A stretch of DNA of 62,998 nt, filler included, from Dugesia japonica (lineage: Eukaryota), in the NCBI GenBank assembly GCA_001938525.1. It is 6 parts of 6 records of this genome, joined end to end, with 100 filler letters (N's around TTAATTAATTAA, not from the genome) between each part and the next. Parts side by side here need not be neighbours in the genome. Positions count along the whole stretch, not along the records: positions 12,025 to 22,103 come from MQRL01634024.1; 5 more parts are not named here. The stretch is one strand, 5' to 3'. The stretch's first letter is position 1. Each line of letters opens with the position of its first letter. The position numbers were made by a program, and so were the translations under genes. Positions 1-62,998 of this stretch are shown piece after piece. The notes beneath the pieces were generated by a model. That model did no database searches. It was given only the letters and a program-made list of their open reading frames with translations, and had not been told where the DNA came from.

Positions 1-170
1 TTAACACTTTCGATTTATTTAATATTGTAAATTCTAAACCAATAAGAATTGATTTCAATCGAAATAATTCGAAGTGAATTACTAATTGAATTGAACAATA
101 CTTCTTGATGAATGTTGAACAAACTAGTAAAATAGAAATAAATAATTTTTTTTTGTTAATTATTTTATCA

Positions 171-237
<67 letters not shown>

Positions 238-238
238 T
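171..238. repeat. (ATT)n microsatellite in the DCX intron
   Basis: Trinucleotide tandem seen directly. Confidence 0.95.
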
Positions 239-252
239 CAACAAAATATTAC

Positions 253-614
253 CCAATCATTTGTAGTTTCTCTCCCGTAGCCAATGCAACATAATTTGAA
301 TTTGGCTGAATTTCATTGTATGTTTGGACTTTTGTACCAGTTTGAGGTGTATGAATACTTCGTATAGGTCCTGTTCTAGGATTTAAAGTTGAGGTTAAAT
401 CTTCAAGAAATGCATCCCATGTTCTTAATTGTTTTTTATTGTAAACAAATCGCCGAGAAGACGAAAACATATCTCCATTTCGATGGATGTACACATTTTT
501 AACAAAGTTATTGTCATCATTTCCGTAGTCATTAGAACGTGCTGTGAAATCATTTTCTCTTGGTGTAAATTCATTATTTATATTTTGAATATTTTCTTCT
601 GAATCCATTCTCAT
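253..614 (-). CDS. First coding exon of a doublecortin (DCX) domain protein, DCDC2-like
   Basis: Translation VYIHRNGDMFSSSRRFVYNKKQLRTWDAFLEDLT...GPIRSIHTPQTGTKV...YVALATGEKL fits the DCX domain (RNGD, T-W/F-D-x-F-L, G-x-R-x-I-x-T-P, YVA). It ends at a GG|GTAAT donor at 252. Confidence 0.85.
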
Positions 615-654
615 TGATAAATAAGCTCACGTTTTCTGCTAATATATAATTATT

Positions 655-667
655 GTTGCTAAGCAAT
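655..667 (-). promoter_or_regulatory. Putative RFX X-box upstream of the DCX gene
   Basis: The minus strand reads ATTGCTTAGCAAC, about 40 bp upstream of the ATG. It is an imperfect palindrome matching the RFX consensus. Confidence 0.5.
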
Positions 668-1062
668 CTAACTGATTATTTTATTGCATTCCATTGTTTT
701 TATATTTACTTTTACTGACCATACGACATCGTAATTCTGCAAAAGTAAGTCGCCAATTAGTTTTTGAAGATGTTGAAAAAAANNNNNNNNNNNNNNNNNN
801 NNNNNTTTTATATAAATTTTGAGCTCAAGCACGCTAGAAACAATGAACTAAGTGTATCAATGATTTCAAAATTCATGGATAACATTAAAACAAATTCTTT
901 CATTTAATTATTTAAATCATTTTATTGTTTTTGTTTTAATTATCGGTAATAATTGATCGAATTTTTTCAGATAGATTTCACAAGCTATTTAATCGAAATT
1001 TTTCAAAAATTGAAAAAAAAACTATTAAATAAAAGTTTAGCATCCAATCCTTTGTTTTCATA

Positions 1063-1068
1063 ATAATC

Positions 1069-1130
<62 letters not shown>

Positions 1131-1200
1131 NNNNNNNNNNNNNNNNNNNNNNNNNNNNNNNNNNNNNNNNNNNNNNNNNNATAATAATAATAATAATAAT

Positions 1201-1246
<46 letters not shown>

Positions 1247-1250
1247 TAAT
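1063..1250. repeat. (AAT)n microsatellite spanning a gap
   Basis: Seen directly. Similar arrays lie at about 13950-14135, 15560-15612, 27340-27523, 44097-44170, 48108-48155 and 59590-59656. Confidence 0.95.
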
Positions 1251-2122
1251 AATTTTTTAATTATTTATTAGAATTCAATTAGATAATAAAATTAATAAAA
1301 AATAAGAAATAATATGGATTGTTATTATAAATTTTAATTTATTTAACCGTAATGTTTTATCAATTTATTTTATCAATTTTATTTTGCTTCGCCAAACTCT
1401 NTTGAAAATAATTTACTAACGATTTTTAATAATATTGATACAATAACCATTGTTTACATCAAAAATATGAAAAATCAGACTGCTTTTCTAAGAGATAAAT
1501 TAGTTCACATGAAACTGCTAATTGGAAGCTTAGCAGATTATTCATTTAGAAATGAGTTGGATTGCGTGAATTACTTTCAAATTAACTATTATCATAAAAC
1601 TTTGTAAATAACACTTTTACTACTTAAAAAGAATTGAATGGTCAAATAGAAATCATCAAATGGACTTAATCGCTCAATCGTAGTGTTTTTGACATTATAA
1701 ATAAAGAGAAAAACAATCTATTTTTAATATTTTTTTTAATATTTTTTAAAGTATCTAGACATATAAAGATTCTTTATTAAACTTTCCGGTGTTATGATTG
1801 GTAGTTACAAATTTTACGCAAATCATTTTTTGNAAAAATGCGATTTTTCAACCAAAATGGAAAATTCTAGGCTTTTATTTTAAACATTTAATAAACCTTA
1901 CCTATTATTTTCTTTTTTAGTTAAATTTATTGATTGCCTCAAAGTTTGTAAAGGTTTCTTAGTTACTATCCCTCTTTTTGTTCGAGTTCAACAAACCAAT
2001 AAGTGACTCGCCTTGATTATTAATAATGAATGAAAAAAATATTATTAAAAATCTCGGAAGCAAAACTAATGAATAATCGTATTAGTTAATGCAATATTAT
2101 TTCCATAAATAATTTATTGATA

Positions 2123-2530
2123 TACGAGGATAGTTCTATAATCACTGTTAAAATAAACCGAAGGAGAATATATTTACACTATTCAAAGTTTATTTTTTAA
2201 CATAACTTTCATTAAGCTCCGTACGGTTATTCCAAGATTTATCGATTATTTTTATTCCTTCATTGTAGTATGATTTATCCAAACCCTCTAAACTCGTATT
2301 GACTTTACTGATGACTTTGGCATTTGATCTGGATTTTCTACTTGCAAGCTGATACTTCAATTCCGTGAACAAAAGAAATCAAAAGAACTAAATCGGGAGA
2401 ATATGATAGCTATTGAAACTATAGTCTTGAAGTTTCGTCATTGCAGTAGTCGACATAAGAGGAGGTGCTTTGTCATGAAGGAACTGCACCGTATTACTCG
2501 AATCTCTTCATTTAAGTACACCAATAATGT
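2123..2530 (-). mobile_element. Mariner transposase 3' remnant with terminal TIR
   Basis: Minus-strand FLHDKAPP (degenerate HDNA motif) and a C-terminus LKYQLASRK...LDKSYYNEGIK...WNNRTELNESYVK. A TA-CGAGG terminus lies at 2123. Confidence 0.75.
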
Positions 2531-4176
2531 AGGATAATAAAACGGTTAAATTAATAAGCTCTATATTAATTTACTAGGCATATTCAGTAAATCGGTGAAA
2601 AGTAAAACTGATTTCAGCACTAGTATCATGACACTTCTTTATTTACAAATAGATATTGAAGAGGAAAATTATAATTTTAAAAATCTAAATTCTAAAATAA
2701 CGAGAATCCCAAAATTTACCAGTCATAACTTTTCAAACAAATGTGATTATTATCGTCTTTTTTCGAGCTTGTTCCTTGATATTGTTCACTGTTTTGATTG
2801 ATTTTTGGTTTCGAATGTAAAGCGATAGATCAATGATTTATCAACAGTAATAAAACGCTAAAAAATGTCATTTGGATTGCATTTTAACAGGGTCATAAAT
2901 AACTATTAATAGCACATGCGCTCACAGTTTTAGTCAACTGGTAACAAATACGGCAGTTTTCTCATTTCCAAATATTTTCGCAAATTTGTAAATATGGATT
3001 CCAATGAAATTTGCACTATTAAATGAAAGGTTGGTTTAATTTATATTTGGAAGTTATTGCACCAAGATTTCCAATCATTTGTTCTTTATCATTTACACTG
3101 GACTGTGCAAATAAGTTACGAATACTCTTTAATATCAATCTGATTTTGCTTTAGAATGATAATTAGACTATTTCTTTTTCTTTAAACTCTTATTTTTAGC
3201 TTTCAATGTATTCACGGTTTTTTATGTCTCCTCATGTCTAACAATGAGGATTTTATTTTGGTCCGCCNNNNNNNNNNNNNNNNNNNNNNNNNNNNNNNNN
3301 NNNNNNNNNNNNNNNNNCAGTAGTCGACATAAGAGGAGGTGCTTTGTCATGAAGGAACTGCACCGTATTACTCGAATCTCTTCATTTAAGTGCACCAATA
3401 ATGTAGGATAATAAAACGGTTAAATTAATAAGCTCTATATTAATTTACTAGGGATATTCAGTAAATCCGTGAAAAGTAAAACAGATTTCAGCACTAGTAT
3501 CATGACACTTCTTTATTTACAAATAGGTATTGAAGAGGAAAATTATAAATTCAAAAATCTAAATTCTAAAATAAATCTAAGCATATTTTTCCTTTTTTAA
3601 ATTAATGAACGAGAATCCCAAAATTTACCAGTCATAACTTTTCAAACAAATGTGATTATTATCGTCTTTTTTCGAGCTGGTTCCTTGATATTGTCCACTG
3701 TTTTGATTGATTTTTGGTTTCGAATGTAAAGCGATAGATCAATGATTTATCAACACTAATAAAACGCTGAAAAATGTCATTTGAATTGCATTTTAACAGG
3801 GTCAGAAATAACTATAAATAGCGCATGCGCTCACAGTCTTAGTCAACTGGGAACAAATACGGCAGTTTTCTCATTTCCAAATATTTTCGCACATTTGTAA
3901 ATATGGATTCCATTGAAATTTGCACTATTAAATAAAAAGTTGGTTTAATTTATATTTGGAAGTTATTGCACCAAGATTTCAAATCATTTGTTCTTTATCA
4001 TATACACTGGACTGTGCCAATAAGTTACGAATACTCTTAAATATCAATCTGCTTTTGCTTTAGAATGATAATTAGACTATTTCTTTTTCTTTAAACTCTT
4101 AATTTTAGCTTTCAATGTATTCACGGTTTTTTATGTCTCCTCATGTCTAACAATGAGGATTTTATTTTGGTCCGCC
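2444..4176 (+). repeat. Near-identical tandem duplication (2444-3267 and 3318-4176) separated by an N gap
   Basis: Both copies start cagtagtcgacataagagg and end ttttggtccgcc. They differ by scattered substitutions and a roughly 35-bp indel. Confidence 0.9.
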
Positions 4177-5089
4177 GTTATTTTCTGCTGGATAAAAACA
4201 TATAATTCATAGTAAAATCTATGAGGAAATAATTATTATTTAATAATTTCATACAAAAGAAATTGAGTTAACTGAATATTAATATTGAAACTAATGTAAT
4301 CGTTTATATTTATTTTATCAAACATGTGTTGTAGTAGTTAAATAAATGATGTCTAAAATATTATTTTTGATTTGTAAAAGGAATTATCAATTGAAGATTT
4401 ACTTAACAAAACCATTATGAACTAAGTAATTTTTTCGAGGTAAGCCGCCCCGTGATTAAAGTATGAGAGTAGAAAAAAACATTTGCAGAATTGTATTTGA
4501 CTTAAATTTAGTTTATGCGTCATTATATTTTTAAAAAAGAAAAGAAAAAAAGATACATAGTTACCGTCGACGTGAAATACAAATGAGGTCAGGTAAAAAA
4601 ATCTCAACAACCACCTGCATTTTCGGTACCTTATTTGGTCTTATTCGTTCGTCTGCTCAGGACGTGAGTAGGTAGATAGTGGTACCACACCCCAATTTTT
4701 AAAGCAGTTATCGCGCACCCACTTCCCTCGGGGGGTTCGGAAACACATTACGATTGTGGTAAGAATTTTGTGCAATGATTTTTTGGTTTGTTTTTTTTCT
4801 AAGACTTTTAGGATCAAAAAAAATTTGATCGGATCAAAATTTTTTTGATCTTGTGATGGGTGTATTTTTAATTTTTAAAATTTGTGTGTGTTTGGGTTAC
4901 TAAGGGGTTTTTTAAAAAGTAGGTCAAGTTGAGTTTGTGTGTGTGGTTGTGTGTGTGAAAGAATGGTTTTGAACTCGAGGAGGAGCTGGAGATTTTGGAA
5001 ATAATTTTTTGGGGTTTTTAAGATTTTGTTGTTGTTGGACAAAAATTTGGTCTATACATTGTCTAAAAGACTTATGGGGTGGGATGGAT

Positions 5090-5330
5090 GAAGTTTGCTA
5101 GAAGGGTAGTGGCGCCACTCCACAGTCATATGAGTTATCATGGCTTGTTTTCTGGGAGGCTGTAGGGTTGTAGGACGTTATTGGATTTGGATGATTAATG
5201 TGTTGTTGGAAAGGTAATGTGATGGAAAATATTTTGTATGTCAAATGTGCTTTGATTTTTTATTTTAAGAGTTTTAATTTGATGGATTGTTTTTTGTAAG
5301 TAGTATAAGTGTGTTAAAAAAATTTTCGAG
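5090..5330 (-). pseudogene. Possible clan-CE (Ulp1/C48-like) cysteine protease remnant
   Basis: The minus strand reads HDNSYDCGV at about 5116-5142, like the Q-x-N-x-Y-D-C-G-V catalytic Cys motif. An upstream TLILL...*NS* could be a decayed HWxLL...YDS. Several stops are present. Confidence 0.4.
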
Positions 5331-5714
5331 ANNNNNNNNNNNNNNNNNNNNNNNNNNNNNNNNNNNNNNNNNNNNNNNNNNNNNNNNNNNNNNNNNNNNN
5401 NNNNNNNNNNNNNNNNNNNNNNNNNNNNNNNNNNNNNNNNNNNNNNNNNNNNNNNNNNNNNNNNNNNNNNNNNNNNNNNNNNNNNNNNNNNNNNGTACTT
5501 TTGAGTATTTATCGAGTATTTTTGAGTATGAAGGGTGGGTTTTCATATTTTTAGAGCAGGGAAGAGGGAAGTCTTGTTATTTTTTGGCGGGAAATTTGAA
5601 AAAAATATTTTTTGAAAGGAAATTCAAATAAATATATTTTGGTGGTAAATTTAAAATTTATATTTCAATGGGGGAATTTTTTTAATATTAATATTAAATT
5701 AAATTATTTTTTTT

Positions 5715-5880
5715 GAGAAGACTATATTTATATATGAGATAGGACAGTCTTGATATTTTGCAAGGGACGAGGGGAGTCTCTATATTTAGCATGATATGAG
5801 GCAGTCTTGATATTTTGCATGAGGAGCCTCTATATTTAACATGAGATAGGGTAGACTTGATATTTTTGTAAGATATATTG
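5715..5880 (+). repeat. Three degenerate ~50-bp direct repeats upstream of the ATPase
   Basis: Recurrent ctatattta..atgagatagg..agtcttgatattttgca unit. Confidence 0.7.
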
Positions 5881-6067
5881 AGGCAGTCTAAAATTCCATG
5901 GCATAAGATTCTCAATATATGTGTGTTGCATATGAGTTGCATACCTATTGCATTTATTTATAAAAATCACTTTAAATTTACAGGCATGTGATTTTCAATG
6001 TATGTGTGTTGCATATCTATTGTATACATATTGCATTAACTTTCAATTATAAACAATGTAATAAATT

Positions 6068-6451
6068 ATGAATAAATTAAAGAAAAATCAAGATTAAGAA
6101 ATGACGCAGTCTGTGAAATTGTTGGACCTAGCGGTAGCGGTAAAACATTGTTTGTATGCCAATTATTGAAATTAAAGTATATTTAAGTCTAAATTTAAAA
6201 ACATATACTGGTATAGAGGTGTAGATGAGGAGCATGTATTGACTAAATCTGAATTTTGTAATATTAAAATGAAAATCATAAATGGTTTTGATTCTAATTG
6301 NNNNNNNNNNNNAAGACCTGGTGATGTTATTGTTGTTGATGATCTGTATCAGGAGGCAAACAAAGAAAAAGATTTCAGTAATTTATTCACAAAGATATCG
6401 AGACATCGTAATGTGAATGTGATATTTATTACTCAAAAGCAGAGAGAATAA
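6068..6451 (+). pseudogene. A32/FtsK-HerA-type DNA packaging ATPase (Polinton/adintovirus)
   Basis: Walker A CEIVGPSGSGKTLFV (about 6112-6156), Walker B DVIVVDDLY, and the arginine-finger region LFTKISRHRNVNVIFITQ. Interrupted by a stop or frameshift. Confidence 0.9.
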
Positions 6452-7610
6452 AAGGAGAATACAATCTGGAGTCCTTTATAAATCCAATGACATAAATATC
6501 CAATAACGAAATTTTGTTGTATAAATATAAGTTAGAGAAGAGACTACAAAAAGGTTTTCATGCTTCAATATAAATTCAATCTCTTAGAAATAGTTTGGAA
6601 ATAATATCATTATTAATATTAATACAATAATTATTTTTTAATTAGATATTAAGAAAAGAAGAAATCATTAAAAAGCTTGAATTCGATCCTAAAGTTCTTG
6701 AAAACATGTCATTTTTGATGAAAAACTTGGTAAGGCTTTTTGAACTTGATGCGCCAACAGCAGCTATCGAGATTTATAAGGAAAAAAAGTGAACATTAAT
6801 AATAAATTGAACATTGACATACAATATTAAAGTCCAGAGATAATTAATATAAACAGAACAAATGCTAAAATGCAAGCTCTTTCCATTGCATTTGGTAAGC
6901 AAAGATAGTGTCGTGTGGATAGGAAGAAATGTAACGATAATATATTTTATCATGTAAACTTATTAATTATTAGTTTAAATCCAGTGTGTAATTTCAAACA
7001 ATCACACCAATATCTTGTTTCTTGGTTGTTAAAGACTTTATTTGTCAAGTGTTGTAAAAATTTTGTCTACTTTTATGTGTTGTTTTTTTTAATGTTATAT
7101 AATAAATCTTATTTAATCAAAGTCTTTTTTATTTTAAACATAGTTTTAATTAAATCGTTTAATAAAAAAAATCTTTTTTAAATTACTTTCTTGAATTGTT
7201 GGTAATATTTTTAATTCGGATACGAAATAATTTCTTTCAATATTTACCAGCTTTTCTTCTATAATAAGGTCTAAATTCATTATTAATGAACATTTAAATT
7301 ATTTTTGTATATATTTAACATGCTCCTGTCATGCACAATGGGTTTTTGCAATAAAAAAACTTAATAAATAATAAAAGAACTTAACAAATAATAAAAAAAC
7401 AAATGATAATAACAACGTTTATTTAAATAAAAACAATAATGTACAATTTTAGTCCTAAACAGGACCGGTTATACGTTCACAAATGTTTTTTTGAGAATGT
7501 TTTCTTTTGTAATCTAAATAAAAANNNNNNNNNNNNNNNNNNNNNNNNNNNNNNNNNNNNNNNNNNNNNNNNNNCCAGACTTGATCGAACGAACGATTTT
7601 ATGGAAAAAA

Positions 7611-9840
7611 CTACTTAATACTATCATGACCATATGAGACACTGTTGTTTTCATCTACCCATACGCGCTTATCGTCAGTGTTTGTTAGTGCTAATTTGTT
7701 TGACTTAATGCTAAATGATTGATAATTTTTGGTGGTTATCCTAAATTGTTTCACCGAGACCGATTTGTTCTCATTATAACAGTCAAGGTAAGACTGATGC
7801 AAAATTTCTGTGTTCTTCAATGTTATGCCTTTTGCTCTCATGCTATTCTTATCTCTGAGCAGGCTATAGCATTTTGGCCTCAAAAATACTCATTCTTGAT
7901 GCTTCTTCCCTTTATTTTCGTCTTTGAATTTCTCTATTACTGAGTTCATACTGTTACTATAAAAAGCATAATCTTTATCATAATTCGAAGTATCAAGAAG
8001 CTGATCTCTCACTATATTTGCTGTTATAGTTTCTAGTTTAATATTTTCTATGTCTAGAAAAAATCTATCTGTATCGCCGGCTACAATATTAATTTTACAA
8101 TTATATTCCTTCCTGTATTTGGCCAACTCAATGTACTGAAGTTTGTACATTCTCAATTTTGAGAGGTCAAGTACAGTTTGTCCTATGTAGCTCGGACAAT
8201 CTAAACAAACTATGTCCTTATTGAGAAGAACAACAATTAAATCATCAACCATTTTTGTAGTTTGCTTAAATCCGGCTTTTGATGTATATGTAATCAGTTT
8301 CTTTGCTGAATTACATAAGCACAGATTGATCCGGTTCTTGAGATTATCCACTGAGTTTCTATATAAACTGTTATTTAATAGTTTAAATTAACTTTTCTCC
8401 AATTTTGTTACACAACTTGATCTGAGAATTGTGTTTGTATTTATATAATTCTCAAAAATTGAAGCCTGGCTGAATTTAACTCCTCAATAAACCTCTGTTA
8501 CTTGAACCCCTAAACTTAAATACATATCTAGCAACTCCAGTGCACTACGTAATTGTTATTGGAGTAGTGCGTTAACATTAATTTCTTCACTTTACAACCT
8601 GTAGCTCTTCTATGTTCTACTGCAACCGGTAAATCATTCAAATAATCATGAATCTCTACTGGAATCACCATATTCACCTCTAGAGTGTATCCATATGACA
8701 ATGAATCTAGGTTTGCATTCTTACACTCTTCCAAAATCATGTCTAATCCATCATAAACCCATTCAAAGTTAGCAAAGGGCAACTTTTGACTAAGTGCCCA
8801 GCCATATAGATTATTAATATCTATATACAAAAGGTAAACATTTTCACTAGTGAGGATATGGTGTTTGTTAACAAATGTTAACCCTCCTCTTATACCTCCT
8901 TCAAAATAGGTATACATATCATTAACTTGGAGCAACTCAATTGGTTTTTCTAATGATATCAACGCAGATGCCCATGACATTCCAGGTATTCCGAAAAAAT
9001 TCAACGGCTCCAAATTGTTGTGTGCTAAAGACTTTGCACGGAATCCAACTTGAAATATAAGATCATATAGTCCAGCAAATTTTTGCAACTGAATATTTCC
9101 CGCACCGATAATGCTTTCTCATACTCTTCCCTACTAACTTAATCCCATTTTGGTGGTATTTGCTTTGTTTCTTCCAGAACCTGTAAGCTCGTTGCAAAAC
9201 TGTACGGAAATATCCCCTTTGACTTGGTAATAATTTTATTCTTAAACATCTCTGTAGTCAAAGGTGTCGCTTTTAAGGATTTGACAGCAGAGTCCAATAA
9301 AGACTTTTTGAAATGATAGCTGTCGATGAATTTAATTGTTGTTTTATTTTGTCATACAATTAAACATAGAAAATTTTTGATGTTGTTGGGATGCATGGTA
9401 TTGCCCAATTCTTGAACTTGTTAATACCATACTTAAGGATATGATGAATATCAATTCCTTGTAAATTATGAAAGACCACTGGTAGTTGAATATGCAATTT
9501 TCTGCTTAGGTTGCATTGGTTGCATGCTGCTCCTCTATATTTTCCTGTGAAATGATCATGGTCACGAACGGGATCTTTTATTTTCTTGTTACATAAATAA
9601 AAAATTTTGCAGCTTTGAATTCTTTATCACATCTTCAAAAACGTTATCAGTTTGGAGCAACGGCTCCATTTGATATCTTACAGGTTTTAAATTCCTCTTC
9701 TTCTCCATCAGCAGTTTTTGTTAACCTTTTGAACTCAACATGTACCCCAAATTGAATTTTAACTTGTTTCATTTCTTCTATTGCCTGAAATAATTTTGCA
9801 ACTATTGCTTTTGGTAACATTTTTTCACGACAATTCAATC
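7611..9840 (-). pseudogene. Protein-primed family B DNA polymerase (pPolB) with N-terminal EndoVII-like motif
   Basis: Motifs in order: DPVRDHDHFTGKYRGAACNQCNL; VVFHNLQGIDIHHI; IKFIDSYHF; KGIFPY; GIRGGLTFV; motif A YIDINNLYGWA; motif B KLLNNSLY; motif C AGDTDRF; LRPKCYS, RAKGI, DDKR. Many frameshifts. Confidence 0.92.
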
Positions 9841-9968
9841 TTGAAACATCTATTTTAAATATCCTATGACAGCGATAAAATCTGATTCTATAATTACTCC
9901 GTCATCCACAGTATTATTTGCTGATCCGCCAATTTAATTATTGTATTCCGCTCTTCTGCATCCATAAA

Positions 9969-10560
9969 TTAATGTAACATGATATCGTCATCACTATTTA
10001 TTATAGATCCACCAACTTGATTATTTTCTTCTTCCATATCGATTATCTGATTTAACACGATATCTTCTTCATCAAGTTCATCAAGTACTTCAAAACTGCT
10101 CCAATCATCAGGTTCAATATTGATTGCATCTTCTTCTTGTACATTATTTGATGTTTCTTCTTCCGGTTTCAAATTGATGATTTCTTAAACAATATATTCA
10201 ATTTTTCCAACTGTTTTATCCTTGATTATTATTTCTTCAACATCATCTTCAATGACAATTATTTCCACTGGTTCATCCTTAACTATTATTTTTTCCATCT
10301 TAATTCTCTTATTTACTTGTGCTTCATAAAATTCACTATCCATCTGCCTATCTAATATTAATTTTAATATATTCTTTTTACTTTTACTAAAACAAGACAT
10401 GTGTTTCTTATGTGTCCTATAAAAACTTNNNNNNNNNNNTAAACCTAATACCTTACAATTAGGACACACAAAATAATTTTTTCCATATAACCGTTGGTCA
10501 TAGTATCCTTCCATGATACAATGGCAGTCATCATTGTGACTCGCACTTGCGCAATGGTTG
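9969..10560 (-). CDS. Small viral-element ORFs: an acidic ORF (9969-10172) and a Cys/His-rich ORF (10185-10560)
   Basis: ORF track. The first is D/E-rich with a QVGG motif. The second has CxxC (CPNCK) and an upstream HCAS...DDCHC. Confidence 0.4.
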
Positions 10561-10719
10561 TATAATTTGCAATGTTCTAAAAATAATTTAATAATAATAT
10601 AATAATTTAATAATAATATAATAATTTTAATAATAACATAATGATTTTAATAACATTTTTTTCTTTATAAAATATATAAGCTATGATATTTTTCCAAAAA
10701 AAACATATAAGAGTAGTAA

Positions 10720-10875
10720 TTTTGAATAAAAAATATCATTAACGATGCAATTTTAAATAAAAATCACATTAGCGATGCAATTTTTAATAAACAATCTCAT
10801 TGACGATGTAATTTTTAATAAAAAGTCACAATAGTGATTATATTTTTAATAATAAATCTCATTTGCGTTGCAATT
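10720..10875. repeat. Five ~31-bp direct repeats inside the Polinton-like element
   Basis: Unit approximately tttttaataaaaatc(a/t)catt..cgatgcaa. Preceded by ~18-bp ataatttaataataatat repeats at 10583-10655. Confidence 0.8.
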
Positions 10876-10934
10876 TAAAAAAAAACATATTAGGTAAACA
10901 CATTGAATTATCAACTATTATTTGTTGTACTTCA

Positions 10935-11500
10935 TTAGTTTCATGCTTTTATATCCATACTGATTTCAACAAAGGTACATTAACATTTCCTACAATTATA
11001 GGTTCAACAAGACTACTATAGATGAACATTTACTGATGTAACTTATTGATTTTCGGATTTCTATCACCTTATATTACACCATTCTTCATATGTGCAAGTG
11101 AATAATATTCTTTTTCTAAGCCAAATGTTCTTGACAAGACTTTATCGAATGGAACTGTTTTGATATCATCTTTCAGTGAGAACTGAAATAAATTATTTGC
11201 TTTGAGAGAAATTGTATTAAATATTTCAGATCCGCTTTCTGTTAAATCTTTACTTAGTTGATCTATTTCTGTTATGTATAATTCATCTTTTAACTGTACA
11301 GTATGATAGGTTACTTTAGAATAAGCCATTCTAATTTTTACATTTTTTAATGAAGAATCATATTTAAATAATGAATACATAATAGAAAGCTATCCTTTGT
11401 CCATTTCGTTTGATTTATATCAGATTCCAAATTTATGTGCGATTTTCTCATGTTCAAATGTGAGTACATATTCACAATACAGATTAACAACAAAGAGTTA
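10935..11500 (-). pseudogene. Polinton minor capsid protein (penton) remnant
   Basis: The minus strand near 11030-10950 reads MFIYSSLVEPIIVGNVNVPLLKSVW, matching the Polinton penton motif (F/Y)xYxxxxEPxxVGDxxxPLL(R/K). The upstream ORF 11069-11380 has LSRTFGL, similar to the LxxxLGF motif. Confidence 0.7.
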
Positions 11501-11816
11501 AATAACCTCTGAAAGATATAAAAGCATTCTCATTTTTCTTGACATTCACGGCTTTTGCTTTGTGATTAAGTGTAACATTTTTTTCATTTACTATATTTTT
11601 TGATGTCATTTATTGAATTTTAGAATTGCTATATAAAGGAAATGTTTGATATACAAAGGTAAAATCTAACAATGCAACTTCTCAACTACCATCCCTATAA
11701 ATTGGATTTTGATGCTCAACAATGAATTTCCTAACATTATTCTCCGGATTAATAAGTGGACAGCTATAGTAGTAGGAAAGGAGGACACGAAGACAGAAGG
11801 GGGGCACCAATCCCCC

Positions 11817-11904
11817 GTTGCCATGGCAACCAATGAAGGTCAAGGTCGTTTCCATGGCAACCAATGTATGGCAAGGTCGTTTCCATGGCAACCGCCTTAG
11901 CAAC
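11817..11904. promoter_or_regulatory. Cluster of three RFX X-boxes at 31-bp period with CCAAT and CAAGGTC motifs
   Basis: GTTGCCATGGCAAC at 11817-11830; GTTTCCATGGCAAC at 11848-11861 and 11879-11892; half-site CTTAGCAAC at about 11896-11904. Confidence 0.65.
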
Positions 11905-11924
11905 GGTATCTAGGTCATTGGTTA

Positions 11925-12024
11925 NNNNNNNNNNNNNNNNNNNNNNNNNNNNNNNNNNNNNNNNNNNNTTAATTAATTAANNNNNNNNNNNNNNNNNNNN
12001 NNNNNNNNNNNNNNNNNNNNNNNN
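11925..12024. other. Artificial scaffold-joining spacer (N44-TTAATTAATTAA-N44)
   Basis: The same 100-bp construct recurs five times; the 12-mer has stops in all six frames. Confidence 0.95.
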
Positions 12025-12742
12025 AATCTTAAAATGGTGTTTGAGAGTTTTGACTATTTTTTGATTTTTTTTAATTTTAAAATTCAAAAGTTCCAGCTCA
12101 ATGACTGAATTCAATTAATATTAAATTAATTCATCAAATTTTATATGAAATTCTATAATTATCTGATAATTAAAAATGATGAATTAATTAATAATAAAAT
12201 TAAATAGCAAAACTTTATCAGAAAAGGCAAGCAAGTATAAATTTCATAAAATTTCTGCAATAATAAAACCAACCATCAGAAAATAAATCAATTTTTTGAA
12301 CTATATGACATGATAGTTGAATTTAGTGCATAAAAATCAATAAGTTGAATTTATTGAATGGACTTTGAAAGTTAAAACTTATAAATTATTCATTTCTTTC
12401 AAAACAAAGTAAATAAGTAAAAACCAGTAATCCCTTTGAATTCATGCAAAACATACTTTTGAATACAAAAAGTAAACAGTTTTTCCAATTAATTTCTAGA
12501 AATCATATCAAATTAAAAAAATAGTTTATTTAATAAAATAAAAAATAATTTTAATCTGAAAATACGAATAAATATTGAAAGCAGGAATTGTGTAAGAATT
12601 AATATAACAATAAGAACACCAATGATGTAAAGATCAAAATTATGTTCAAATAGAAAACTCAATATTAATCTTTGAAGCAATTTCCTTTTAAAAAATCGAG
12701 GGAAATATTTTCTCAATAGGATAAACAAAATTTAAGTTACCA

Positions 12743-13194
12743 GATAACTTTCGTTTTGTTGTTGGTAATAATTTTTTCCCAACAGCTAGAATACATATGA
12801 AATAGTATAAAATAAAATAGAAAATATTTATTCTAATTTCTATTTCAAATAGAAAATATCAAAGAAAAGTATNNNNNNNNNNNNNNNNNNNNNNNNNNNN
12901 NNNNNNNNNNNNNNNNNNNNNNNNNNNNNNNNNNNNNNNNNNNNNNNNNNNNNNNNNNNNNNNNNNNNNNNNNNNNNNNNNNNNNNNNNNNNNNNNNNNN
13001 NNNNNNNNNNNNNNNNNNNNNNNNNNNNNNNNNNNNNTATCAGCATTACTTCTATTTTCAAATGAATAAATAACTTATCAATGTAATTAATAAATTAATA
13101 TGACTAACGAATTAGTTTGTTCGTTTATACCCGCTGTTGTGATTGCGTCGTTTCCTTTAGTATTCAACTCGGAGTTTGATTCACCAATCATCAT
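12743..13194 (-). CDS. Two phase-compatible short exons of an unidentified gene
   Basis: AG/GT-bounded segments translate to MMIGESNSELNTKGNDAITTA and AVGKNYYQQQNESYL. No domain was recognised. Confidence 0.3.
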
Positions 13195-13964
13195 CTATAA
13201 ATTTAAAAAAATAAAATATCAATTTACCTATTATAAATCAATTTGTTATTGATTATAAATTTATTAAATAAAAATATATTATATTTCATTGATTTTCGTT
13301 TAATTAATTTTTGTCAAATTAATTTCAAGCACGAAAATTAACAACAGAATAGCAGAACTAGAAAATTACATATTAAATTAAAAATCCTTCAAAATTTTCT
13401 TTAGAAAAATAATATCAATTCTTTCATATATTAAGATAAAATAAAATATCATTATTTCGTTAGAATAATGATGGCGTTTTAATAATTTAATAAGCCTAAT
13501 AAATGATATTCTACATAAGTGTGAAATTCATCTATTTCAGATGAATTTGACACCATAACGCCTGAAAATTTTTAATTAAGGGGTAAATATGTTTATTTCT
13601 GTTTGTTTTGTTCTTAATTCCCATAGTTAGAAAATAGTGATTATTTAAACAGTCAACTTTGTTTGAATAATAAAAAATATATATCCTTAAATAAATACTT
13701 AATATTAATGGCAAGTCTTTTTACTCCCATAACTACTGACATGTGAAAATCTAAATTAGTTTTTAAAGTGTCAGATTGATAATTTTTATTATTGGCATTG
13801 TTGATATTTCCAGTGACGCAAAATGCTCTTTTTATATTCAATACATTATAATCAAATGTTATTCAAACTTCAAGCTCGACGTTATAAATTTAATTATTAT
13901 TTAATATAATTAAAAAAACATTATAACAGTTCAAGGGTAAGAAAAAAATCATAATAATAATAAA

Positions 13965-14020
<56 letters not shown>

Positions 14021-14070
14021 NNNNNNNNNNNNNNNNNNNNNNNNNNNNNNNNNNNNNNNNNNNNNNNNNN

Positions 14071-14136
<66 letters not shown>

Positions 14137-14137
<1 letters not shown>

Positions 14138-14960
14138 TGCAAGATAGATTTATTCTTAAAACAGACCATAAAGTTATCACTTTTATGCTAAATACCAAGA
14201 AACCGATCACATTACAGTTTCAAACTTGGATTAATTACTTGAGCAGTTTAGATATAAAACTGGAATATAGAAAAGCATCGTTTCATACAAATCCGTATAT
14301 ATTGTCAAGGAGTAAATACGATACATGTGTACAATGTCTAATGTCACATGTTATTAAGATCCCAAGAGAGGAAAATTAAAAACAAGGATGTTATATACAG
14401 TAGATATACAAACAAAGCAAGGTAATTTTGGAGAAAATGATGAATAAACATGGATAACCGATGATAAAATAGAAGAGGTTATAATGAGGATACACCATCT
14501 GTTATGTCATGCTGGAGCAGGAAAAGTAGCAGNATATATAAAGCATNAATATAACGCGAAACATTTGTAGAGCAAAGTACAAGAGGTTGTCCGAAGCTGT
14601 ATAACATGCCAGAAAGCTAAAGTGTTGTCTACAAAAACGAAGGAAGAAACGAAAATGACACAAGACAAGATGAAGATACCATACGGAAGGCAATAATGGG
14701 GAAGTGGATATTAAAGTTCGGGTGTCCGAGAAAAATGCAAGTTGATTGTGGAAGAGCATTTGAATCTAAATCAATGAAAGCTAAACATGGAATTACTCTC
14801 AGGTTTTCGAGTTCATATAATCATAATACAAATGAAAAAATCTAGAGGCAGTTTAAAACTATGCGAGATATGATAAATATGACGCTTAAAAAAAGGAAAA
14901 CCTCAGATTGGGTAGATGTATTACCAGAGATAGAATTTACCTTGAATGCTACAAAACAGT
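14137..14960 (+). mobile_element. Ty3/gypsy pol remnant (RNase H C-terminus and integrase)
   Basis: RFILKTDHK...WINYLSSLDIKLEYRK...ILSR; integrase HHLLCHAG; MQVDCGRAFES; DWVDVLPEIEFTLNAT. Confidence 0.85.
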
Positions 14961-15385
14961 CTATCAATTTAAATATAATGGATGTAACGCCACATACATT
15001 GAAGAGACTTCCCGTCATCTCTGCACCAGTGTTCAAGAGCATAATCGAAATAGAGCAAATACTAATTTTGTTGAGCATCGGAGAAAATGTATAAAATCAA
15101 TAGTGTTTTCTGATTTTAAAATCATGTGCAGTGGGTTTAATAATTATTGGGAGAGAGTGGTGTGTGAAGTTTTGTTGATAAGAGCAATAAATCCTAAAAT
15201 TAATGTTCACTTGATGGATTCAACATCGCTCTTAAAATTNTTTTATTGATTATTTATTGAGATTGCATAATTGAAATTATATAATCACTTAAACTTTGTA
15301 AATAGTTTGTTTTAATATTCTTTAATTGCCTGATGATGACGGTTATTCCGTCAAAATTGATCGCAATTAACAAATATTTTAAAAA
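14955..15385 (+). mobile_element. Penelope-like element 3' end (GIY-YIG endonuclease and pLTR)
   Basis: VYQFKYNGCNATYIEETSRHL..SVQEH...EH...ERVVCEVLLIRAINPKIN, followed by a hammerhead motif. Confidence 0.85.
15322..15370 (+). ncRNA. Minimal type-I hammerhead ribozyme motif (G12A mutated)
   Basis: ttaattgc CTGATGA T GACGG ttatt CCGTC AAAA ttga TC gcaattaa: perfect 8-bp stem I and 5-bp stem II. Confidence 0.75.
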
Positions 15386-15558
15386 ATAGTGTTCAATTAT
15401 TTATTTAAAATGCTGATATTTGATATTTTCCGTTTCAAATATAAATTTTTAAATTTGTTTGAAATAAACGAATTAATATTTAGTTTTTGTTTTGTGAATA
15501 AATCTTTCATGGAAACGAGTTTTGACATTAATTACGCGATGAGTACTTGTCACTCATC

Positions 15559-15612
<54 letters not shown>

Positions 15613-16598
15613 NNNNNNNNNNNNNNNNNNNNNNNNNNNNNNNNNNNNNNNNNNNNNNNNNNTGTTAAATTTAGAATAGGTTGATAGTGAATATTGATGA
15701 AATAAATTTTAAAAAATTCCGAATTAATTGCCTAAATTTATAATTAAGGTCAATTTGATTTTTGATAAAATATATCACGAGTAATATTAAAAAAATTTGA
15801 GTAATATTTACAGATAATATCGGTTCAATTTAATTTAAATTATTTCAAGAGATGTTTGTCAATGTATACTAATTCAATTTAAATAAAACTAATGAAACAG
15901 GTATATTTATTGCGAAATTATAAATATGATGTTTAATTTAAATACATTCAGTTAATATGTTATGAGAAAATATTTGCATAGATTATTTTTAACGGGAAAA
16001 TAATTCAAATATTCATTAATCATCAATTTTAATTATCAAGTAATTGATAAATTTTAATGAATAATAAATATTAACTGAAATCTCGTATTTTTACAATAAA
16101 CATTAACAATTATTGGATATTTGTAAAATTTAATTANNNNNNNNNNNNNNNNAAAAAAAATAAAAATAAATGTCTTGTAAATATTTTTTCAACACAATCT
16201 TAGATCTACGCTATTTTTATTATATATTAATATTTATTTTAATAAAACAAGGTTTCTCGAATGACGAGAAAACTATTTTTTTAAATTTCTAAAATTGATA
16301 ATATTTCATCCAGTTTTTATTTAAAATTAATTTGAAATAAAAAAATTTTTAGTTTTCAACATATTAGTTAAATTAACATTATTACAAATGTCCTTCGAAA
16401 AAGTTATGTTAAGTTTTTTATAGTTGAAGAGAATGTTAATTCATAACATAATTCATAATATTCTTGAAATTTAAAAATAAAATATATTTTGAAAATATCA
16501 ATTTTAATAATCTGCATCAATATAAATTTTCATAATATATATTTAATATGTATTCGTAATAAATTTATAATTACTTTTTTAATATTTAAATAAATTTC

Positions 16599-16760
16599 AA
16601 TAATTTTACAATTGGAATTATTGCGATAATAATTGTTGGACGTGACCATTGATCGTTTTTCAGAATTCATTTAAAATAAAAGCTTCGATCAAAAATTGTT
16701 TTCTTGGTTTTTTGATAATAATTTTATATTTTGACTTTGTCTTCGGTAGGAATTGATTAA
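16599..16760 (-). repeat. Copy of the hammerhead-bearing dispersed repeat (core mutated)
   Basis: Reverse complement of the 17775-17932 unit. The core reads aattc CTACCGA A GAC aaa GTC AAAA. Confidence 0.75.
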
Positions 16761-16849
16761 TACATTTTTTACTCTTAATTTTTCAGTGGGGGAGGCACAA
16801 AATATGAATCTTGTCCCCGGGCGCCAAACACACTAGCTACGCCTCTGTT

Positions 16850-17134
16850 ATAGATGTAATGAAAATTTTAGTAAAGTCATAAAAATTGGACAAGATTAAG
16901 AATAAACTTCGTGGTCAACGGTTTCAGACCCCAGAGGAGGCAGTAGATGCTTTTAAAATGGAAATTTCGGCCGTCACAGCTGATGAATGGAATAACTGTT
17001 TTAACAGTTGGTTTGAACACATGCAAAAATGTGTTAATCTTGATGGAGAATATTTTGAAAAACAATAAAACATTTTGAGTCTTTTTAGTCTTATTTTTAT
17101 GGTTATATGCAGAACTTAAAAGACCACCTACGTA
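16850..17134 (+). mobile_element. Mariner 3' end with TIR
   Basis: KIKNKLRGQRFQTPEEAV...WNNCFNSWFEHMQKCVNLDGEYFEK; terminus ...aagaccacctacg-TA. Confidence 0.85.
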
Positions 17135-17781
17135 TGATTTTAATTTCTCTATTTTAATAATTGGAAAATTTATGTAAAATGGTTAATGACCATCTTAAAT
17201 TAAATTTTGGCTCAATCAAAATTTTCGACTACTGGAGACATTTTTTTGTGTATATATTAAACTAAATATTTTCTTTGTCCACAATCCTCATTTTGTATAC
17301 GAGAATAGTGAGGATGAAAAATAAGCTGATCATACGACGTAGCCTGTGTTCCTGTGTAGTTTTAAGTGATAGTTTTCCAAAATCTGTCTTTTTGTGCCCG
17401 TGTAAATTTTATATTTCATAAATATGCCAGACTACTTAAAAGAGATTGCCTACCCCTGATATAATATATAATATACAATAAATTATTAAAAAATTTCATA
17501 AAGTATAAACTATTAAACTTCCTTTCAAAATGCTTCATACGAAATAATATCGATTTTATTTCAATAATTTATTTTATTCTCACCTGATTATAAGCAAATA
17601 CATAAATAAATATTGTTTCAGTAACACGAAGTAAGGAAATGTCAAAATAAAAATCTTTCTTTTGGAATTTTTCATTTGTTAATTAAATGGCACTATTANN
17701 NNNNNNNNNNNNNNNNNNNNNNNNNNNNNNNNNNNNNNNNNNNNNNNNNNNNNNNNCAAAAATTGATAATTGAAAAAAGTC

Positions 17782-17816
17782 AATTCCTGACGAAGACATA
17801 GTCGAAAATTAGAATT
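17782..17816 (+). ncRNA. Minimal type-I hammerhead ribozyme motif with intact core
   Basis: aattc CTGACGA A GAC ata GTC GAAA at TA gaatt: stem I aattc/gaatt, 3-bp stem II, palindromic AATT in place of stem III. Confidence 0.7.
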
Positions 17817-18064
17817 ATTATAAAAAACAAAAAAAACAAAATTCTATCGAAGCTTTTATTATATTTTAATGAATTCTGAAAAACGATGGTTACGCCCAAC
17901 AATTATTCTCGCAATAATTGCCATTGTAAAATATTTATTATATTTGAAAAATACTAACAGAACTTTAAAAAAAACATTTATTAACATCATAAATAATTTA
18001 TTAAAATCATACAATAAATTTATCAATAATACTGGCCAACGTCAAATTTGTTATCTAAATTTTT

Positions 18065-18685
18065 TAAATGACCTTTGGTAAAAAGAAGACCAGGAACTAT
18101 GCAGAGCTTGTCACCAAAATTCCGAATGTTTTCAGAAACCTTGGATGCAACATAAGTATCAGAAAGTATTACTTATTCTCACATATGGATCGGTTTCCCA
18201 AAAATCTTGGATCAATGAGCGACGATCAAGGGTAGAAATTTCGTCAGGACATAGAGGAGATGGAGACTAGGTATCATGGACGCTATGATTTAGTCATGAT
18301 GGCTGATTACTGTTGGACTCTAAAGAGAAACATTCCTAACGCTGAACATTCTAAAAGTTCAAAGAGACGAATGTTTTTGCCCAATATTTTGAACAATAGT
18401 GACCTAATATCCAATTTATATGTACTTACATTTATTAATGCCTACTGTTAATGTACACTAATTAACTGTTGAAACATTTAATAAATGAATTGTGTTATAA
18501 AATGATTTCTTAAACTGAAAAACTTATTTTGGAAAATAAATATTAACAAAAATGTAATAGATTTAGTTATAAGATTAGATTTTTAAAAATTGAATTTACA
18601 CAAAAACCTGACCTGATAAAAAATAAATTATGTCATTGTCAAATTTAGCAGTGCAAAATTGTTTAAAATCAATTGTAACTCAGTG
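18065..18685 (+). mobile_element. Chapaev3 (CMC superfamily)-like DNA transposon 3' part
   Basis: NLGCNISIRKYYLFSHMDRFPKNLGSMSDDQG*KFRQDIEEMETRYHG...MMADYCWTLKR. Terminus ...ttgtaactcaGTG followed by TTA, consistent with CAC...GTG ends and a TWA target. The family name is from recalled motifs. Confidence 0.7.
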
Positions 18686-19029
18686 TTACAATTTATTTTT
18701 TAGACTTTATTTTTTAATAATTTATTCATTGATAAAAAAAGAAAGTTAATAAATCATTTGAAAACAGTCACGATGTCAAAGTTTTACAAAGTTGAGCCAA
18801 TTCAAGATTTTGATTTAATTACATAAAAATTCCATGAATAATTCGAAAGCACGATGATTACTGATTAGAAATAATTAACAAATTCCGTATAAAAAATGCA
18901 ACTATTAAATTAATTTTCAGTATTATCAAGTAATATCAAATTACTATCCGATTTTTCTAATATATAATAATTTTAATGAAAATTTATTTGTTAGTTGCAA
19001 TTTATGTAAAACAATATTCTAGTAATTAT

Positions 19030-19187
19030 TCTCAATAATATAATTACAATTATTGTGAGAATAATTGTTGAATTTAACCGTTTGAGATTTCATTTAAATA
19101 AAGAAAAGGCTTCGATCAAAATAAAATGAATTTCTATAAAAAATACATTTTATTTTGATCGAAGCCTTTTCTTTATTTTAATGAATG
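19030..19187. repeat. Fold-back (inverted) copy of the dispersed repeat family
   Basis: aaataaagaaaaggcttcgatcaaaataaaatg ... cattttattttgatcgaagccttttctttattt. Confidence 0.85.
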
Positions 19188-19213
19188 CTCAAGAATATTA
19201 TAATCAAATTACT

Positions 19214-20050
19214 AATGTGTTCAAAATGAAAGGTGACTTTTTAATTTTAAACTCGCGCAAAGTCATTCGAAAAACTCTTCCCATATATTGGTCCAATTAA
19301 TTAATTTCAATTTAATATGTCTACCTTTGAAATATATTTTCTTTGTTTATTCGCATCAATTTTTTACATCATTCGATTGTTAAAATAGGTGATATATTTG
19401 AACAAAGAAGTAGTATTAAATGTTGTGTGAAAAATACAATTAATGCTACGGACACGCTAAAAATGATGTATAAAGCATTGTGTGATTAATCACTATCAAG
19501 AATATCTATATTCAAGAGGCATCTTGTCAGAGAAAGTCGTGAACCAATGAAAGATGCGCATCATTCTGGTCATCCATCAACATAATTGAAGAAACTGACA
19601 AATGAAATTAAAAGCAAAATAATGCTGAAGATGTTGGCATATCAAAATATTTAATAGACGTAGTTTTAATCGAAATTTTTAGTATTGAAGCGTGTGGCAG
19701 CATAAATCATTCCAAAATCATTGAATATTTTACAAAAATAACATCGAGTGGATATTTCTAAAAATATGTTTGAACAAGTGAATAATGATCCAAAATTCAT
19801 CAAATGTATTCATCGCATGCCATGCGATTTTTTATGTTTAGTCAACGAAAGACACCACTTCGAGGAACTTGCTTTCGTCGGTAGAATCAAGAAAACAAAA
19901 ATAGAAGGATGTGCTGATGGAAATTTAAAAATAGAGAATAAAAAGTGTTTCGAAGACTAGATTTAACGAGAAGATATTATTTTGAAGGAGACAAAAGACA
20001 TTTGGATGAGTAAATAAATATTTTGTGTTTTAGTTAAAATTCACTAATGA
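19214..20050 (+). mobile_element. Degenerate, internally deleted mariner element
   Basis: EQRSSIKCCVK...DTLKMMYKAL...RE...KDAHHSGHPST N-terminus; NDPKFIKCI; C-terminus KKCFED*...YFEGD. Confidence 0.75.
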
Positions 20051-20329
20051 AATTTAAATCTTTCAAAAATTTTCAAAATACATTAACTTAGTAATGGACT
20101 GACTATGGCCTATAAAACAGATCTGGCTCAGCGCAGTGCTTGAACAATAGAGTAGAAATTTATAATTTCTGTATTTTCTAAAAATTAATATAAAAGAATT
20201 GAATATCCATTTTTTTNNNNNNNNNNNNNNNNNNNNNNNNNNNNNNNNNNNNNNNNNNNNNNNGCTAATATAAAAGTTTATTCATCAGTGCTATAATCAA
20301 TCAAATAAATAAATTAGAAAAATAATTAA

Positions 20330-20487
20330 ACGGATAACTCCTAATAGTATGACTATTTTTTTTCAATAGTCATACTAATAAATAGTAAGACCACTATTAT
20401 AATATTTTAAATCCAAATAGTATGACCAAATTTAATAAAAATTCAAAAAAGAACTTTTTTTGGTCATACTATTTGGAGTTATCCATT
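20330..20487. mobile_element. MITE with TIRs and internal AATAGTATGAC repeats
   Basis: ggataactcctaatagtatgac ... gtcatactatttggagttatcc; the motif recurs about 5 times in both orientations. Confidence 0.7.
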
Positions 20488-20639
20488 AATTATTAAAAAA
20501 TAAAATGGTAATTAAATTTAGAAAACATAGGTTTTAAAGGTTCAAAAGAAGAAACTTGTAAAATAAATACATGGCAGTAAATTAAAGAAATTTACACTGT
20601 CACTTCGAATAAGACATATTCTCTAATTAAATTCAACTT

Positions 20640-21147
20640 ACAGCTTTTGTCGGTGGTTTTCGATGTGCCATTCCACCAGATTTTCTAAGTTCTGCTTTGT
20701 TTTTTGCTGACTGATTATCAAGTAACTTAGTTGTATTTGTCAACTCTTCAAATATGTCATCATTTTGATCGACCAAGTTATTAGAAAAATTTATATTTGT
20801 TACTGGAATGTTGCCACTATCTTTTTTCTTGGGTATTCTTGATGTTATTTCAAAATTTTTACTTATTTCGCGTGTATCATCATCCTCACGACCATCCATC
20901 TCAGATGATGATGATGACGATGATAGAGAAGTATAATTTAATTCTTCTGGTTGCATTAAAATTTCTGTAAAATAAGATAACAACGTAAATGGTGTGCCAA
21001 CAAAAATAAATTAATACTATGTGGTAAATTTAAATTGTTGGGAGATAAAATTTTACGATTATCGATATCTTTAGTAAAAACATTTTCAATTTCAACTGCA
21101 TATTCATTTGAGGTAAATGCAGATAATTTATTTCGGAGGAATTCCAC
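20640..21147 (-). CDS. Two exons of a host gene with a TNKS1BP1/KIAA1671 C-terminal-like motif
   Basis: ORFs 20956-21147 and 20633-20983 join in frame across a ~53-bp GTATT...TTACAG intron. The second exon ends at GTAAGT and contains DIFEELTNTTKLLDNQSAKNKAELRKSGGMAHRKPPT. Confidence 0.6.
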
Positions 21148-22103
21148 CTGAAAATATGAAAAATATTTCTTGGTTGGAATTAAATATTTAATGTACTTGA
21201 GCTTCTAAATTCTGGACTTTATTTTCATATAATGCAAATGCCTTACTCTGTTCTTTTTGTTTTTCCTCCCTATTCAATAAAAAATATTTATTATTATTTA
21301 TTTATCAACAAAAACTAATTAATTAAATAATACAAGCTTTATTTTCCTGAATTACAAAAAATTATACCAAACCAATACAAAGTAAATTACCAAATATGTT
21401 CTAGAAAATTCATCTATATGAAATTAAGATTTTAAAAAGAATAAAGAATTTAATTTAGTAAATTAAAATGAATACAATCAATAAATTTCTTCTAAAATAA
21501 TTTAACTGGAAAGTATTATAAAAATTAAAACAACCTTAAATGTTATTTTGGCGTAATCATGACAATATGGCATAAATTTTGTTGCTTAGTAGCAAACACA
21601 TCAAATAATGGTAAAAACAATGTCAGAACTATATTGTATATTTCTTTTCTTGCCAGTTGGTATGACAAAACTAATAAATAGATTTCTTTATTTAGATTTT
21701 GTTGTTGACATTAAATTAAACATTAAACTAATAGGTTGAATATTGCTATTGAATATAATTATAATNNNNNNNNNNNNNNNNNNNNNNNNNNNNNNNNNNN
21801 NNNNNNNNNNNNNNNNNNNNNNNNNNNNNNNNNNNNNNNNNNNNNNNNNNNNNNNNNNNNNNNNNNNNNNNNNNNNNNNNGCACATCAAAAACCAAACTA
21901 TATAGATAATAATTTGAGACATAAATTGTTTTATTTGTTAAGTAAGCATGAAATCTCTTTAATTATTATGTATTGCGTTATCTGCGCTTGTTTCAATGTA
22001 CACAAAAGTTTTATATTCAAATTATTCATTATATTTTATTAAAAGTATTCTTTTATTACAGGTATTCTTTTTATTGCACATATTCCCGTTATTATGTATC
22101 TAA

Positions 22104-22203
22104 NNNNNNNNNNNNNNNNNNNNNNNNNNNNNNNNNNNNNNNNNNNNTTAATTAATTAANNNNNNNNNNNNNNNNNNNNNNNNNNNNNNNNNNNNNNNNN
22201 NNN
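22104..22203. other. Artificial scaffold spacer
   Basis: N44-TTAATTAATTAA-N44. Confidence 0.95.
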
Positions 22204-24050
22204 AAGGTGCTTGCGTTTTGAAAATAATTCTTGGATTGTATTTGAGTTTAGAATTTTTTATTTATTTCATTTTGGATAATTTGGCTACATTTCTCATTGA
22301 TAAAAGTTAATTTACAAACTGTGTTTGTTTTTTAGTTTGATTTGATGTTATGTTTTGTATTTAAAGAAAAATATTTTGATATAATTTTATTTGGGGAGCC
22401 GTTATTTAATATAATATAATATAAATAATATAAAAAAACAAATAAAGTTTTCGGATCATTTTTTTTCAGAAACAACTTGTAATCTTTAATGAAACTTTTA
22501 TGTATAACTTTGATAACATTGCTTTAACTAATATTATCATTCAAACAATTTTGTGCAATTTAAAATAATAGATCAATATTTAAAAATTAAGAGTTTTTGG
22601 AAAATATTTGTTCACAATTGGTTTCAAAAGTTAATCTTAAGATTTTTTGTAATAACTAATTGCCATTTTTTACTACTTTATACTGAAGCATTTCCTCACA
22701 TTTTTATGTTAATTTATAACAATAGTAGTGTATATGGTAATATAAGTATATATTAATGGTGAAGGTGGATTCATTAAAACCTTAATATTCAGATTTTGTT
22801 TTTTTTCTATTTATTCAAGATTTCTAAAATTTTTTTTCAATAGCTTTTATTATGAAAAACTTTATTTTAATTTTATGTCAAAATTGAAAAGTTTTGCAAT
22901 TAAGAATTTTTTCTTGTAGGAATTCAAGTATTTTAATTAAATTGTTTAAATTAATTTTTAGTTTAAAATTCAAAAAATGATAAGTTTTTGTTGAATTCAT
23001 CAATAATTTTATTGCTATCTATTCACAGGGTTGTTCCAATGGGTACAAAACATAAATGTATTGTGTTGTATTTTGTTTATTTGGTGTATTTGGGTTCATT
23101 GATCTATTTGGTTTGATGAAAGCAAAACAATTTATAGGTATCTAATATGGATTATAACCTTTTAAATCAATTTTCAATATACAAATCGAAATTAAATTTC
23201 ATAGAATTTACATGTAAATGTAAAGTTCGGTATGTAACAGAATCAACATTGATTGAATTCGTTGAGAAAACAATTTTGATATATAACAGAGGTACATGAG
23301 TATAGCATCATTAACTAAATTTCAAATTACACAAATGGCAAATTACAAATTACAAAGAAATAAAATTAAATTACAAAACTGAATTTTAATTTGTTCGAAA
23401 TTTTTTATTTTAATGAAATTAGAAAACTGAAATTAAAAATGTAAAATTAAAATTTTAAAATTAAAATTCAAAATAAAAATTGAAATTATAAACTAAAAAT
23501 TTAACTTAAAAATAAAAAATTTTCAACAATTAAAACAAATTAATTTAGAAAAACCACACAGAAGCAAAATCGGAAATTAATAGCTAAAGTTNNNNNNNNN
23601 NNNNNNNNNNNNNNNNNNNNNNNTGGTATTTTAATTTTATAATTGATTGGGAGCAAAATTTTTCAAAAGTAAAATTTTAAGTATTTTGAAACAGTTAAGG
23701 GATAAATAAAAAATCAATGCATGAAAACTAAAGAAATCCAAAATTGAAAACAAAATAAATAGATTCAATTCATGTGGGTATAAAAATTATGTAGATCATC
23801 GGTTTCTAAGGATGACTTATCCTTATTCTGAGACAAAGAACATAAGCAATTGTTTCTCTAACTCTCAGTGCTTCTTAAAATTTTTGCATTCATGACCTCA
23901 TTTGTATCATGAAGTTTTTCACGACTTATTGATTGCTAAATAAAACATAAGTAGACACACATAACTCATTTATTTCATTTGAACAATATATAAGTAAATC
24001 ATAATTTTTGTTAAAATAAAAGTAGCATTAAAATTTATTTGAAATACAGA

Positions 24051-24337
24051 CATGGCCGGCTCGGTGCAAAGTTTCTTAACGGGGCTTTGAAAGAAATTTC
24101 ATACAAGAAATAATAATAAAAAATTGTCATNNNNNNNNNNNNNNNNNNNNNNNNNNNNNNNNNNNNNNNNNNNNNNNNNNNNNNNNNNNNNNNNNNNNNN
24201 NNNNNNNNNNNNNNNNNNNNNNNNNNNNNNNNNNNNNNNNNNNNNNNNNNNNNNNNNNNNNNNNNNNNNNNNNNNNNNNNNNNNNNNNNNNNNNNNNNNN
24301 NGGTTATACCGTTTGCACCGACCTCCTGCTGGCCCTG
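24051..24337. mobile_element. hAT-type MITE with 8-bp TSD
   Basis: Ends catggccggctcggtgcaaa / tttgcaccga...tggccctg. Flanks aatacaga (24043-24050) and aatacaaa (24338-24345). Confidence 0.7.
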
Positions 24338-24539
24338 AATACAAAAGTAAATCAGTGTGACTGATGTGCTTGTTTTCTGACGCATAGTAAATTTAACCTT
24401 TTTGTAATATTTGATACCGCTGGATGTAAAGCATCTTCCACGTTCTTCATTGTTGGATGATAAACTCTATACACTTATTAAGTGTATTGTAATTAAGTGT
24501 ATAATAATTAAGATGAATACAGTCAATCAATCACGTTAA

Positions 24540-25780
24540 AAATACATACATTGTTAATAACTGAATGTTAAGTGCTCGTATTTAATTTGACTCTAACATT
24601 TTTCTTTTCAACCCAAAATTTTTTTTTTTCGCGATCCTAAATTTTGTCAAGATCCATAGTTCAAGAAACATCTGCTCTATATAATTGCTGAGCACAGCTT
24701 TATGTTGTACATTAATCTTCATCGTACTATTGTTACCATCATCCACTTCAATTAAATTTTCAATACGTTCTATGATTTTATCGACTTTATTGTTGGCCTT
24801 CTTCTGGTGGCTTTTGGATAAGCCTAGAAATGACTTCTCTGTATCTTCTATTAGCATTCTTTCCACATACCCCATGTTGTTCCAGTGTGGAAACCTTTGT
24901 TGCCACCTAACATCTTCATTCTAATTAACGGATAGCCATTATCACGTTTTTATCAAACAATCGGATAAGATCAATCTTCTGTCTGGCATTCTCTCTTTAT
25001 CTCCACAGAAAGTAAACGAATCATCACCATTTCCTAAATTTCTATTATTTTCATCGACAATAACTCCTCNNNNNNNNNNNNNNNNNNNNNNNNNNNNNNN
25101 NNNNNNNNNNNNNNNNNNNNNNNNNNNNNNNNNNNNNNNNNNNNNNNNNNNNNNNNNNNNNNNNNNNNNNNNNNNNNNNNNNNNNNNNNNNNNNNNNNNN
25201 NNNNNNNNNNNNNNNNNNNNNNNNNNNNNNNNNNNNNNNNNNNNNNNNNNNNNNNNTTCCATAATTGGCTTATTCCTTGCTTTTTCATGCCGGAATGTTG
25301 ATATTAGTTCGTGTTCATTAATGACATCTTATGTTTTGCTCTATTTCCTTTAATGTAATTACAATATTTGTCCTCAATCGTCGGTTTGTATTTGTTTATA
25401 GCTCTTGAAGATTTTTTTCAGCTATCTATTATCAGAAATAATATAAATTATTATTTTAAATTGATAAGGACCGAAAGGATTAATAAATGCACTTTTAGGC
25501 CTGTCCTGAAATTTTATTGGCACTTAATAAAATCCTTTCGTTAGATCAATCGTATTAATATATTTTGAATTTCCTAACAAATCAATTATTTTCTCGGTCG
25601 CTGGCATTGGATAACAGAGTGAAAGAGCTTCATCTGTAAGGATAGATTGTAAAAATATTCTCCATTTGTGATGTTTGATTCCTTGAGTAGTAGTCCATCT
25701 TTCAAAAGGATTGAAATAAATCTCAATTTTATCACCTGCGATATATGGCTGAAAAGCAATTAGTTGGGGCAATGTGTAGG
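24540..25780 (-). mobile_element. Internally deleted Ty3/gypsy remnant (gag N-terminus fused to RT)
   Basis: Gag-like GDKIEIYFNPFER...KWRIFLQSILTDEALS runs directly into RT YPMPATEKIIDLLGNSKYINTIDLTKGFY*VPI...KSAFINPFG. Confidence 0.7.
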
Positions 25781-25788
25781 AAATATTA

Positions 25789-26992
25789 TTAGGTCGACAC
25801 ATAAGTTATGTCGATTATTACGGAAAACTTTAAACAACAAAATGACACAGTATATTATTTAAATACATAGGCACTATTGGTTTCTACAATGTCTCTCTAT
25901 CTTAATAAAAATTTACTGGCTTGGAATCGAAAAATTCTTAGATAGCAATATTTAAAGCTTCATAAGAAACGAATCTTTTCCCGACCAAGAAATATTGCAT
26001 TGCCCGGAACAGGTTGTAGTCAGAAGGTGCAATGTCCGGACTGTATGGAGGATGAGAAAAAAGTTCCTAGCTAAAGTCGGTAATCTTCTGGTCTGTCTTC
26101 TTTGTGGTATGCAGTCGTGCATTGTCCTGATGAATAATGACTCCATTTCTGTTTGCTAAAGCTGGGCACTTGTTTTCAATTTCATTTTCCAATCTCTCCA
26201 ACTGAGCACAAAATACATCCGCGGTTATTGTTTCACTAGGTTGCATCAGCTCGAAATGAATAATACCCATAGCCAACCACCAAACACTTAACATTACGTT
26301 TTCGCCATGAACATTTGGTTTCGCAGTGATTGTAGGTCTTTTGCAAGGTCCATTGCCTTTTACGACTGCAGTTGTCTACATAACCAATTTCTCGTCACCA
26401 GTTATGATACGATTCAGGAAGTTTTCATTTTTTTTGGAAATGAACATTTTGCATATTGGAATCCTCTTCTTCTTTTGGTCATGGGTAAGTTCATGAGCGC
26501 CCATATTCCTACCTTGCTTTCTTTACCCATTTTTTAAATGTAGGCGAATTATTTCTCTATTGATTCCTAATTGTGAACTCATTCCAATCAGTGTTTAACA
26601 TGGATTTTTTTCAATCGATGCCTGTATAACGTCAGTAACCACAGTCGGCGATCTGCCCAATCTAGGAGCGTCNNNNNNNNNNNNNNNNNNNNNNNNNAAT
26701 GGGAAAAACCATTTCTATCATTTTATGACATCAACAGCATCCGGATAGATTTGGTTAATTGATTTTGCAGCCTCTGATACCGTTTTATCATAATAAAATT
26801 CGTAAATCATACAATGTCGTATGTGATTTTCATTCGCATTTAATACGTATTCATCAATTTATTCGAAAACTATTTAAGCGTTAACTTACTTTATAAAATC
26901 ACCAAAAACAAATAGTTTTGACACATTTAAACAATTTAATAATTGATTGAATATGAATTATTAAAAAACGACATTACTTATGTGTAACTATA
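25789..26992 (-). mobile_element. Near full-length degenerate mariner (cecropia-like) with both TIRs
   Basis: TIRs ttaggtcgacacataagttatgtcg / cgacattacttatgtgtaactataa. Motifs IWALMNL (degenerate WVPHEL region), VTGDEK, MLSVWW, HQDNARLH, SPDIAPSDY. Confidence 0.9.
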
Positions 26993-27354
26993 AGAACTAT
27001 ATAACTACTGTTATGGCGTAATAGAGTTATTATTGTAGAATCGTTTGTTCAGAAAATATATCTTTAAATCGATTAATATCATATTATGACCACAATAATA
27101 AATATAGTTGAGTGGATTATCCTAAGTTCATGTTAAATTTGGTTGATTTTAATTTTAATAAGATTAGTCAGGATAATTTTAGTGTTTACTATATAATTTT
27201 ACTATAACTCTTTACTATCACTGATTTTAGAGATAGCAAATTATATTGGTGATTTTAAATATTGACCTTAATAGTTGTATTAATTTATTATAGATATGTA
27301 TAGTGGTAACGATACAACACTGATGGTAGTAACAATATCAATAATACTATTAAT

Positions 27355-27415
<61 letters not shown>

Positions 27416-27624
27416 NNNNNNNNNNNNNNNNNNNNNNNNNNNNNNNNNNNNNNNNNNNNNNNNNNNNNNNNNNNNNNNNNNNNNNNNNNNNNNNNNNTAA
27501 TAATAATAATAATAATAATAATAAGCAAAAGAATTAATCTAATTTAATCCATAAGTATTTAATTTATTTCAAAAAAATCTAAATTTTTTCTTAGGTATTT
27601 AACTTACGCTGCTTTTATGATTTA

Positions 27625-28711
27625 GATTCTTCAAGTAGACAAATGGAATTCCCTGTTGAACAAGAAAATAGTTCAATTTCGGTATATTTTCATTTATTTC
27701 TTATTGATATCATGTTCAATAAATATTGGTAAATTCAATATTATTGATTAACAACTTATTGATAATGATTAAAAAAATATTAAAATTATTTAATTTTATA
27801 ATACTTAAATAATGTAATAGTTTTCACTAGGATTACTAGCATTCTATAAGCGAAATTTTACTTTAAATATTTAAAAATAAAATAATAGGTAATAATATTT
27901 ACAAATTGCTTTGCTTATTTTAAGAAATTGGAAAAACATAAATTTGGTTTCTTAAAAATTTTCAACTGAAGATTAAAATTTTTCAGAAAATAAAACATCA
28001 ATTCCATAATTTTTTCATGATCAAAATTTTAATTAGTTTCAGAAATGCATTATATTTAAGGGAAATTCAAGGAAAATAAAAGGAAATAAAGCAAGACTTC
28101 TTAAGATAAACATTTATTCGTCGATTCAAGCAATCTTTTATTACTACATGATATATATTTCACCAAAATCTCTTCACGCTTGCTAGCTGTCACCTATGAA
28201 ATCTTAATTTAATTAATGAAATCTTAGCAAGCATCGAATTTCTTTTAACAATAAATACGATTCCTTGGATAAAATTTGTCATATTGTTTTAATGTAAATT
28301 AGTAAAAACTCCTATTTTATTTTTTTTAATAATAAATGTAATTAAACTTAAGTTTAATACTTTTTAAAGTCACAATCTTTTATTTATTATATTTCATTGA
28401 AAACATTATTAAATCGTATGATTCAATTTATGTTAATCTTCATAATTTTTGTTTTAAGTAATGTAGAAAATAATTTATTAAAAATATACTTTAATAAAAA
28501 GCAATTCTAATAATTACAGAAACGCAAATATTCAAAAAGTCTACCGATAAAGAAAATGGTAAAATTTTACTGAATTTTTGATATACATTAATCTGGTTTT
28601 AAAGCTTTCGAAGTCACGTCATATTTACAAAAATGAAATGAACGGAATTAAATCCAGAATTAAAGATTTGCAAGATTCATTTAATGATCATTTGAAAATG
28701 ACTAAGACCAA
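27625..28711 (+). CDS. Candidate short exons of an unidentified gene, possibly upstream of the 31.2-31.7 kb exons
   Basis: AG/GT-bounded segments translating DSSSRQMEFPVEQENSSIS, KRKYSKSLPIKKM and LSKSRHIYKNEMNGIKSRIKDLQDSFNDHLKMTKTK. Confidence 0.35.
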
Positions 28712-29240
28712 GGTAAATTAGTTTTATGCTAATTATCGAAATAGTGTTATATTAATACATTTTGACTTACTTTTAACAGCAATGAGTTACATAAATGAGG
28801 TATTATTTATTTTGAAAATTTTTTATAACATAATTTTCTTCGCCATTTTAAAAATAAATTTTAATTCAAAATGTTTTAATAAATTTTATTTATCAGTAGT
28901 TCTCTGCCAAACTTGCAAAAATTTAATATACATNNNNNNNNNNNNNNNNNNNNNNNNNNNNNNGAAATTTTTATTTACAAATTTGTTTAAATTTGCAAAA
29001 AACATGGATATTCAAGGAAATTTTTAAGAAATTAGTCATTGAAAACTTAAATCCATCGAATTCAAATTAGTGGATATATAGTAGCGCATTGGAATGGTCC
29101 CATTTTAAATAATTTTTTTAATAAAATTAACCAACATCAGGAATTGTGTACCACCAGCTAATTTTTTTTAATTATTTTTCTTTTGTTCTTGAAAGAATTG
29201 ACCATAAATAACTTTATAATTTAATTTATATAATTAATTA

Positions 29241-29415
29241 TTTCATTAAAATGAAAGCTTCGATCAAAAATTTTTTCTTAGTTCTTTATAGTATTTCAAT
29301 ACTTTCAAGAACTAAAAAAAAGTTTTGATCGAAGCTTTTATTTTAATGAAATCTGAAATACGACCAATGGTTAAGTCCAACATTTATTGTCGCAATAATT
29401 GTAATTGTAAAAATA
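29241..29415. repeat. Fold-back copy of the dispersed repeat family
   Basis: tttcattaaaatgaaagcttcgatcaaaa...ttttgatcgaagcttttattttaatgaaa, followed by the shared acgaccaatggttaagtccaac...tcgcaataattgtaattgtaaaa tail. Confidence 0.85.
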
Positions 29416-29651
29416 ATTAATTATATTAATATGTATATAGTAAAACTAAAACAACGACTTTTAATTCTACTTGTGATAATTTTTTTATTATTATTTCTTG
29501 TATGCAATTTTTTTCAGTTATATTAATGTTACAAATCAGTATAATTTTCATTAGGTTTATTACTATGATGAATTTGATACCACTCGACTCACAATAAAAA
29601 GTTACCTATACATTGTTTAAAGGACTACTATCGATACTGTATATTTTTAGG

Positions 29652-29896
29652 AAAACTATTATGTAATAATGTATGTAATACATTAAGATGTACCGACATA
29701 AACCATCAGTCGTATATTTTATTCTCAAAGCTGATCATTAAAGTATCTATTCGATAGAGAATTTAACGCTGATCACGAAAAACATCACCTAAAATCGTCA
29801 AATGTTATAGATAAAAAAATAACTATCAAGATACGACTGATGATTTATGTCGGTACTTTTTAATAACACATACAGTGTTACATATAATAATTTTTT
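29652..29896. mobile_element. MITE-like element with ~60-bp TIRs
   Basis: gtaccgacataaaccatcagtcgtat ... atacgactgatgatttatgtcggtac. Confidence 0.7.
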
Positions 29897-31219
29897 TATG
29901 TAATAATTATTTTATAATTTTATTATTATATAATTATATTATAATATATTATTATATAATAAAAGTATAATAATTAGATATTTTTTGAAGACCACGGGTT
30001 GAGAAACACTGGTCTAAGATAAATTACTATAGAAAAATGTATTTTTCCCGAGATAAGATATGAGAATATTTCATAAATATTTTGATACCATTCGACTCAG
30101 AATTAAAAATCTCAATAAAAATATTAAAATTAAATTTTAAAATATTTAAATTAAGTTTGAAAGTATTTAAATTAAATTGAAAACCCTGTAACTGATTACG
30201 CGGCTAATATTTTATCAATTATTTATCAATCTTTCATGGTATATATGGTTTTCTGAGAAAATACGATTTGTGGAATAAAATTATATTACTTATTAGCATT
30301 TTATATTCATATTTGATTTTCTTAAAACGTTTTAATTTTGAAGCATTTTTAATAACCTTATGTAAGTGAAAGTTGTAGTATTTTATAATTATTTATAGCA
30401 ATTATAATTACATATATAAAATTATTCTATAATGTCTTTTGTGATTTTGAAAAAAAATACTTCTAAATTGCTGAACTTTGCGTTTAAATATCTCGTCACA
30501 CTTGTTTAAAAACCCGACTATAAAATTAATAAATCATTAGCATCATTATTGTGTTTAACTACAAAGCCAGAAATTGAAACCAAAGCTACACCAATGTTTT
30601 AATTGGCACACTCACTTTGACATACAGTATACACACTAAGTCCTGTGTAGTTTAGGTTATTCATTTTCAATGTTGTATCAATAATTGATTATTCAAATAA
30701 AATTTATTTAAATTGTTCTTCAGTGGAAAAAATTTAATTTTTTAAATTTACAGAGGTTGTATTTATCAAACTAAGTAAGTTTCTTATTGATTTATTTAAA
30801 TTTTGAAAAGTTAAGTTTACCTTTTATTTTAATAAATTCACCTAAATATTATTATGGTAACGTTTTTTAAACAAATATTTTGAAAATTATTCATTAAAAA
30901 AAATAAAAGTAATGAAGCTTATTTTTATTTATTGATAAAATAAATAAATCTTATTAATTTTGAAGTATGAAGGTGTTTGGTGCTATTTATGGTGATTTAT
31001 TGTAAAAACTTATGATCTATTCACTATTTAATTAAAATTACTTTGATTAGCCATGTTTAATATTTTGTTTATTTTAAGAATTCAAGTAAACTACCGCAAA
31101 CTCCGTTGTGTAGAAAAATGTCTAAAGAAACATCAGTTTATTTTAGTTCGTCTGAAGATATTCAATCTACTCCCAGTAAATATCTTACTTAATTGATTTA
31201 ATAAAATACGAATATTCAG

Positions 31220-31685
31220 AGCCAAGAGCCCAAAGTCAAGATAGAATTACGAGAAAATCTAAGCCAGTTACATCAACTCCAAAGAAATGGAGCAGTGAGC
31301 AGAAAAATATAAGTAGTGATGAACAGGCTCTTTTTGATGACATTCATAATGAATTAAGTGATTTGATTAAACATATTAATAATGCAGAATACAGGAATAA
31401 TCAAAGAGTTGAATATATTTTTAAAAATTTTCTCTAATATTTTATAGATTGATGAAGCGATGAATCGTTTGTCTGATTACGAACGAGAAATTCAAAACTC
31501 CAATGAAGACGGATTTTCAAGTAGCAAAACCGAACATTTAGATCAAGAAAAGGAAAATTTAGCTGAAGTATTAATGCTTTTCTTGCACCTTCTTCTTATA
31601 TGGTGGTTTTATAGTTTTTAAGAGAAACAATGTATCAAGTAGAACGTTGCCAGGAAGATATTAGAATTCTAAGTGAACGATTTGG
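31220..31685 (+). CDS. Three exons of a coiled-coil host protein
   Basis: In-frame splicing over ~40-48 bp introns: SQEPKVKIELREN...NNQR | IDEAMNRLSDYEREIQN...ENLAE | FLRETMYQVERCQEDIRILSERF. Confidence 0.6.
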
Positions 31686-31849
31686 TAATAATATCCGCAT
31701 ATCTAGATTGGAAACTGGGAATAATATTTATGGTATAAGTAATTTATTTTAAAAATATATAAATTAATATATTTTTTAAAATTACTTTTGAAATTATTAA
31801 TTCTTTTGAAAATAGTAAATTCGATATTTGTGATTTGTAAAAGATTTAT

Positions 31850-32789
31850 AAACGAGGATATGCAGAAAGTACGTATGAATAATTCACCAGTAAAAGTAAT
31901 GATTGAGAGGAACACTTAACTAGTGATGACGAAAGATAGAACGCAGAGAATGCGGCCGAAACTCACAGACTCGACGAAGTATTTGACAAAATATTATTTT
32001 AATAGACAGAGGCGGTTTCCAGAACTTTGCAAGCAGAAACTTCAGAAGGGACAATGTTAATGCTGCATAAACGTTACCAATGGCCGTTAAATGACATATA
32101 TTTAATTTCAGTAGGAATTGAACGATTCAAAAGAAGAAGATAAGAACGTAAGTACGTAGTCATGTAAAAACCAGAACGACTCCATTGCTTGCATTTCATC
32201 GATAGAGTATGTTTAAAAAGAAATCAAATAAATCGAAATAATGATGGAAGAGGAGAGAAGTTTGAAAAAGAAGATGAACAAGAGTGGAGTAAAGTTAGAG
32301 ATGTTATGGAATTTGGAAGCTTCAGCGACAGTCATGAGTGAAAACTATTAGGTTAAAATTGGAAAGCTGTGTTTGAGTATAATATTAGATTCTATGGAGC
32401 ATTTAATATGGACTTAGAAAAACGGTTGTAGATAACAGAATTGAGTATAAAATGGAACAAAAAATTCAGGAAAATTAAGTCATCATTAGTTAAGCAGATC
32501 CAGCCAGAATCGATAGGTGGTATTGATACAATGCATATTTTTTAAGTGAAATTAATAGAAATAAATAACATCGAAAATGAGTCTTAAGGTAACATAAGAT
32601 ACAAATAATAATAAATAATAAAGATACAAAAATAACGCTTTGAGTGTGTTCAAAAAGGTTGATAACAATTTTTGATCAGAATTTTTAGATATTCATGGTT
32701 TTAAAGTTCGATATTGGACATATGAAAAAGGTAATACATGAAATAAAAGTGAAAGGAGATCAGATACTATAACACCTTAGAAGACAGCC
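31850..32789 (+). mobile_element. Degenerate LTR retrotransposon gag-protease region
   Basis: Purine-rich intronless stretch with a decayed aspartic-protease-like ILD motif near 32385 and an HEIKVKG linker typical just before Ty3/gypsy RT. Confidence 0.45.
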
Positions 32790-32889
32790 NNNNNNNNNNN
32801 NNNNNNNNNNNNNNNNNNNNNNNNNNNNNNNNNTTAATTAATTAANNNNNNNNNNNNNNNNNNNNNNNNNNNNNNNNNNNNNNNNNNNN
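32790..32889. other. Artificial scaffold spacer
   Basis: N44-TTAATTAATTAA-N44. Confidence 0.95.
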
Positions 32890-35120
32890 CAACATCGATT
32901 TCCTGATTTTACTTCCTGGATCACATTGATGTTCGGTTGCAATGCGCAAGTCATTGAAAAAATCGTGTTTGTTGACACAGATGATTCAATCACTAAATTT
33001 ACTAGAAGTGAAAGAAATATTTTAAAAATATTTATTTTTAGTTGTCAATGAAAGATTTCGAATATTTACTAGATGTCGAAGAAAAGTTTCTAAAAGTTAC
33101 TAAAAGTCTCGTAACTGTTATATAAATTTAGCAGAAATTGAAAAAGTTCACTATAAATTTATGTCGAAGAAAGTTCTCAAAGGCTTAGTAGATGTCGAAG
33201 AGATTTTTTTAAAAGTCTTGAGATTTTTTCATAAATACAAGTTCATGAGAGAATTTGTAAATAGATTTCAGCTATGAGTCAAATAGTATAAAANNNNNNN
33301 NNNNNNNNNNNNNNNNNNNNNNNNNNNNNNNNNNNNNNNNNNNNNNNNNNNNNNNNNNNNNNNNNNNNNNNNNNNNNNNNNNNNNNNNNNNNNNNNNNNN
33401 NNNCCGTCATCTCACTATGCATTCAACAATACCAAACTTGACCTGAACGGATAATAACTACAAATACTAGAGCAATTCTTTCAAAATGTGCATTCAAACA
33501 AAAAATATATATTCAGTAAATATAGTCAATATATATTTAATTTGCAGAAATATTTTTAAAAATTCATAAAAAATTTTAAAAAATGGGCTAAAACATAGGA
33601 TGTTAATTACATTNNNNNNNNNNNNNNNNNNNNNNNNNNNNNNNNNNNNNNNNNNNNNNNNNNNNNNNNNNNNNNNNNNNNNNNNNNNNNNNNNNNNNNN
33701 NNNNNNNNNNNNNNNNNNNNNNNNNNNNNNNNNNNNNNNNNNNNNNNNNAAAAGTTTTACTGTTTCAGTGAACACTAATACATTATCAATTAATTATTTT
33801 TATAAAAATTATAAATGCAGATTTAAATTTTATTTTAATATTTAATTACCATAAAGGACAAAATTTACAACTTTTTACGCTCTCCTGTCTTCTAGCAAAT
33901 ATACAAATTTATTCTATGCACACATACTCATTAGTATGCATTTATCAAAACATACATATTTTAGGGTAATTACTCGTCCATGATTTAATAAAAAAAATCA
34001 ATGTTTTATTGTATTTTACTATTGCTATTGGTTCAAAAACTGCTGAAATTAATTTGGCAATATTATTTTTTCGATTAAAATCTGCTAGTTTATATTTTCT
34101 CACCTACTTACAAATTTAAACAAAACGACCAATGAAATTGAATCCAGTTTCGTACTAATTATGCCCAACTAAATTTAATTATATTATGATTATTTGATTC
34201 TGTAAATAAATGTAAACAAAAGATATTAAGAGATTTTCAAAATATATTACAAAACAAACTAAAATACATTTATCATTTTCATACGAAAGTCACATTACAT
34301 AACTTGCATTTATTCAATTCTTTGGCAAAAGATTTTTTTGGAAGCATTTAACCTAGTCAAATATATTTTCACATCATCAATAAATACATTTTATATACAC
34401 ACGATACGAATCAACATAGAATATGTTTTCCCATTTTATCAGCAGTTGTCAATAATGATAAAAACTATTTGAAACTCATTTAAATAGTACAACAAAAACC
34501 CGTTAATTAACAAATGCTATAATTTAAAAAAGACATTACTTTCAATTATCGTTACTTACTATAGACAGTAGATATTAACTAGTAAAATTTCTAAACGATT
34601 AACTATTTTTAATAAGTAATACAACATTGGAATGATGGTGTATTTTAACTTGATTAGAAAAAAATTAATTTGCTTAACCACAAATAAATATAATTTACAA
34701 AAACAACATTATTAATAGCACACATTCATGAGGTATTAACACTAAAAAACATTGCTTATAAATCTATATACAATCGATATATAATAAACATTGTTACTAG
34801 AAACTGACTTCATTTTAATTTACCTTTTCTTCGACTAAGTTTTTTTTCTCAACATAATTGACACAAAAATAATTTTATTTACAATGAAAAAAAGAAAACA
34901 GAAAAAACAAAAAAATAAAATATATATCGTTGGGTAAATGCGCCATTTGACACGAATTAATTAATTGAAAATTGAACACAAATATACATGTGAAATTCAA
35001 TTTACAAGATAGATTATTTTGTGTGGAGATTTTTCGTTTCAAATCGACTATGATAATAATTATGGACTAGAAATAGTTTTCAATTTTTTCCACTTGTTCA
35101 CATTTCTCCATTTTATTTTA

Positions 35121-36611
35121 TTAATTACTGATATTTGCAGTCGCTGTTAATGGTTTCATCATACACTTTTTCTTGTGATAATTATATGAAGCGTTCCAAA
35201 AATAACCCTTGCCGCATTTTTCACAACAATATTTTGCTTGATCTGAATGCTTACCATCAAGATGTTGTTTGAGACTGATTTTCGTCATGAAACGACTTTC
35301 GCAAAAGTCGCATTCAAAAGGCTTTTCGTCTTGCAATGTGTTAGTTGGAGTTGGCGCGACTGCACCTACTGGAAGAGTTTGTGTTAACCCAACATTATCT
35401 GAATTTGATAGAACTGGAAAACTCGGTAAAGTGGGAGCACTAGTTGAATTGGGGATAAAATTAGGAATCACAGAATGAACGGAAGGACTCGTTATTCCAC
35501 CACCATTGACAGTTTGTATGTTGGAAATTAATGTGGGATTTTGCATTGATTTATAATCAATAATTTTTTGCAAAATCATTGCTCGAGCGGAAGCAATACA
35601 TGTACGCTTATGTTCATACATATCAGTTATTATAGTAGTTTTAAAACCACAAAGACATTGATCTGGAATTTGATGAGAAAATACTTTTGGAGATTGCTGG
35701 ATACGAGATTCATTATGATTAAATGAAGTACTGATAGTAGAATAATTGAAATTTGTTTTCTTTCCGTTATTAGAATCTTGTGAATCGTTTAAAGCTAATT
35801 TCCTTTTACTACATTGTTGTTTATGAGTATAAAATTGTGGAGGCCAACGAAAACGTCTACCACAATATTCACACTCGTGTCTAGGAGGAAAATGCAAATG
35901 TTTATGTTGATCAAGAAGACCTTTAGATTTAAAGTTTTTTTCACAGTGCTCACATTCATAAACTTTACCGGTTCGTTTTGGTTGATCTTGACTGTTTGGA
36001 GAAGAAGTATGTATAGATATCGGAAGACATGCTTTTTCAGAATGGGAAGAATAATCCACGTTCATAGCATTAATAGAATAGTCTGTGATAGGAGTTTCTT
36101 TACTTTCATTTTTTACAAGATTTAAAGGATTTGCGTAATCTAATGGCAAATCATCTGAATCGTCATTTTGAATTGGTGTTTGTTCAGTAGAATGTGTAAG
36201 CGGACTACGAGATTCAAATACGGGTTCTGATGGTTCTTTTTCTTCATCTTGTATACTTTCACTTTCTTCGAATTGCTGCTCATCATTGAAGCTGTTTTGT
36301 AAAAGATCTGTAGCAGCAATTGGACATATAATATAGTGTGCCAGAAAATGTGACATGCTATTAAAACACTGATTACAAGTACAAGGAAAAGTTCCACTGA
36401 GGTCATGACATTCATCAAAATGATTTTCAATTTCTTGTTGACTTGAAGACATGTATTTACATTCCGGACAGACGAATCTATTCACAGCAATAAGACTTGG
36501 TGTATTTTCCTGATTCATTGTAGTTGAGGAAGAACTAGAATTTGAATTGGTATGTTTTTCGACAGAATATTGCATAGTTGCAGAATCATTTGGTGATTCT
36601 TCTTTTACTTT
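35121..36611 (-). CDS. Zinc-finger transcription factor, large terminal exon (C2H2 + C2HC finger pairs)
   Basis: 484-aa ORF with 7 fingers, e.g. CEHC..F..K..L..H..LH-PPRHECEYCGRRF....H...C. The frame extends to a TTTAG acceptor near 36612 (KVKEESPNDSAT). Candidate first exon MTDVLNAGSRKM|GT near 38465-38500. Confidence 0.9.
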   Translation of the reverse strand, partial: KVKEESPNDSATMQYSVEKHTNSNSSSSSTTMNQENTPSLIAVNRFVCPECKYMSSSQQEIENHFDECHDLSGTFPCTCNQCFNSMSHFLAHYIICPIAATDLLQNSFNDEQQFEESESIQDEEKEPSEPVFESRSPLTHSTEQTPIQNDDSDDLPLDYANPLNLVKNESKETPITDYSINAMNVDYSSHSEKACLPISIHTSSPNSQDQPKRTGKVYECEHCEKNFKSKGLLDQHKHLHFPPRHECEYCGRRFRWPPQFYTHKQQCSKRKLALNDSQDSNNGKKTNFNYSTISTSFNHNESRIQQSPKVFSHQIPDQCLCGFKTTIITDMYEHKRTCIASARAMILQKIIDYKSMQNPTLISNIQTVNGGGITSPSVHSVIPNFIPNSTSAPTLPSFPVLSNSDNVGLTQTLPVGAVAPTPTNTLQDEKPFECDFCESRFMTKISLKQHLDGKHSDQAKYCCEKCGKGYFWNASYNYHKKKCMMKPLTATANISN

Positions 36612-38298
36612 CTAAATAATAAAAAATATTATTTTAAATATTTGAAATTTGAACATTCAAAAAATTTTTTAATTGATAGTTTAAAAAACGCAGAGTTAGT
36701 ATAAATCAAAATGTGACTATTAAGAAATCGTTTCAGGTCAGTAGTATATTAATTTAGTGGACAATAATATGATAACATTTTTGGAAAAATAATTAAAACA
36801 TGCTTTAAAAGTTGCAAATTATAGTTCTAATTATTAGAAGAAATGTAATTGTCAAGTTTATTTCATTAACTTATGAAGTTTATTTAATAACTTATAATGA
36901 TTATACTTTCTTTGTGGAACTGAATAGAGTAACTTGAGATTAGAAAATAGCAATCTGTGGGTTATAGGATAAAAATGACTTAAATTTTTGAATCTTTAGA
37001 ATTTAATATTTTTATAACTTCTGCTAATATGAACTTAACAATTACTAAAATTTTTAATTAACTATTTTATATCTGAAAATTACAGAAAATTGACTAAAAT
37101 ATTTTTTTCAAACTTTTATAAAATAATATATAAAATGTACCTGAAAGTTTTCAATAAAGTTTTTTATAACTAATATTAAAACTAGGTACTGTAAATATTA
37201 ATAAATATAATTAAATCCAAAAATACTTAATATAATTTTAATTTAATAAAATACGTATTCATATCATGATGCAATTGTAAATTGAAATCATTATAAATTC
37301 TGACTTGTTAAACCAATTTATTGATTAGAAAGAAATTTAGTAATCTGGACAAAGAGCAACTCAAATAATTATTCTATCATACTGCGTAATTATGAGTAAT
37401 CACCTAAAATAATTTTACTACAGTTAAACTACTTGAACAATTCATAAATAGTATTATTACGTAACATATTTTGAGGAAAATTCTTTCAAAATGATAAAAG
37501 ATAAAAAGTGAAAGCGAGTATACAAAAATAAATTTAATAGTATTCGTTTACTCTATTTATTTTTTATTAACTTTGTTTACTAACACACGAAGTATAAAAT
37601 AAAACAATACTGAAAGAATTTATTTTAGTCTTACTCTCCAGTAAATAACACTGATTAATACGGACAATTCGAAGAAATTTTCATAATACATGCTAGTTAT
37701 TTAACTAAGACTTAGTACTTATAAAACACCCATAGAAACTACACTCGGAGAAAAACAGTGATAGTCGATTGTTAATTACACTCTCACCCAAATAATTTTA
37801 ATATAACCAAATTTCTACTTGTTAAACCCATTTTACAATTTAAAAAATCAATAAAAGTAAATTACACCAAAAAAACAATGACATTTGTAACGTAAGTTAA
37901 ATCCACATTAAATTAAAATATTGGAAAAAGAAATTTAAAAAAAATTAGTAAAATTTAACAATAAAAATTATATTTGGCATGGTCACTTCTATAGAAATCA
38001 TTTTTCTTATATAATTTAAATTCCAAATATAATTGGAATAAATTTATTTTTTCGAACTATTTATAGCTGTGTTAAGTCAACAAATCTCTCTCATTACTTT
38101 TAATTTACTAATTACTATTATAATTTTTTTTTATTTAAACACCTTAAAAGAACGGAAAGGAAATTAATAATAACACTTTATCCAAATACTCCAAGAATAA
38201 TAAAATGAGAGAAAAATCGATATCAATCACCTAATAAAAATATCAGAGATATAAATTATACATCTCAAATTAAACACATCAAATAAGCTTATCAACTA

Positions 38299-38312
38299 GT
38301 TGCCATAACAAC
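38299..38312. promoter_or_regulatory. X-box-like motif 5' of the zinc-finger exon
   Basis: GTTGCCATAACAAC fits RTHNYY-WT-RRNRAC. Confidence 0.3.
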
Positions 38313-41300
38313 TTGAATTAGTTCAAATGTAAATTTTATTTTTTTAAAATAGCATTATAATAAAGTTTGCCTGCTGATTTTGGAATGATTTTGTTTTCAA
38401 TATGGAATACACACTCATCACTTTTATAGAAACTCGGCACATGCAAACAGTAAATCATTATACCATTTTCCTACTTCCTGCATTTAATACATCAGTCATT
38501 CTGTATTTAACTGGACTGCGGCTTTTAGGAAAGAGTAATTTTGTTTAAAACAAATTTTGTAAAAGAAAATCTTATTATATCTCGAGATATCAAATAATAT
38601 AAGCAACACAAAACCTCACCGCCACATTTTCTAACACTCGACACTGCAATTTTACTACTACTTATTATGTTTTCTCTTGTATTGATAAATTATTTCACTT
38701 GGTATATATCGATAGTTTTTTATATAAACAAAAATTAAAAAATTATTTTTATCATTGGCACACAGACACGAATTGAGAAGAATAATTTATTTTTAAAACA
38801 AAACCACGGGACAAACCAAAATTTAAATGACAACACCATTGTATAAAAACCAGAATTTTTTGAAAATCTTATCACTTTTAAACCGTGTAAGCATCACATA
38901 TTATTACACAATAATCAAGGAATGAATTGGAAAAAACATTAAAGCAAAATGACCAGTTTTTCTGTCTCAGTCGGTGTGTACCACTGCTGTTGTAGTGTAA
39001 TAATACATAGTACTTGCCCAGTTAATTGGACATTTATGAATCAGCTTTCTTACAAAGGATAACTCAAAAATAGCCCAGCGCAAACGAGTCAAAATTGATG
39101 ATGGGTTATTTTTATAATACAAAGTCTTAATCTATGTTTACAATATCACATACCCGGCTTTTCAAATACATCCCTACACGTACAAATAAAATTTTTCTAC
39201 ACACAAACTACTAAAGACGGCAGCCAGGGAAACACCAGCATTTTACTATATTATTTTCGAATTTATTAAAAGTTTTCCGAAGAAAAGAGTGAAAATACAT
39301 AGACAGATTGCCGGTACACGAAGCATTAAACATTATTACATGCATACATTTAATAAAAAAGCACACAAATTCAAAACAAACAGACAAACACTTACAAACA
39401 TAATCACAACATAGAAATACACACAAGCGAAAAAATTATAATTTAACAATTTTATTTCTTTGTTATGTAAATGATACAATCATTCAAAGTGGCAATGGTA
39501 TTTTCTACAGCACACACGATTTATTTCTATCTTTAATTCGTCTTTACTAATTTGGGATTTTTTGAAATCAATGAAATAAAAATAATTATTTCCAATATTT
39601 TAATTAAATTATCAATTTGAAAATGATTTTTTTAAAATTTTTACTATCATTTAGTTACTTTTTAATTAATTAATGATTTCCGAAAAATTAAATAAAAAAG
39701 GTGATCTAAAAAATATAATTTTAAGAATTAATTTTTTTCTTATCTTGAACGCTAACCGAACTCAGCGATTAAAACTGCATCGGTACATTGATATTTTATT
39801 ACTATTCGCCTTTCAATTAGTAGTATATTGATTGTTATATTAAAATACTGTCTTATTCAAGTTTATATTAGTGTATGATTTTAATGAGTCACTTTAGTAT
39901 TTAGCATACACTGATATTTTGCAACAAAAAAGGAAATCTATGTATGACACGATTTAGATATCTCTGCAAAGTATAAATAAAAAATTTTATTATGAAACAA
40001 GCCCCTTATAAGCAGGCATACATACAAAATCTAAAACTGACTGTCAAATGTCGCTTCAACGCATTTTATAATGAATAGTCATCAATGTTTCAACCCTGTC
40101 AATTTTTCCAGTTATTTATTTAAATTTTAATGAATATAAGTGTATACAATCTGGTTATGCTTTAATTTTTTCTATTCCAAAGTTAATCCAGATTAATTTT
40201 ATAATTAATAAAGCAAAAAAATCAATAAAATTAGTGAAAGTCGTATGATTGAAATTGTGGGATGTAGTACCATTGATTTATTACTGTCCAAATGACAGTT
40301 TTAGCATGTTAGTAATTAAAAACATCTTTCAAAATAAAGAAATTATTATAAATAAACTAACTTTTTTTTATTNNNNNNNNNNNNNNNNNNNNNNNNNNNN
40401 NNNNNTTTAGTTCATTTTTAATAAATTTCTGAAACCTTACAGTATTGTGATACTGAGCAGTAAAAAATAAGTTTTTACTGAAAAAATAACTCAGATAATG
40501 ATTTTGTAATTTTATAGAAACTCAGGAACCAATAATTTTGATAAAAATGGTAACTAATATAAAAATAATGATTTAATTCAACAAATAAATTAGAACGTTA
40601 AAAAANNNNNNNNNNNNNNNNNNNNNNNNNNNNNNNNNNCAGAATGTTTTGTATAAATGTTAATGGCAATTAATGAGCCTGTGTATTGATTATCTGATTG
40701 ATTAATTTAACAATAATTTATGAGATCAATATTCTATATTCAACTATTGCTATTATCAATTATTTATTAATTATTGTCATAAAATAATTAGCATCTATAA
40801 TTTATTCATACCATACTTTTCATTTTTCAATTTTTATATATTGACGTTTGTAGCTAAATAGTCGATTTATTTTTAAAACAAAAAATAATTTTAAATCAAT
40901 ACCGTTTATTATTAAATAGATATTGCTATTTAAATTANTATTTAAATTACATTTCTCATAATTATTTTAATTATCATCATTATTATTTAATTGCATCTTT
41001 CTTAAAGAATAAAAATTTAATATTATTATTTTCGAAAAATAATAGTGATTATTTCGAATTCAGGGTTTTTGATTAAAACATTTATAAATAACATGCAATG
41101 TTTTTATAATATTTAATTACAATAATAATATTCTAGATAAAAGTCATGCGTCATTTTAAAATAGGTTATTTCCTTTTATTTATTGATAAAACAATCAAAA
41201 CAAGTACCTATTTGTGGTACACTAATAATTAAAGATACATAACAACATCGGCCAAATAAATTGCTTTAAAAAATTCATACAGTTACGACGTTGACAGTTA

Positions 41301-41485
41301 AAATGATAAATATGTTTAAGTTATTATAAATTTATCCCGTATACCTAGTATACGCCGTCAACTTAGATTAGGAAATAAATTATTTAATAAAATTATTTCT
41401 CTTAAATATTTAAATTGTAACAAACTTAATTTGTGATCAATAAAATACCTGGAAAAAATTAATAATTCAAATATAAATTTATAGT

Positions 41486-41580
41486 AAAAATTCCGAAACG
41501 CCATTTCAATATATATTTTTGTGCTACTGTCGAAACAAGTAGTACAAAAATATATATTGAAATGGTGTTTCAGAGTTTTT
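41486..41580. repeat. ~45-bp-arm palindrome (hairpin or micro-MITE)
   Basis: gaaacgccatttcaatatatatttttgtgctact ... agtagtacaaaaatatatattgaaatggtgtttc. Confidence 0.85.
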
Positions 41581-42864
41581 ATTAAAAATTAGCCGTTTTT
41601 CTTGGATTATTTAAATTTATATTAGTTTGTTAAAATTACGTTTAAATAAAAATAAGTTACATTTAACATTAGCTATAAAAAGGTCGATAATATTTACAAA
41701 ATTATTGATTATTACTACATCCTGATAATTAAATTTAAATATATTCTAAATTGATTTAAGATTTACTATTGTTTGCTCACTAANNNNNNNNNNNNNNNNN
41801 NNNNNNNNNNNNNNNNNNNNNNNNNNNNNNNNNNNNNNNNNNNNNNNNNNNNNNNNNNNNNNNNNNNNNNNNNNNNNNNNNNAAAATTAAAGAAATTATA
41901 TTTATTAATCTGTTATTTTAATATATTATTTTAAATTCAAAATATTTAGTTTAAATATTTTCATAATTGTAAAACTTTAGAAGTGTAAAAATTGTCAACC
42001 GATAAAAATAAAAATCATATCGACGGTGTAAGATATATTAGGCGTCCAAAAATGTTTTAATTTGATTTTATTTTTTTATAATTTATTTTAAAATTTGGAT
42101 TTCGAATTTTACTAAATATTGATATNNNNNNNNNNNNNNNNNNNNNNNNNNNNNNNNNNNNNNNNNNNNNNNNNNNNNNNNNNNNNNNNNNNNNNNNNNN
42201 NNNNNNNNNNNNNNNTTTTATTTAATTAGTTTGAATCGTTGTTGAGAAATAAAAAATTGCTGAAAAAACTTTGATAGTAAAAAGTTTTTACGTCGTTGAA
42301 ACGACCAAATAGTGTAATGAATAAAATTTCAATTGCAAATTCTGGTAATAATGTTGCCTTAACTAACAGAAAACAAAATAATCTTTTATAAAAAGGAATA
42401 TTTTAATTCATGCTTTTGTGCAGCTAAATTGAATATACAACAATCTTGTTTTTGTTTTGTTACATTATAAAAAGATGTTTATATATTTACTACTAATTTT
42501 AGGATATTAAAATTCATGATTATTCAAAAAATAAAGAAAATGACTTTTTGAATAAATCTTATTAATTTAATTTTTCAATAGATTTACAAAAATGAGAAAA
42601 ATTTTGAAAAAATTAAATAAAGCTAGAAAATCGATTAAGTGAATTTGTAAATTNTCCTAATCAGTGCGATAACCAACTGAATTAAACTAAATTATAATGA
42701 ATATTTCAATAACAAAATGCAAATTATCGATACTTTGGCTTACATTGTAGAATACTATACTGAATATGTTAATTACTAGAGTCAATTAAGATTTTAATTC
42801 TCTGTCGCCATTTACATTTAAATTTTAAATAAATAAACCAAAATTACTAAAATCTGCATAAGTA

Positions 42865-42964
42865 NNNNNNNNNNNNNNNNNNNNNNNNNNNNNNNNNNNN
42901 NNNNNNNNTTAATTAATTAANNNNNNNNNNNNNNNNNNNNNNNNNNNNNNNNNNNNNNNNNNNN
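42865..42964. other. Artificial scaffold spacer
   Basis: N44-TTAATTAATTAA-N44. Confidence 0.95.
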
Positions 42965-43160
42965 GCTTACTGTATTCATTGGTTTATTGTATCACATAAA
43001 TTTTAACGGCCTTACTGTGTTACATTTGTTCACTCTATTCATTGGTTTACTGAAACACACGGATTTTACTGTATCATATGGGCTCATTGTGTCACATGGT
43101 CTTACTCTGCCATCGGTTTTACTGTTTTTAATTTGATATAATCACTAGATTACTGTGTAA
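42965..43160. repeat. Degenerate minisatellite (~18-20 bp, ggtttactgtatcacat-like)
   Basis: Repeated ttactgt.tcacat units. Confidence 0.6.
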
Positions 43161-45629
43161 ATACAACTGCCGAACTTTATGAAACACTATCACTCTTTTA
43201 AGCATATTATATTTGATGAATTTTAGTGCAATTAATTCATTTTAAATAACTTAAGAAAAATTATAAATTTATGAAACTTAAGAAAATTAAGGCAATTAAT
43301 GAAAATTTAACAAATCATGATAAAATTAGTCTACATTTTAATGACGTATTTTTACATTTTAAAAAAATTGCTTATAAACTTAGTATATATTTATTAATAT
43401 TTTATGAAAATCTATAGAAATCATATAAAATCAAGTTATTTAAAAAAATTAAGACTTAAAAAATTTCATACTTAGTTTTATTAGTTTTCTTCATTTCAAT
43501 CAACTAAAATTGAACTTTTGATTCAATACTTTATTTAAAATACAAATAATTCTTCTTTGAAATTTTTCTTGCTTCTTGAACGCTTCTTTCAAAACTTGCC
43601 TTTCCCAATTTAAATTTATTAAATATAATACATTTTTTTAAGTTTATTATTATTTAAAAATATAAATAATATAAATTTTAAAACCTCAAGTAACTAGGAT
43701 AAAGAATTAGTTGGTCATTTATCATCCATCATCACCATCTGCCTGCATTTATTCTTAGACCTCTGCCTAAAACTCGTCTGTCATTCTGTTTGCACTTATA
43801 TTTGTTATGTTTATTCTTACTTCTAAAATTCAAAAATCATCATTTCAAGTAATTTTTGGAAACATTTCCTTCACTTTTATGAAACAGTTTGATTAAAATG
43901 AATAAAATAGTATACCTTATTCCTTCTCCATCTCGTTATTTTCTAACTTNATATTATAAAGATTTTATNTGATGGCTTCTATTTTAACGATATAAATATT
44001 AAAATTCAACCAAGCATGTTATACTTGCATTACCCAATCAAATTCATACATGTATACACACCTAAATTTATATCACTTGTTTGGCTTTATTCTTGTTAAT
44101 AATAATAATAATAATAATAATACTAATAAAAATAATACTAATAATGATAATAATAATAATAATAATAAATTTCGGTCTTGGTCTTAGTAATAATAATAAT
44201 GTAATTTCCACTTATGGTATCTGTTTATATTTTTATATGGTATGGCATATTCTTTACTGTAAACTTCATAAATCATTTATGAAATTAGTAAAATTAATGA
44301 AGAACTAACTAACATTAGGGTATGAATTATTGTGCTTAATGCATATTATATTGGTATAAGTCATTATTGTATGTTGTATTGAATCTAGTGTATTACTGCT
44401 TAAATTTAAGTGTTTTGTTATGAATTAATGAAAGCTAGTATATTATAATGAAAATCAGTCTATTTAAATGAAAATTTGATTATACTTTTGAGACATTAAT
44501 GCCCATTTATGAGAAGGGTGGATAGACGATGATGAGAGATGTATAGTTTGTGGGAATGGATTTATGGTAACTCTTAATAATGCAACACATAAGCTGAATA
44601 GGACTTTTAAGCAATCATTTGTATTAAGATTAAACCCATGTGTTTTAGTAAAATCATTGGATATAGTAAGCAAGTAGTATTTTATCACAGTGTAAGACCA
44701 AATCATTGGAATTGAGTAGATACTGAAAGCTAATATAATGCAGTGAACTAGTGAACCAATAATTATGTAATATTTTATCAAAACGTTTGATTGAATCAGA
44801 AAATTCAAATAAATTATTTAATGTATTGCAATAATTTATTGATATTTTAATAGTTTTAATTTATTATCAATGTAATTTTATTATTTCTTTTTGATTTTCA
44901 GTTTTTCAATGTAAATAGTTTGTAAAGTTTTTAGCGCTTATTTTTAAAAGTAAATCAAAATTTATATTACAAAAATCATTAAAATTTGAAATTTATTCAA
45001 ACAATCATAAATTTAAAATAAAATATTAAGTTTTGAAATTTAATGAAAATGAATTAAAATTTAACAGAAGAAATAAATTATTTGGAATTTTTAGCTATAG
45101 GTCCTTTGGACCATGTATAGATAACTTTTTATTCTGATTATTATGATGCAAAATTTTAATTCATGCGATTAGTTTTGACTGAGAAAATTCTAAAACATTC
45201 AGTTACAGTTCACTACTAACTGTTCAGCAGAGAACACAGCATATTTATATAATAAACCCTATATAACAAATGAAGAACTTTTAATAGTAAATTCAATCTT
45301 ATACGATAATTTTTGACTGAGAAATAAATTATTTAAATTTTTAATTAAAAACTTTGACCTTGATTTTTATATAGAAGAAAGCATTTTCAGAAGTTTTGCA
45401 TGAATATGTTCTTGATTTACTTTTTAATTCTCTATAAATGGTATTAGTTTCGAGTTGAAATCATCTAAAACACTAGAGGGAGGTAGAACCTTTTCTGAGA
45501 GAACCAAGCATATANNNNNNNNNNNNNNNNNNNNNNNNNNNNNNNNNNNNNNNNNNNNNNNNNNNNNNNNNNNNNNNNNNNAAGTTCAATTTCTTTGATA
45601 ACATATTTTTTTGAATATCATGTATCGAT

Positions 45630-45800
45630 TTCAATTATTGCGAGAATAGTTGTTGGACTTAACCACTGATCGTATTTGAGATTTCATTAAAATAAAGGCT
45701 TCGATCAAAATTTTTCTTTCTTTTTTTATATTTATTTTTTTCAATTCATAAAAAAGACAAAATGGAAATTTTAAAATACTTTCAAGAACCAAAAAAAAAT
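45630..45800 (-). repeat. Copy of the dispersed repeat family, without the ribozyme core
   Basis: caattattgcgagaatagttgttggacttaaccactgatcgt...cattaaaataaaggcttcgatcaaaa. Confidence 0.8.
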
Positions 45801-46929
45801 AAGAAATGAAATACTTTGACACAGTATTTAACTTAATGAAAAGATGTATCAACAAGATTTTATCTATTTAAAATTTTCGTATTATTTATTTCGGTTGAGA
45901 ATAAAATGAATTAATGAAATAAATAAAATTTATTTTTAAAATTTATTTCAAATTACCATAAAATCTATTTTATGAAATAAAAATAATTTTCTAAATTGAA
46001 TAGAGTAGAAACAATTAAAACACTAATTAGTATTTAAATAAATTTCAGATTTGGCAGTATTATAATGGATTAATTTCTTTTGATATTGGTAATAACAACA
46101 ATCGTGTTTCCATTAAAAACCTGGTTTATTTTTATCTATTTATTTTTATGCCATTCAACACAGTAAAACAAACCAGAGTTTCGCGAAGATCGGCGAAATT
46201 ACAAATATTTATTCTAATAAATAAGAATATTATTTAGTTTTCGAATTCAAAAAATATTTATAACTTAAAACAATAAGACAAGTCAGATACAAAAAACGAT
46301 AATTATAAAATCATCGATGCTTATTTACAGTTTTGAACAGCAGTTTTGGTAACTATTTTGAAAGAGTTGTAGCAAGGCTTTTGAAAATTTGGTTGAATAA
46401 CCGGATTCTTAATACTCAGGTTGATACACATTTTCTGTATTTAATATATTAACCATATTAAATTAAATATAAACCCCATTCAACATATTAATAACACAAA
46501 TAAATTCAGGATTTATTTAATCCGCAGTCGCAATATTCTCTTCATATTTCTGAATTCTATTTCAATATTTCAACCTTTCCAATTCCTAAACAAGTCATTA
46601 CCTGTTTACGGGATTTTTATCATAATTTCCAGGAAATTTCGTGATTTTAGGAATTAACAATTTCCTAACTCTTTAGGCAAAACTTCATAAATCCTTTTAG
46701 CTTTGGTTTCGGTGCTGCAAATAATTTATTTCATTTGGACTGGATCGTCAGTTGAATTACAAGTCATAAATTCCGTAAAAAATCTATTTAATAAATTCAA
46801 ATGTAAAACAGTAATTAAAAAAAAGTAATGTTTTTACAATATCAAACTGATATAATGTAGCATAATTCTTTTGTTACTTTTACTATAATTTAAATTATTT
46901 ATCAAGAACATTTTTGTACAATAGTAATA

Positions 46930-47260
46930 AGTTAACCAAAAAATTTCTTTCATTATTTATGATCTCCTTCCACCTTTGTACCATGTTGATGATACATTAC
47001 GCCAGAATTCACTTGGCCTATTCTCCAGAAATTTGTTGTGATACTTTTCCATATTATTCACATAGTTAAAAGTAGACACCATTTTCTTCAGCAGGGAACG
47101 AAAAATACGATAATCCTTTAGGATTGAAGAACACGGGGGTGTTGCAAAACACGCCATTATAGATCATCGAGGATAGTCTTGACATTCATTTCTGTATGTG
47201 GTCTGGCTTTATCATTGTGTAGGATGTTAAATTGCCTTATTTACTCAATGCAACTGGGAT
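46930..47260 (-). mobile_element. Mariner 3' remnant
   Basis: LHNDKARPHT; PPCSSILKDYRIFRSL (degenerate PPYSPDLAPSDY); RPSEFWRN. Confidence 0.7.
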
Positions 47261-47294
47261 ATATTTAGTTTTCTTTTAAGTTGTTACTTCTTGC

Positions 47295-47470
47295 TTACAG
47301 AAACCCGCCAAAAATGACATTTGTTTTCAATATTGTTTGACAAATCATCATGCAAATACACACAGTAGCACAGTGTGCAGAAATCATAAAGATTTATTAT
47401 AAAAACGGTAAATCGATTCAGGCTGCGTTTCGTACATTACGTAAAAATGATGGTAAATATTAGTGACATG
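47295..47470 (+). mobile_element. Tc1/mariner-superfamily transposase 5' fragment (HTH)
   Basis: MQIHTVAQCAEIIKIYYKNGKSIQAAFRTLR resembles the M..YT..QR.EIIKIYY.N..S....R.LR N-terminus. Confidence 0.55.
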
Positions 47471-48107
47471 CGGAGCTTAATAATCGTTATTTAATCGATA
47501 TTTAGTTAATCATTCAAATTTTAAATAATATAAAACTATAAAATTGTAAACATATGTGTATATTGTATAAACAACTTGTATAAAATAGAATTTTAAAACT
47601 AAATTATAAATTAAAATAACATATTCAGAACTCAGAATAATTTAGAAAATTATTGGAAAAAACATTTTTACTTTGAAACAATTTAAATATTTTTGTTATT
47701 ATGGAATAAAATCAAAAATACTTAACTAACTAGTTAACAATATACAGCATTCACATATAAAATAACCTGAAAACAAACTTTAAACAAACATGTAACAAAA
47801 TAAANATAGTTATGTTGTGTTTCTTCGTTCTCTAATGATAGTAGTGAATAGTGATAGTTGTAAACTGGAATTGTAAACAATAATTGTTCTGTTTTAATTA
47901 GATAAAAAGCGAGATAAACCTTAACTAATTTTCTTTATTTAAGTTTTTTGTATTGTTAAAATAATATATTATCAAATGCACTTGTTATTTGTCTTATTTT
48001 AATTTTTGTGGAATTTAAAAAANNNNNNNNNNNNNNNNNNNNNNNNNNNNNNNNNNNNNNNNNNNNNNNNNNNNNNNNNNNNNNNNNNNNNNNNNNNNNN
48101 NNNNNNN

Positions 48108-48155
<48 letters not shown>

Positions 48156-49100
48156 GTTCATTTAAAAAAAAACTTCTATCAAAATTTGTATTGAAATAGT
48201 ATTGATATTTTATCAATAACTAGAAAAACAACAAGAAACTTTGACCAAACCTTTTAATTTTATGTAAACTTCAAGTTGTCAACATATAAATTGATATCAT
48301 TTAAGTTTTCTTAATTGAATAAAAATAAAAATTGCGCAGATTTGCTATATTATTTCGTTTGATCAATGCAAATAGTATTATATTTTATTAGAGTACCGTC
48401 TTATAGTTGTGATTTTTTCTTAATTTAATTATGTCTTTCTTTGTGTATAAGATGCGATAATAAGAAATGTGTATCTTTTGAAAAGTTAACATAATTTGTC
48501 TTCTTATGTTGTAGATTGACCCCAGTCACCTAAAAGAATACCAANTATTTAATTGTATCAAACATTTATACCGAGTTTTTCAAGCTATGCCTTAATTAAG
48601 ATATTGAGTCTTTTAATATGTTTATTTTGAGTTCTCGTGTTTATTAATTATTTACTTGGGATAATATTTATCACTGGAAAATTAATAATAATTATGTTTT
48701 ATAATTTTTTAAAATGATTTAAGCTATAAAAATTTGTAAACAATAATAATTTACAATAATTTATAAATTATAATAGTTTATAAATTAATAAAAATTGGTA
48801 AACAAATTATTTAAATTAAATTGAAAACTTTTGATAAAATTAAAATTGGGCTGATTTACTCAATAGTATTTAATTTATATAAACGGTCTACAAATAAACA
48901 ATCACAATTTTTTTATTATGTTATATGTTATGTTATAAATAATATAAGTTTTTAATATTCTAATTTACAGTCAGTTAAAACAGTTTAATTTACAAAACAA
49001 ACAATATTGAGCCAACATTTAAAGCTGAAACTACCGTTAAGTAGAAAAGAAAAACGTTATGCAAAATTTCTTCAAAGGCAAATAACACTATTAATGAAAC

Positions 49101-49364
49101 TTTGCTAAGAAATTTTTGAGCACCCAACGCATTCAGCAAACACTTTCCCAAATGATTATTATTTGTTCCGATCGATGGAGTGGTTCTTGTGCCATACACA
49201 CTTTCAATCAATGAATGAATTCCAAAAATGGCTTGACAATTTTCTCGTCTTGACAACAGCCAGCTATTTTTCGAGATTGAATTCATTAACTGCCTGTAAA
49301 ATGGCTGAAAGTTATCAATAACCACAGCGATTACTCTGGTTGAAAGATTTGTGTCACCTTTTTC
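49101..49364 (-). CDS. Candidate isolated exon, unknown protein
   Basis: TTATTAG acceptor, open frame KGDTNLSTRVIAVVIDNFQPFYRQLMNSISK...KFLSK, then GT. GC is higher than in the flanks. Confidence 0.35.
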
Positions 49365-50251
49365 TAATAAAGTTTTAAGTTGAATTAACTATATGTAGAC
49401 TTAATAATTTATTATTAATCTATTAATCTTTACTACGTGATTAATTATGATTTCTTTGAATTGGTTTTGAATGTTTATTTATTTTTCTTTTTTCCAATTT
49501 TCGATTTCTTTCAACAAATTATAAAAAAACAAACTAAAATTTAAATTCGCAATAAACTTAGATAATAACTTTTTTTTAAAAAAACAATGATAAATTGTTT
49601 GAAAAAAATATAAATGACGCCATTTAAAATTATATTATTGAACAAAATTCTGAAAATACTCTGAATACAAATTCTTATGGGTATAAAAACAAATATTCTA
49701 CGTTACAAAAATTTAGAAATATGATAATGCAAAATACTCAAGAAAAACACGATTTTATATGTTTTTATTTATGCTTTGTTTAATTGGAAATCTTTTTTGT
49801 TTTATTAATGGTTTAATAGTTATTTTAAAAAATTCAAATAAACTACAGTTTCTCTTATTTTCATTATTAATTGAATTAATAAGAATAATAAAAATAAATA
49901 TTTGGAAAAATATTCTTCAAAATATAATANAAATAAAATATATAATATTTTCATCAATAAATTTTTCGTTCTTTTTGAAAGATAAAATTTGATTGAGTAT
50001 TTCCTTTATTTCTTAAAAATATTTAATATTTGCTAATTATTAATATATTTAACAGCTTCTATAATTAACTAATTATTTATTTTAATAGTTATAATAAATA
50101 ATTATTGATAAAAAATATGTAAGTAAAAAGTCATAAAATAAAAATTAATCATAAGCAAATATTTATTTTGATTTTAGATAATAGAAATAAATTTTGTTTG
50201 AAACTTCAAAATTATTGTGTTTGTATTTTAAATTAATTATAATGTTTTTAG

Positions 50252-51227
50252 ATGCAATAATCGCCGAATTCAATGGATATCAATTTATGAGAATTAAATT
50301 TCCAAATACATACAAATCAGAAGTGGAAAGTTTTAAATTAAGATTTAAATCCAAACTTCCAAACGGGCTTATTTTGTCTACTCAAAATCAGTTTTCTGGT
50401 AACACTGACAAACTGGAAATATTTATGCAAAATGGCAGTATTTACATTTTAGTAAATTTTGGAAAAGGAAATAAAGTTAATTTAATTATATTTTATCGTA
50501 AAATTTAAAATAATTAATAATAATAATGACCGTTTTTTGAAAGAAAATCAGAGGTGTCAACAAAAAATTTTTTTTTAATAATGCTGTACAAATGTAATGA
50601 GTAACATAATTTCTAAATACTAATGACCTCTATTGTTATATTTCACGGCTTCACAATCAAGTGAAATATTATATAACAATAAATAATTGTTTGAGTAAAC
50701 TTAATTTCAGAGAAGTGAGAAATTTCAATATTTTTAATAAAAAAAAATAAAAAATTTAATCAGATTCTTTCTTTTATTATCCAATAAAATTCAGTTAATC
50801 CAGATAAAGCAAATATTCAAATCAAATAAATGGTTATTAGATTGTGTGACTCACATGTTGAACACCCGTGTTATGCAATTTTCTTAAATTAAACAAAGTT
50901 TTTTGTATTTGATTATTTCTTGCATTACTGCCATCTGTTAGTTATTAGTTTTTAATAGTGACATCTGTTCATATGTACATTGCATGTGCATCTCATCTTA
51001 TAGTGTTAATTGTTGACGTTTTTGACTCTCCCCCCCAGTTATCATTTATATATAATGTAAATATTATTATTTATAATAATAATCATAAATAATTTAACAA
51101 TAAGTTTTGATTATTAAGAAATTTAAAACAAATGAAAATTGTTTTGATGATAAATGGCATTCGATGAAAATGGAAAGGCAAAAAAAGAAATTAAAAGTTT
51201 GGATTGATGAAAATTTTTATGAATTTA
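50252..51227 (+). CDS. Two exons (50252-50475, 51119-51227) of a laminin-G/LNS domain, neurexin-like
   Basis: AIIAEFNGYQFMRIKFPNTYKSEVESFKLRFKSKLPNGLILST...DKLEIFMQNGSIYILVNFGKG | ...FDDKWHSMKMERQKKKLKVWID resembles alpha-neurexin LNS4. Confidence 0.8.
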
Positions 51228-52008
51228 GTAAGTATTTTTTGTATCAGTTTATTATTACAATTTGACGAATGTTTTAAATTATTTATATATTGTTTTAGAA
51301 TTGAAACAAAATTTCTTCATTTAAAATGAATTCATATGTTAGAAAATGACAAACATTATTAATTATTTAAGAATTTAATAATGTCATGATTGTAAAATAT
51401 TTTCATAAATTATTTATTAATCATTTTAAAGAGAATTATTTTCTTTCAAAATATCTAGTTTCTATAAATAAAATTGACAGTTACTAAGTTTCATAAATTA
51501 TTCTAATTAAAATATTTGATTTACACAAATTCTAAATCGATTTTTCTTTCCAATTACGACAATATTATTCCAATTCTTTTTTTTAAATCTTTCTAACCCT
51601 TTTAAGAAATATCTCAGGCCATACGAAATTTTTAAATTTTATAGAGTGTATTTAAATTATTAATGTACAATAAAATTTGTAATTAAAATTATTTAGTATT
51701 TTATTTTTGACTTTTAAATTAAAATTAATATTATTATAGTATATATTACGATACATTTTTTCAAAAATGTATTATGGAAGATTTTAAATATGTAAATATT
51801 AAATTAGATATTTTTTAAATATAAATGAAAACGTATTTTATGCATGTATAAATATTTGAATATCTTAAAACATTCTCTCATTAAAATATTAATTAAACTT
51901 GATTTGTTTGAATATTCTGAATATTCATCTTTCTCAACTTTAAACAAAAATGAAAACAATTTTTGATTAAATAAATACTCATGGAGACTTGCGATATTGT
52001 TAACCAAA

Positions 52009-52108
52009 NNNNNNNNNNNNNNNNNNNNNNNNNNNNNNNNNNNNNNNNNNNNTTAATTAATTAANNNNNNNNNNNNNNNNNNNNNNNNNNNNNNNNNNNN
52101 NNNNNNNN
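52009..52108. other. Artificial scaffold spacer
   Basis: N44-TTAATTAATTAA-N44. Confidence 0.95.
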
Positions 52109-53375
52109 ATTTATGATATGAAATATGATATAGCGTTCCGTGATCTTTTAACTTTAGCAACATATAATGTTATATTTCTTTTAATTGATGAATGGTATAG
52201 GCAAGTTGTGTTTGTTTCCCCAGAATGAATTTAACTGTATCACTTTTATTCTCGAATTCTTCTCCTACCTTTATCGTACCTACGATTTCGACAGGGCTAT
52301 TGTTAGCACATCTAAAATGATCTTCACTTTTTAATATATTGACTTATCTAAATCTTTCAAAAATTTTCAAACTCATCACATTAACTCTTGCTTCAGTGTC
52401 TAACAAGCAATCAACTTTTACATCTTGTATTTCAACTGTTATACTTGGTCTACCTGGAATCTTGTCATACATTATCAATTGTCGCTTTCTTTTTTCTATC
52501 GTAAGAATTTCATTGCCGCCTTCTTAATTTATACCATTGATCATCTTTAGTTGGCCTCTAATCAAAACGAGTTTCTCTAATAACTTTTCCTATTACATCA
52601 TTGTACTCATCTACTCGTTTATCCTCCTTTCTTAGCGATTTTTGGGGATTCTTAATTCAACACTCCGACAAATTCGACTTCGGTCAGAGCTTTGCCATTT
52701 GAGTATTCATCTTTATAAATATTGGTCCTTTTCTACATTTAAAATATCTTCCATTTTTCTCAATTGAATTAACGTGACATACGTTTCTTCTTGTGTAATT
52801 ATACATATTGTTCGGATAATATCTTTGTTTGCCATTTCCGAATTCTTTTCTGACATGACCACTCTTATTCGGATAAATAAACTGCCTGCTCATATTTGAG
52901 TAACAATCCTCTGTGGTGTCTTTTCTTGTTGCATCTTGAACAACTATCTTTGGTACAATATCTTCTTAGGTGTTGTTCAGACCCACAAGCATAGCACTTT
53001 TTTTCTATCTAGACAATTTCTGCTTAAAAGACCAATTTTGTTACAGTTCCCACATGTGATTTCTCGTCTTTCGTTATTTATGTTCCGCGAACAGTATTAC
53101 TGTAACTACGACTACATTTATTTCTTCAGTTTTTACTTCTTCTTTTATGTCTTCCCACTCTTTTATTGTTTTAAATAATTCTTTTACTTTGTCAATTTTT
53201 ACTGATTTTATCTTATGTTTCATCTTACAGTCATTGAAACTATTCATTATTAGCTCTTTTGTTAAATCATCTTTGTTTCATTTATGAGCTAATAACTTCG
53301 CTACCATTTCTTCTATTTTCTTCTTATAGATACTCATATGCTCTCAATTTTCTTCCTCGTCGTTGCCATTAATCA
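52109..53375 (-). mobile_element. Ty3/gypsy gag-protease remnant
   Basis: Several decayed CCHC knuckles (ITCGNCNKIGLLSRNC; NKSGHVRKE; YFKCRKGPI) and protease DVKVDCLLDTEARVNV. Confidence 0.8.
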
Positions 53376-53384
53376 TTTTTCAGA

Positions 53385-53473
53385 ATTCATTAAAACAAAA
53401 CCTTCGAACAAGTAATTTTTGTGTTTTTGATAATAATTATAATTTTTGACTTTGTCTACGTCAGGAATTGACT
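53385..53473 (-). repeat. Copy of the hammerhead-bearing dispersed repeat
   Basis: Minus strand gtcaattc CTGACGT A GAC aaa GTC AAAA at TA taatt...ttgttcgaaggttttgttttaatgaa. Confidence 0.75.
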
Positions 53474-53609
53474 GTTATTTATCAAATTAAAAAATTCTCC
53501 AAATATCCATTATCTATGAATTACTCTTACAATCTATCTGGTCGTTAAATCAAATATATTGATTGTAGGTTTAAATTTTCTAATCAATATCTTGATGTAT
53601 AAATCTATG

Positions 53610-53800
53610 CATTTATCTACCCGCCTATCCATTGATTTATTCATCTATCTATCCATTGATTAATTCATTTGTATATCTATTGATTTATTCATCTATACAT
53701 TTATCAATCCATTGATTTATCCATCTATACATTGATTTATCAATCAATACATTGATTTATCCATCTATATATTTATCAATCCATTGATTTATATCTATCT
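53610..53800. repeat. Minisatellite (atccattgatttat[c/t]catctat)n
   Basis: About 7 degenerate tandem units. Confidence 0.85.
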
Positions 53801-54094
53801 ATTAATTTGAAAGTGTTGAAAGTATAATTTTTCGGTTTGTAAAAAACAAAATTGAAAAAAGGCTCACTTTCAACTCTATTAATCTATTCAACACTATCTC
53901 TATCTCTATATATTACCAATTAATTTATCAATACTCATAATTGAAAAAGATTCTTGAAAATCGTTCATCATAAAATATCTTGTTTTTAAAAACCTTTAAC
54001 TATTGATTTCGTAATTCTACCAAAATCAATTTTTAATTCAATTATTAAACTATTAATAAAATTGAATTTAAATTTGAAAACCAACTAAGAATAC

Positions 54095-54696
54095 CTATGA
54101 ACCAATCCATTTTCATGAATATAAGCCAAACCACGAATAACATCTTTCAAAATCGTTGCAATAATAGCTTCATCAAACACCCCACATGTAATATCCCGTT
54201 TCGACTGTGTTCTTTTAATAATATCTAACAAAGATCCTATTTTAAAAAATCGATTAAATCGGTATCGAACTAAATAAAAAACCTCTTTGGCACAAATCCA
54301 TAATAATACACAACTCAGTACCATTTACAAATGAAGCATAATATGTCACAATATTTTCATTTTTCATATTTCTCATACTTTTTATTTCTCTCTACAAAAT
54401 CAATATTATATTTTTAAGAGAAAATAATTCTATTACTTTTATTTCCTCTAGTAATGTGGAGCTGCTACATTTTTCTAAATTGATTATTTTCATGGCACAT
54501 AAGCGACTATTCAACGATACACATTCAGCTTCATAAACATTCGATGTTGCACCCTGACCTAAATTTATACTTAATAAAATATCAATATTTAACTTTAAAA
54601 ATACCAATTGATCGAATTATTTTATAATCTTCTTTTTTATTGGACCAAAGAATTGGTTGCATAAAACCATCTGTAGAACAGGTATCAGAAAACCCT
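54095..54696 (-). CDS. STE20-family kinase, OSR1/SPAK (fray)-like; four N-terminal kinase-domain exons
   Basis: WSNKKEDYKIIRSI|GQGATSNVYEAECV...AMKIINLEKC...|REIKSMRNMKNENIVTYYASFV...|GSLLDIIK...GVFDEAIIATILKDVIRGLAYIHENGLVHR; ~45-bp GT-AG introns. Confidence 0.9.
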
Positions 54697-57099
54697 AAAT
54701 TAAAACAAACGTCAAGTTTTACGTAAAATTGTTTCAATTATTTTAATTTAAAATCTACATATCAGAATAAAAATAAAAATTTTACAAAAACTAAGTAATT
54801 TTTCGCATATTCGGAATTCGGAAATTTGAAAACTAGAAATTTAATTTTTAACTTTTTGAGTTAGACAAAAAGTAGCACACAAAAAGATAGATTAAATTAA
54901 AGTTTTTAGTCTTAAAGTTAGTTATCTGAAAAAATTAATATTTTATTTTATATTCATTACGAAGAACAGTAGTTTCTTATGACTTTTATATACTAGTTTA
55001 AAGAAAATAACAAATTTATAAAGTCTGGTGTTCTAAAATATGGAAACAAAAATAAGAGAAAATAAAGTCAATCAACTTTTTATCAAACCAAAAATATTTA
55101 TTAGTGATAAATTATTATGGGAAATAATGTTTTTTTTAGATAAATTTAATGAAAAAATATTAACTTTTAAAAATAAAAAATGACAACATTTGTAAATTTA
55201 AAACGAGAATTAAAATATATTATAACAAAGTGAGGAATCTAGAAACAGGCATTTAAACTATGATAATTGAATCACAAAATGGATGAAACAATACATCTTT
55301 GTAGGTGATATTTTATTTTTATACAATAATGTATTAACCGTTATAGACTAACGTCCCATTTGTCGGACAAGTACAATAATTTTTTTATGTGTATATATAG
55401 CATATTCTGATACTCCCATGTTCCAGAATCCTATTTGTAGGGCAGTTCAAGATCCAATACTGGAAAGAGATAAAAAATTGTATTTATAATAGACGTATAT
55501 AAAAAATTTAATATCAACATATAAATAAGTTTGGCGTTGAGTTAAAGATTTTTCTGTTTAACTTGACCTTAAATATTAGGTCTTTTAACCAAAAAATCAA
55601 TAATTGAAACGCGATAGAAACTCTTAATAAATTAACATTTTGTAAAGGACACAAAATTGCACTTTACTAATTTCATTTGATTTCGTGGTATTTTCCTAAA
55701 CTTTTCCTCAAAAAAAGCTACATAAATATCTGAACACTTTCTAATAATTGCGAATACATAACTCAAGTGAGTGAAAAGTTAAACCTTTTAATAAAAATCA
55801 TTTTTTTCAATATGAAAAACCATACCAGATAGGGTGGTTCGTGTCAACACATTAATTGGAAATAAAGTTTCCAAATAGTTTAAAATCTATGAGAATAGAG
55901 TGGCTAAATAGATGGGAAACGTTTTGAATGAGAATAGTTAAGAAAATTTAAAGAGATTTGTTCCAATAATACGTATAACAAGCAGACATTTCATTAATTA
56001 CTTTTAGTAATTGATTATATATTATTCGATTATGAAGATGGATGTAACTCCGTAAAATGAATTAACGTAAATTGTTTCTAAATGAATAAAATGAGATAAA
56101 ATACATCAAATCTTGGTATATTTAGATGATCAATATTATTCACAGTAACTTATTTTTTCACATTAATTTCAAAACAATTTAATTCTTTTCAATAGCTTTA
56201 TTAATTTTAAAGTTCAAACATTTCACTGTAAATATTTTTTAATTATGACTGATTTAAATTTGAAGTTTTCTTTTCGCTCATCCCAAAGAATAATACTTGA
56301 TATAAATATTTTAAAGATTTTTCTTTTGATAAAAAATAAAATGCTATTTTAAACAAAATAATATTTTTTCAAATATTATAATTATTAACTGTACAAAAGT
56401 GCTTTATAAATTTCGGAAAATATTCATAATTATACCATGTTAAATCAATTTTGTACGTCAGGACAATTTCTACTAAATTTCATATATTGAAAATATCATC
56501 ATAGCTTTGACAAAATAAAAGTTCATAAATATAATAAATGAAAACAATTTATTCATTAATAAATGTTGGCTCGATTTATGGAAATTTCCAATTTTCAACG
56601 GTATCATATTTTCATCTATGACATATAAAATTACCGTACAAATATCAGGACAGTGAAATGTGATTTATTACATGCGGATCTGTATTAATTCTTCAAACAG
56701 GTATTTCCAAATTCTATGTTTGAATCATGGTAAATTTAGTGATGTTTGAAAGATAACTTACAGCTATTTTAATTGAAAACTTTTTTCCATGAAATTCTAT
56801 TTTTTCAATGAATGAAGTATTAAAACTTATTAATTGTCTTATTGTACGTTAAATAATATCAGATGATTTCCATCTTGGGTAACATGATATCAAATTTAGC
56901 TAAACAATGAATATTTCCAAACAATATGCTCATTTTAATTAATATACCCATATTAATAATATGTTCATTTTAAAAAAAACTTTTGGTATATTATTTAATA
57001 TTATGTCCATCCAAATACTGTACAAATACAATATAACTATTTTACTGATAAAGACATTATAATAATGGAAACTTGATTTCAAATGTCTTATCAATTCTA

Positions 57100-57420
57100 T
57101 TCTCTGTCTATTCTCTGACAGCATTTTTATTGGTGAACAACTTTTTAAACAAAAAAGTGGTTTGACAATGTATAAAAATTTGTCTCCTATTTTAACAATA
57201 ATTTTTATGAACTTCATTCAAAATAGAATAACTCTCAAAGCTAAGAAGATACAACTTTGGATCAGATATATAGACAATATTTTTTTTGTTACTAATTCTC
57301 CTTTAGACAATATTAATGAAGTCTTCAAACACCTTCAACACAAACATAATATTTTACCAGAAAAACATCATATTTCATGGTAAACATTAGTAACAGGCTA
57401 CATTTCTACACTTCTCAGAA
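57100..57420 (+). mobile_element. Decayed Penelope-like RT fragment
   Basis: FKQKSGLTMYKNLSPILTIIFM...LWIRYIDNIFF resembles Q..G..MGSPLSP.LANIFM...W.RYVDDIF. Confidence 0.7.
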
Positions 57421-58113
57421 AAAAATAAACAAATATTGATCTAAGAGGATAAACTTAAGATCAATGTGATTTTCAATTATTGGCATAATTTTTTAAAACT
57501 TTCCTACCTTTAATAAACTAAAAATGTATACAGAGATTTAAATTTAACATTCGGCTACAACAAAAAACATTGTTAGAATTGTTAGTTGGGTTTTGAAAAC
57601 TCATCGAAGAGTTAACACCAGAATTCCAATTCATTACCACCATTTAATAAAATAAAAACTATAACCAACAATCTTTGTTAATCAAACAAATTAAAATCCC
57701 GTGTTTTAATTGGTGATCTTTTTTCTAAAATTAAAAATTGAAACTTTTATTTATTAAAAGTAATTTAATTTAATTCACCTAAAATCATTTTATTTATTGA
57801 TTTAATTTTCATTAAAAATTTACGAGAAAATTTTCACTCACTTTTAAAATTTTATTTATTAAAATTAATTTAATTTAATTCAATAATTNNNNNNNNNNNN
57901 NNNNNNNNNNNNNNNNNNNNNNNNNNNNNNNNNNNNNNNNNNNNNNNNNNNNNNNNNNNNNNNNNNNNNNNNNNNNNNNNNNNNNNNNNNNNNNNNNNNN
58001 NNNNNNNNNNNNNNNNNNNNNNNNNNNNNNNNNNNNNNNNNNNNNNNNNNNNNNNNNNNNNNNNNNNNNNNNNNNNNNNNNNNNNNNNNNNNNNNNNNNN
58101 NNNNNNNNNNNNN

Positions 58114-58195
58114 AAGGTCGAAATATCGAATTGTTATCCAATATCAATAAAAAACCAAAATTTTGATCAAAGCTTTTATATTAAATGGAATATTT
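58114..58195 (+). repeat. Copy of the hammerhead-bearing dispersed repeat (5' half in gap)
   Basis: GTC GAAA ta TC gaattg ... ttttgatcaaagcttttatattaaatg. Confidence 0.7.
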
Positions 58196-59589
58196 GTTTA
58201 TTTAAATTTTTCATCAATAATTTAAATCTCTCTTAAACAAAAGATTTAAAAATTAAGACCACCAATCACACAAAAAATTCAACTTGCTTTTCAAAACACC
58301 TCACAAGAATAAAAAGTAACTTGGTTGTTGTTAAAGTGCACCATTATACTTCAAGACAAATTTATTGGACAGCACTTATTTTATTACATTAATAATAAAA
58401 TACTGGTTTCAATCCAGAATAAATAACATAAAATAATCTTCACATTTGATTCACAACATTAGCTACATTTCTGATAAATTTCTATAATTTTAGAAAAACT
58501 TTCAATATTCATGAAAAAAATTCACCGAAATTTTTGATAAATGGAGAATTTCGGTTTTTTCTAGAATGGAATTAGAAATTGAATTTTATTAATTTAAAAA
58601 ATTAAATAAAATGTATTTATGATAATAGTGTAGTACATTTTCAATAAGTCAAAATATTGTTTTATATTGAGTTTTTCAACTTCTTCATCAGAGATTATTT
58701 GTCCACCAATTGTAATTGTAAAAATAAAAATTTATACTAAAACAAATGACTCAACTTTATTCTTTAGAAATAAATTAATTTTTGGCTCCAGCAAATCACG
58801 ATTAGAATAATTTCTATTTTTATACCTAAAAGATATTTAAGATATTCATTTTTAAGGACCAAATTTTCCTCATTTTGAAAAAAATATTTAGAGAATAATA
58901 TTTATTGTAATCAAATTTGTATTGACACTCTGTTTCAGCTTATTTATAAAAACTTTGCCAATTACTTATTAGATAATAAAATATATACATCATTTATAAA
59001 TTCATGTCAAAAGAAAATTTTTTGTATAAGTTTCGATTCTTGGAAGAATATGTACTGTAATTATTTTTTTTAATACTTAAAAAAACTTTATATACTTAAA
59101 GTTAAATAATGCTTACTAAATAAATTTATAAAGTAATGGGATTTTTAATTTATATACAAAAATTATGCAGTTTAACTGAGCTCTGAAGTCAAATCAGTTC
59201 AATTGAAAAGGTTGATAAGTTTATAAGCTATAACAACTTGGTAAAATTAAATCAAACTATACCTAGACAATTTTATATTTCAAAAAAATATTAATTTACG
59301 ACTTTAGCCCGAATCACATTTAAAACTTTGACATTTCATGATATAAATAACTAGCATATATGACAACGGGTGGTTTTCTAGTTCTATCATTACTATCCAA
59401 CAACAGACCAGTTCAAAAATCGTGCAGTATAATTATATTTTCAACAATAATTTATTATATGATAAAAGTAGACATTCAAAATTACTAAGTTATAAATAAT
59501 TACGATATATTTTTAAATTAAATTGATGATTAAAGAAATNNNNNNNNNNNNNNNNNNNNNNNNNNNNNNNNNNNNNNNNNNNNNNNNNN

Positions 59590-59657
<68 letters not shown>

Positions 59658-59689
59658 ATTTAACACGCTATTTAATTAAATATTTATTT

Positions 59690-59732
59690 AGCACAGCAAG
59701 TTTCGACAGCATATCTGTCAGCTTCAGGAAAA
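59690..59732 (-). ncRNA. Hammerhead motif in the inverted Penelope pLTR (A9C)
   Basis: CTGAAGC T GACAG atatg CTGTC GAAA cttg. Confidence 0.6.
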
Positions 59733-61132
59733 CTGTTTAAAACGCAGAATAGAGTATATATACTCAAGTTCCGCATTATGCAATCGATTATGTAATAATC
59801 TCAATAAAATTCCAATTAATTAAAGACATTCAATAAAGATTTATTGATACCAGTTTGGACATTAATTTTGGATCATATGATCTAATCATCAATGCTTTGC
59901 ACATGATTCTTTCACAATAATCTTTTAAATTTCTGTACAGAATTTTGAAATTATTAATATTTATAACTGAATTACACTGAATATTGTGTTCGGCAATATT
60001 ACTGTAACTACCTAACCGACTATGTTCCTGAATCCTTTTAGAGAGATGACGGGAAGCCTCTCCAATGTAAGTGGCATTACACCCATTACACTCATATTTA
60101 TAAATAAGATTAGAAACCAATNCACAAGGAGTCTTAAATTTATTACTGAACGAATATTGAATTTTTTCAATTTTTTTCTAAATTATATGAATTCTTTACA
60201 CTCGAATACAAAGTGCACAACTAAAATGGAACGTAATGGTAAATTTCCTTTTCTTGATTTATTATTAGAAAGGAAATCTGACCAAAATGAGACAGAAATC
60301 TACCGAAAGCCAACTGATACTGGTTTATATACAATACCTGGTAGTTTCTGTGGATCTCGATATAAATTTAATATGATTAAAGGTTTAATATATAGATCTT
60401 GGATTGTCTCTTCTTCTTTTTCGAAGTCGTGTGTAAATATTCAAACCTTGAGTTTTTGTTAAATAAAAATGAGTATTCTAAGAAAGATTAACGTACGAAA
60501 CGATTGATAAAATTATTCTAAATACGAATAATAATTTAAACGATAAAAATGTTATTAAAGATCCAGATAAATCTAATAAAATTGAGAAAAAATTAGTTGT
60601 TTTAAATATTCAGTATTCTGAGGGCTTTAAAGATTTTAAAAATGGTTTGCTAAAATATTCAGTAAATCTTCCAAATTTTCAGATTGTGTCACGGTCTTTT
60701 AAACTTATAAGTGCGTTCAGTAATAAGTCTAGACTCATTGTGGATTGGTTTCTAATCTTATTTATAAATATGAGTGTAATGGGTGTAATGCCACTTACAT
60801 TGGAGAGGCTTCCCGTCATCTCTCTAAAAGGATTCAGGAACATAGTCGGTAAGGTAGTTACAGTAATATTTCCGAACACAATATTCAATGTAATTCAGTT
60901 ATAAATATTAATAATTTCCAAATTCTGTACAGAAATTTTAAAAATTATTGTGAAAGAATCATGTGCAAAGCATTGATGATTCGATCATATGATCCAAAAT
61001 TAATGTCCAAACTGGTATCAATAAATCTTTATTGAATGTCTTTAATTAATTGAAATTTTATTGAGACTATTGCATAATTGATTGCAAAATGCGGAACTTG
61101 AGTATATATAATCTATTCTTCGTTTTAAACAG

Positions 61133-61175
61133 TTTGCCTGAAGATGACAGATATACTGTCAAAACTTGTTGTAAT
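61133..61175 (+). ncRNA. Hammerhead motif in the Penelope pLTR (G12A)
   Basis: ttgc CTGAAGA T GACAG atata CTGTC AAAA cttg TT gtaa. Confidence 0.6.
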
Positions 61176-61739
61176 AAATAAATATTTAATTAAAAAGCGT
61201 GTAAAATTATTTATAAATAGATTGCCATTATTCTTTAACTTTTTTAATAGTAATAATATCAAATACTGTAAATATGTATTCAAGCTATTTATAATATTTT
61301 ATAACCAATATTTATTTGATAATAATAGCTTATTTCATAAAATTAATGGCTTACAATAATTGTAAAATATAGTAAAATAATAAAATAGTTTTTCAAATAC
61401 TCAAAATAATTTAGTTTTTAATAACCCTTACAGACCTAGAGCCCATTGCAATGTACAATAATTTGAACGTTTATTTTGAAGGTTATTTTTCGTTTCATTA
61501 TCACTGGGACCTTTGGCACATCATAGTGCACAACTTATTTATTAATCAATATATTCACATGTGTTTCTCACCCGTGTTGTCCCACTTAACAGAATTCTAT
61601 AAAGCATATTTTTTTCATCCAAAAATAAAAAGGTTAATTAAAAATTATAAATAACTCACAAATTTTTATTAAATTTTTTACTTAGAATAAGATTAAGACT
61701 TAAACTCCATGTGTAGTCATATTTATAAACAAATACTTT

Positions 61740-62411
61740 AAAATGACAATTTTATCTGTGTGCATTTCTGCTTGAACTTCAACCTGTTACTCGTCTGAAT
61801 CCCTGTGTTAAAATATAACTTATAATAGACAAGTTAATATTGGACAATCGGCGACGTTCCGTACAATTGTTGGATGAAACTCCGAAACATTTTCCAAAAC
61901 CAAATTTACACTAAAAAAGATTATGTTGACTGTTTGGTGGTTCACGGATGTCCTGATATATCAGTTTTTTAAATCCAGGTAAAATTATTACAACAGGGAA
62001 ATTCTACAAGCAGATGAAAGAAATCAATATGAAATCACAACGCATTAACCCCGCATTAATCAACAGAAAGGGTGCAATTATGTTACACAACAATTCCCAT
62101 CCACACAATTCACAAAGAACACCGCAGATATTAAAAGAGTTGGACTACAAAATTTTGACTAATCACCCATACTCGCCAGACCTCTCACCAAAAGACTTCT
62201 ATTTCTTTAAGGAAAAGTGCGGTAAAAAGTTCTTTTTCTATAGAAACTCAGACTTTTACTCAACTTATATCAATAAATTTGTTTTGCTTTGGCAGAAATA
62301 TATTGAATGTGTTGGTTTTTATTTTGAATAATATTGCTTATTTTGAGTTAAGTTATTGCGTTTTTATTTCTATAATTAAAAAAAGCGATATAATTTTTTC
62401 ACCAGCCTAAT
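61740..62411 (+). mobile_element. Mariner (cecropia-like) 3' half with TIR
   Basis: PKHFPKPNLH*KKIMLTVWW; MLHNNSHPH; HPYSPDLSPKDFYFF; WQKYIECVGFYFE; terminus ...ttttcaccagcctaa-TA. Confidence 0.9.
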
Positions 62412-62851
62412 AAATTAAAACTATTTATAAAAAAATATTAACAATTAAAACGCCGTAAATAATAATCTGCATCATTTGAATTTTCCATATACTACTCGGG
62501 TCTTAAATAAACTAAATATAAATCAATAATAGTAAAATATGAAATTATTCGTCTTTATTATTTAGTAATCGATTAATTTTTTAGATAATAATTAGTAGGT
62601 TTGTTCATAAGCCTTGAATTTTAAACGATATGCACTGTAAGAAATTCAATAATCAATAAATAAATAAATAATCAATTAATAAATATTTTTTGACAAAAGA
62701 ATAATTTTGTAAACATAATAGTTTGAATAAATAATTTCAGATGTAAATAATAATTTCATAAACAATTTAATACAAGTTTTAAAAATAAATAATATTGTTA
62801 TTCGTTATTATTATTATTAAAAAATAAATAACGCCAATTAAAATAAAACTT

Positions 62852-62895
62852 TATCGTTATATATTTCGACGGATCAACCGTCATCATTAGACAAA
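62852..62895 (-). ncRNA. Hammerhead motif (G5A), solo pLTR-like
   Basis: ttgt CTAATGA T GACGG ttgat CCGTC GAAA tata TA acga; stem II nearly identical to the 15330 copy. Confidence 0.6.
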
Positions 62896-62998
62896 AATGA
62901 AAAAAAAATAGAACTTGTTCGCTAAAGAGATATAAGAAACAATTATGTAAGAATTTTGATTTAGCTTACAATACGGGATTACTTCCTAATTATGTAAT

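Follow-up and report, generated by a model that had tools for sequence, protein, structure and literature searches.

The locus analysed here occupies the end of a scaffold (last position 11924) in a window of 62,998 nucleotides of Dugesia japonica DNA, this window being the whole stretch that was analysed, and it raises the question of whether a group of broken virus-like genes represents an uncharacterised lineage of mobile elements or the decay of a known one. As described below, the locus is a decayed copy of a Polinton-type virus-like mobile element, a dead and unremarkable derivative of a known type. We consider it probable that a heavily repeated element has left a pseudogenised copy here, with broken genes for pPolB (protein-primed DNA polymerase B), packaging ATPase and penton, and that a single internal deletion between ATPase and pPolB likely removed integrase, major capsid and protease along with other structural genes.

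Gene remnants and extent of the element

The features of the element are the following (strand in brackets, a dot meaning none assigned):
4720-5331 (.): high-copy G+T-skewed segment, probably forming the element's left part, with depth rising in bin 4795-5059
5578-6060 (+): repeat arrays 5' of the ATPase, with 27-, 28- and about 83-bp units
6091-6438 (+): A32/FtsK-like packaging ATPase, N-terminal 60% only (profile positions 11-129 of 218, E=2.2e-30)
6433-6438 (.): deletion junction, at which the truncated ATPase runs into the next gene remnant midway
6433-7042 (+): C-terminal part of a conserved-family protein, interrupted by stops and frame changes and without its first 57-75 residues (tblastn map)
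7614-10514 (-): pPolB pseudogene, its frame changing at least five times, with several stops
9617-9635 (-): internal pPolB deletion, profile positions 138-479 (about 340 residues: vOTU Cys/His motifs, ExoI) replaced by 17 nt
10659-10885 (.): 31-bp tandem array from the penton-like gene to the pPolB start, beginning where penton homology ends
10892-11765 (-): penton-like pseudogene (single jelly-roll minor capsid), split over two frames and without its last 40 or so residues
11807-11924 (.): 31-bp array with three RFX X-box palindromes and CCAAT, upstream of the penton-like gene and running off the scaffold end

The Polinton/adintovirus-like derivation proposed in an earlier note on this DNA is borne out, since at the sequence level the remnants match all three of the families concerned, pPolB, A32-like ATPase and single jelly-roll penton. 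Six-frame translation recovered the motifs on which the proposal was built: Walker A GPSGSGKT at about 6127-6150 (+), Walker B VIVVDD with SRHRN in 6176-6451 (+, second frame), the ordered pPolB series from 9390 to 7614 (-) and the penton motif at about 10960-11030 (-); the EndoVII-like motif lies in 9360-9623 (-; Pfam PF02945, E=2.9e-5). These matches stand above chance, with E-values to 1.6e-84 for the pPolB piece, 2.2e-30 for the ATPase profile and 2e-23 for the penton profile. The internal repeat arrays are likewise present, at 5578-5823, 5891-6042, 10659-10885 and 11816-11893. Overlooked in the first reading were the N-terminal part of the penton (11529-11765), the fourth gene remnant at 6433-7042 and three internal deletions. 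The polymerase, ATPase and penton genes are each truncated and frameshifted, and four N gaps fall within the element.

The pPolB pseudogene keeps a Cys-rich N-terminus (10514-10227), an acidic linker, part of the terminal-protein region (9904-9635), the HNH/EndoVII insert, ExoII-III and PolA-C. Its piece gave 91 protein matches, most of them with PF03175, and PF03175 and PF02945 were found on full-length relatives. The small ORFs noted earlier dissolve into this polymerase. The supposed separate Zn-binding ORF at 10227-10514 is no gene of its own, because it aligns with the N-termini of three full-length pPolBs (residues 1-86, 1-67 and 4-57), and the small acidic ORF is a stretch of the same frame between 10227-10514 and the next pPolB piece. 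The vOTU and ExoI motifs are absent from all frames of the scaffold, each being found in 39 of 45 long relatives. In the pPolB tree the window polymerase falls in a clade of environmental sequences with no named member among the matches, these sequences being 65-70% identical; an "unnamed" clade need not be a new one in a tree built without reference Alpha/Beta adintovirus or Repbase sequences.

The ATPase has one frame change past Walker A and an N gap at 6301-6312, and it is cut just past the SRH..ITQ motif. It is 63% and 61% identical to the ATPases of two intact relatives (loci L003 and L005), which themselves match Pox_A32 (E 4.8e-6 and 1.8e-6). The repeat arrays at 5578-6060 are likely its promoter region. 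The penton-like gene lies upstream of pPolB in the same orientation and is only about 30% identical to the pentons of relatives, whereas the ATPase and pPolB reach 55-70%. Alignment of the window piece with the penton family (hhalign 99.7%, E=1.6e-25) argues for its membership in the single jelly-roll family; the fold itself is predicted for an intact relative, whose model (pLDDT 87.8) matches the mavirus penton (E=2.8e-8) and the adenovirus penton base. The Atlas returned only a 0.76 lead for the window penton piece and unnamed clusters for the intact penton. Pfam recognised neither the window ATPase nor the window penton and, among the window pPolB frames, only the EndoVII insert; a PDB sequence search with pPolB returned nothing, and Rfam gave no match.

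As for the limits of the element, the right one at 11924 is the true scaffold end, followed by a linker at 11925-12024. The left limit of 4420 given earlier is not supported, as one contig of depth about 10 covers 4382-4717 with 1 difference in two DNA runs, and high contig depth begins in bin 4795-5059. A hairpin lies at 4812-4850 (z=-4.8, 0 of 200 shuffles), and an N gap (5332-5494) parts this left segment from the remainder of the element. No inverted copy of either end was found within the window, the right end being cut inside a tandem array by the scaffold end. Two AGTAGT sites were rejected as termini: that at 11768 falls in the first codons of the penton, on the other strand, and that at 4333 is separated from the element by single-copy sequence. 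A protease at 5002-5331 was rejected as well, the protease-like motif DNSYDCGV (about 5110-5135, minus; near 5120) having no Pfam or PDB protease match.

The structural block of relatives and the deletion junctions

Both relatives with the whole structural block, L003 and L005, have pPolB convergent with a series of protease, major capsid protein (MCP), pX, one or more pentons, integrase, a small ORF and ATPase. Their integrases match rve (E about 1e-12), and the MCP model of the relatives matches double jelly-roll capsids (E to 1e-17), a PDB sequence search with the MCP returning nothing. From the ITQ motif to the pPolB stop these loci span 6572 and 5255 nt, compared with 1175 nt for the copy here, an interval 4-5.4 kb shorter. 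Profiles for MCP, pX, protease, integrase and exonuclease had no match in the scaffold: the double jelly-roll capsid profile (5 sequences) was matched in 5 of 54 related loci, the adenain/Ulp1-like maturation protease profile comprised 6 sequences, and the sole integrase match, at 14702-14968, was to an unrelated piece of a different scaffold.

The junction at 6433-6438 is evident from both sides: ATPase homology ends, the next gene begins mid-gene and reads depart. The alignment of protein P0125 begins at its residue 58, at window position 6433, and RNA reads (60 in X13, 8 in X16) diverge from the window sequence at 6438. Summed contig depth, which by the tool's own warning is no copy number, falls about sevenfold across this junction (504k to 69k) and six- to elevenfold at the pPolB junction (27.6k, with flanks of 308k and 171k). 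A search of 1.84 billion proteins found five relatives of the protein encoded past the junction (E to 5e-20), the family reaching 235 aa in length; the protein matched no Pfam family.

The layout of the locus, read in the earlier note as a possible mark of an uncharacterised lineage, mostly reflects decay, and the convergence of ATPase and pPolB is seen in intact L003 and L005 too. The same note had suggested that the capsid and integrase may lie beyond the scaffold end; as the block sits between ATPase and pPolB in these relatives, where the copy here has its junction, the major capsid, integrase and protease probably do not lie past that end. Gene order is not uniform within the clade, four loci (L008, L043, L046 and L049) having the ATPase after pPolB and on its strand, so the parent order is inferred from relatives only 52-63% identical.

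In the established model, Polintons copy a linear genome by protein priming, insert it by an integrase, package it by an ATPase and mature the capsid by a protease. Judging from the gene content of relatives, the parent would have relied on a polyprotein of terminal protein, vOTU, exonuclease and polymerase, here with an added HNH insert, to copy its linear genome and on a retroviral-type integrase to insert it; the ATPase would have filled a double jelly-roll capsid, its vertices made of penton and its maturation due to the protease. The window copy is capable of none of these steps.

Abundance of the family and rival explanations

Three DNA runs yielded 44,345, 34,721 and 35,685 contig pieces of this sequence, and all parts from about 4800 to 11924 are high-copy. 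Two thirds of the pieces in X1 are less than 95% alike to the window copy, which differs from most others by 5-15%, and 3,916 of the 44,345 are at least 99% alike to it. Over pPolB, RNA first mates lie on the + strand at about 4 to 1, and over the convergent ATPase at 73 to 32, so that the transcribed strand is ambiguous. These data show that the element family is very large and partly transcribed in the organism. Animal genomes commonly hold decayed Polinton copies, and deleted copies are to be expected here, as other deletion joints are frequent in the family.

Several observations speak against the deletion of a structural block from a Polinton-type parent: the variable gene order of the clade, the failure to find terminal inverted repeats or a target-site duplication in the window, the penton upstream of pPolB at about 30% identity, an arrangement seen in no fetched locus, and the gene after the junction, which was found in none of 59 related loci, L003 and L005 included. 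Since N gaps lie inside the element, a mis-join of collapsed repeats is conceivable, and the scaffold might be a chimera of diverged copies merged in short-read assembly, its junctions and penton position being artefacts. The extreme repetitiveness of the family, the four N gaps, the lack of any contig spanning the stretch and the fact that none of the pieces listed is shown bridging either junction favour such a chimera. However, no gap interrupts the sequence at either junction, contig pieces at least 99% alike to the window copy number in the thousands and deletion joints are common in the family, so that we regard an assembly artefact as very improbable.

A fixed deleted form, amplified as a non-autonomous subfamily by the enzymes of full-length elements, would account for the high copy of all parts and for a terminal array that was possibly kept. 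It is nevertheless hard to reconcile with the fall in depth at both junctions, with the RNA reads leaving at 6438 and with a copy 5-15% off most others, and we give it very little credence; the deletions seem particular to the window copy or a small subgroup rather than typical of a successful non-autonomous family. The reading given first, a lineage of its own with a compact layout and its capsid and integrase past the scaffold end, draws on the divergent penton upstream of pPolB, on the unseen sequence past 11924 and on the varying gene order of relatives, but the ATPase is cut at the junction where relatives hold the block, the small ORFs belong to pPolB and the scaffold ends in a looping tandem array, not in coding sequence, which makes it very improbable indeed. 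A pseudogenised copy with an internal deletion remains the preferred explanation.

Known relatives, the array at the scaffold end and putative promoter motifs

With Polintons/Mavericks (Polintoviricetes; NCBI Eupolintoviridae), as described in PMC11161782, the window copy shares pPolB, ATPase and penton, and the pPolB plan described there (terminal protein-vOTU-exo-palm) is similar. Intact relatives also share integrase, protease and double jelly-roll capsid, whereas the window copy is without integrase, capsid, protease, vOTU and ExoI; relatives further carry a TBP-like gene and as many as two pentons. Alphadintovirus, according to PMC8502044, has an OTU-bearing, PF03175-type PolB, as in proteins P0004 and P0009 (E 1e-31 to 1e-32), but the pPolBs of L003 and L005 showed only PF02945 in the same scan. 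In the fold comparison the relatives' capsid came closest to a Cotesia bracovirus protein (23% identity); the Alpha maps of Starrett et al. (PMC8502044) include a Cotesia bracovirus circle. The relatives' short pX-like gene shows no sign of a PLA2 domain. An HNH/EndoVII-type insert is also described for the pPolB2 of nematode and oomycete Polintons, a likeness that may or may not mean the same insert; the HNH domain is called exclusive to these in PMC10748475, and here the motif occurred in 44 of 45 long pPolB relatives, ant proteins included.

Among flatworms, 748 integrase-linked pPolB1 were counted in 8 of 73 Platyhelminthes genomes (PMC10748475), a Maverick expansion was reported in Dugesia (bioRxiv 10.64898/2025.12.11.693146) and piRNA-silenced Polintons in Schmidtea (PMC8532177). 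The likeness, by description only, lies in an animal genome that is rich in AT (22-28% GC here), contains (AAT)n arrays and carries the element in very many copies. As it stands, the copy matters little, since flatworm Polintons are already catalogued in hundreds, and the finding serves as a pointer that ties unnamed environmental polymerases to an animal genome. A viral contig collection yielded no relatives when scanned with the pPolB piece or with alignments of pPolB, MCP and ATPase.

In the array at the scaffold end, X-box palindromes, the motif of RFX sites (PMC4168999), occur at 11817, 11848 and 11879 (3 matches, 0 of 100 shuffles), with CCAAT at 11807, 11830 and 11861. At 11924, contigs of all four runs loop back by 42, and the array possibly lies inside a terminal repeat. 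The X-box pattern had no match in 54 related loci and five single matches in the viral contig collection, none with a Polinton gene. If functional, the array would tell in which host cells such elements activate, a point not found described in the literature searched. We advance only as a speculation, itself unlikely, that the parent family is a still-transcribed polintovirus that overran the host genome, ties a large unnamed environmental polymerase clade to an animal host and would use two promoter systems: a host-factor array of RFX X-boxes and CCAAT at one end, which would be active in ciliated or germ cells, and an ATAAAC box that a virus-encoded TBP would read to express packaging and capsid genes.

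The site at 5586-5600 is presumably CDE/CHR-like. This pattern, picked after sighting, is absent from related loci and weak, with 2 matches against 1.11 expected when one mismatch is allowed and 1 exact match against 0 of 100 shuffles. An ATAAAC at 6849 was rejected as a promoter, as it sits inside the gene at 6433-7042. Another ATAAAC box lies at 6049, upstream of the ATPase, and this putative promoter box is lineage-wide.

Polymerase and penton remnants

The element occupies the right part of the first scaffold, which ends at 11924, and six-frame translation recovered all the motifs that the earlier note had named in it. The open piece of pPolB (protein-primed DNA polymerase B) at 8531-9118 matched 91 proteins among 438 candidates (best match, 78% identity), most of them annotated with PF03175 and many with PF02945, and the organism names among these matches were those of ant proteins only, at 32-37%. 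When full-length relatives were mapped on the window, a single pPolB gene emerged, spanning 10514 to 7614 and split into no fewer than six frame pieces. Its EndoVII-like motif (Pfam E=2.9e-5) recurs in 44 of the 45 matches of at least 1050 aa. Three of the nine mapped full-length proteins align by their first residues with the Cys-rich ORF at 10227-10514, so this ORF and the acidic stretch that follows it form the N-terminus of the polymerase rather than the small acidic and Zn-binding ORFs proposed earlier. Profile positions 138-479 of pPolB, within which the vOTU and ExoI motifs sit, are absent, the gap being located between 9635 and 9617; each motif is present in 39 of the 45 long relatives, and neither was found in any frame of the element's scaffold. 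The terminal protein-vOTU-exo-palm plan of pPolB and its proposed role are described in PMC11161782. The penton piece fits the 340-aa penton family of the relatives at 99.7%, yet with an identity of only ~30%, and its homology ends around residue 300 of 340, the point at which a 31-bp array starts.

Intact relatives and probable loss of the structural block

A 17-sequence alignment, used to scan metagenome contigs, gave 252 pattern matches, from which 54 loci were obtained; two loci, L003 and L005, hold pPolB, the ATPase and everything between. That interval carries, in genes that all run convergently to pPolB, a protease, a product of 403-408 aa, a pX-like product, one penton or two, an integrase and one small ORF, and the pPolB-proximal part has the same order in L022, L031 and L040. 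In L008, L043, L046 and L049 the ATPase directly follows pPolB on the same strand; therefore, gene order varies within the clade. The model of the 403-aa protein (pLDDT 62.9) matches double jelly-roll capsids, the best being a Cotesia bracovirus protein (E=1e-17), and that of the 340-aa penton family (28 sequences; pLDDT 87.8) matches the mavirus penton, Sputnik, the adenovirus penton base and viral minor capsids. A TBP-like gene is also present in the intact relatives (PF00352, E of about 1e-17; the extra genes lie at 11333-11779 and 13480-13974 in L003 and at 10321-10764 in L005), and L003 additionally encodes a ubiquitin-conjugating enzyme and two pentons.

The earlier note placed the capsid and integrase possibly beyond the scaffold end, a placement that is not favoured, because several observations indicate that the structural block was most likely lost by internal deletion. 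Profiles for the major capsid protein, pX, protease, exonuclease, integrase, small ORF and TBP had no match in the element's scaffold. Of 218 profile positions, the ATPase remnant retains 11-129; it ends at 6439, and from this break to the pPolB end there are 1175 nt in the window versus 6572 in L003 and 5255 in L005. Past the break, the sequence enters another gene midway, one with five relatives among 1.84 billion proteins: the alignment of the relative P0125 begins with its residue 58 at 6433, others reach to 7042, and no Pfam family rose above noise for them. RNA reads depart from the window sequence at 6438 (60 in RNA run X13 and 8 in X16), and summed contig depth in X1, a DNA run of organism A, falls from 504k to 69k at the ATPase junction, with a drop to 27.6k where pPolB is interrupted. 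Judging from this summed contig depth, which is no copy number, the junctions do not appear to be common to most other copies.

This gene set is an established one for Polintons. Compared with their definition, the window copy is without four defining features (capsid, integrase, protease and vOTU/ExoI), whereas intact members of its lineage have the defining gene content. Because of these four absences, we file the window copy as a defective derivative of that lineage, one that functions like nothing now. The earlier note's observation stands for the motifs and not for separate small ORFs or a left limit at 4420, and its interpretation is supported for the Polinton-type genes and not for a capsid and integrase past the scaffold end. 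For flatworms, the PMC10748475 supplement lists, in 8 of 73 genomes, 748 pPolB1 linked to an integrase and not one pPolB2; a Maverick expansion is reported in Dugesia (bioRxiv 10.64898/2025.12.11.693146), and Schmidtea Polintons are described as piRNA targets (PMC8532177).

Lineage, copies and transcripts

Of 105 candidates, 90 entered a midpoint-rooted FastTree of 475 columns together with the polymerase part of the window; the other 15, Polyergus and Ooceraea proteins among them, aligned over fewer than 380 residues and were left out. The window polymerase groups with the database relatives P0001-P0003 (65-70% identity) with support of 1.0, nested in a larger clade of environmental sequences, and three Camponotus rows fall outside it. 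The tree holds no reference adintovirus; the PF03175 matches, like that of the capsid, would tentatively point to the Alpha class of PMC8502044, but the pPolBs of L003 and L005 fell short of PF03175.

Three DNA runs of organism A, compared at 85% likeness, yielded 44,345, 34,721 and 35,685 contig pieces, covering all 30 bins, and a related family in organism B (run X8) yielded 5,093 across all 30 bins. In two runs a single-copy contig spans 4382-4717, which puts the start of the element near 4720-4800 and not at 4420. Reads on 6320-9920 numbered 978 of 13.6 million in X13, 80 of 11.6 million in X16 and 74 of 10.5 million in a third RNA run, X12. Since these are few, with only 3 of those in X13 at ≥99% likeness, RNA holds family members at a low level and the window copy itself is not evidently among them. 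Read-through of host transcripts may be the source of the family's reads.

Candidate regulatory sequences and scaffold setting

The 31-bp array that closes the scaffold, immediately upstream of the penton-like gene, holds three X-box palindromes, a number reached by none of 100 shuffles, with CCAAT boxes adjoining them. The first palindrome is exactly the RFX motif quoted in PMC4168999 and represents a candidate site. In each of the four runs, contigs loop back at 11924, so the array continues past the scaffold end, and it could belong to a terminal repeat. It occurs in none of the 54 related loci, no locus being shown to include a terminus, and a literature listing on RFX and Polinton terminal inverted repeats turned up giant virus and virophage work alone. 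ATAAAC lies 32-47 nt ahead of the start in 18 of 25 genes checked in L003, L005, L008, L022, L031, L040 and L046 (expectation about 0.06 per 60 nt): major capsid 5/5, ATPase 4/4, TBP-like 0/2 and integrase 0/2. The window has it at 6049, 42 nt ahead of where ATPase homology begins. That the family is active and uses both host-factor and self-encoded promoter systems seems to us rather unlikely.

The window consists of six scaffolds of ~10 kb with N-flanked artificial linkers at 11925-12024, 22104-22203, 32790-32889, 42865-42964 and 52009-52108. Its sequence is AT-rich (scaffold GC of 22-28%), with (AAT)n arrays; together with a doublecortin domain, this is consistent with an animal, conceivably a planarian flatworm. 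The following further features were noted in the window.

Other features of the window
249-623, minus strand: doublecortin domain of a host gene on the element's scaffold (Pfam E=9e-14)
2444-4190: unit of ~900 bp duplicated in tandem left of the element, 96-97% identical
14137-15249, 25524-26375, 57066-57383, 59830-60904 and 61957-62331: remnants that by eye resemble Gypsy integrase, Penelope-type GIY-YIG/RT and mariner transposase (the integrase piece alone profile-tested)
32887-33000, minus strand: a further short pPolB fragment, at the beginning of a different scaffold
35121-36611, minus strand: intact C2H2 zinc-finger open frame of 495 aa, with two relatives only (88% and 31%)

Follow-up and report, generated by a model that had tools for sequence, protein, structure and literature searches.

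A tandem array of predicted RFX sites in the probable end of a Maverick-type element nested in an older Polinton

Three RFX-type X-boxes, repeated with a period of 31 bp, lie within the final 110 bases of the first scaffold of the window (the whole stretch of 62,998 nucleotides that was analyzed), very probably in the end of a second mobile element inserted into the penton gene of an older one. We place the array in the terminus of this younger element because homology to penton proteins stops at 11765 and an AGTAGT end at 11768 reads away from the older genes. The body of the younger element lies beyond the scaffold end and contributes no gene to the scaffold; its end motif suggests that it is that of a Maverick. 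Taken as a whole, the reading that we favor, namely that a Maverick terminal repeat carries host-factor sites acting as an inward promoter/enhancer, draws on analogy with viral terminal repeats and has, in our judgment, a slightly better than even chance of being correct; if the nested terminus is taken as given, a promoter role for RFX appears fairly likely. The window joins six unrelated scaffolds by identical 100-base linkers (11925–12024, 22104–22203, 32790–32889, 42865–42964, and 52009–52108), so adjacency across the linkers carries no meaning.

The older Polinton and the break in its penton gene

On sequence similarity, the first scaffold carries a decayed Polinton that, like known Maverick/Polinton elements, has pPolB and penton genes; a putative ATPase-like fragment lies beside them (Table 1). 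The pPolB pieces and their homolog P0009 match the Pfam families DNA_pol_B_2 and Endonuclease_7, and the ATPase-like fragment has a weak match to Pox_A32 (E 0.0098) that lies under the curated cut-off. By eye, no integrase, major capsid protein, or protease was recognized in the translated frames of this older element, and neither its own ends nor its terminal inverted repeats (TIRs) were identified. A frame at ~5100–5250 on the minus strand contains a motif recalling Ulp1-type cysteine proteases, with no Pfam match. The AGTAGT at 4333 and the GC-richer, strongly G/T-skewed stretch that follows at 4560–5330 may mark the left end of the old element; the AGTAGT itself, one of 20 such sites, is not established as that end. 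The older element shows no X-box array, with three weak sites in the interval 4300–11767.

The penton family received no name from Pfam or PDB sequence searches and was identified by fold search only. A model of the penton homolog P0005, built from 93 natural homologs that were picked from 152 by length and N-terminal motif, reached a pLDDT of 94.8 and matched the mavirus penton (Foldseek E 1.5e-8; Z 13.0, rmsd 6.5, 233 aligned), as well as penton or vertex proteins of PBCV-1, Sputnik, and adenovirus. By the fold of this model, 10892–11765 is a single jelly-roll minor capsid (penton) gene.

Alignments to the N-terminal part of the penton, obtained for 51 of the 152 homologs, end at 11765 in 41 cases, at 11762 in nine, and at 11786 in one. 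A conserved N-terminal motif is present in 112 of the 128 homologs of at least 300 amino acids, and its place is directly before the 11765 point; in the window this motif is missing, and AGTAGTAG stands in its place at 11768. This sequence points toward the array and away from the older penton–pPolB block, and it is of the (AGT)2 type, which among vertebrate Mavericks is the end motif met most often (PMC8097293). AGTAGT occurs 20 times on the plus strand in 60,229 non-N bases, which gives a probability of ~0.002 for an occurrence within 3 nt of a given point. The AGTAGTAG end coincides both with the penton break and with a step in base composition from 29% to 52% GC: the 157 bases from 11768 to 11924 have a GC content of 51.6% versus 29.3% in the adjoining 157 bases to the left, and the most GC-rich of the 52,805 N-free windows of 157 bases overlaps them. 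The GC island that had been described in AT-rich DNA is thus real.

An inward AGTAGT end next to a candidate 6-bp target site is what this fragment shares with published Maverick/Polinton (adintovirus) TIRs of the 5'-(AGT)2 type (PMC8097293). The window differs in presenting one end only: it holds no second copy of 11768–11924, and the scaffold stops at 11924. X-box arrays in such ends were not found in the literature searched. That the break falls roughly one read length into the repeat suggests that the family is young and multi-copy.

The sequence-only reading had put the array at the head of the viral element, as an upstream control region of its penton–pPolB block. Both parts of this assignment fail, since with good confidence the array belongs to a different, nested element, the insertion of which truncates the penton gene and which points away from that block. 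The alternative offered at the same time, a terminal-repeat structure, agrees with the anatomy and with the AGTAGTAG end.

Table 1. Features of the first scaffold and of the linker that follows it, in positions of the window
Feature	Position	Strand	Basis or remark
Broken packaging-ATPase-like gene, Walker A present	6091..6448	+	Read with X at stops
Broken protein-primed PolB (pPolB) gene	7581..10514	-	tblastn pieces, 34-78% identity
AT-rich 31-bp tandem array, 5.2 copies, between penton and pPolB	10718..10876		TRF
Broken penton (minor capsid) gene with stops and frameshifts; 5' end lost to insertion (probable)	10892..11765	-	tblastn of P0004/P0005, 43-48% identity
Candidate left copy of a 6-bp target-site duplication, AGCTAT	11762..11767	+	Putative; right copy outside the scaffold
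Terminal 157 bp of the younger element, putative Maverick/Polinton TIR, ended by the scaffold edge	11768..11924	+	AGTAGTAG start, GC step, penton interruption
(AGT)2-type end motif AGTAGTAG, reading into the array	11768..11775	+	Motif position
31-bp tandem duplication, 2.5 copies, with X-box, CCAAT, and CAAGGTC	11816..11893	+	TRF: period 31, 91% matches
X-box 1, GTTGCCATGGCAAC, perfect palindrome	11817..11830		Identical to the palindromic consensus in PMC3414849
AGGTCA-type nuclear-receptor-like motif cluster	11837..11848	+	Positions by motif search; factor assignment putative
X-box 2, GTTTCCATGGCAAC, one mismatch in left half	11848..11861		Exact pattern match
X-box 3, GTTTCCATGGCAAC, one mismatch in left half	11879..11892		Exact pattern match
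RFX half-site TAGCAAC	11898..11904	+	Four such sites in the whole window
Artificial scaffold linker (44 N, 12 bases, 44 N), non-biological	11925..12024		Same linker at 22104, 32790, 42865, 52009

Composition and origin of the X-box array

The three X-boxes described earlier, one perfect palindrome and two further copies 31 bp apart, were confirmed at 11817, 11848, and 11879, and the whole window contains no other exact match to GTTNCCATGGNAAC. With up to two mismatches allowed, five matches are found in the window against 1.06 expected, a number reached in one of 100 shuffles. The proposed RFX consensus match stands insofar as all three boxes fit a published consensus, but the strict human RFX1 form is matched by box 1 only; for boxes 2 and 3 the match is to the looser Drosophila pattern, read on the minus strand, and box 1 fits both patterns (PMC3414849). 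The accompanying motifs are likewise where they had been reported, with CCAAT at 11807, 11830, and 11861 (the latter two overlapping X-boxes 1 and 2), CAAGGTC at 11841 and 11872, and the TAGCAAC half-site to the right of box 3; ATTGG lies at 11917. A ROR-like half-site is predicted at 11907, and no TATA box was found in the fragment 11768–11924. The AGGTCA-type cluster presumably combines an NR5A-like with a DR0-like motif. Folding of the X-box-bearing fragment gives a z of -2.05 because of the palindromes in it, and the fragment does not form a long hairpin of the kind found at the L010 terminus described below.

The array is a single unit that has been amplified. Spacers 1 and 2 have 14 of 17 bases in common, against 4 of 17 for spacer 3, and the boxes are identical to one another at 13–14 of 14 positions although the third spacer is unrelated. 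As the 31-bp spacing reflects tandem duplication, the three boxes are not independent of one another, and the argument that they lie about three helical turns apart is weak. Helical phasing was rejected as evidence altogether, since in 7 of the 16 bacterial-looking control loci (see below) the spacing also deviates from a multiple of 10.5 by no more than 1 bp. A common origin with the second 31-bp array, between penton and pPolB, was likewise rejected: at the best rotation its unit is identical to the X-box unit at 13 of 31 positions, which is the level of shuffled sequence (mean 13.2). That second array, 900 bp from the X-boxes, could be an upstream control region of pPolB.

X-box and CCAAT occur together in the window as they do in the MHC class II X–Y enhanceosome, a parallel that had been drawn from the sequence. 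In MHC-II promoters, the X-box and Y-box (CCAAT) are separated by a conserved spacer, and the RFX5 complex has its context in vertebrate immune regulation. Such a spacer is not found in the window, and the overlap of two CCAAT motifs with X-boxes makes an MHC-II-like RFX/NF-Y reading doubtful. The HLA class II X-box is mentioned in PMC5760533.

Tandem X-box loci in other contigs

Among bacterial and archaeal genome contigs, the strict pattern taken from the window's array matched no locus, and a looser tandem X-box pattern, in which AGTAGT was not included, matched 18. Sixteen of these are gene-dense and bacterial-looking. The other two, L010 (WPAE01000165.1) and L016 (WPAE01000113.1), are without long open frames (0.00 versus 0.77–1.00); they lie on short contigs of the same metagenome-assembled genome and look like eukaryotic carry-over. 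From the first base of AGTAGT onward, the two align with 92% identity over 426 nt, and their flanks differ; as this alignment indicates, they are two insertions of one element, which is unrelated to that of the window. None of the remaining 16 loci has an AGTAGT end within 250 nt.

The L010/L016 terminus resembles that of the window in the X-box stretch only. It contains two full X-boxes and one partial one at 21-bp spacing (cores at 117, 138, and 159), together with CACGTG three times, TGACG twice, and CAAGATGGC three to four times, which we take to be USF/TFE, CREB, and YY1 motifs, respectively. Neither a pPolB nor a penton match was found in L010 or L016, and it is by the end motif only that they would be classed as Mavericks. 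That another, unrelated element pairs this end motif with X-boxes beside other host-type motifs speaks for the host-factor reading. Because L010 and L016 are one family and were selected for tandem X-boxes, they count as one independent case and not as a frequency.

The first 120 nt of this terminus (L010 1843–1960, L016 2390–2508) fold into a long hairpin (z -7.1 for L010) that encloses the three CACGTG motifs and whose 3' arm reaches into the first X-box core. L016 additionally contains a second, inverted copy (441–602 versus 2063–2223, 86%) of the inner subterminal sequence, which is without the X-box part.

Tandem copies of the same palindrome in the 16 bacterial-looking loci indicate that it is not exclusive to hosts with RFX. 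Given these copies and the 7 of 16 loci that are phased, neither the palindrome nor the phasing proves use by RFX. At L002, L008, L012, L017, and L018 (~10001–10055), tandem perfect GTTGCCATGGCAAC-type palindromes appear to be intergenic in bacteria, and two Myceligenerans species among them show 31–32 bp spacing; these sites are possibly operators of a bacterial regulator. The X-box segment had no match in the plasmid collection; 11 matches in the phage collection, all at E 0.5, were discarded as chance, as was a single Rfam match at E 0.55.

Possible function, precedents, and other features of the window

In the scheme that we propose, the penton gene of the older, decayed Polinton would have received a younger Maverick/Polinton-type element, and the array would form part of the younger element's TIR. 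The (AGT)2 end may serve protein-primed replication, with the dense block of host transcription-factor sites just inside it arising by tandem duplication of the 31-bp unit. Host RFX, CCAAT-binding, and nuclear-receptor-type factors are predicted to bind there, and the terminus could thereby drive the genes of the element itself as a promoter/enhancer that faces inward. We infer both RFX binding and a transcriptional effect at the array. Precedent comes from RFX1 and RFX3, which bind the D sequence of the AAV ITR as well as the enhancers of HBV and polyomavirus and affect transcription (PMC5760533). The AAV2 D sequence and the EF-C/EP sites of HBV and polyomavirus likewise represent RFX-type sites in a viral terminal repeat or enhancer (PMC5760533), but they are single sites with demonstrated binding, whereas the window presents three predicted ones (two with a mismatch) in an integrated element of an invertebrate-like genome. 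RFX motifs are also enriched close to sites where transcription starts (PMC10530576). Box 1 is identical to the palindromic consensus of ciliary-gene promoters (PMC3414849, PMC10530576), although ciliary genes typically have one X-box near the start site and the window has a tandem array in a mobile element.

Of the alternatives, all of which we consider unlikely, the one that survives best holds by analogy that the X-boxes are auxiliary elements of a replication origin, where RFX would help to load the terminal protein–polymerase as NFI and Oct-1 do on adenovirus ITRs. The boxes lie 50–125 nt from an end of the protein-priming type, and in Mavericks, too, the end motifs are expected to enable jumping back (PMC8097293). 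Adenovirus ITRs similarly have a core origin with host-factor motifs just inside a protein-primed terminus, the NFI and NF-III/Oct-1 sites that aid replication falling within the first 88 bases (PMC6410123). The adenovirus sites, however, are for other factors and stand at a fixed short distance from the end (NFI at nt 23–36; PMC6410123), whereas the X-boxes are 50 nt from the end in the window and 117 nt from it in L010/L016, and the role reported for RFX on viral DNA is transcriptional (PMC5760533).

Barely less probable is that the array has no RFX function and is either a palindrome amplified by slippage within the terminal repeat or a site for a protein of the element itself. Plain tandem duplication as the source of the period, the unrelated 31-bp array nearby, and the predominance of bacterial-looking matches in the scan (16 of 18, with 7 of the 16 helically phased) all fit such an explanation. 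Against it, the palindrome has been kept while the third spacer has not, and an unrelated AGTAGT-ended element has an X-box array of its own beside host-type motifs.

We give distinctly less credence to RFX as a repressor that silences the integrated element and releases it under replication stress or DNA damage, in the manner of a prophage switch. In its favor, RFX1 reportedly represses its own gene in a way that responds to replication arrest and is said to occur at the PCNA promoter, and multiple X-boxes are found at damage-induced promoters of yeast. RFX1 and RFX3 carry both repression and activation domains (PMC5760533), and RFX regulates the cell cycle in some fungi (PMC10530576). The neighboring CCAAT and AGGTCA-type motifs, however, would fit an activating promoter equally well, and silencing of planarian Polintons is reported to proceed via PIWI/piRNA (PMC8532177).

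It is very unlikely that the segment represents the terminus of a transposon other than a Polinton, or a chimeric join formed where the scaffold stops. Just 157 bp are present before the scaffold ends, which leaves the second end and a complete target-site duplication out of view, and the L010 hairpin and the inverted inner copy in L016 could point the same way, as long hairpin termini and inverted inner copies are also met in other repeat classes. A break falling on (AGT)2, with its chance of ~0.002 in the window, and the independent occurrence of this end in L010/L016 argue against this, as do the plasmid, phage, and Rfam searches, in which chance-level phage matches were the most that appeared and no Rfam family was found. 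That the array is the promoter of the penton–pPolB block of one single element deserves next to no credence: the penton alignment does start 50 bp from it, and both minus-strand genes lie downstream, but the AGTAGT boundary cuts into the conserved N-terminal motif of the penton, and the end motif is directed away from these genes.

To return to the promoter/enhancer reading, a broader and rather improbable extension of it would have tandem X-box arrays arise repeatedly and by convergence in the termini of animal Mavericks, as a switch for waking the element in cells where RFX is on for cilia or sperm flagella, or for releasing it under replication stress. If this were true, ciliated and flagellated cells would offer access to the germline and release at epithelial surfaces, and both the missing trigger of endogenous Maverick expression and the cell types to examine would have been named. 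In planarians, Polintons silenced by PIWI/piRNA are reported to open as cells differentiate, with gains of H3K4me3 and RNA when neurons and epidermis form (PMC8532177). This agrees loosely with ciliated lineages; the accessible passages of PMC8532177 and PMC10558129 contain no mention of RFX.

Host-factor sites in viral terminal repeats are already known. No report of X-boxes in Maverick termini was found in the full-text literature searched, a scope outside which most subscription papers and repeat-database reports fall, nor was a paper on control of Maverick expression through the termini found there. The only paper found there to combine Polinton with RFX is, in its accessible part, unrelated (PMC11464507), and the only one with Maverick and RFX apparently concerns human accelerated regions. 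Terminal motifs of the X-box kind are not described in the accessible passages of bioRxiv 2023.08.22.554363 and PMC8502044, and no Maverick terminal DNA with X-boxes is contained in the accessible supplements of PMC8502044 (in part), PMC8097293 (end motifs only), PMC10748475, PMC11131425, and PMC8532177 (one probe row). Mavericks are widespread in animal genomes, and their particles had not been observed at the time of PMC8097293, which gives coordinates for 1,345 vertebrate elements with TIRs. An activating role of RFX would point to specific cell types; should RFX not be the activator, the locus would still be a clean example of one element inserted in another, and would caution that motifs clustered next to viral genes may be part of a different element.

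Several further features of the window stand apart from the array. An open reading frame with a doublecortin (DCX) domain lies at 249–614 on the minus strand, and its nearest Atlas clusters are eukaryotic, most commonly from Mollusca or Chordata. DCDC2-type genes are reportedly RFX targets in humans, and the X-boxes were considered as a promoter of this gene; the idea was rejected, with no X-box within 615–2400 and the array 11 kb away inside a mobile end. On the same scaffold, an assembly gap separates two near-identical stretches (96–97%), 2444–2998 and 3318–3907, a duplication that may stem from haplotypes or from the assembly itself. Another scaffold contains an intact 484-amino acid C2H2 zinc-finger frame (35121–36575, minus strand). 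The host, which on the DCX frame and a C2H2 zinc-finger frame looks like an AT-rich animal, may be flatworm-like. A 489-nt inverted duplication (59646–60134 versus 60731–61219, 94%) surrounds a retroelement-like fragment, has a related copy at 14962–15047, and presumably resembles a Penelope-type structure. Finally, a dispersed family of short, MITE-like repeats with internal inverted arms occurs at 16641–16730, 19092–19170, 29240–29430, 45628–45763, and 48155–48220.

Follow-up and report, generated by a model that had tools for sequence, protein, structure and literature searches.

We identify a dispersed 160-bp repeat of the Dugesia japonica genome as, very probably, the pseudo-LTR (pLTR) of a Penelope-like element (PLE), that is, the leader of the element RNA, comprising its 5' end, a minimal hammerhead, a 5' UTR and about 20 codons of the open reading frame (ORF). 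This reading follows from the homology between the tail of the unit and a PLE ORF, the sharp ends of the unit, its two alternative 3' ends, its inverted tail-less arms and a compensatory change in stem III of the ribozyme. An abundant, seemingly anonymous short repeat is in this way tied to an autonomous partner through its tail peptide, which is useful for annotation.

The window, that is, the whole stretch of 62,998 nt that was analysed, consists of six AT-rich scaffolds (~24% GC) with artificial spacers at 11925, 22104, 32790, 42865 and 52009, the joins being recognised as N44-spacer-N44 breaks. Of the 24 listed data sets, four served for a survey of the family, namely, two contig sets (X1 and X3) and two RNA runs; they were aligned to positions 17757-18040 at 80% likeness, which brought 13,801 and 10,533 contigs from the two sets to the unit region. 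The copy at 17775 is organised as follows:

17773..17931, + strand: whole unit, very probably the pLTR, with tail, of a C-terminal-endonuclease (EN) PLE; no ORF seen adjoining
17779..17791, + strand: competing hairpin of the predicted minimum free energy (MFE) structure, in which the 5' strand of stem I and the first core bases are tied up
17782..17816, + strand: type I minimal hammerhead, which fits the published descriptor of minimal hammerhead ribozymes (min-HHRs) at the lower limits for stem II and loop 2
17817..17868, + strand: putative A/U-rich 5' UTR, from the ribozyme to the first ATG
17869..17931, + strand: PLE ORF start, with ATG at 17869 and 17886; the 17775 copy is without 4 nt after 17885
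17900..17920, + strand: hairpin of 8 bp in the tail, a perfect 8-bp inverted repeat with a pair probability of ~0.95 (ViennaRNA)

The hammerhead motif and its predicted folding

The stems, CUGACGA and GAAA boxes and palindrome of the hammerhead that the preliminary description had placed in this unit were all located at that position. Stem I comprises 5 bp (17782-86/17812-16) and is followed by CUGACGA (17787-93), an extra A (17794) and a 3-bp stem II with a 3-nt loop (17795-97/17801-03), in which G17795-C17803 corresponds to G10.1-C11.1; GAAA (17804-07), the palindrome AATT (17807-10) as stem III and a UUA triplet complete the motif, and cleavage is predicted after A17811. The motif agrees with the min-HHR descriptor in its CUGANGA and GAAA boxes, NUH triplet, helix I of at least 3 bp, helix II of 3-7 bp and loop 2 of 3-10 nt, and shares with min-HHRs the extra base (A17794), the G10.1-C11.1 pair and a palindromic 15.2-16.2 with compensatory change. 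The strict descriptor has its sole match in the window at 17787 and none in 300 dinucleotide shuffles, and the relaxed descriptor finds 3 sites in the window vs 1 in 300 shuffles. An Rfam scan of the window at E≤5 returned no hammerhead and five weak unrelated matches.

Stem III had been said to vary and yet remain palindromic, and this was observed in all four readable copies (AATT in 17775 and 53385, ATAT in 16599 and 58114) and as a swap across the genome. The changes 17808 A>T and 17809 T>A reach 10.1% and 10.2% in X1 and 11.3% each in X3, and because they occur together in the loose ends behind 17807 (80 and 60 contigs with the linked change, and 8 RNA reads), stem III exchanges AATT for ATAT as a whole. 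This compensatory change suggests that the ribozyme was probably under selection in master elements. Among the variants listed, no difference of at least 5% falls within 17780-17798, and G12>A reaches 8% of the family in the contig sets, as expected from CpG decay. The word 'intact', which the preliminary description applied to the ribozyme, is accurate for the 17775 copy and not for the other named copies: a visibly intact core is found in 1/7, and copies 16599 and 53385 carry core substitutions.

Thermodynamic folding disfavours the hammerhead: ViennaRNA gives stem I a probability of ~0.003 and stem II of ~0.09, and the MFE structure of the dimer pairs the arms of stem II, not those of stem III. 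The z score for folding of the whole unit is -1.94. The hairpin at 17779-17791, for which no variant of at least 5% appears among those listed for the family, could act as an off-switch of the ribozyme. No pile-up of cleavage ends was seen in the two RNA runs. From its sequence, we consider the hammerhead credible and self-cleavage predicted.

Extent, abundance and copies of the unit

The 5' end of the unit lies within 17773-17780 and its 3' end at 17931, and an N gap begins 17 nt upstream of the unit. Loose ends accumulate before 17773/17774 (185+163 contigs in X1, 123+146 in X3) and behind 17931 (225/229 contigs), and the flanks beyond both ends are unrelated (agreement 0.43-0.47), with better agreement (0.65-0.69) at break points inside the unit in the contig sets. 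Contig depth drops ~180-fold from 17777-86 to 17757-66, and the 5' boundary coincides to within a few bases in four window copies. In the contig sets, head-to-head joints begin at this 5' end. At the other side, there are two alternative 3' ends, ~60 nt apart: the segment ~17874-17931 is an optional ~60-nt tail that is missing from the inverted arms. In X3, a go-back joint 17920>17886 reaches a depth of 194, which points to a subfamily in which a segment of the tail is duplicated, and the last ~40 nt of the tail are matched in isolation at 58699-58740, 500 nt downstream of copy 58114.

The unit is highly repeated in the genome. Its core depth, summed over contigs, is 6.1e5 and 3.3e5 in the two contig sets, vs 9.3 and 5.7 for the contig of its own locus, although summed depth is not copy number and contigs unlike the query align less often. 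The raw ratio is ~6e4, which short-contig overlap may inflate up to ~30-fold, and we take the genomic copy number to range from 2e3 to 7e4. A very abundant family is also in keeping with the nine loci counted in 60 kb.

The preliminary description counted at least seven copies on four scaffolds. All seven proved homologous (blastn E 3e-40 to 5e-6, pairwise identity 65-86%, on 4/6 scaffolds), and a profile built from them gave 12 matches in nine loci of the window, two of which are additional and weak, and none on the reversed window. Besides the 17775 copy, the loci are the following:

16604..16764, - strand: full-length copy (16599), core decayed, ATAT palindrome, tail frame open
19036..19192, no strand assigned: palindromic copy (19030), 5'-truncated, consisting of a minus-strand arm with most of the tail and a tail-less inverted arm; without ribozyme
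23387..23429, + strand: extra short fragment, which ends at the first ATG; weak (blastn E 3e-4, nhmmer E 0.08)
29240..29412, no strand assigned: palindromic copy (29241, below 29240), consisting of a tail-less inverted arm and a direct arm with tail; without ribozyme
45627..45800, - strand: copy (45630) with 5' inversion, in which a decayed ribozyme in opposite orientation (45741-45797) is followed by the 3' part
48155..48270, no strand assigned: extra palindromic copy (48157), decayed, next to a microsatellite of (ATA)n (blastn E 5e-6 and 5e-7, nhmmer E 0.07 and 0.48)
53360..53476, - strand: copy (53385), core decayed, AATT palindrome, which ends near the second ATG
58114..58192, + strand: copy 58114, tail-less, ATAT palindrome, AUC triplet, 5' half in an N gap

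The inverted arms of 19030, 29240 and 48157, as well as some direct copies, end at the first ATG and are without the ~60-nt tail. Target-site duplication was clear in one of the seven insertions tested, weak in two (8 and 22 of 300 controls) and absent in four; copy 29240 is flanked by a perfect 12-bp direct repeat, a score that 4 of 300 random AT-rich flanks equal. The palindrome centre of copy 29240 (29296-29297) lies 1-2 nt from the predicted cleavage position, a single case read by eye via copy 45630. An origin of the inverted copies at the cleavage site was considered and is not supported: 29240 fits it but 19030 and 48157 do not, and 0/6 listed opposite-strand joints lie at 17812. A possible inverted arm at 56950-56982 is too weak to use.

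The ORF-start tail and its Penelope-like partner

The repeat had been described as non-coding, which fails for its last ~60 nt, since these encode the N-terminus of a Penelope-like ORF. The corresponding protein, P0001, comprises 843 aa with a reverse transcriptase (RT), as well as a GIY-YIG domain at its C-terminus (GIY-YIG E 2.8e-4, 1 bit below the Pfam cut-off; RVT_1 at the cut-off). It was retrieved by the RT remnant at ~57066 alone, as the 1 match among 23 candidates (E 1.4e-27); because the tail played no part in this retrieval, the link between tail and P0001 is independent evidence. The first 18 residues of P0001 match the peptide read from the terminal ~60 nt of the unit, and residues 2-18 agree with five tail peptides in 12/17, 12/17, 11/15, 11/13 and 10/16 positions. 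When the first 25 residues were searched with tblastn, the five best window matches were the five tails (E 1e-8 to 4e-4; the next match, 0.086), and the match between tail and P0001 was reached by 0/300 shuffles for each of the three tails tested. The same N-terminal motif is carried by P0005, which is 36% identical to P0001. The 4-nt insertion after 17885 is seen in the family in the contig sets.

P0001 comes from a Logan contig, is known as a protein alone and may not be from the same species; no DNA for it or its relatives was found in viral contigs or prokaryote genomes. Because its N-terminus matches the tail, the unit can be read as a pLTR with hammerhead, 5' UTR, ORF-start tail and inverted tail-less copies, and the earlier suggestion of a solo pLTR mobilised by a Penelope RT is supported and gains a partner in P0001, whose N-terminus the tail encodes. 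P0001 retains the CCHH residues C760, C763, H782 and H793, as well as DKT and CxCx5C; its linker is CX3CxC, and the CX3CxxC type occurs in its 32-34%-identical relatives. P0001, P0002, P0004 and P0014 form a C-terminal-EN PLE group in which CCHH is intact alongside a CX3CxCX5C linker and DK[T], with motifs intermediate between the published Nematis and Hydra sets.

Two broken remnants of the same PLE family are present in the window:

57075..57477, + strand: broken, internally deleted remnant of the PLE family of the unit, in which the RT core is joined to the endonuclease end (RVT_1 E 1.6e-4)
22205..22409, - strand: second broken remnant of the same family (thumb/linker), which runs off the scaffold end (tblastn with P0001, E 1.5e-15)

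The former is 73% identical to residues 484-565 and 68% identical to residues 788-824 of P0001. The statement that no copy is attached to an RT ORF calls for a qualification here, as copy 58114 lies ~640 nt downstream of this remnant, on the same strand and across a 225-N gap, a position suggestive of its being the 3' pLTR of the remnant. In other PLEs seen, the distance from ORF end to pLTR is ~80-220 nt vs the ~640 nt here, and we estimate the chance of such a neighbour, at about one locus per 6.7 kb, as ~1 in 20.

Two other PLE families in the window have hammerheads with a 5-bp stem II after endonuclease (GIY-YIG) remnants. One, at 59650-61200, has RT thumb, linker and GIY-YIG on the + strand (60165-61032, ~30% identity to P0001), a minimal hammerhead, decayed, at 61138 and, next to an (AAT)n tract, an inverted copy (59650-60177), with its ribozyme from 59727 on the - strand. 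The other, at 14890-15560, consists of a GIY-YIG remnant, a minimal hammerhead (15330) whose stem I spans 8 bp and whose changes resemble CpG decay, and then an open frame into (TAA)n. A scan for the ribozyme pattern gave 0 matches in viral contigs and six in metagenomes, none of the family of the unit: four of the six are without stem I and look like chance matches, L004 is doubtful and L002 is a real PLE ribozyme. The latter belongs to an unrelated element (L002:215-3705) with an apparently intact 765-aa RT ORF that has a GIY-YIG-like end (by eye); the hammerhead, with a 3-bp stem II and a palindromic stem III of 8 nt, lies between this ORF and the start of the one that follows.

The window also contains host coding exons, namely, a 496-aa C2H2 zinc-finger frame (35121-36611), a doublecortin domain (249-626) and a laminin G domain (50191-50508). 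Together with mariner remnants, these exons indicate an animal. Mariner-type transposase remnants are found at 26067-26375 (Transposase_1, E 1e-17), 16870-17070 (read by eye) and 61957-62331, and broken DNA polymerase B frames of the protein-primed type at 7611-9118 on the - strand (DNA_pol_B_2 E 8e-4), which we take to be perhaps a Polinton-like relic. A near-perfect long hairpin at 41492-41576 has sub-threshold microRNA-family scores (Rfam).

Origin of the copies and relation to known systems

If the unit is a pLTR, as we favour, the PLE protein would nick AT-rich DNA and reverse transcription would start within the RNA at either of two sites, as published PLE work suggests, giving rise to copies with or without the tail; by analogy with the Poseidon element PAc of Anolis carolinensis, the 17900-17920 hairpin is a candidate RT-initiation structure. 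The many ORF-less copies with one 5' end would be complete copies of a short leader. Because the cut is predicted 30-40 nt downstream of this 5' end, the full-length copies appear to have had uncut RNA as their template. Cleavage by the ribozyme is probably weak and would take place in a dimer formed via the 4-nt palindrome, with help from the protein of the element. Most genomic copies are best explained as decaying relics. For the solo copies, we give about even chances, taken together, to RT initiation on the mRNA at its first tail site and to short transcripts of solo copies; a strong stop in a truncated 3' pLTR is an unlikely source, and recombination between two pLTRs slightly more unlikely still.

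The explanation closest to this one, which differs from it solely in the origin of the solos, is that the copies are ordinary 5'-truncated 3' ends of full-length PLEs, or leftovers of recombination, with no short template involved; we consider this quite possible, if short of an even chance. The depth at the 3' hairpin, which when summed is 2.8-3.6 times that at the ribozyme core, and the 3-4 window copies truncated at differing points speak for truncation, as which most min-HHRs were read before (PMC4209133), and solo pLTRs have been ascribed to recombination or deletion (PMC3846280). Random truncation, however, gives no single 5' boundary of the kind seen in the ~180-fold drop, the unrelated flanks and the four sharing copies, whereas recombination between two pLTRs would give one. 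More tentatively, and in our view rather improbably, the family could be a self-propagating, SINE-like, leader-only derivative of Penelope, the hammerhead of which is held off by the 5' hairpin until the protein refolds it. Reverse transcription from the first internal tail site would then run off the uncut 5' end and place the 160-nt leader at ~10^4 sites, and the AAUU and AUAU subfamilies could be self-specific dimer classes.

The retrozyme that the preliminary description proposed would, like animal non-LTR retrozymes, be transcribed as tandem units and cleaved into monomers, which would form circles and be put back into the genome by a PLE RT; the length of 160 bp, low GC, type I hammerhead and high copy number are compatible with it, a few head-to-tail joints exist (17887>17776, 17928>17774 and 17917>17774), and a 2026 preprint derives retrozymes from pLTRs, so that some arrays could exist. 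However, the listed joints have depths of 9-18, corresponding to about one or two loci, none of the 54 TRF rows is a tandem array of the unit and 0/9 window loci are tandem, bearing in mind that short-read contigs can hide tandem arrays; furthermore, the unit does not end at the cleavage site and it carries a ribozyme of the minimal PLE type. Few RNA reads fall on the unit (73 of 10.5 M in one run and 132 of 11.6 M in the other, that is, 7-11 per million); they come from both strands, and 97% of them continue into unrelated sequence, with neither a pile-up of RNA begins or ends at the unit ends nor a discrete transcript in the two runs. This looks like passive read-through, although circular or non-polyadenylated RNA could be missed, given that one library is oligo-dT and would miss circles and the selection of the other is unrecorded. 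Because tandem arrays are rare and no discrete transcript appears in the two runs, we consider a retrozyme very unlikely. In run X19, 12 RNA reads cross 17774 upstream into an inverted hammerhead with a different N7 base and 5' flank, that is, a transcribed head-to-head pair. That the 17775 copy was kept intact as a host regulatory ribozyme would fit its having the only intact core in the window, and yet decay would be expected to leave a single core intact among several copies, the copy departs from the majority sequence of the family at many other positions and is 4 nt short, as an aged copy would be, and RNA depth at 17947-17986 is zero in both runs and at most one read further on, making this extremely unlikely. 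Finally, a DNA element (MITE, foldback or Helentron-type HINE) with hammerhead letters by chance would suit the sharp ends, the subterminal hairpin, the palindromic copies and the AT-rich targets. MITEs and Helentron HINEs have terminal or subterminal inverted repeats at fixed positions. Among the nine inverted pairs, however, there is no terminal inverted repeat, the palindrome centres differ between copies, stem III covaries, the descriptor is matched in 0/300 shuffles and, what largely refutes this explanation, the tail encodes a PLE N-terminus; we put its probability at next to nil.

A unit of this kind is already known: a 2014 paper described min-HHRs in the terminal repeats of Penelope elements, and the pLTR anatomy of the unit is published. 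The preliminary description had allowed that novelty would drop if the repeat were simply the pLTR of a known PLE, and a PLE pLTR is the reading reached here. The residual interest lies in the sharp 5' end upstream of the cleavage site, the helix II with 3 bp and a 3-nt loop and the many ORF-less copies, which make the unit a compact substrate for two points, namely, whether the template used for transposition is one that PLE ribozymes cut, and by what route solo pLTRs originate. If the leader-only route is true, internal RT initiation, known in vitro from one lizard element, would explain a major repeat class, and the family would be a genome-scale record of cut vs uncut templates and thus a test of the purpose of PLE ribozymes. 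Under the same reading, we would place the hammerhead of the unit among the smallest natural ones, with no claim to the outright smallest. Small PLE hammerheads that cleave as dimers were reportedly described by Lunse and colleagues in 2016 and may already include variants with a 3-bp/3-nt helix II.

Like the min-HHRs reported in the pLTRs of metazoan PLEs (Cervera and De la Pena 2014, PMC4209133), the motif of the unit is of type I, with an extra base between 9 and 10.1, G10.1-C11.1, a palindromic 15.2/16.2 and a short helix I, and those motifs, too, are mostly single and dispersed, with thousands per genome. Both palindromes, AAUU and AUAU, occur among the 56 examples listed in that paper, as does a helix II of 3 bp (C. 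briggsae); the helix II of the unit, 3 bp with a 3-nt loop, amounts to 9 nt, whereas the shortest among those 56 has 11 nt. With animal non-LTR retrozymes (PMC7229834; Li et al. 2026 preprint), the unit shares a short low-GC repeat, a type I hammerhead and a relation to PLEs, and it differs from them in being dispersed rather than tandem and in its minimal ribozyme, PLE ORF start and lack of abundant RNA in the reads seen. The literature mentions 'short, non-autonomous Penelope elements' in Heliconius; neither the family of the unit nor a leader-only route was found among the literature listings, read for the most part as listings, on solo or non-autonomous pLTR families and 3-bp stem II.

As for the partner protein, P0001 shares DKT and the CxCx5C linker with the Hydra clade and differs from it by the CCHH-type cysteines, which are absent in Hydra (Craig et al. 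2021); Nematis and Neptune have a CX2-5CxxC linker and CCHH, whereas P0001, compared by motifs, has CCHH with a CX3CxC linker. PLEs typically have inverted 5'-truncated copies and a one-sided tail (Craig et al. 2021, PMC8557442), and the Penelope pLTRs of Adineta vaga, of 193-218 bp, contain 12 aa of the ORF, or 22 aa with the tail, and also occur as solo pLTRs (Arkhipova et al. 2013, PMC3846280). The unit resembles these elements in the first ORF codons within the pLTR, the tail at one end, the head-to-head inverted copies and the solos, and perhaps in the short target-site duplication, which is clear in one insertion. In contrast to the ~200-bp pLTR of A. vaga, the unit has ~100 nt plus a 60-nt tail, which exceeds the reported 30-40 nt, and its solo copies are very numerous, as against 'several'. 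In the Penelope of D. virilis, the pLTR contains an internal promoter (PMC2377424).

A further parallel is PAc, in which two internal RT starts bound the tail and the hammerhead cuts only with the protein, cutting being unnecessary for insertion (Frangieh et al. 2024, PMC11167929). In the unit as in PAc, a hammerhead is located near the ORF start, the 3' ends fall within that start, the tail contains a stem-loop and uncut RNA is the apparent template; the unit differs in that its ribozyme lies ~60 nt upstream of the first ATG, which the ribozyme of PAc overlaps, and in that its 3' end is reached ~60 nt into the ORF, vs 111-118 in PAc.
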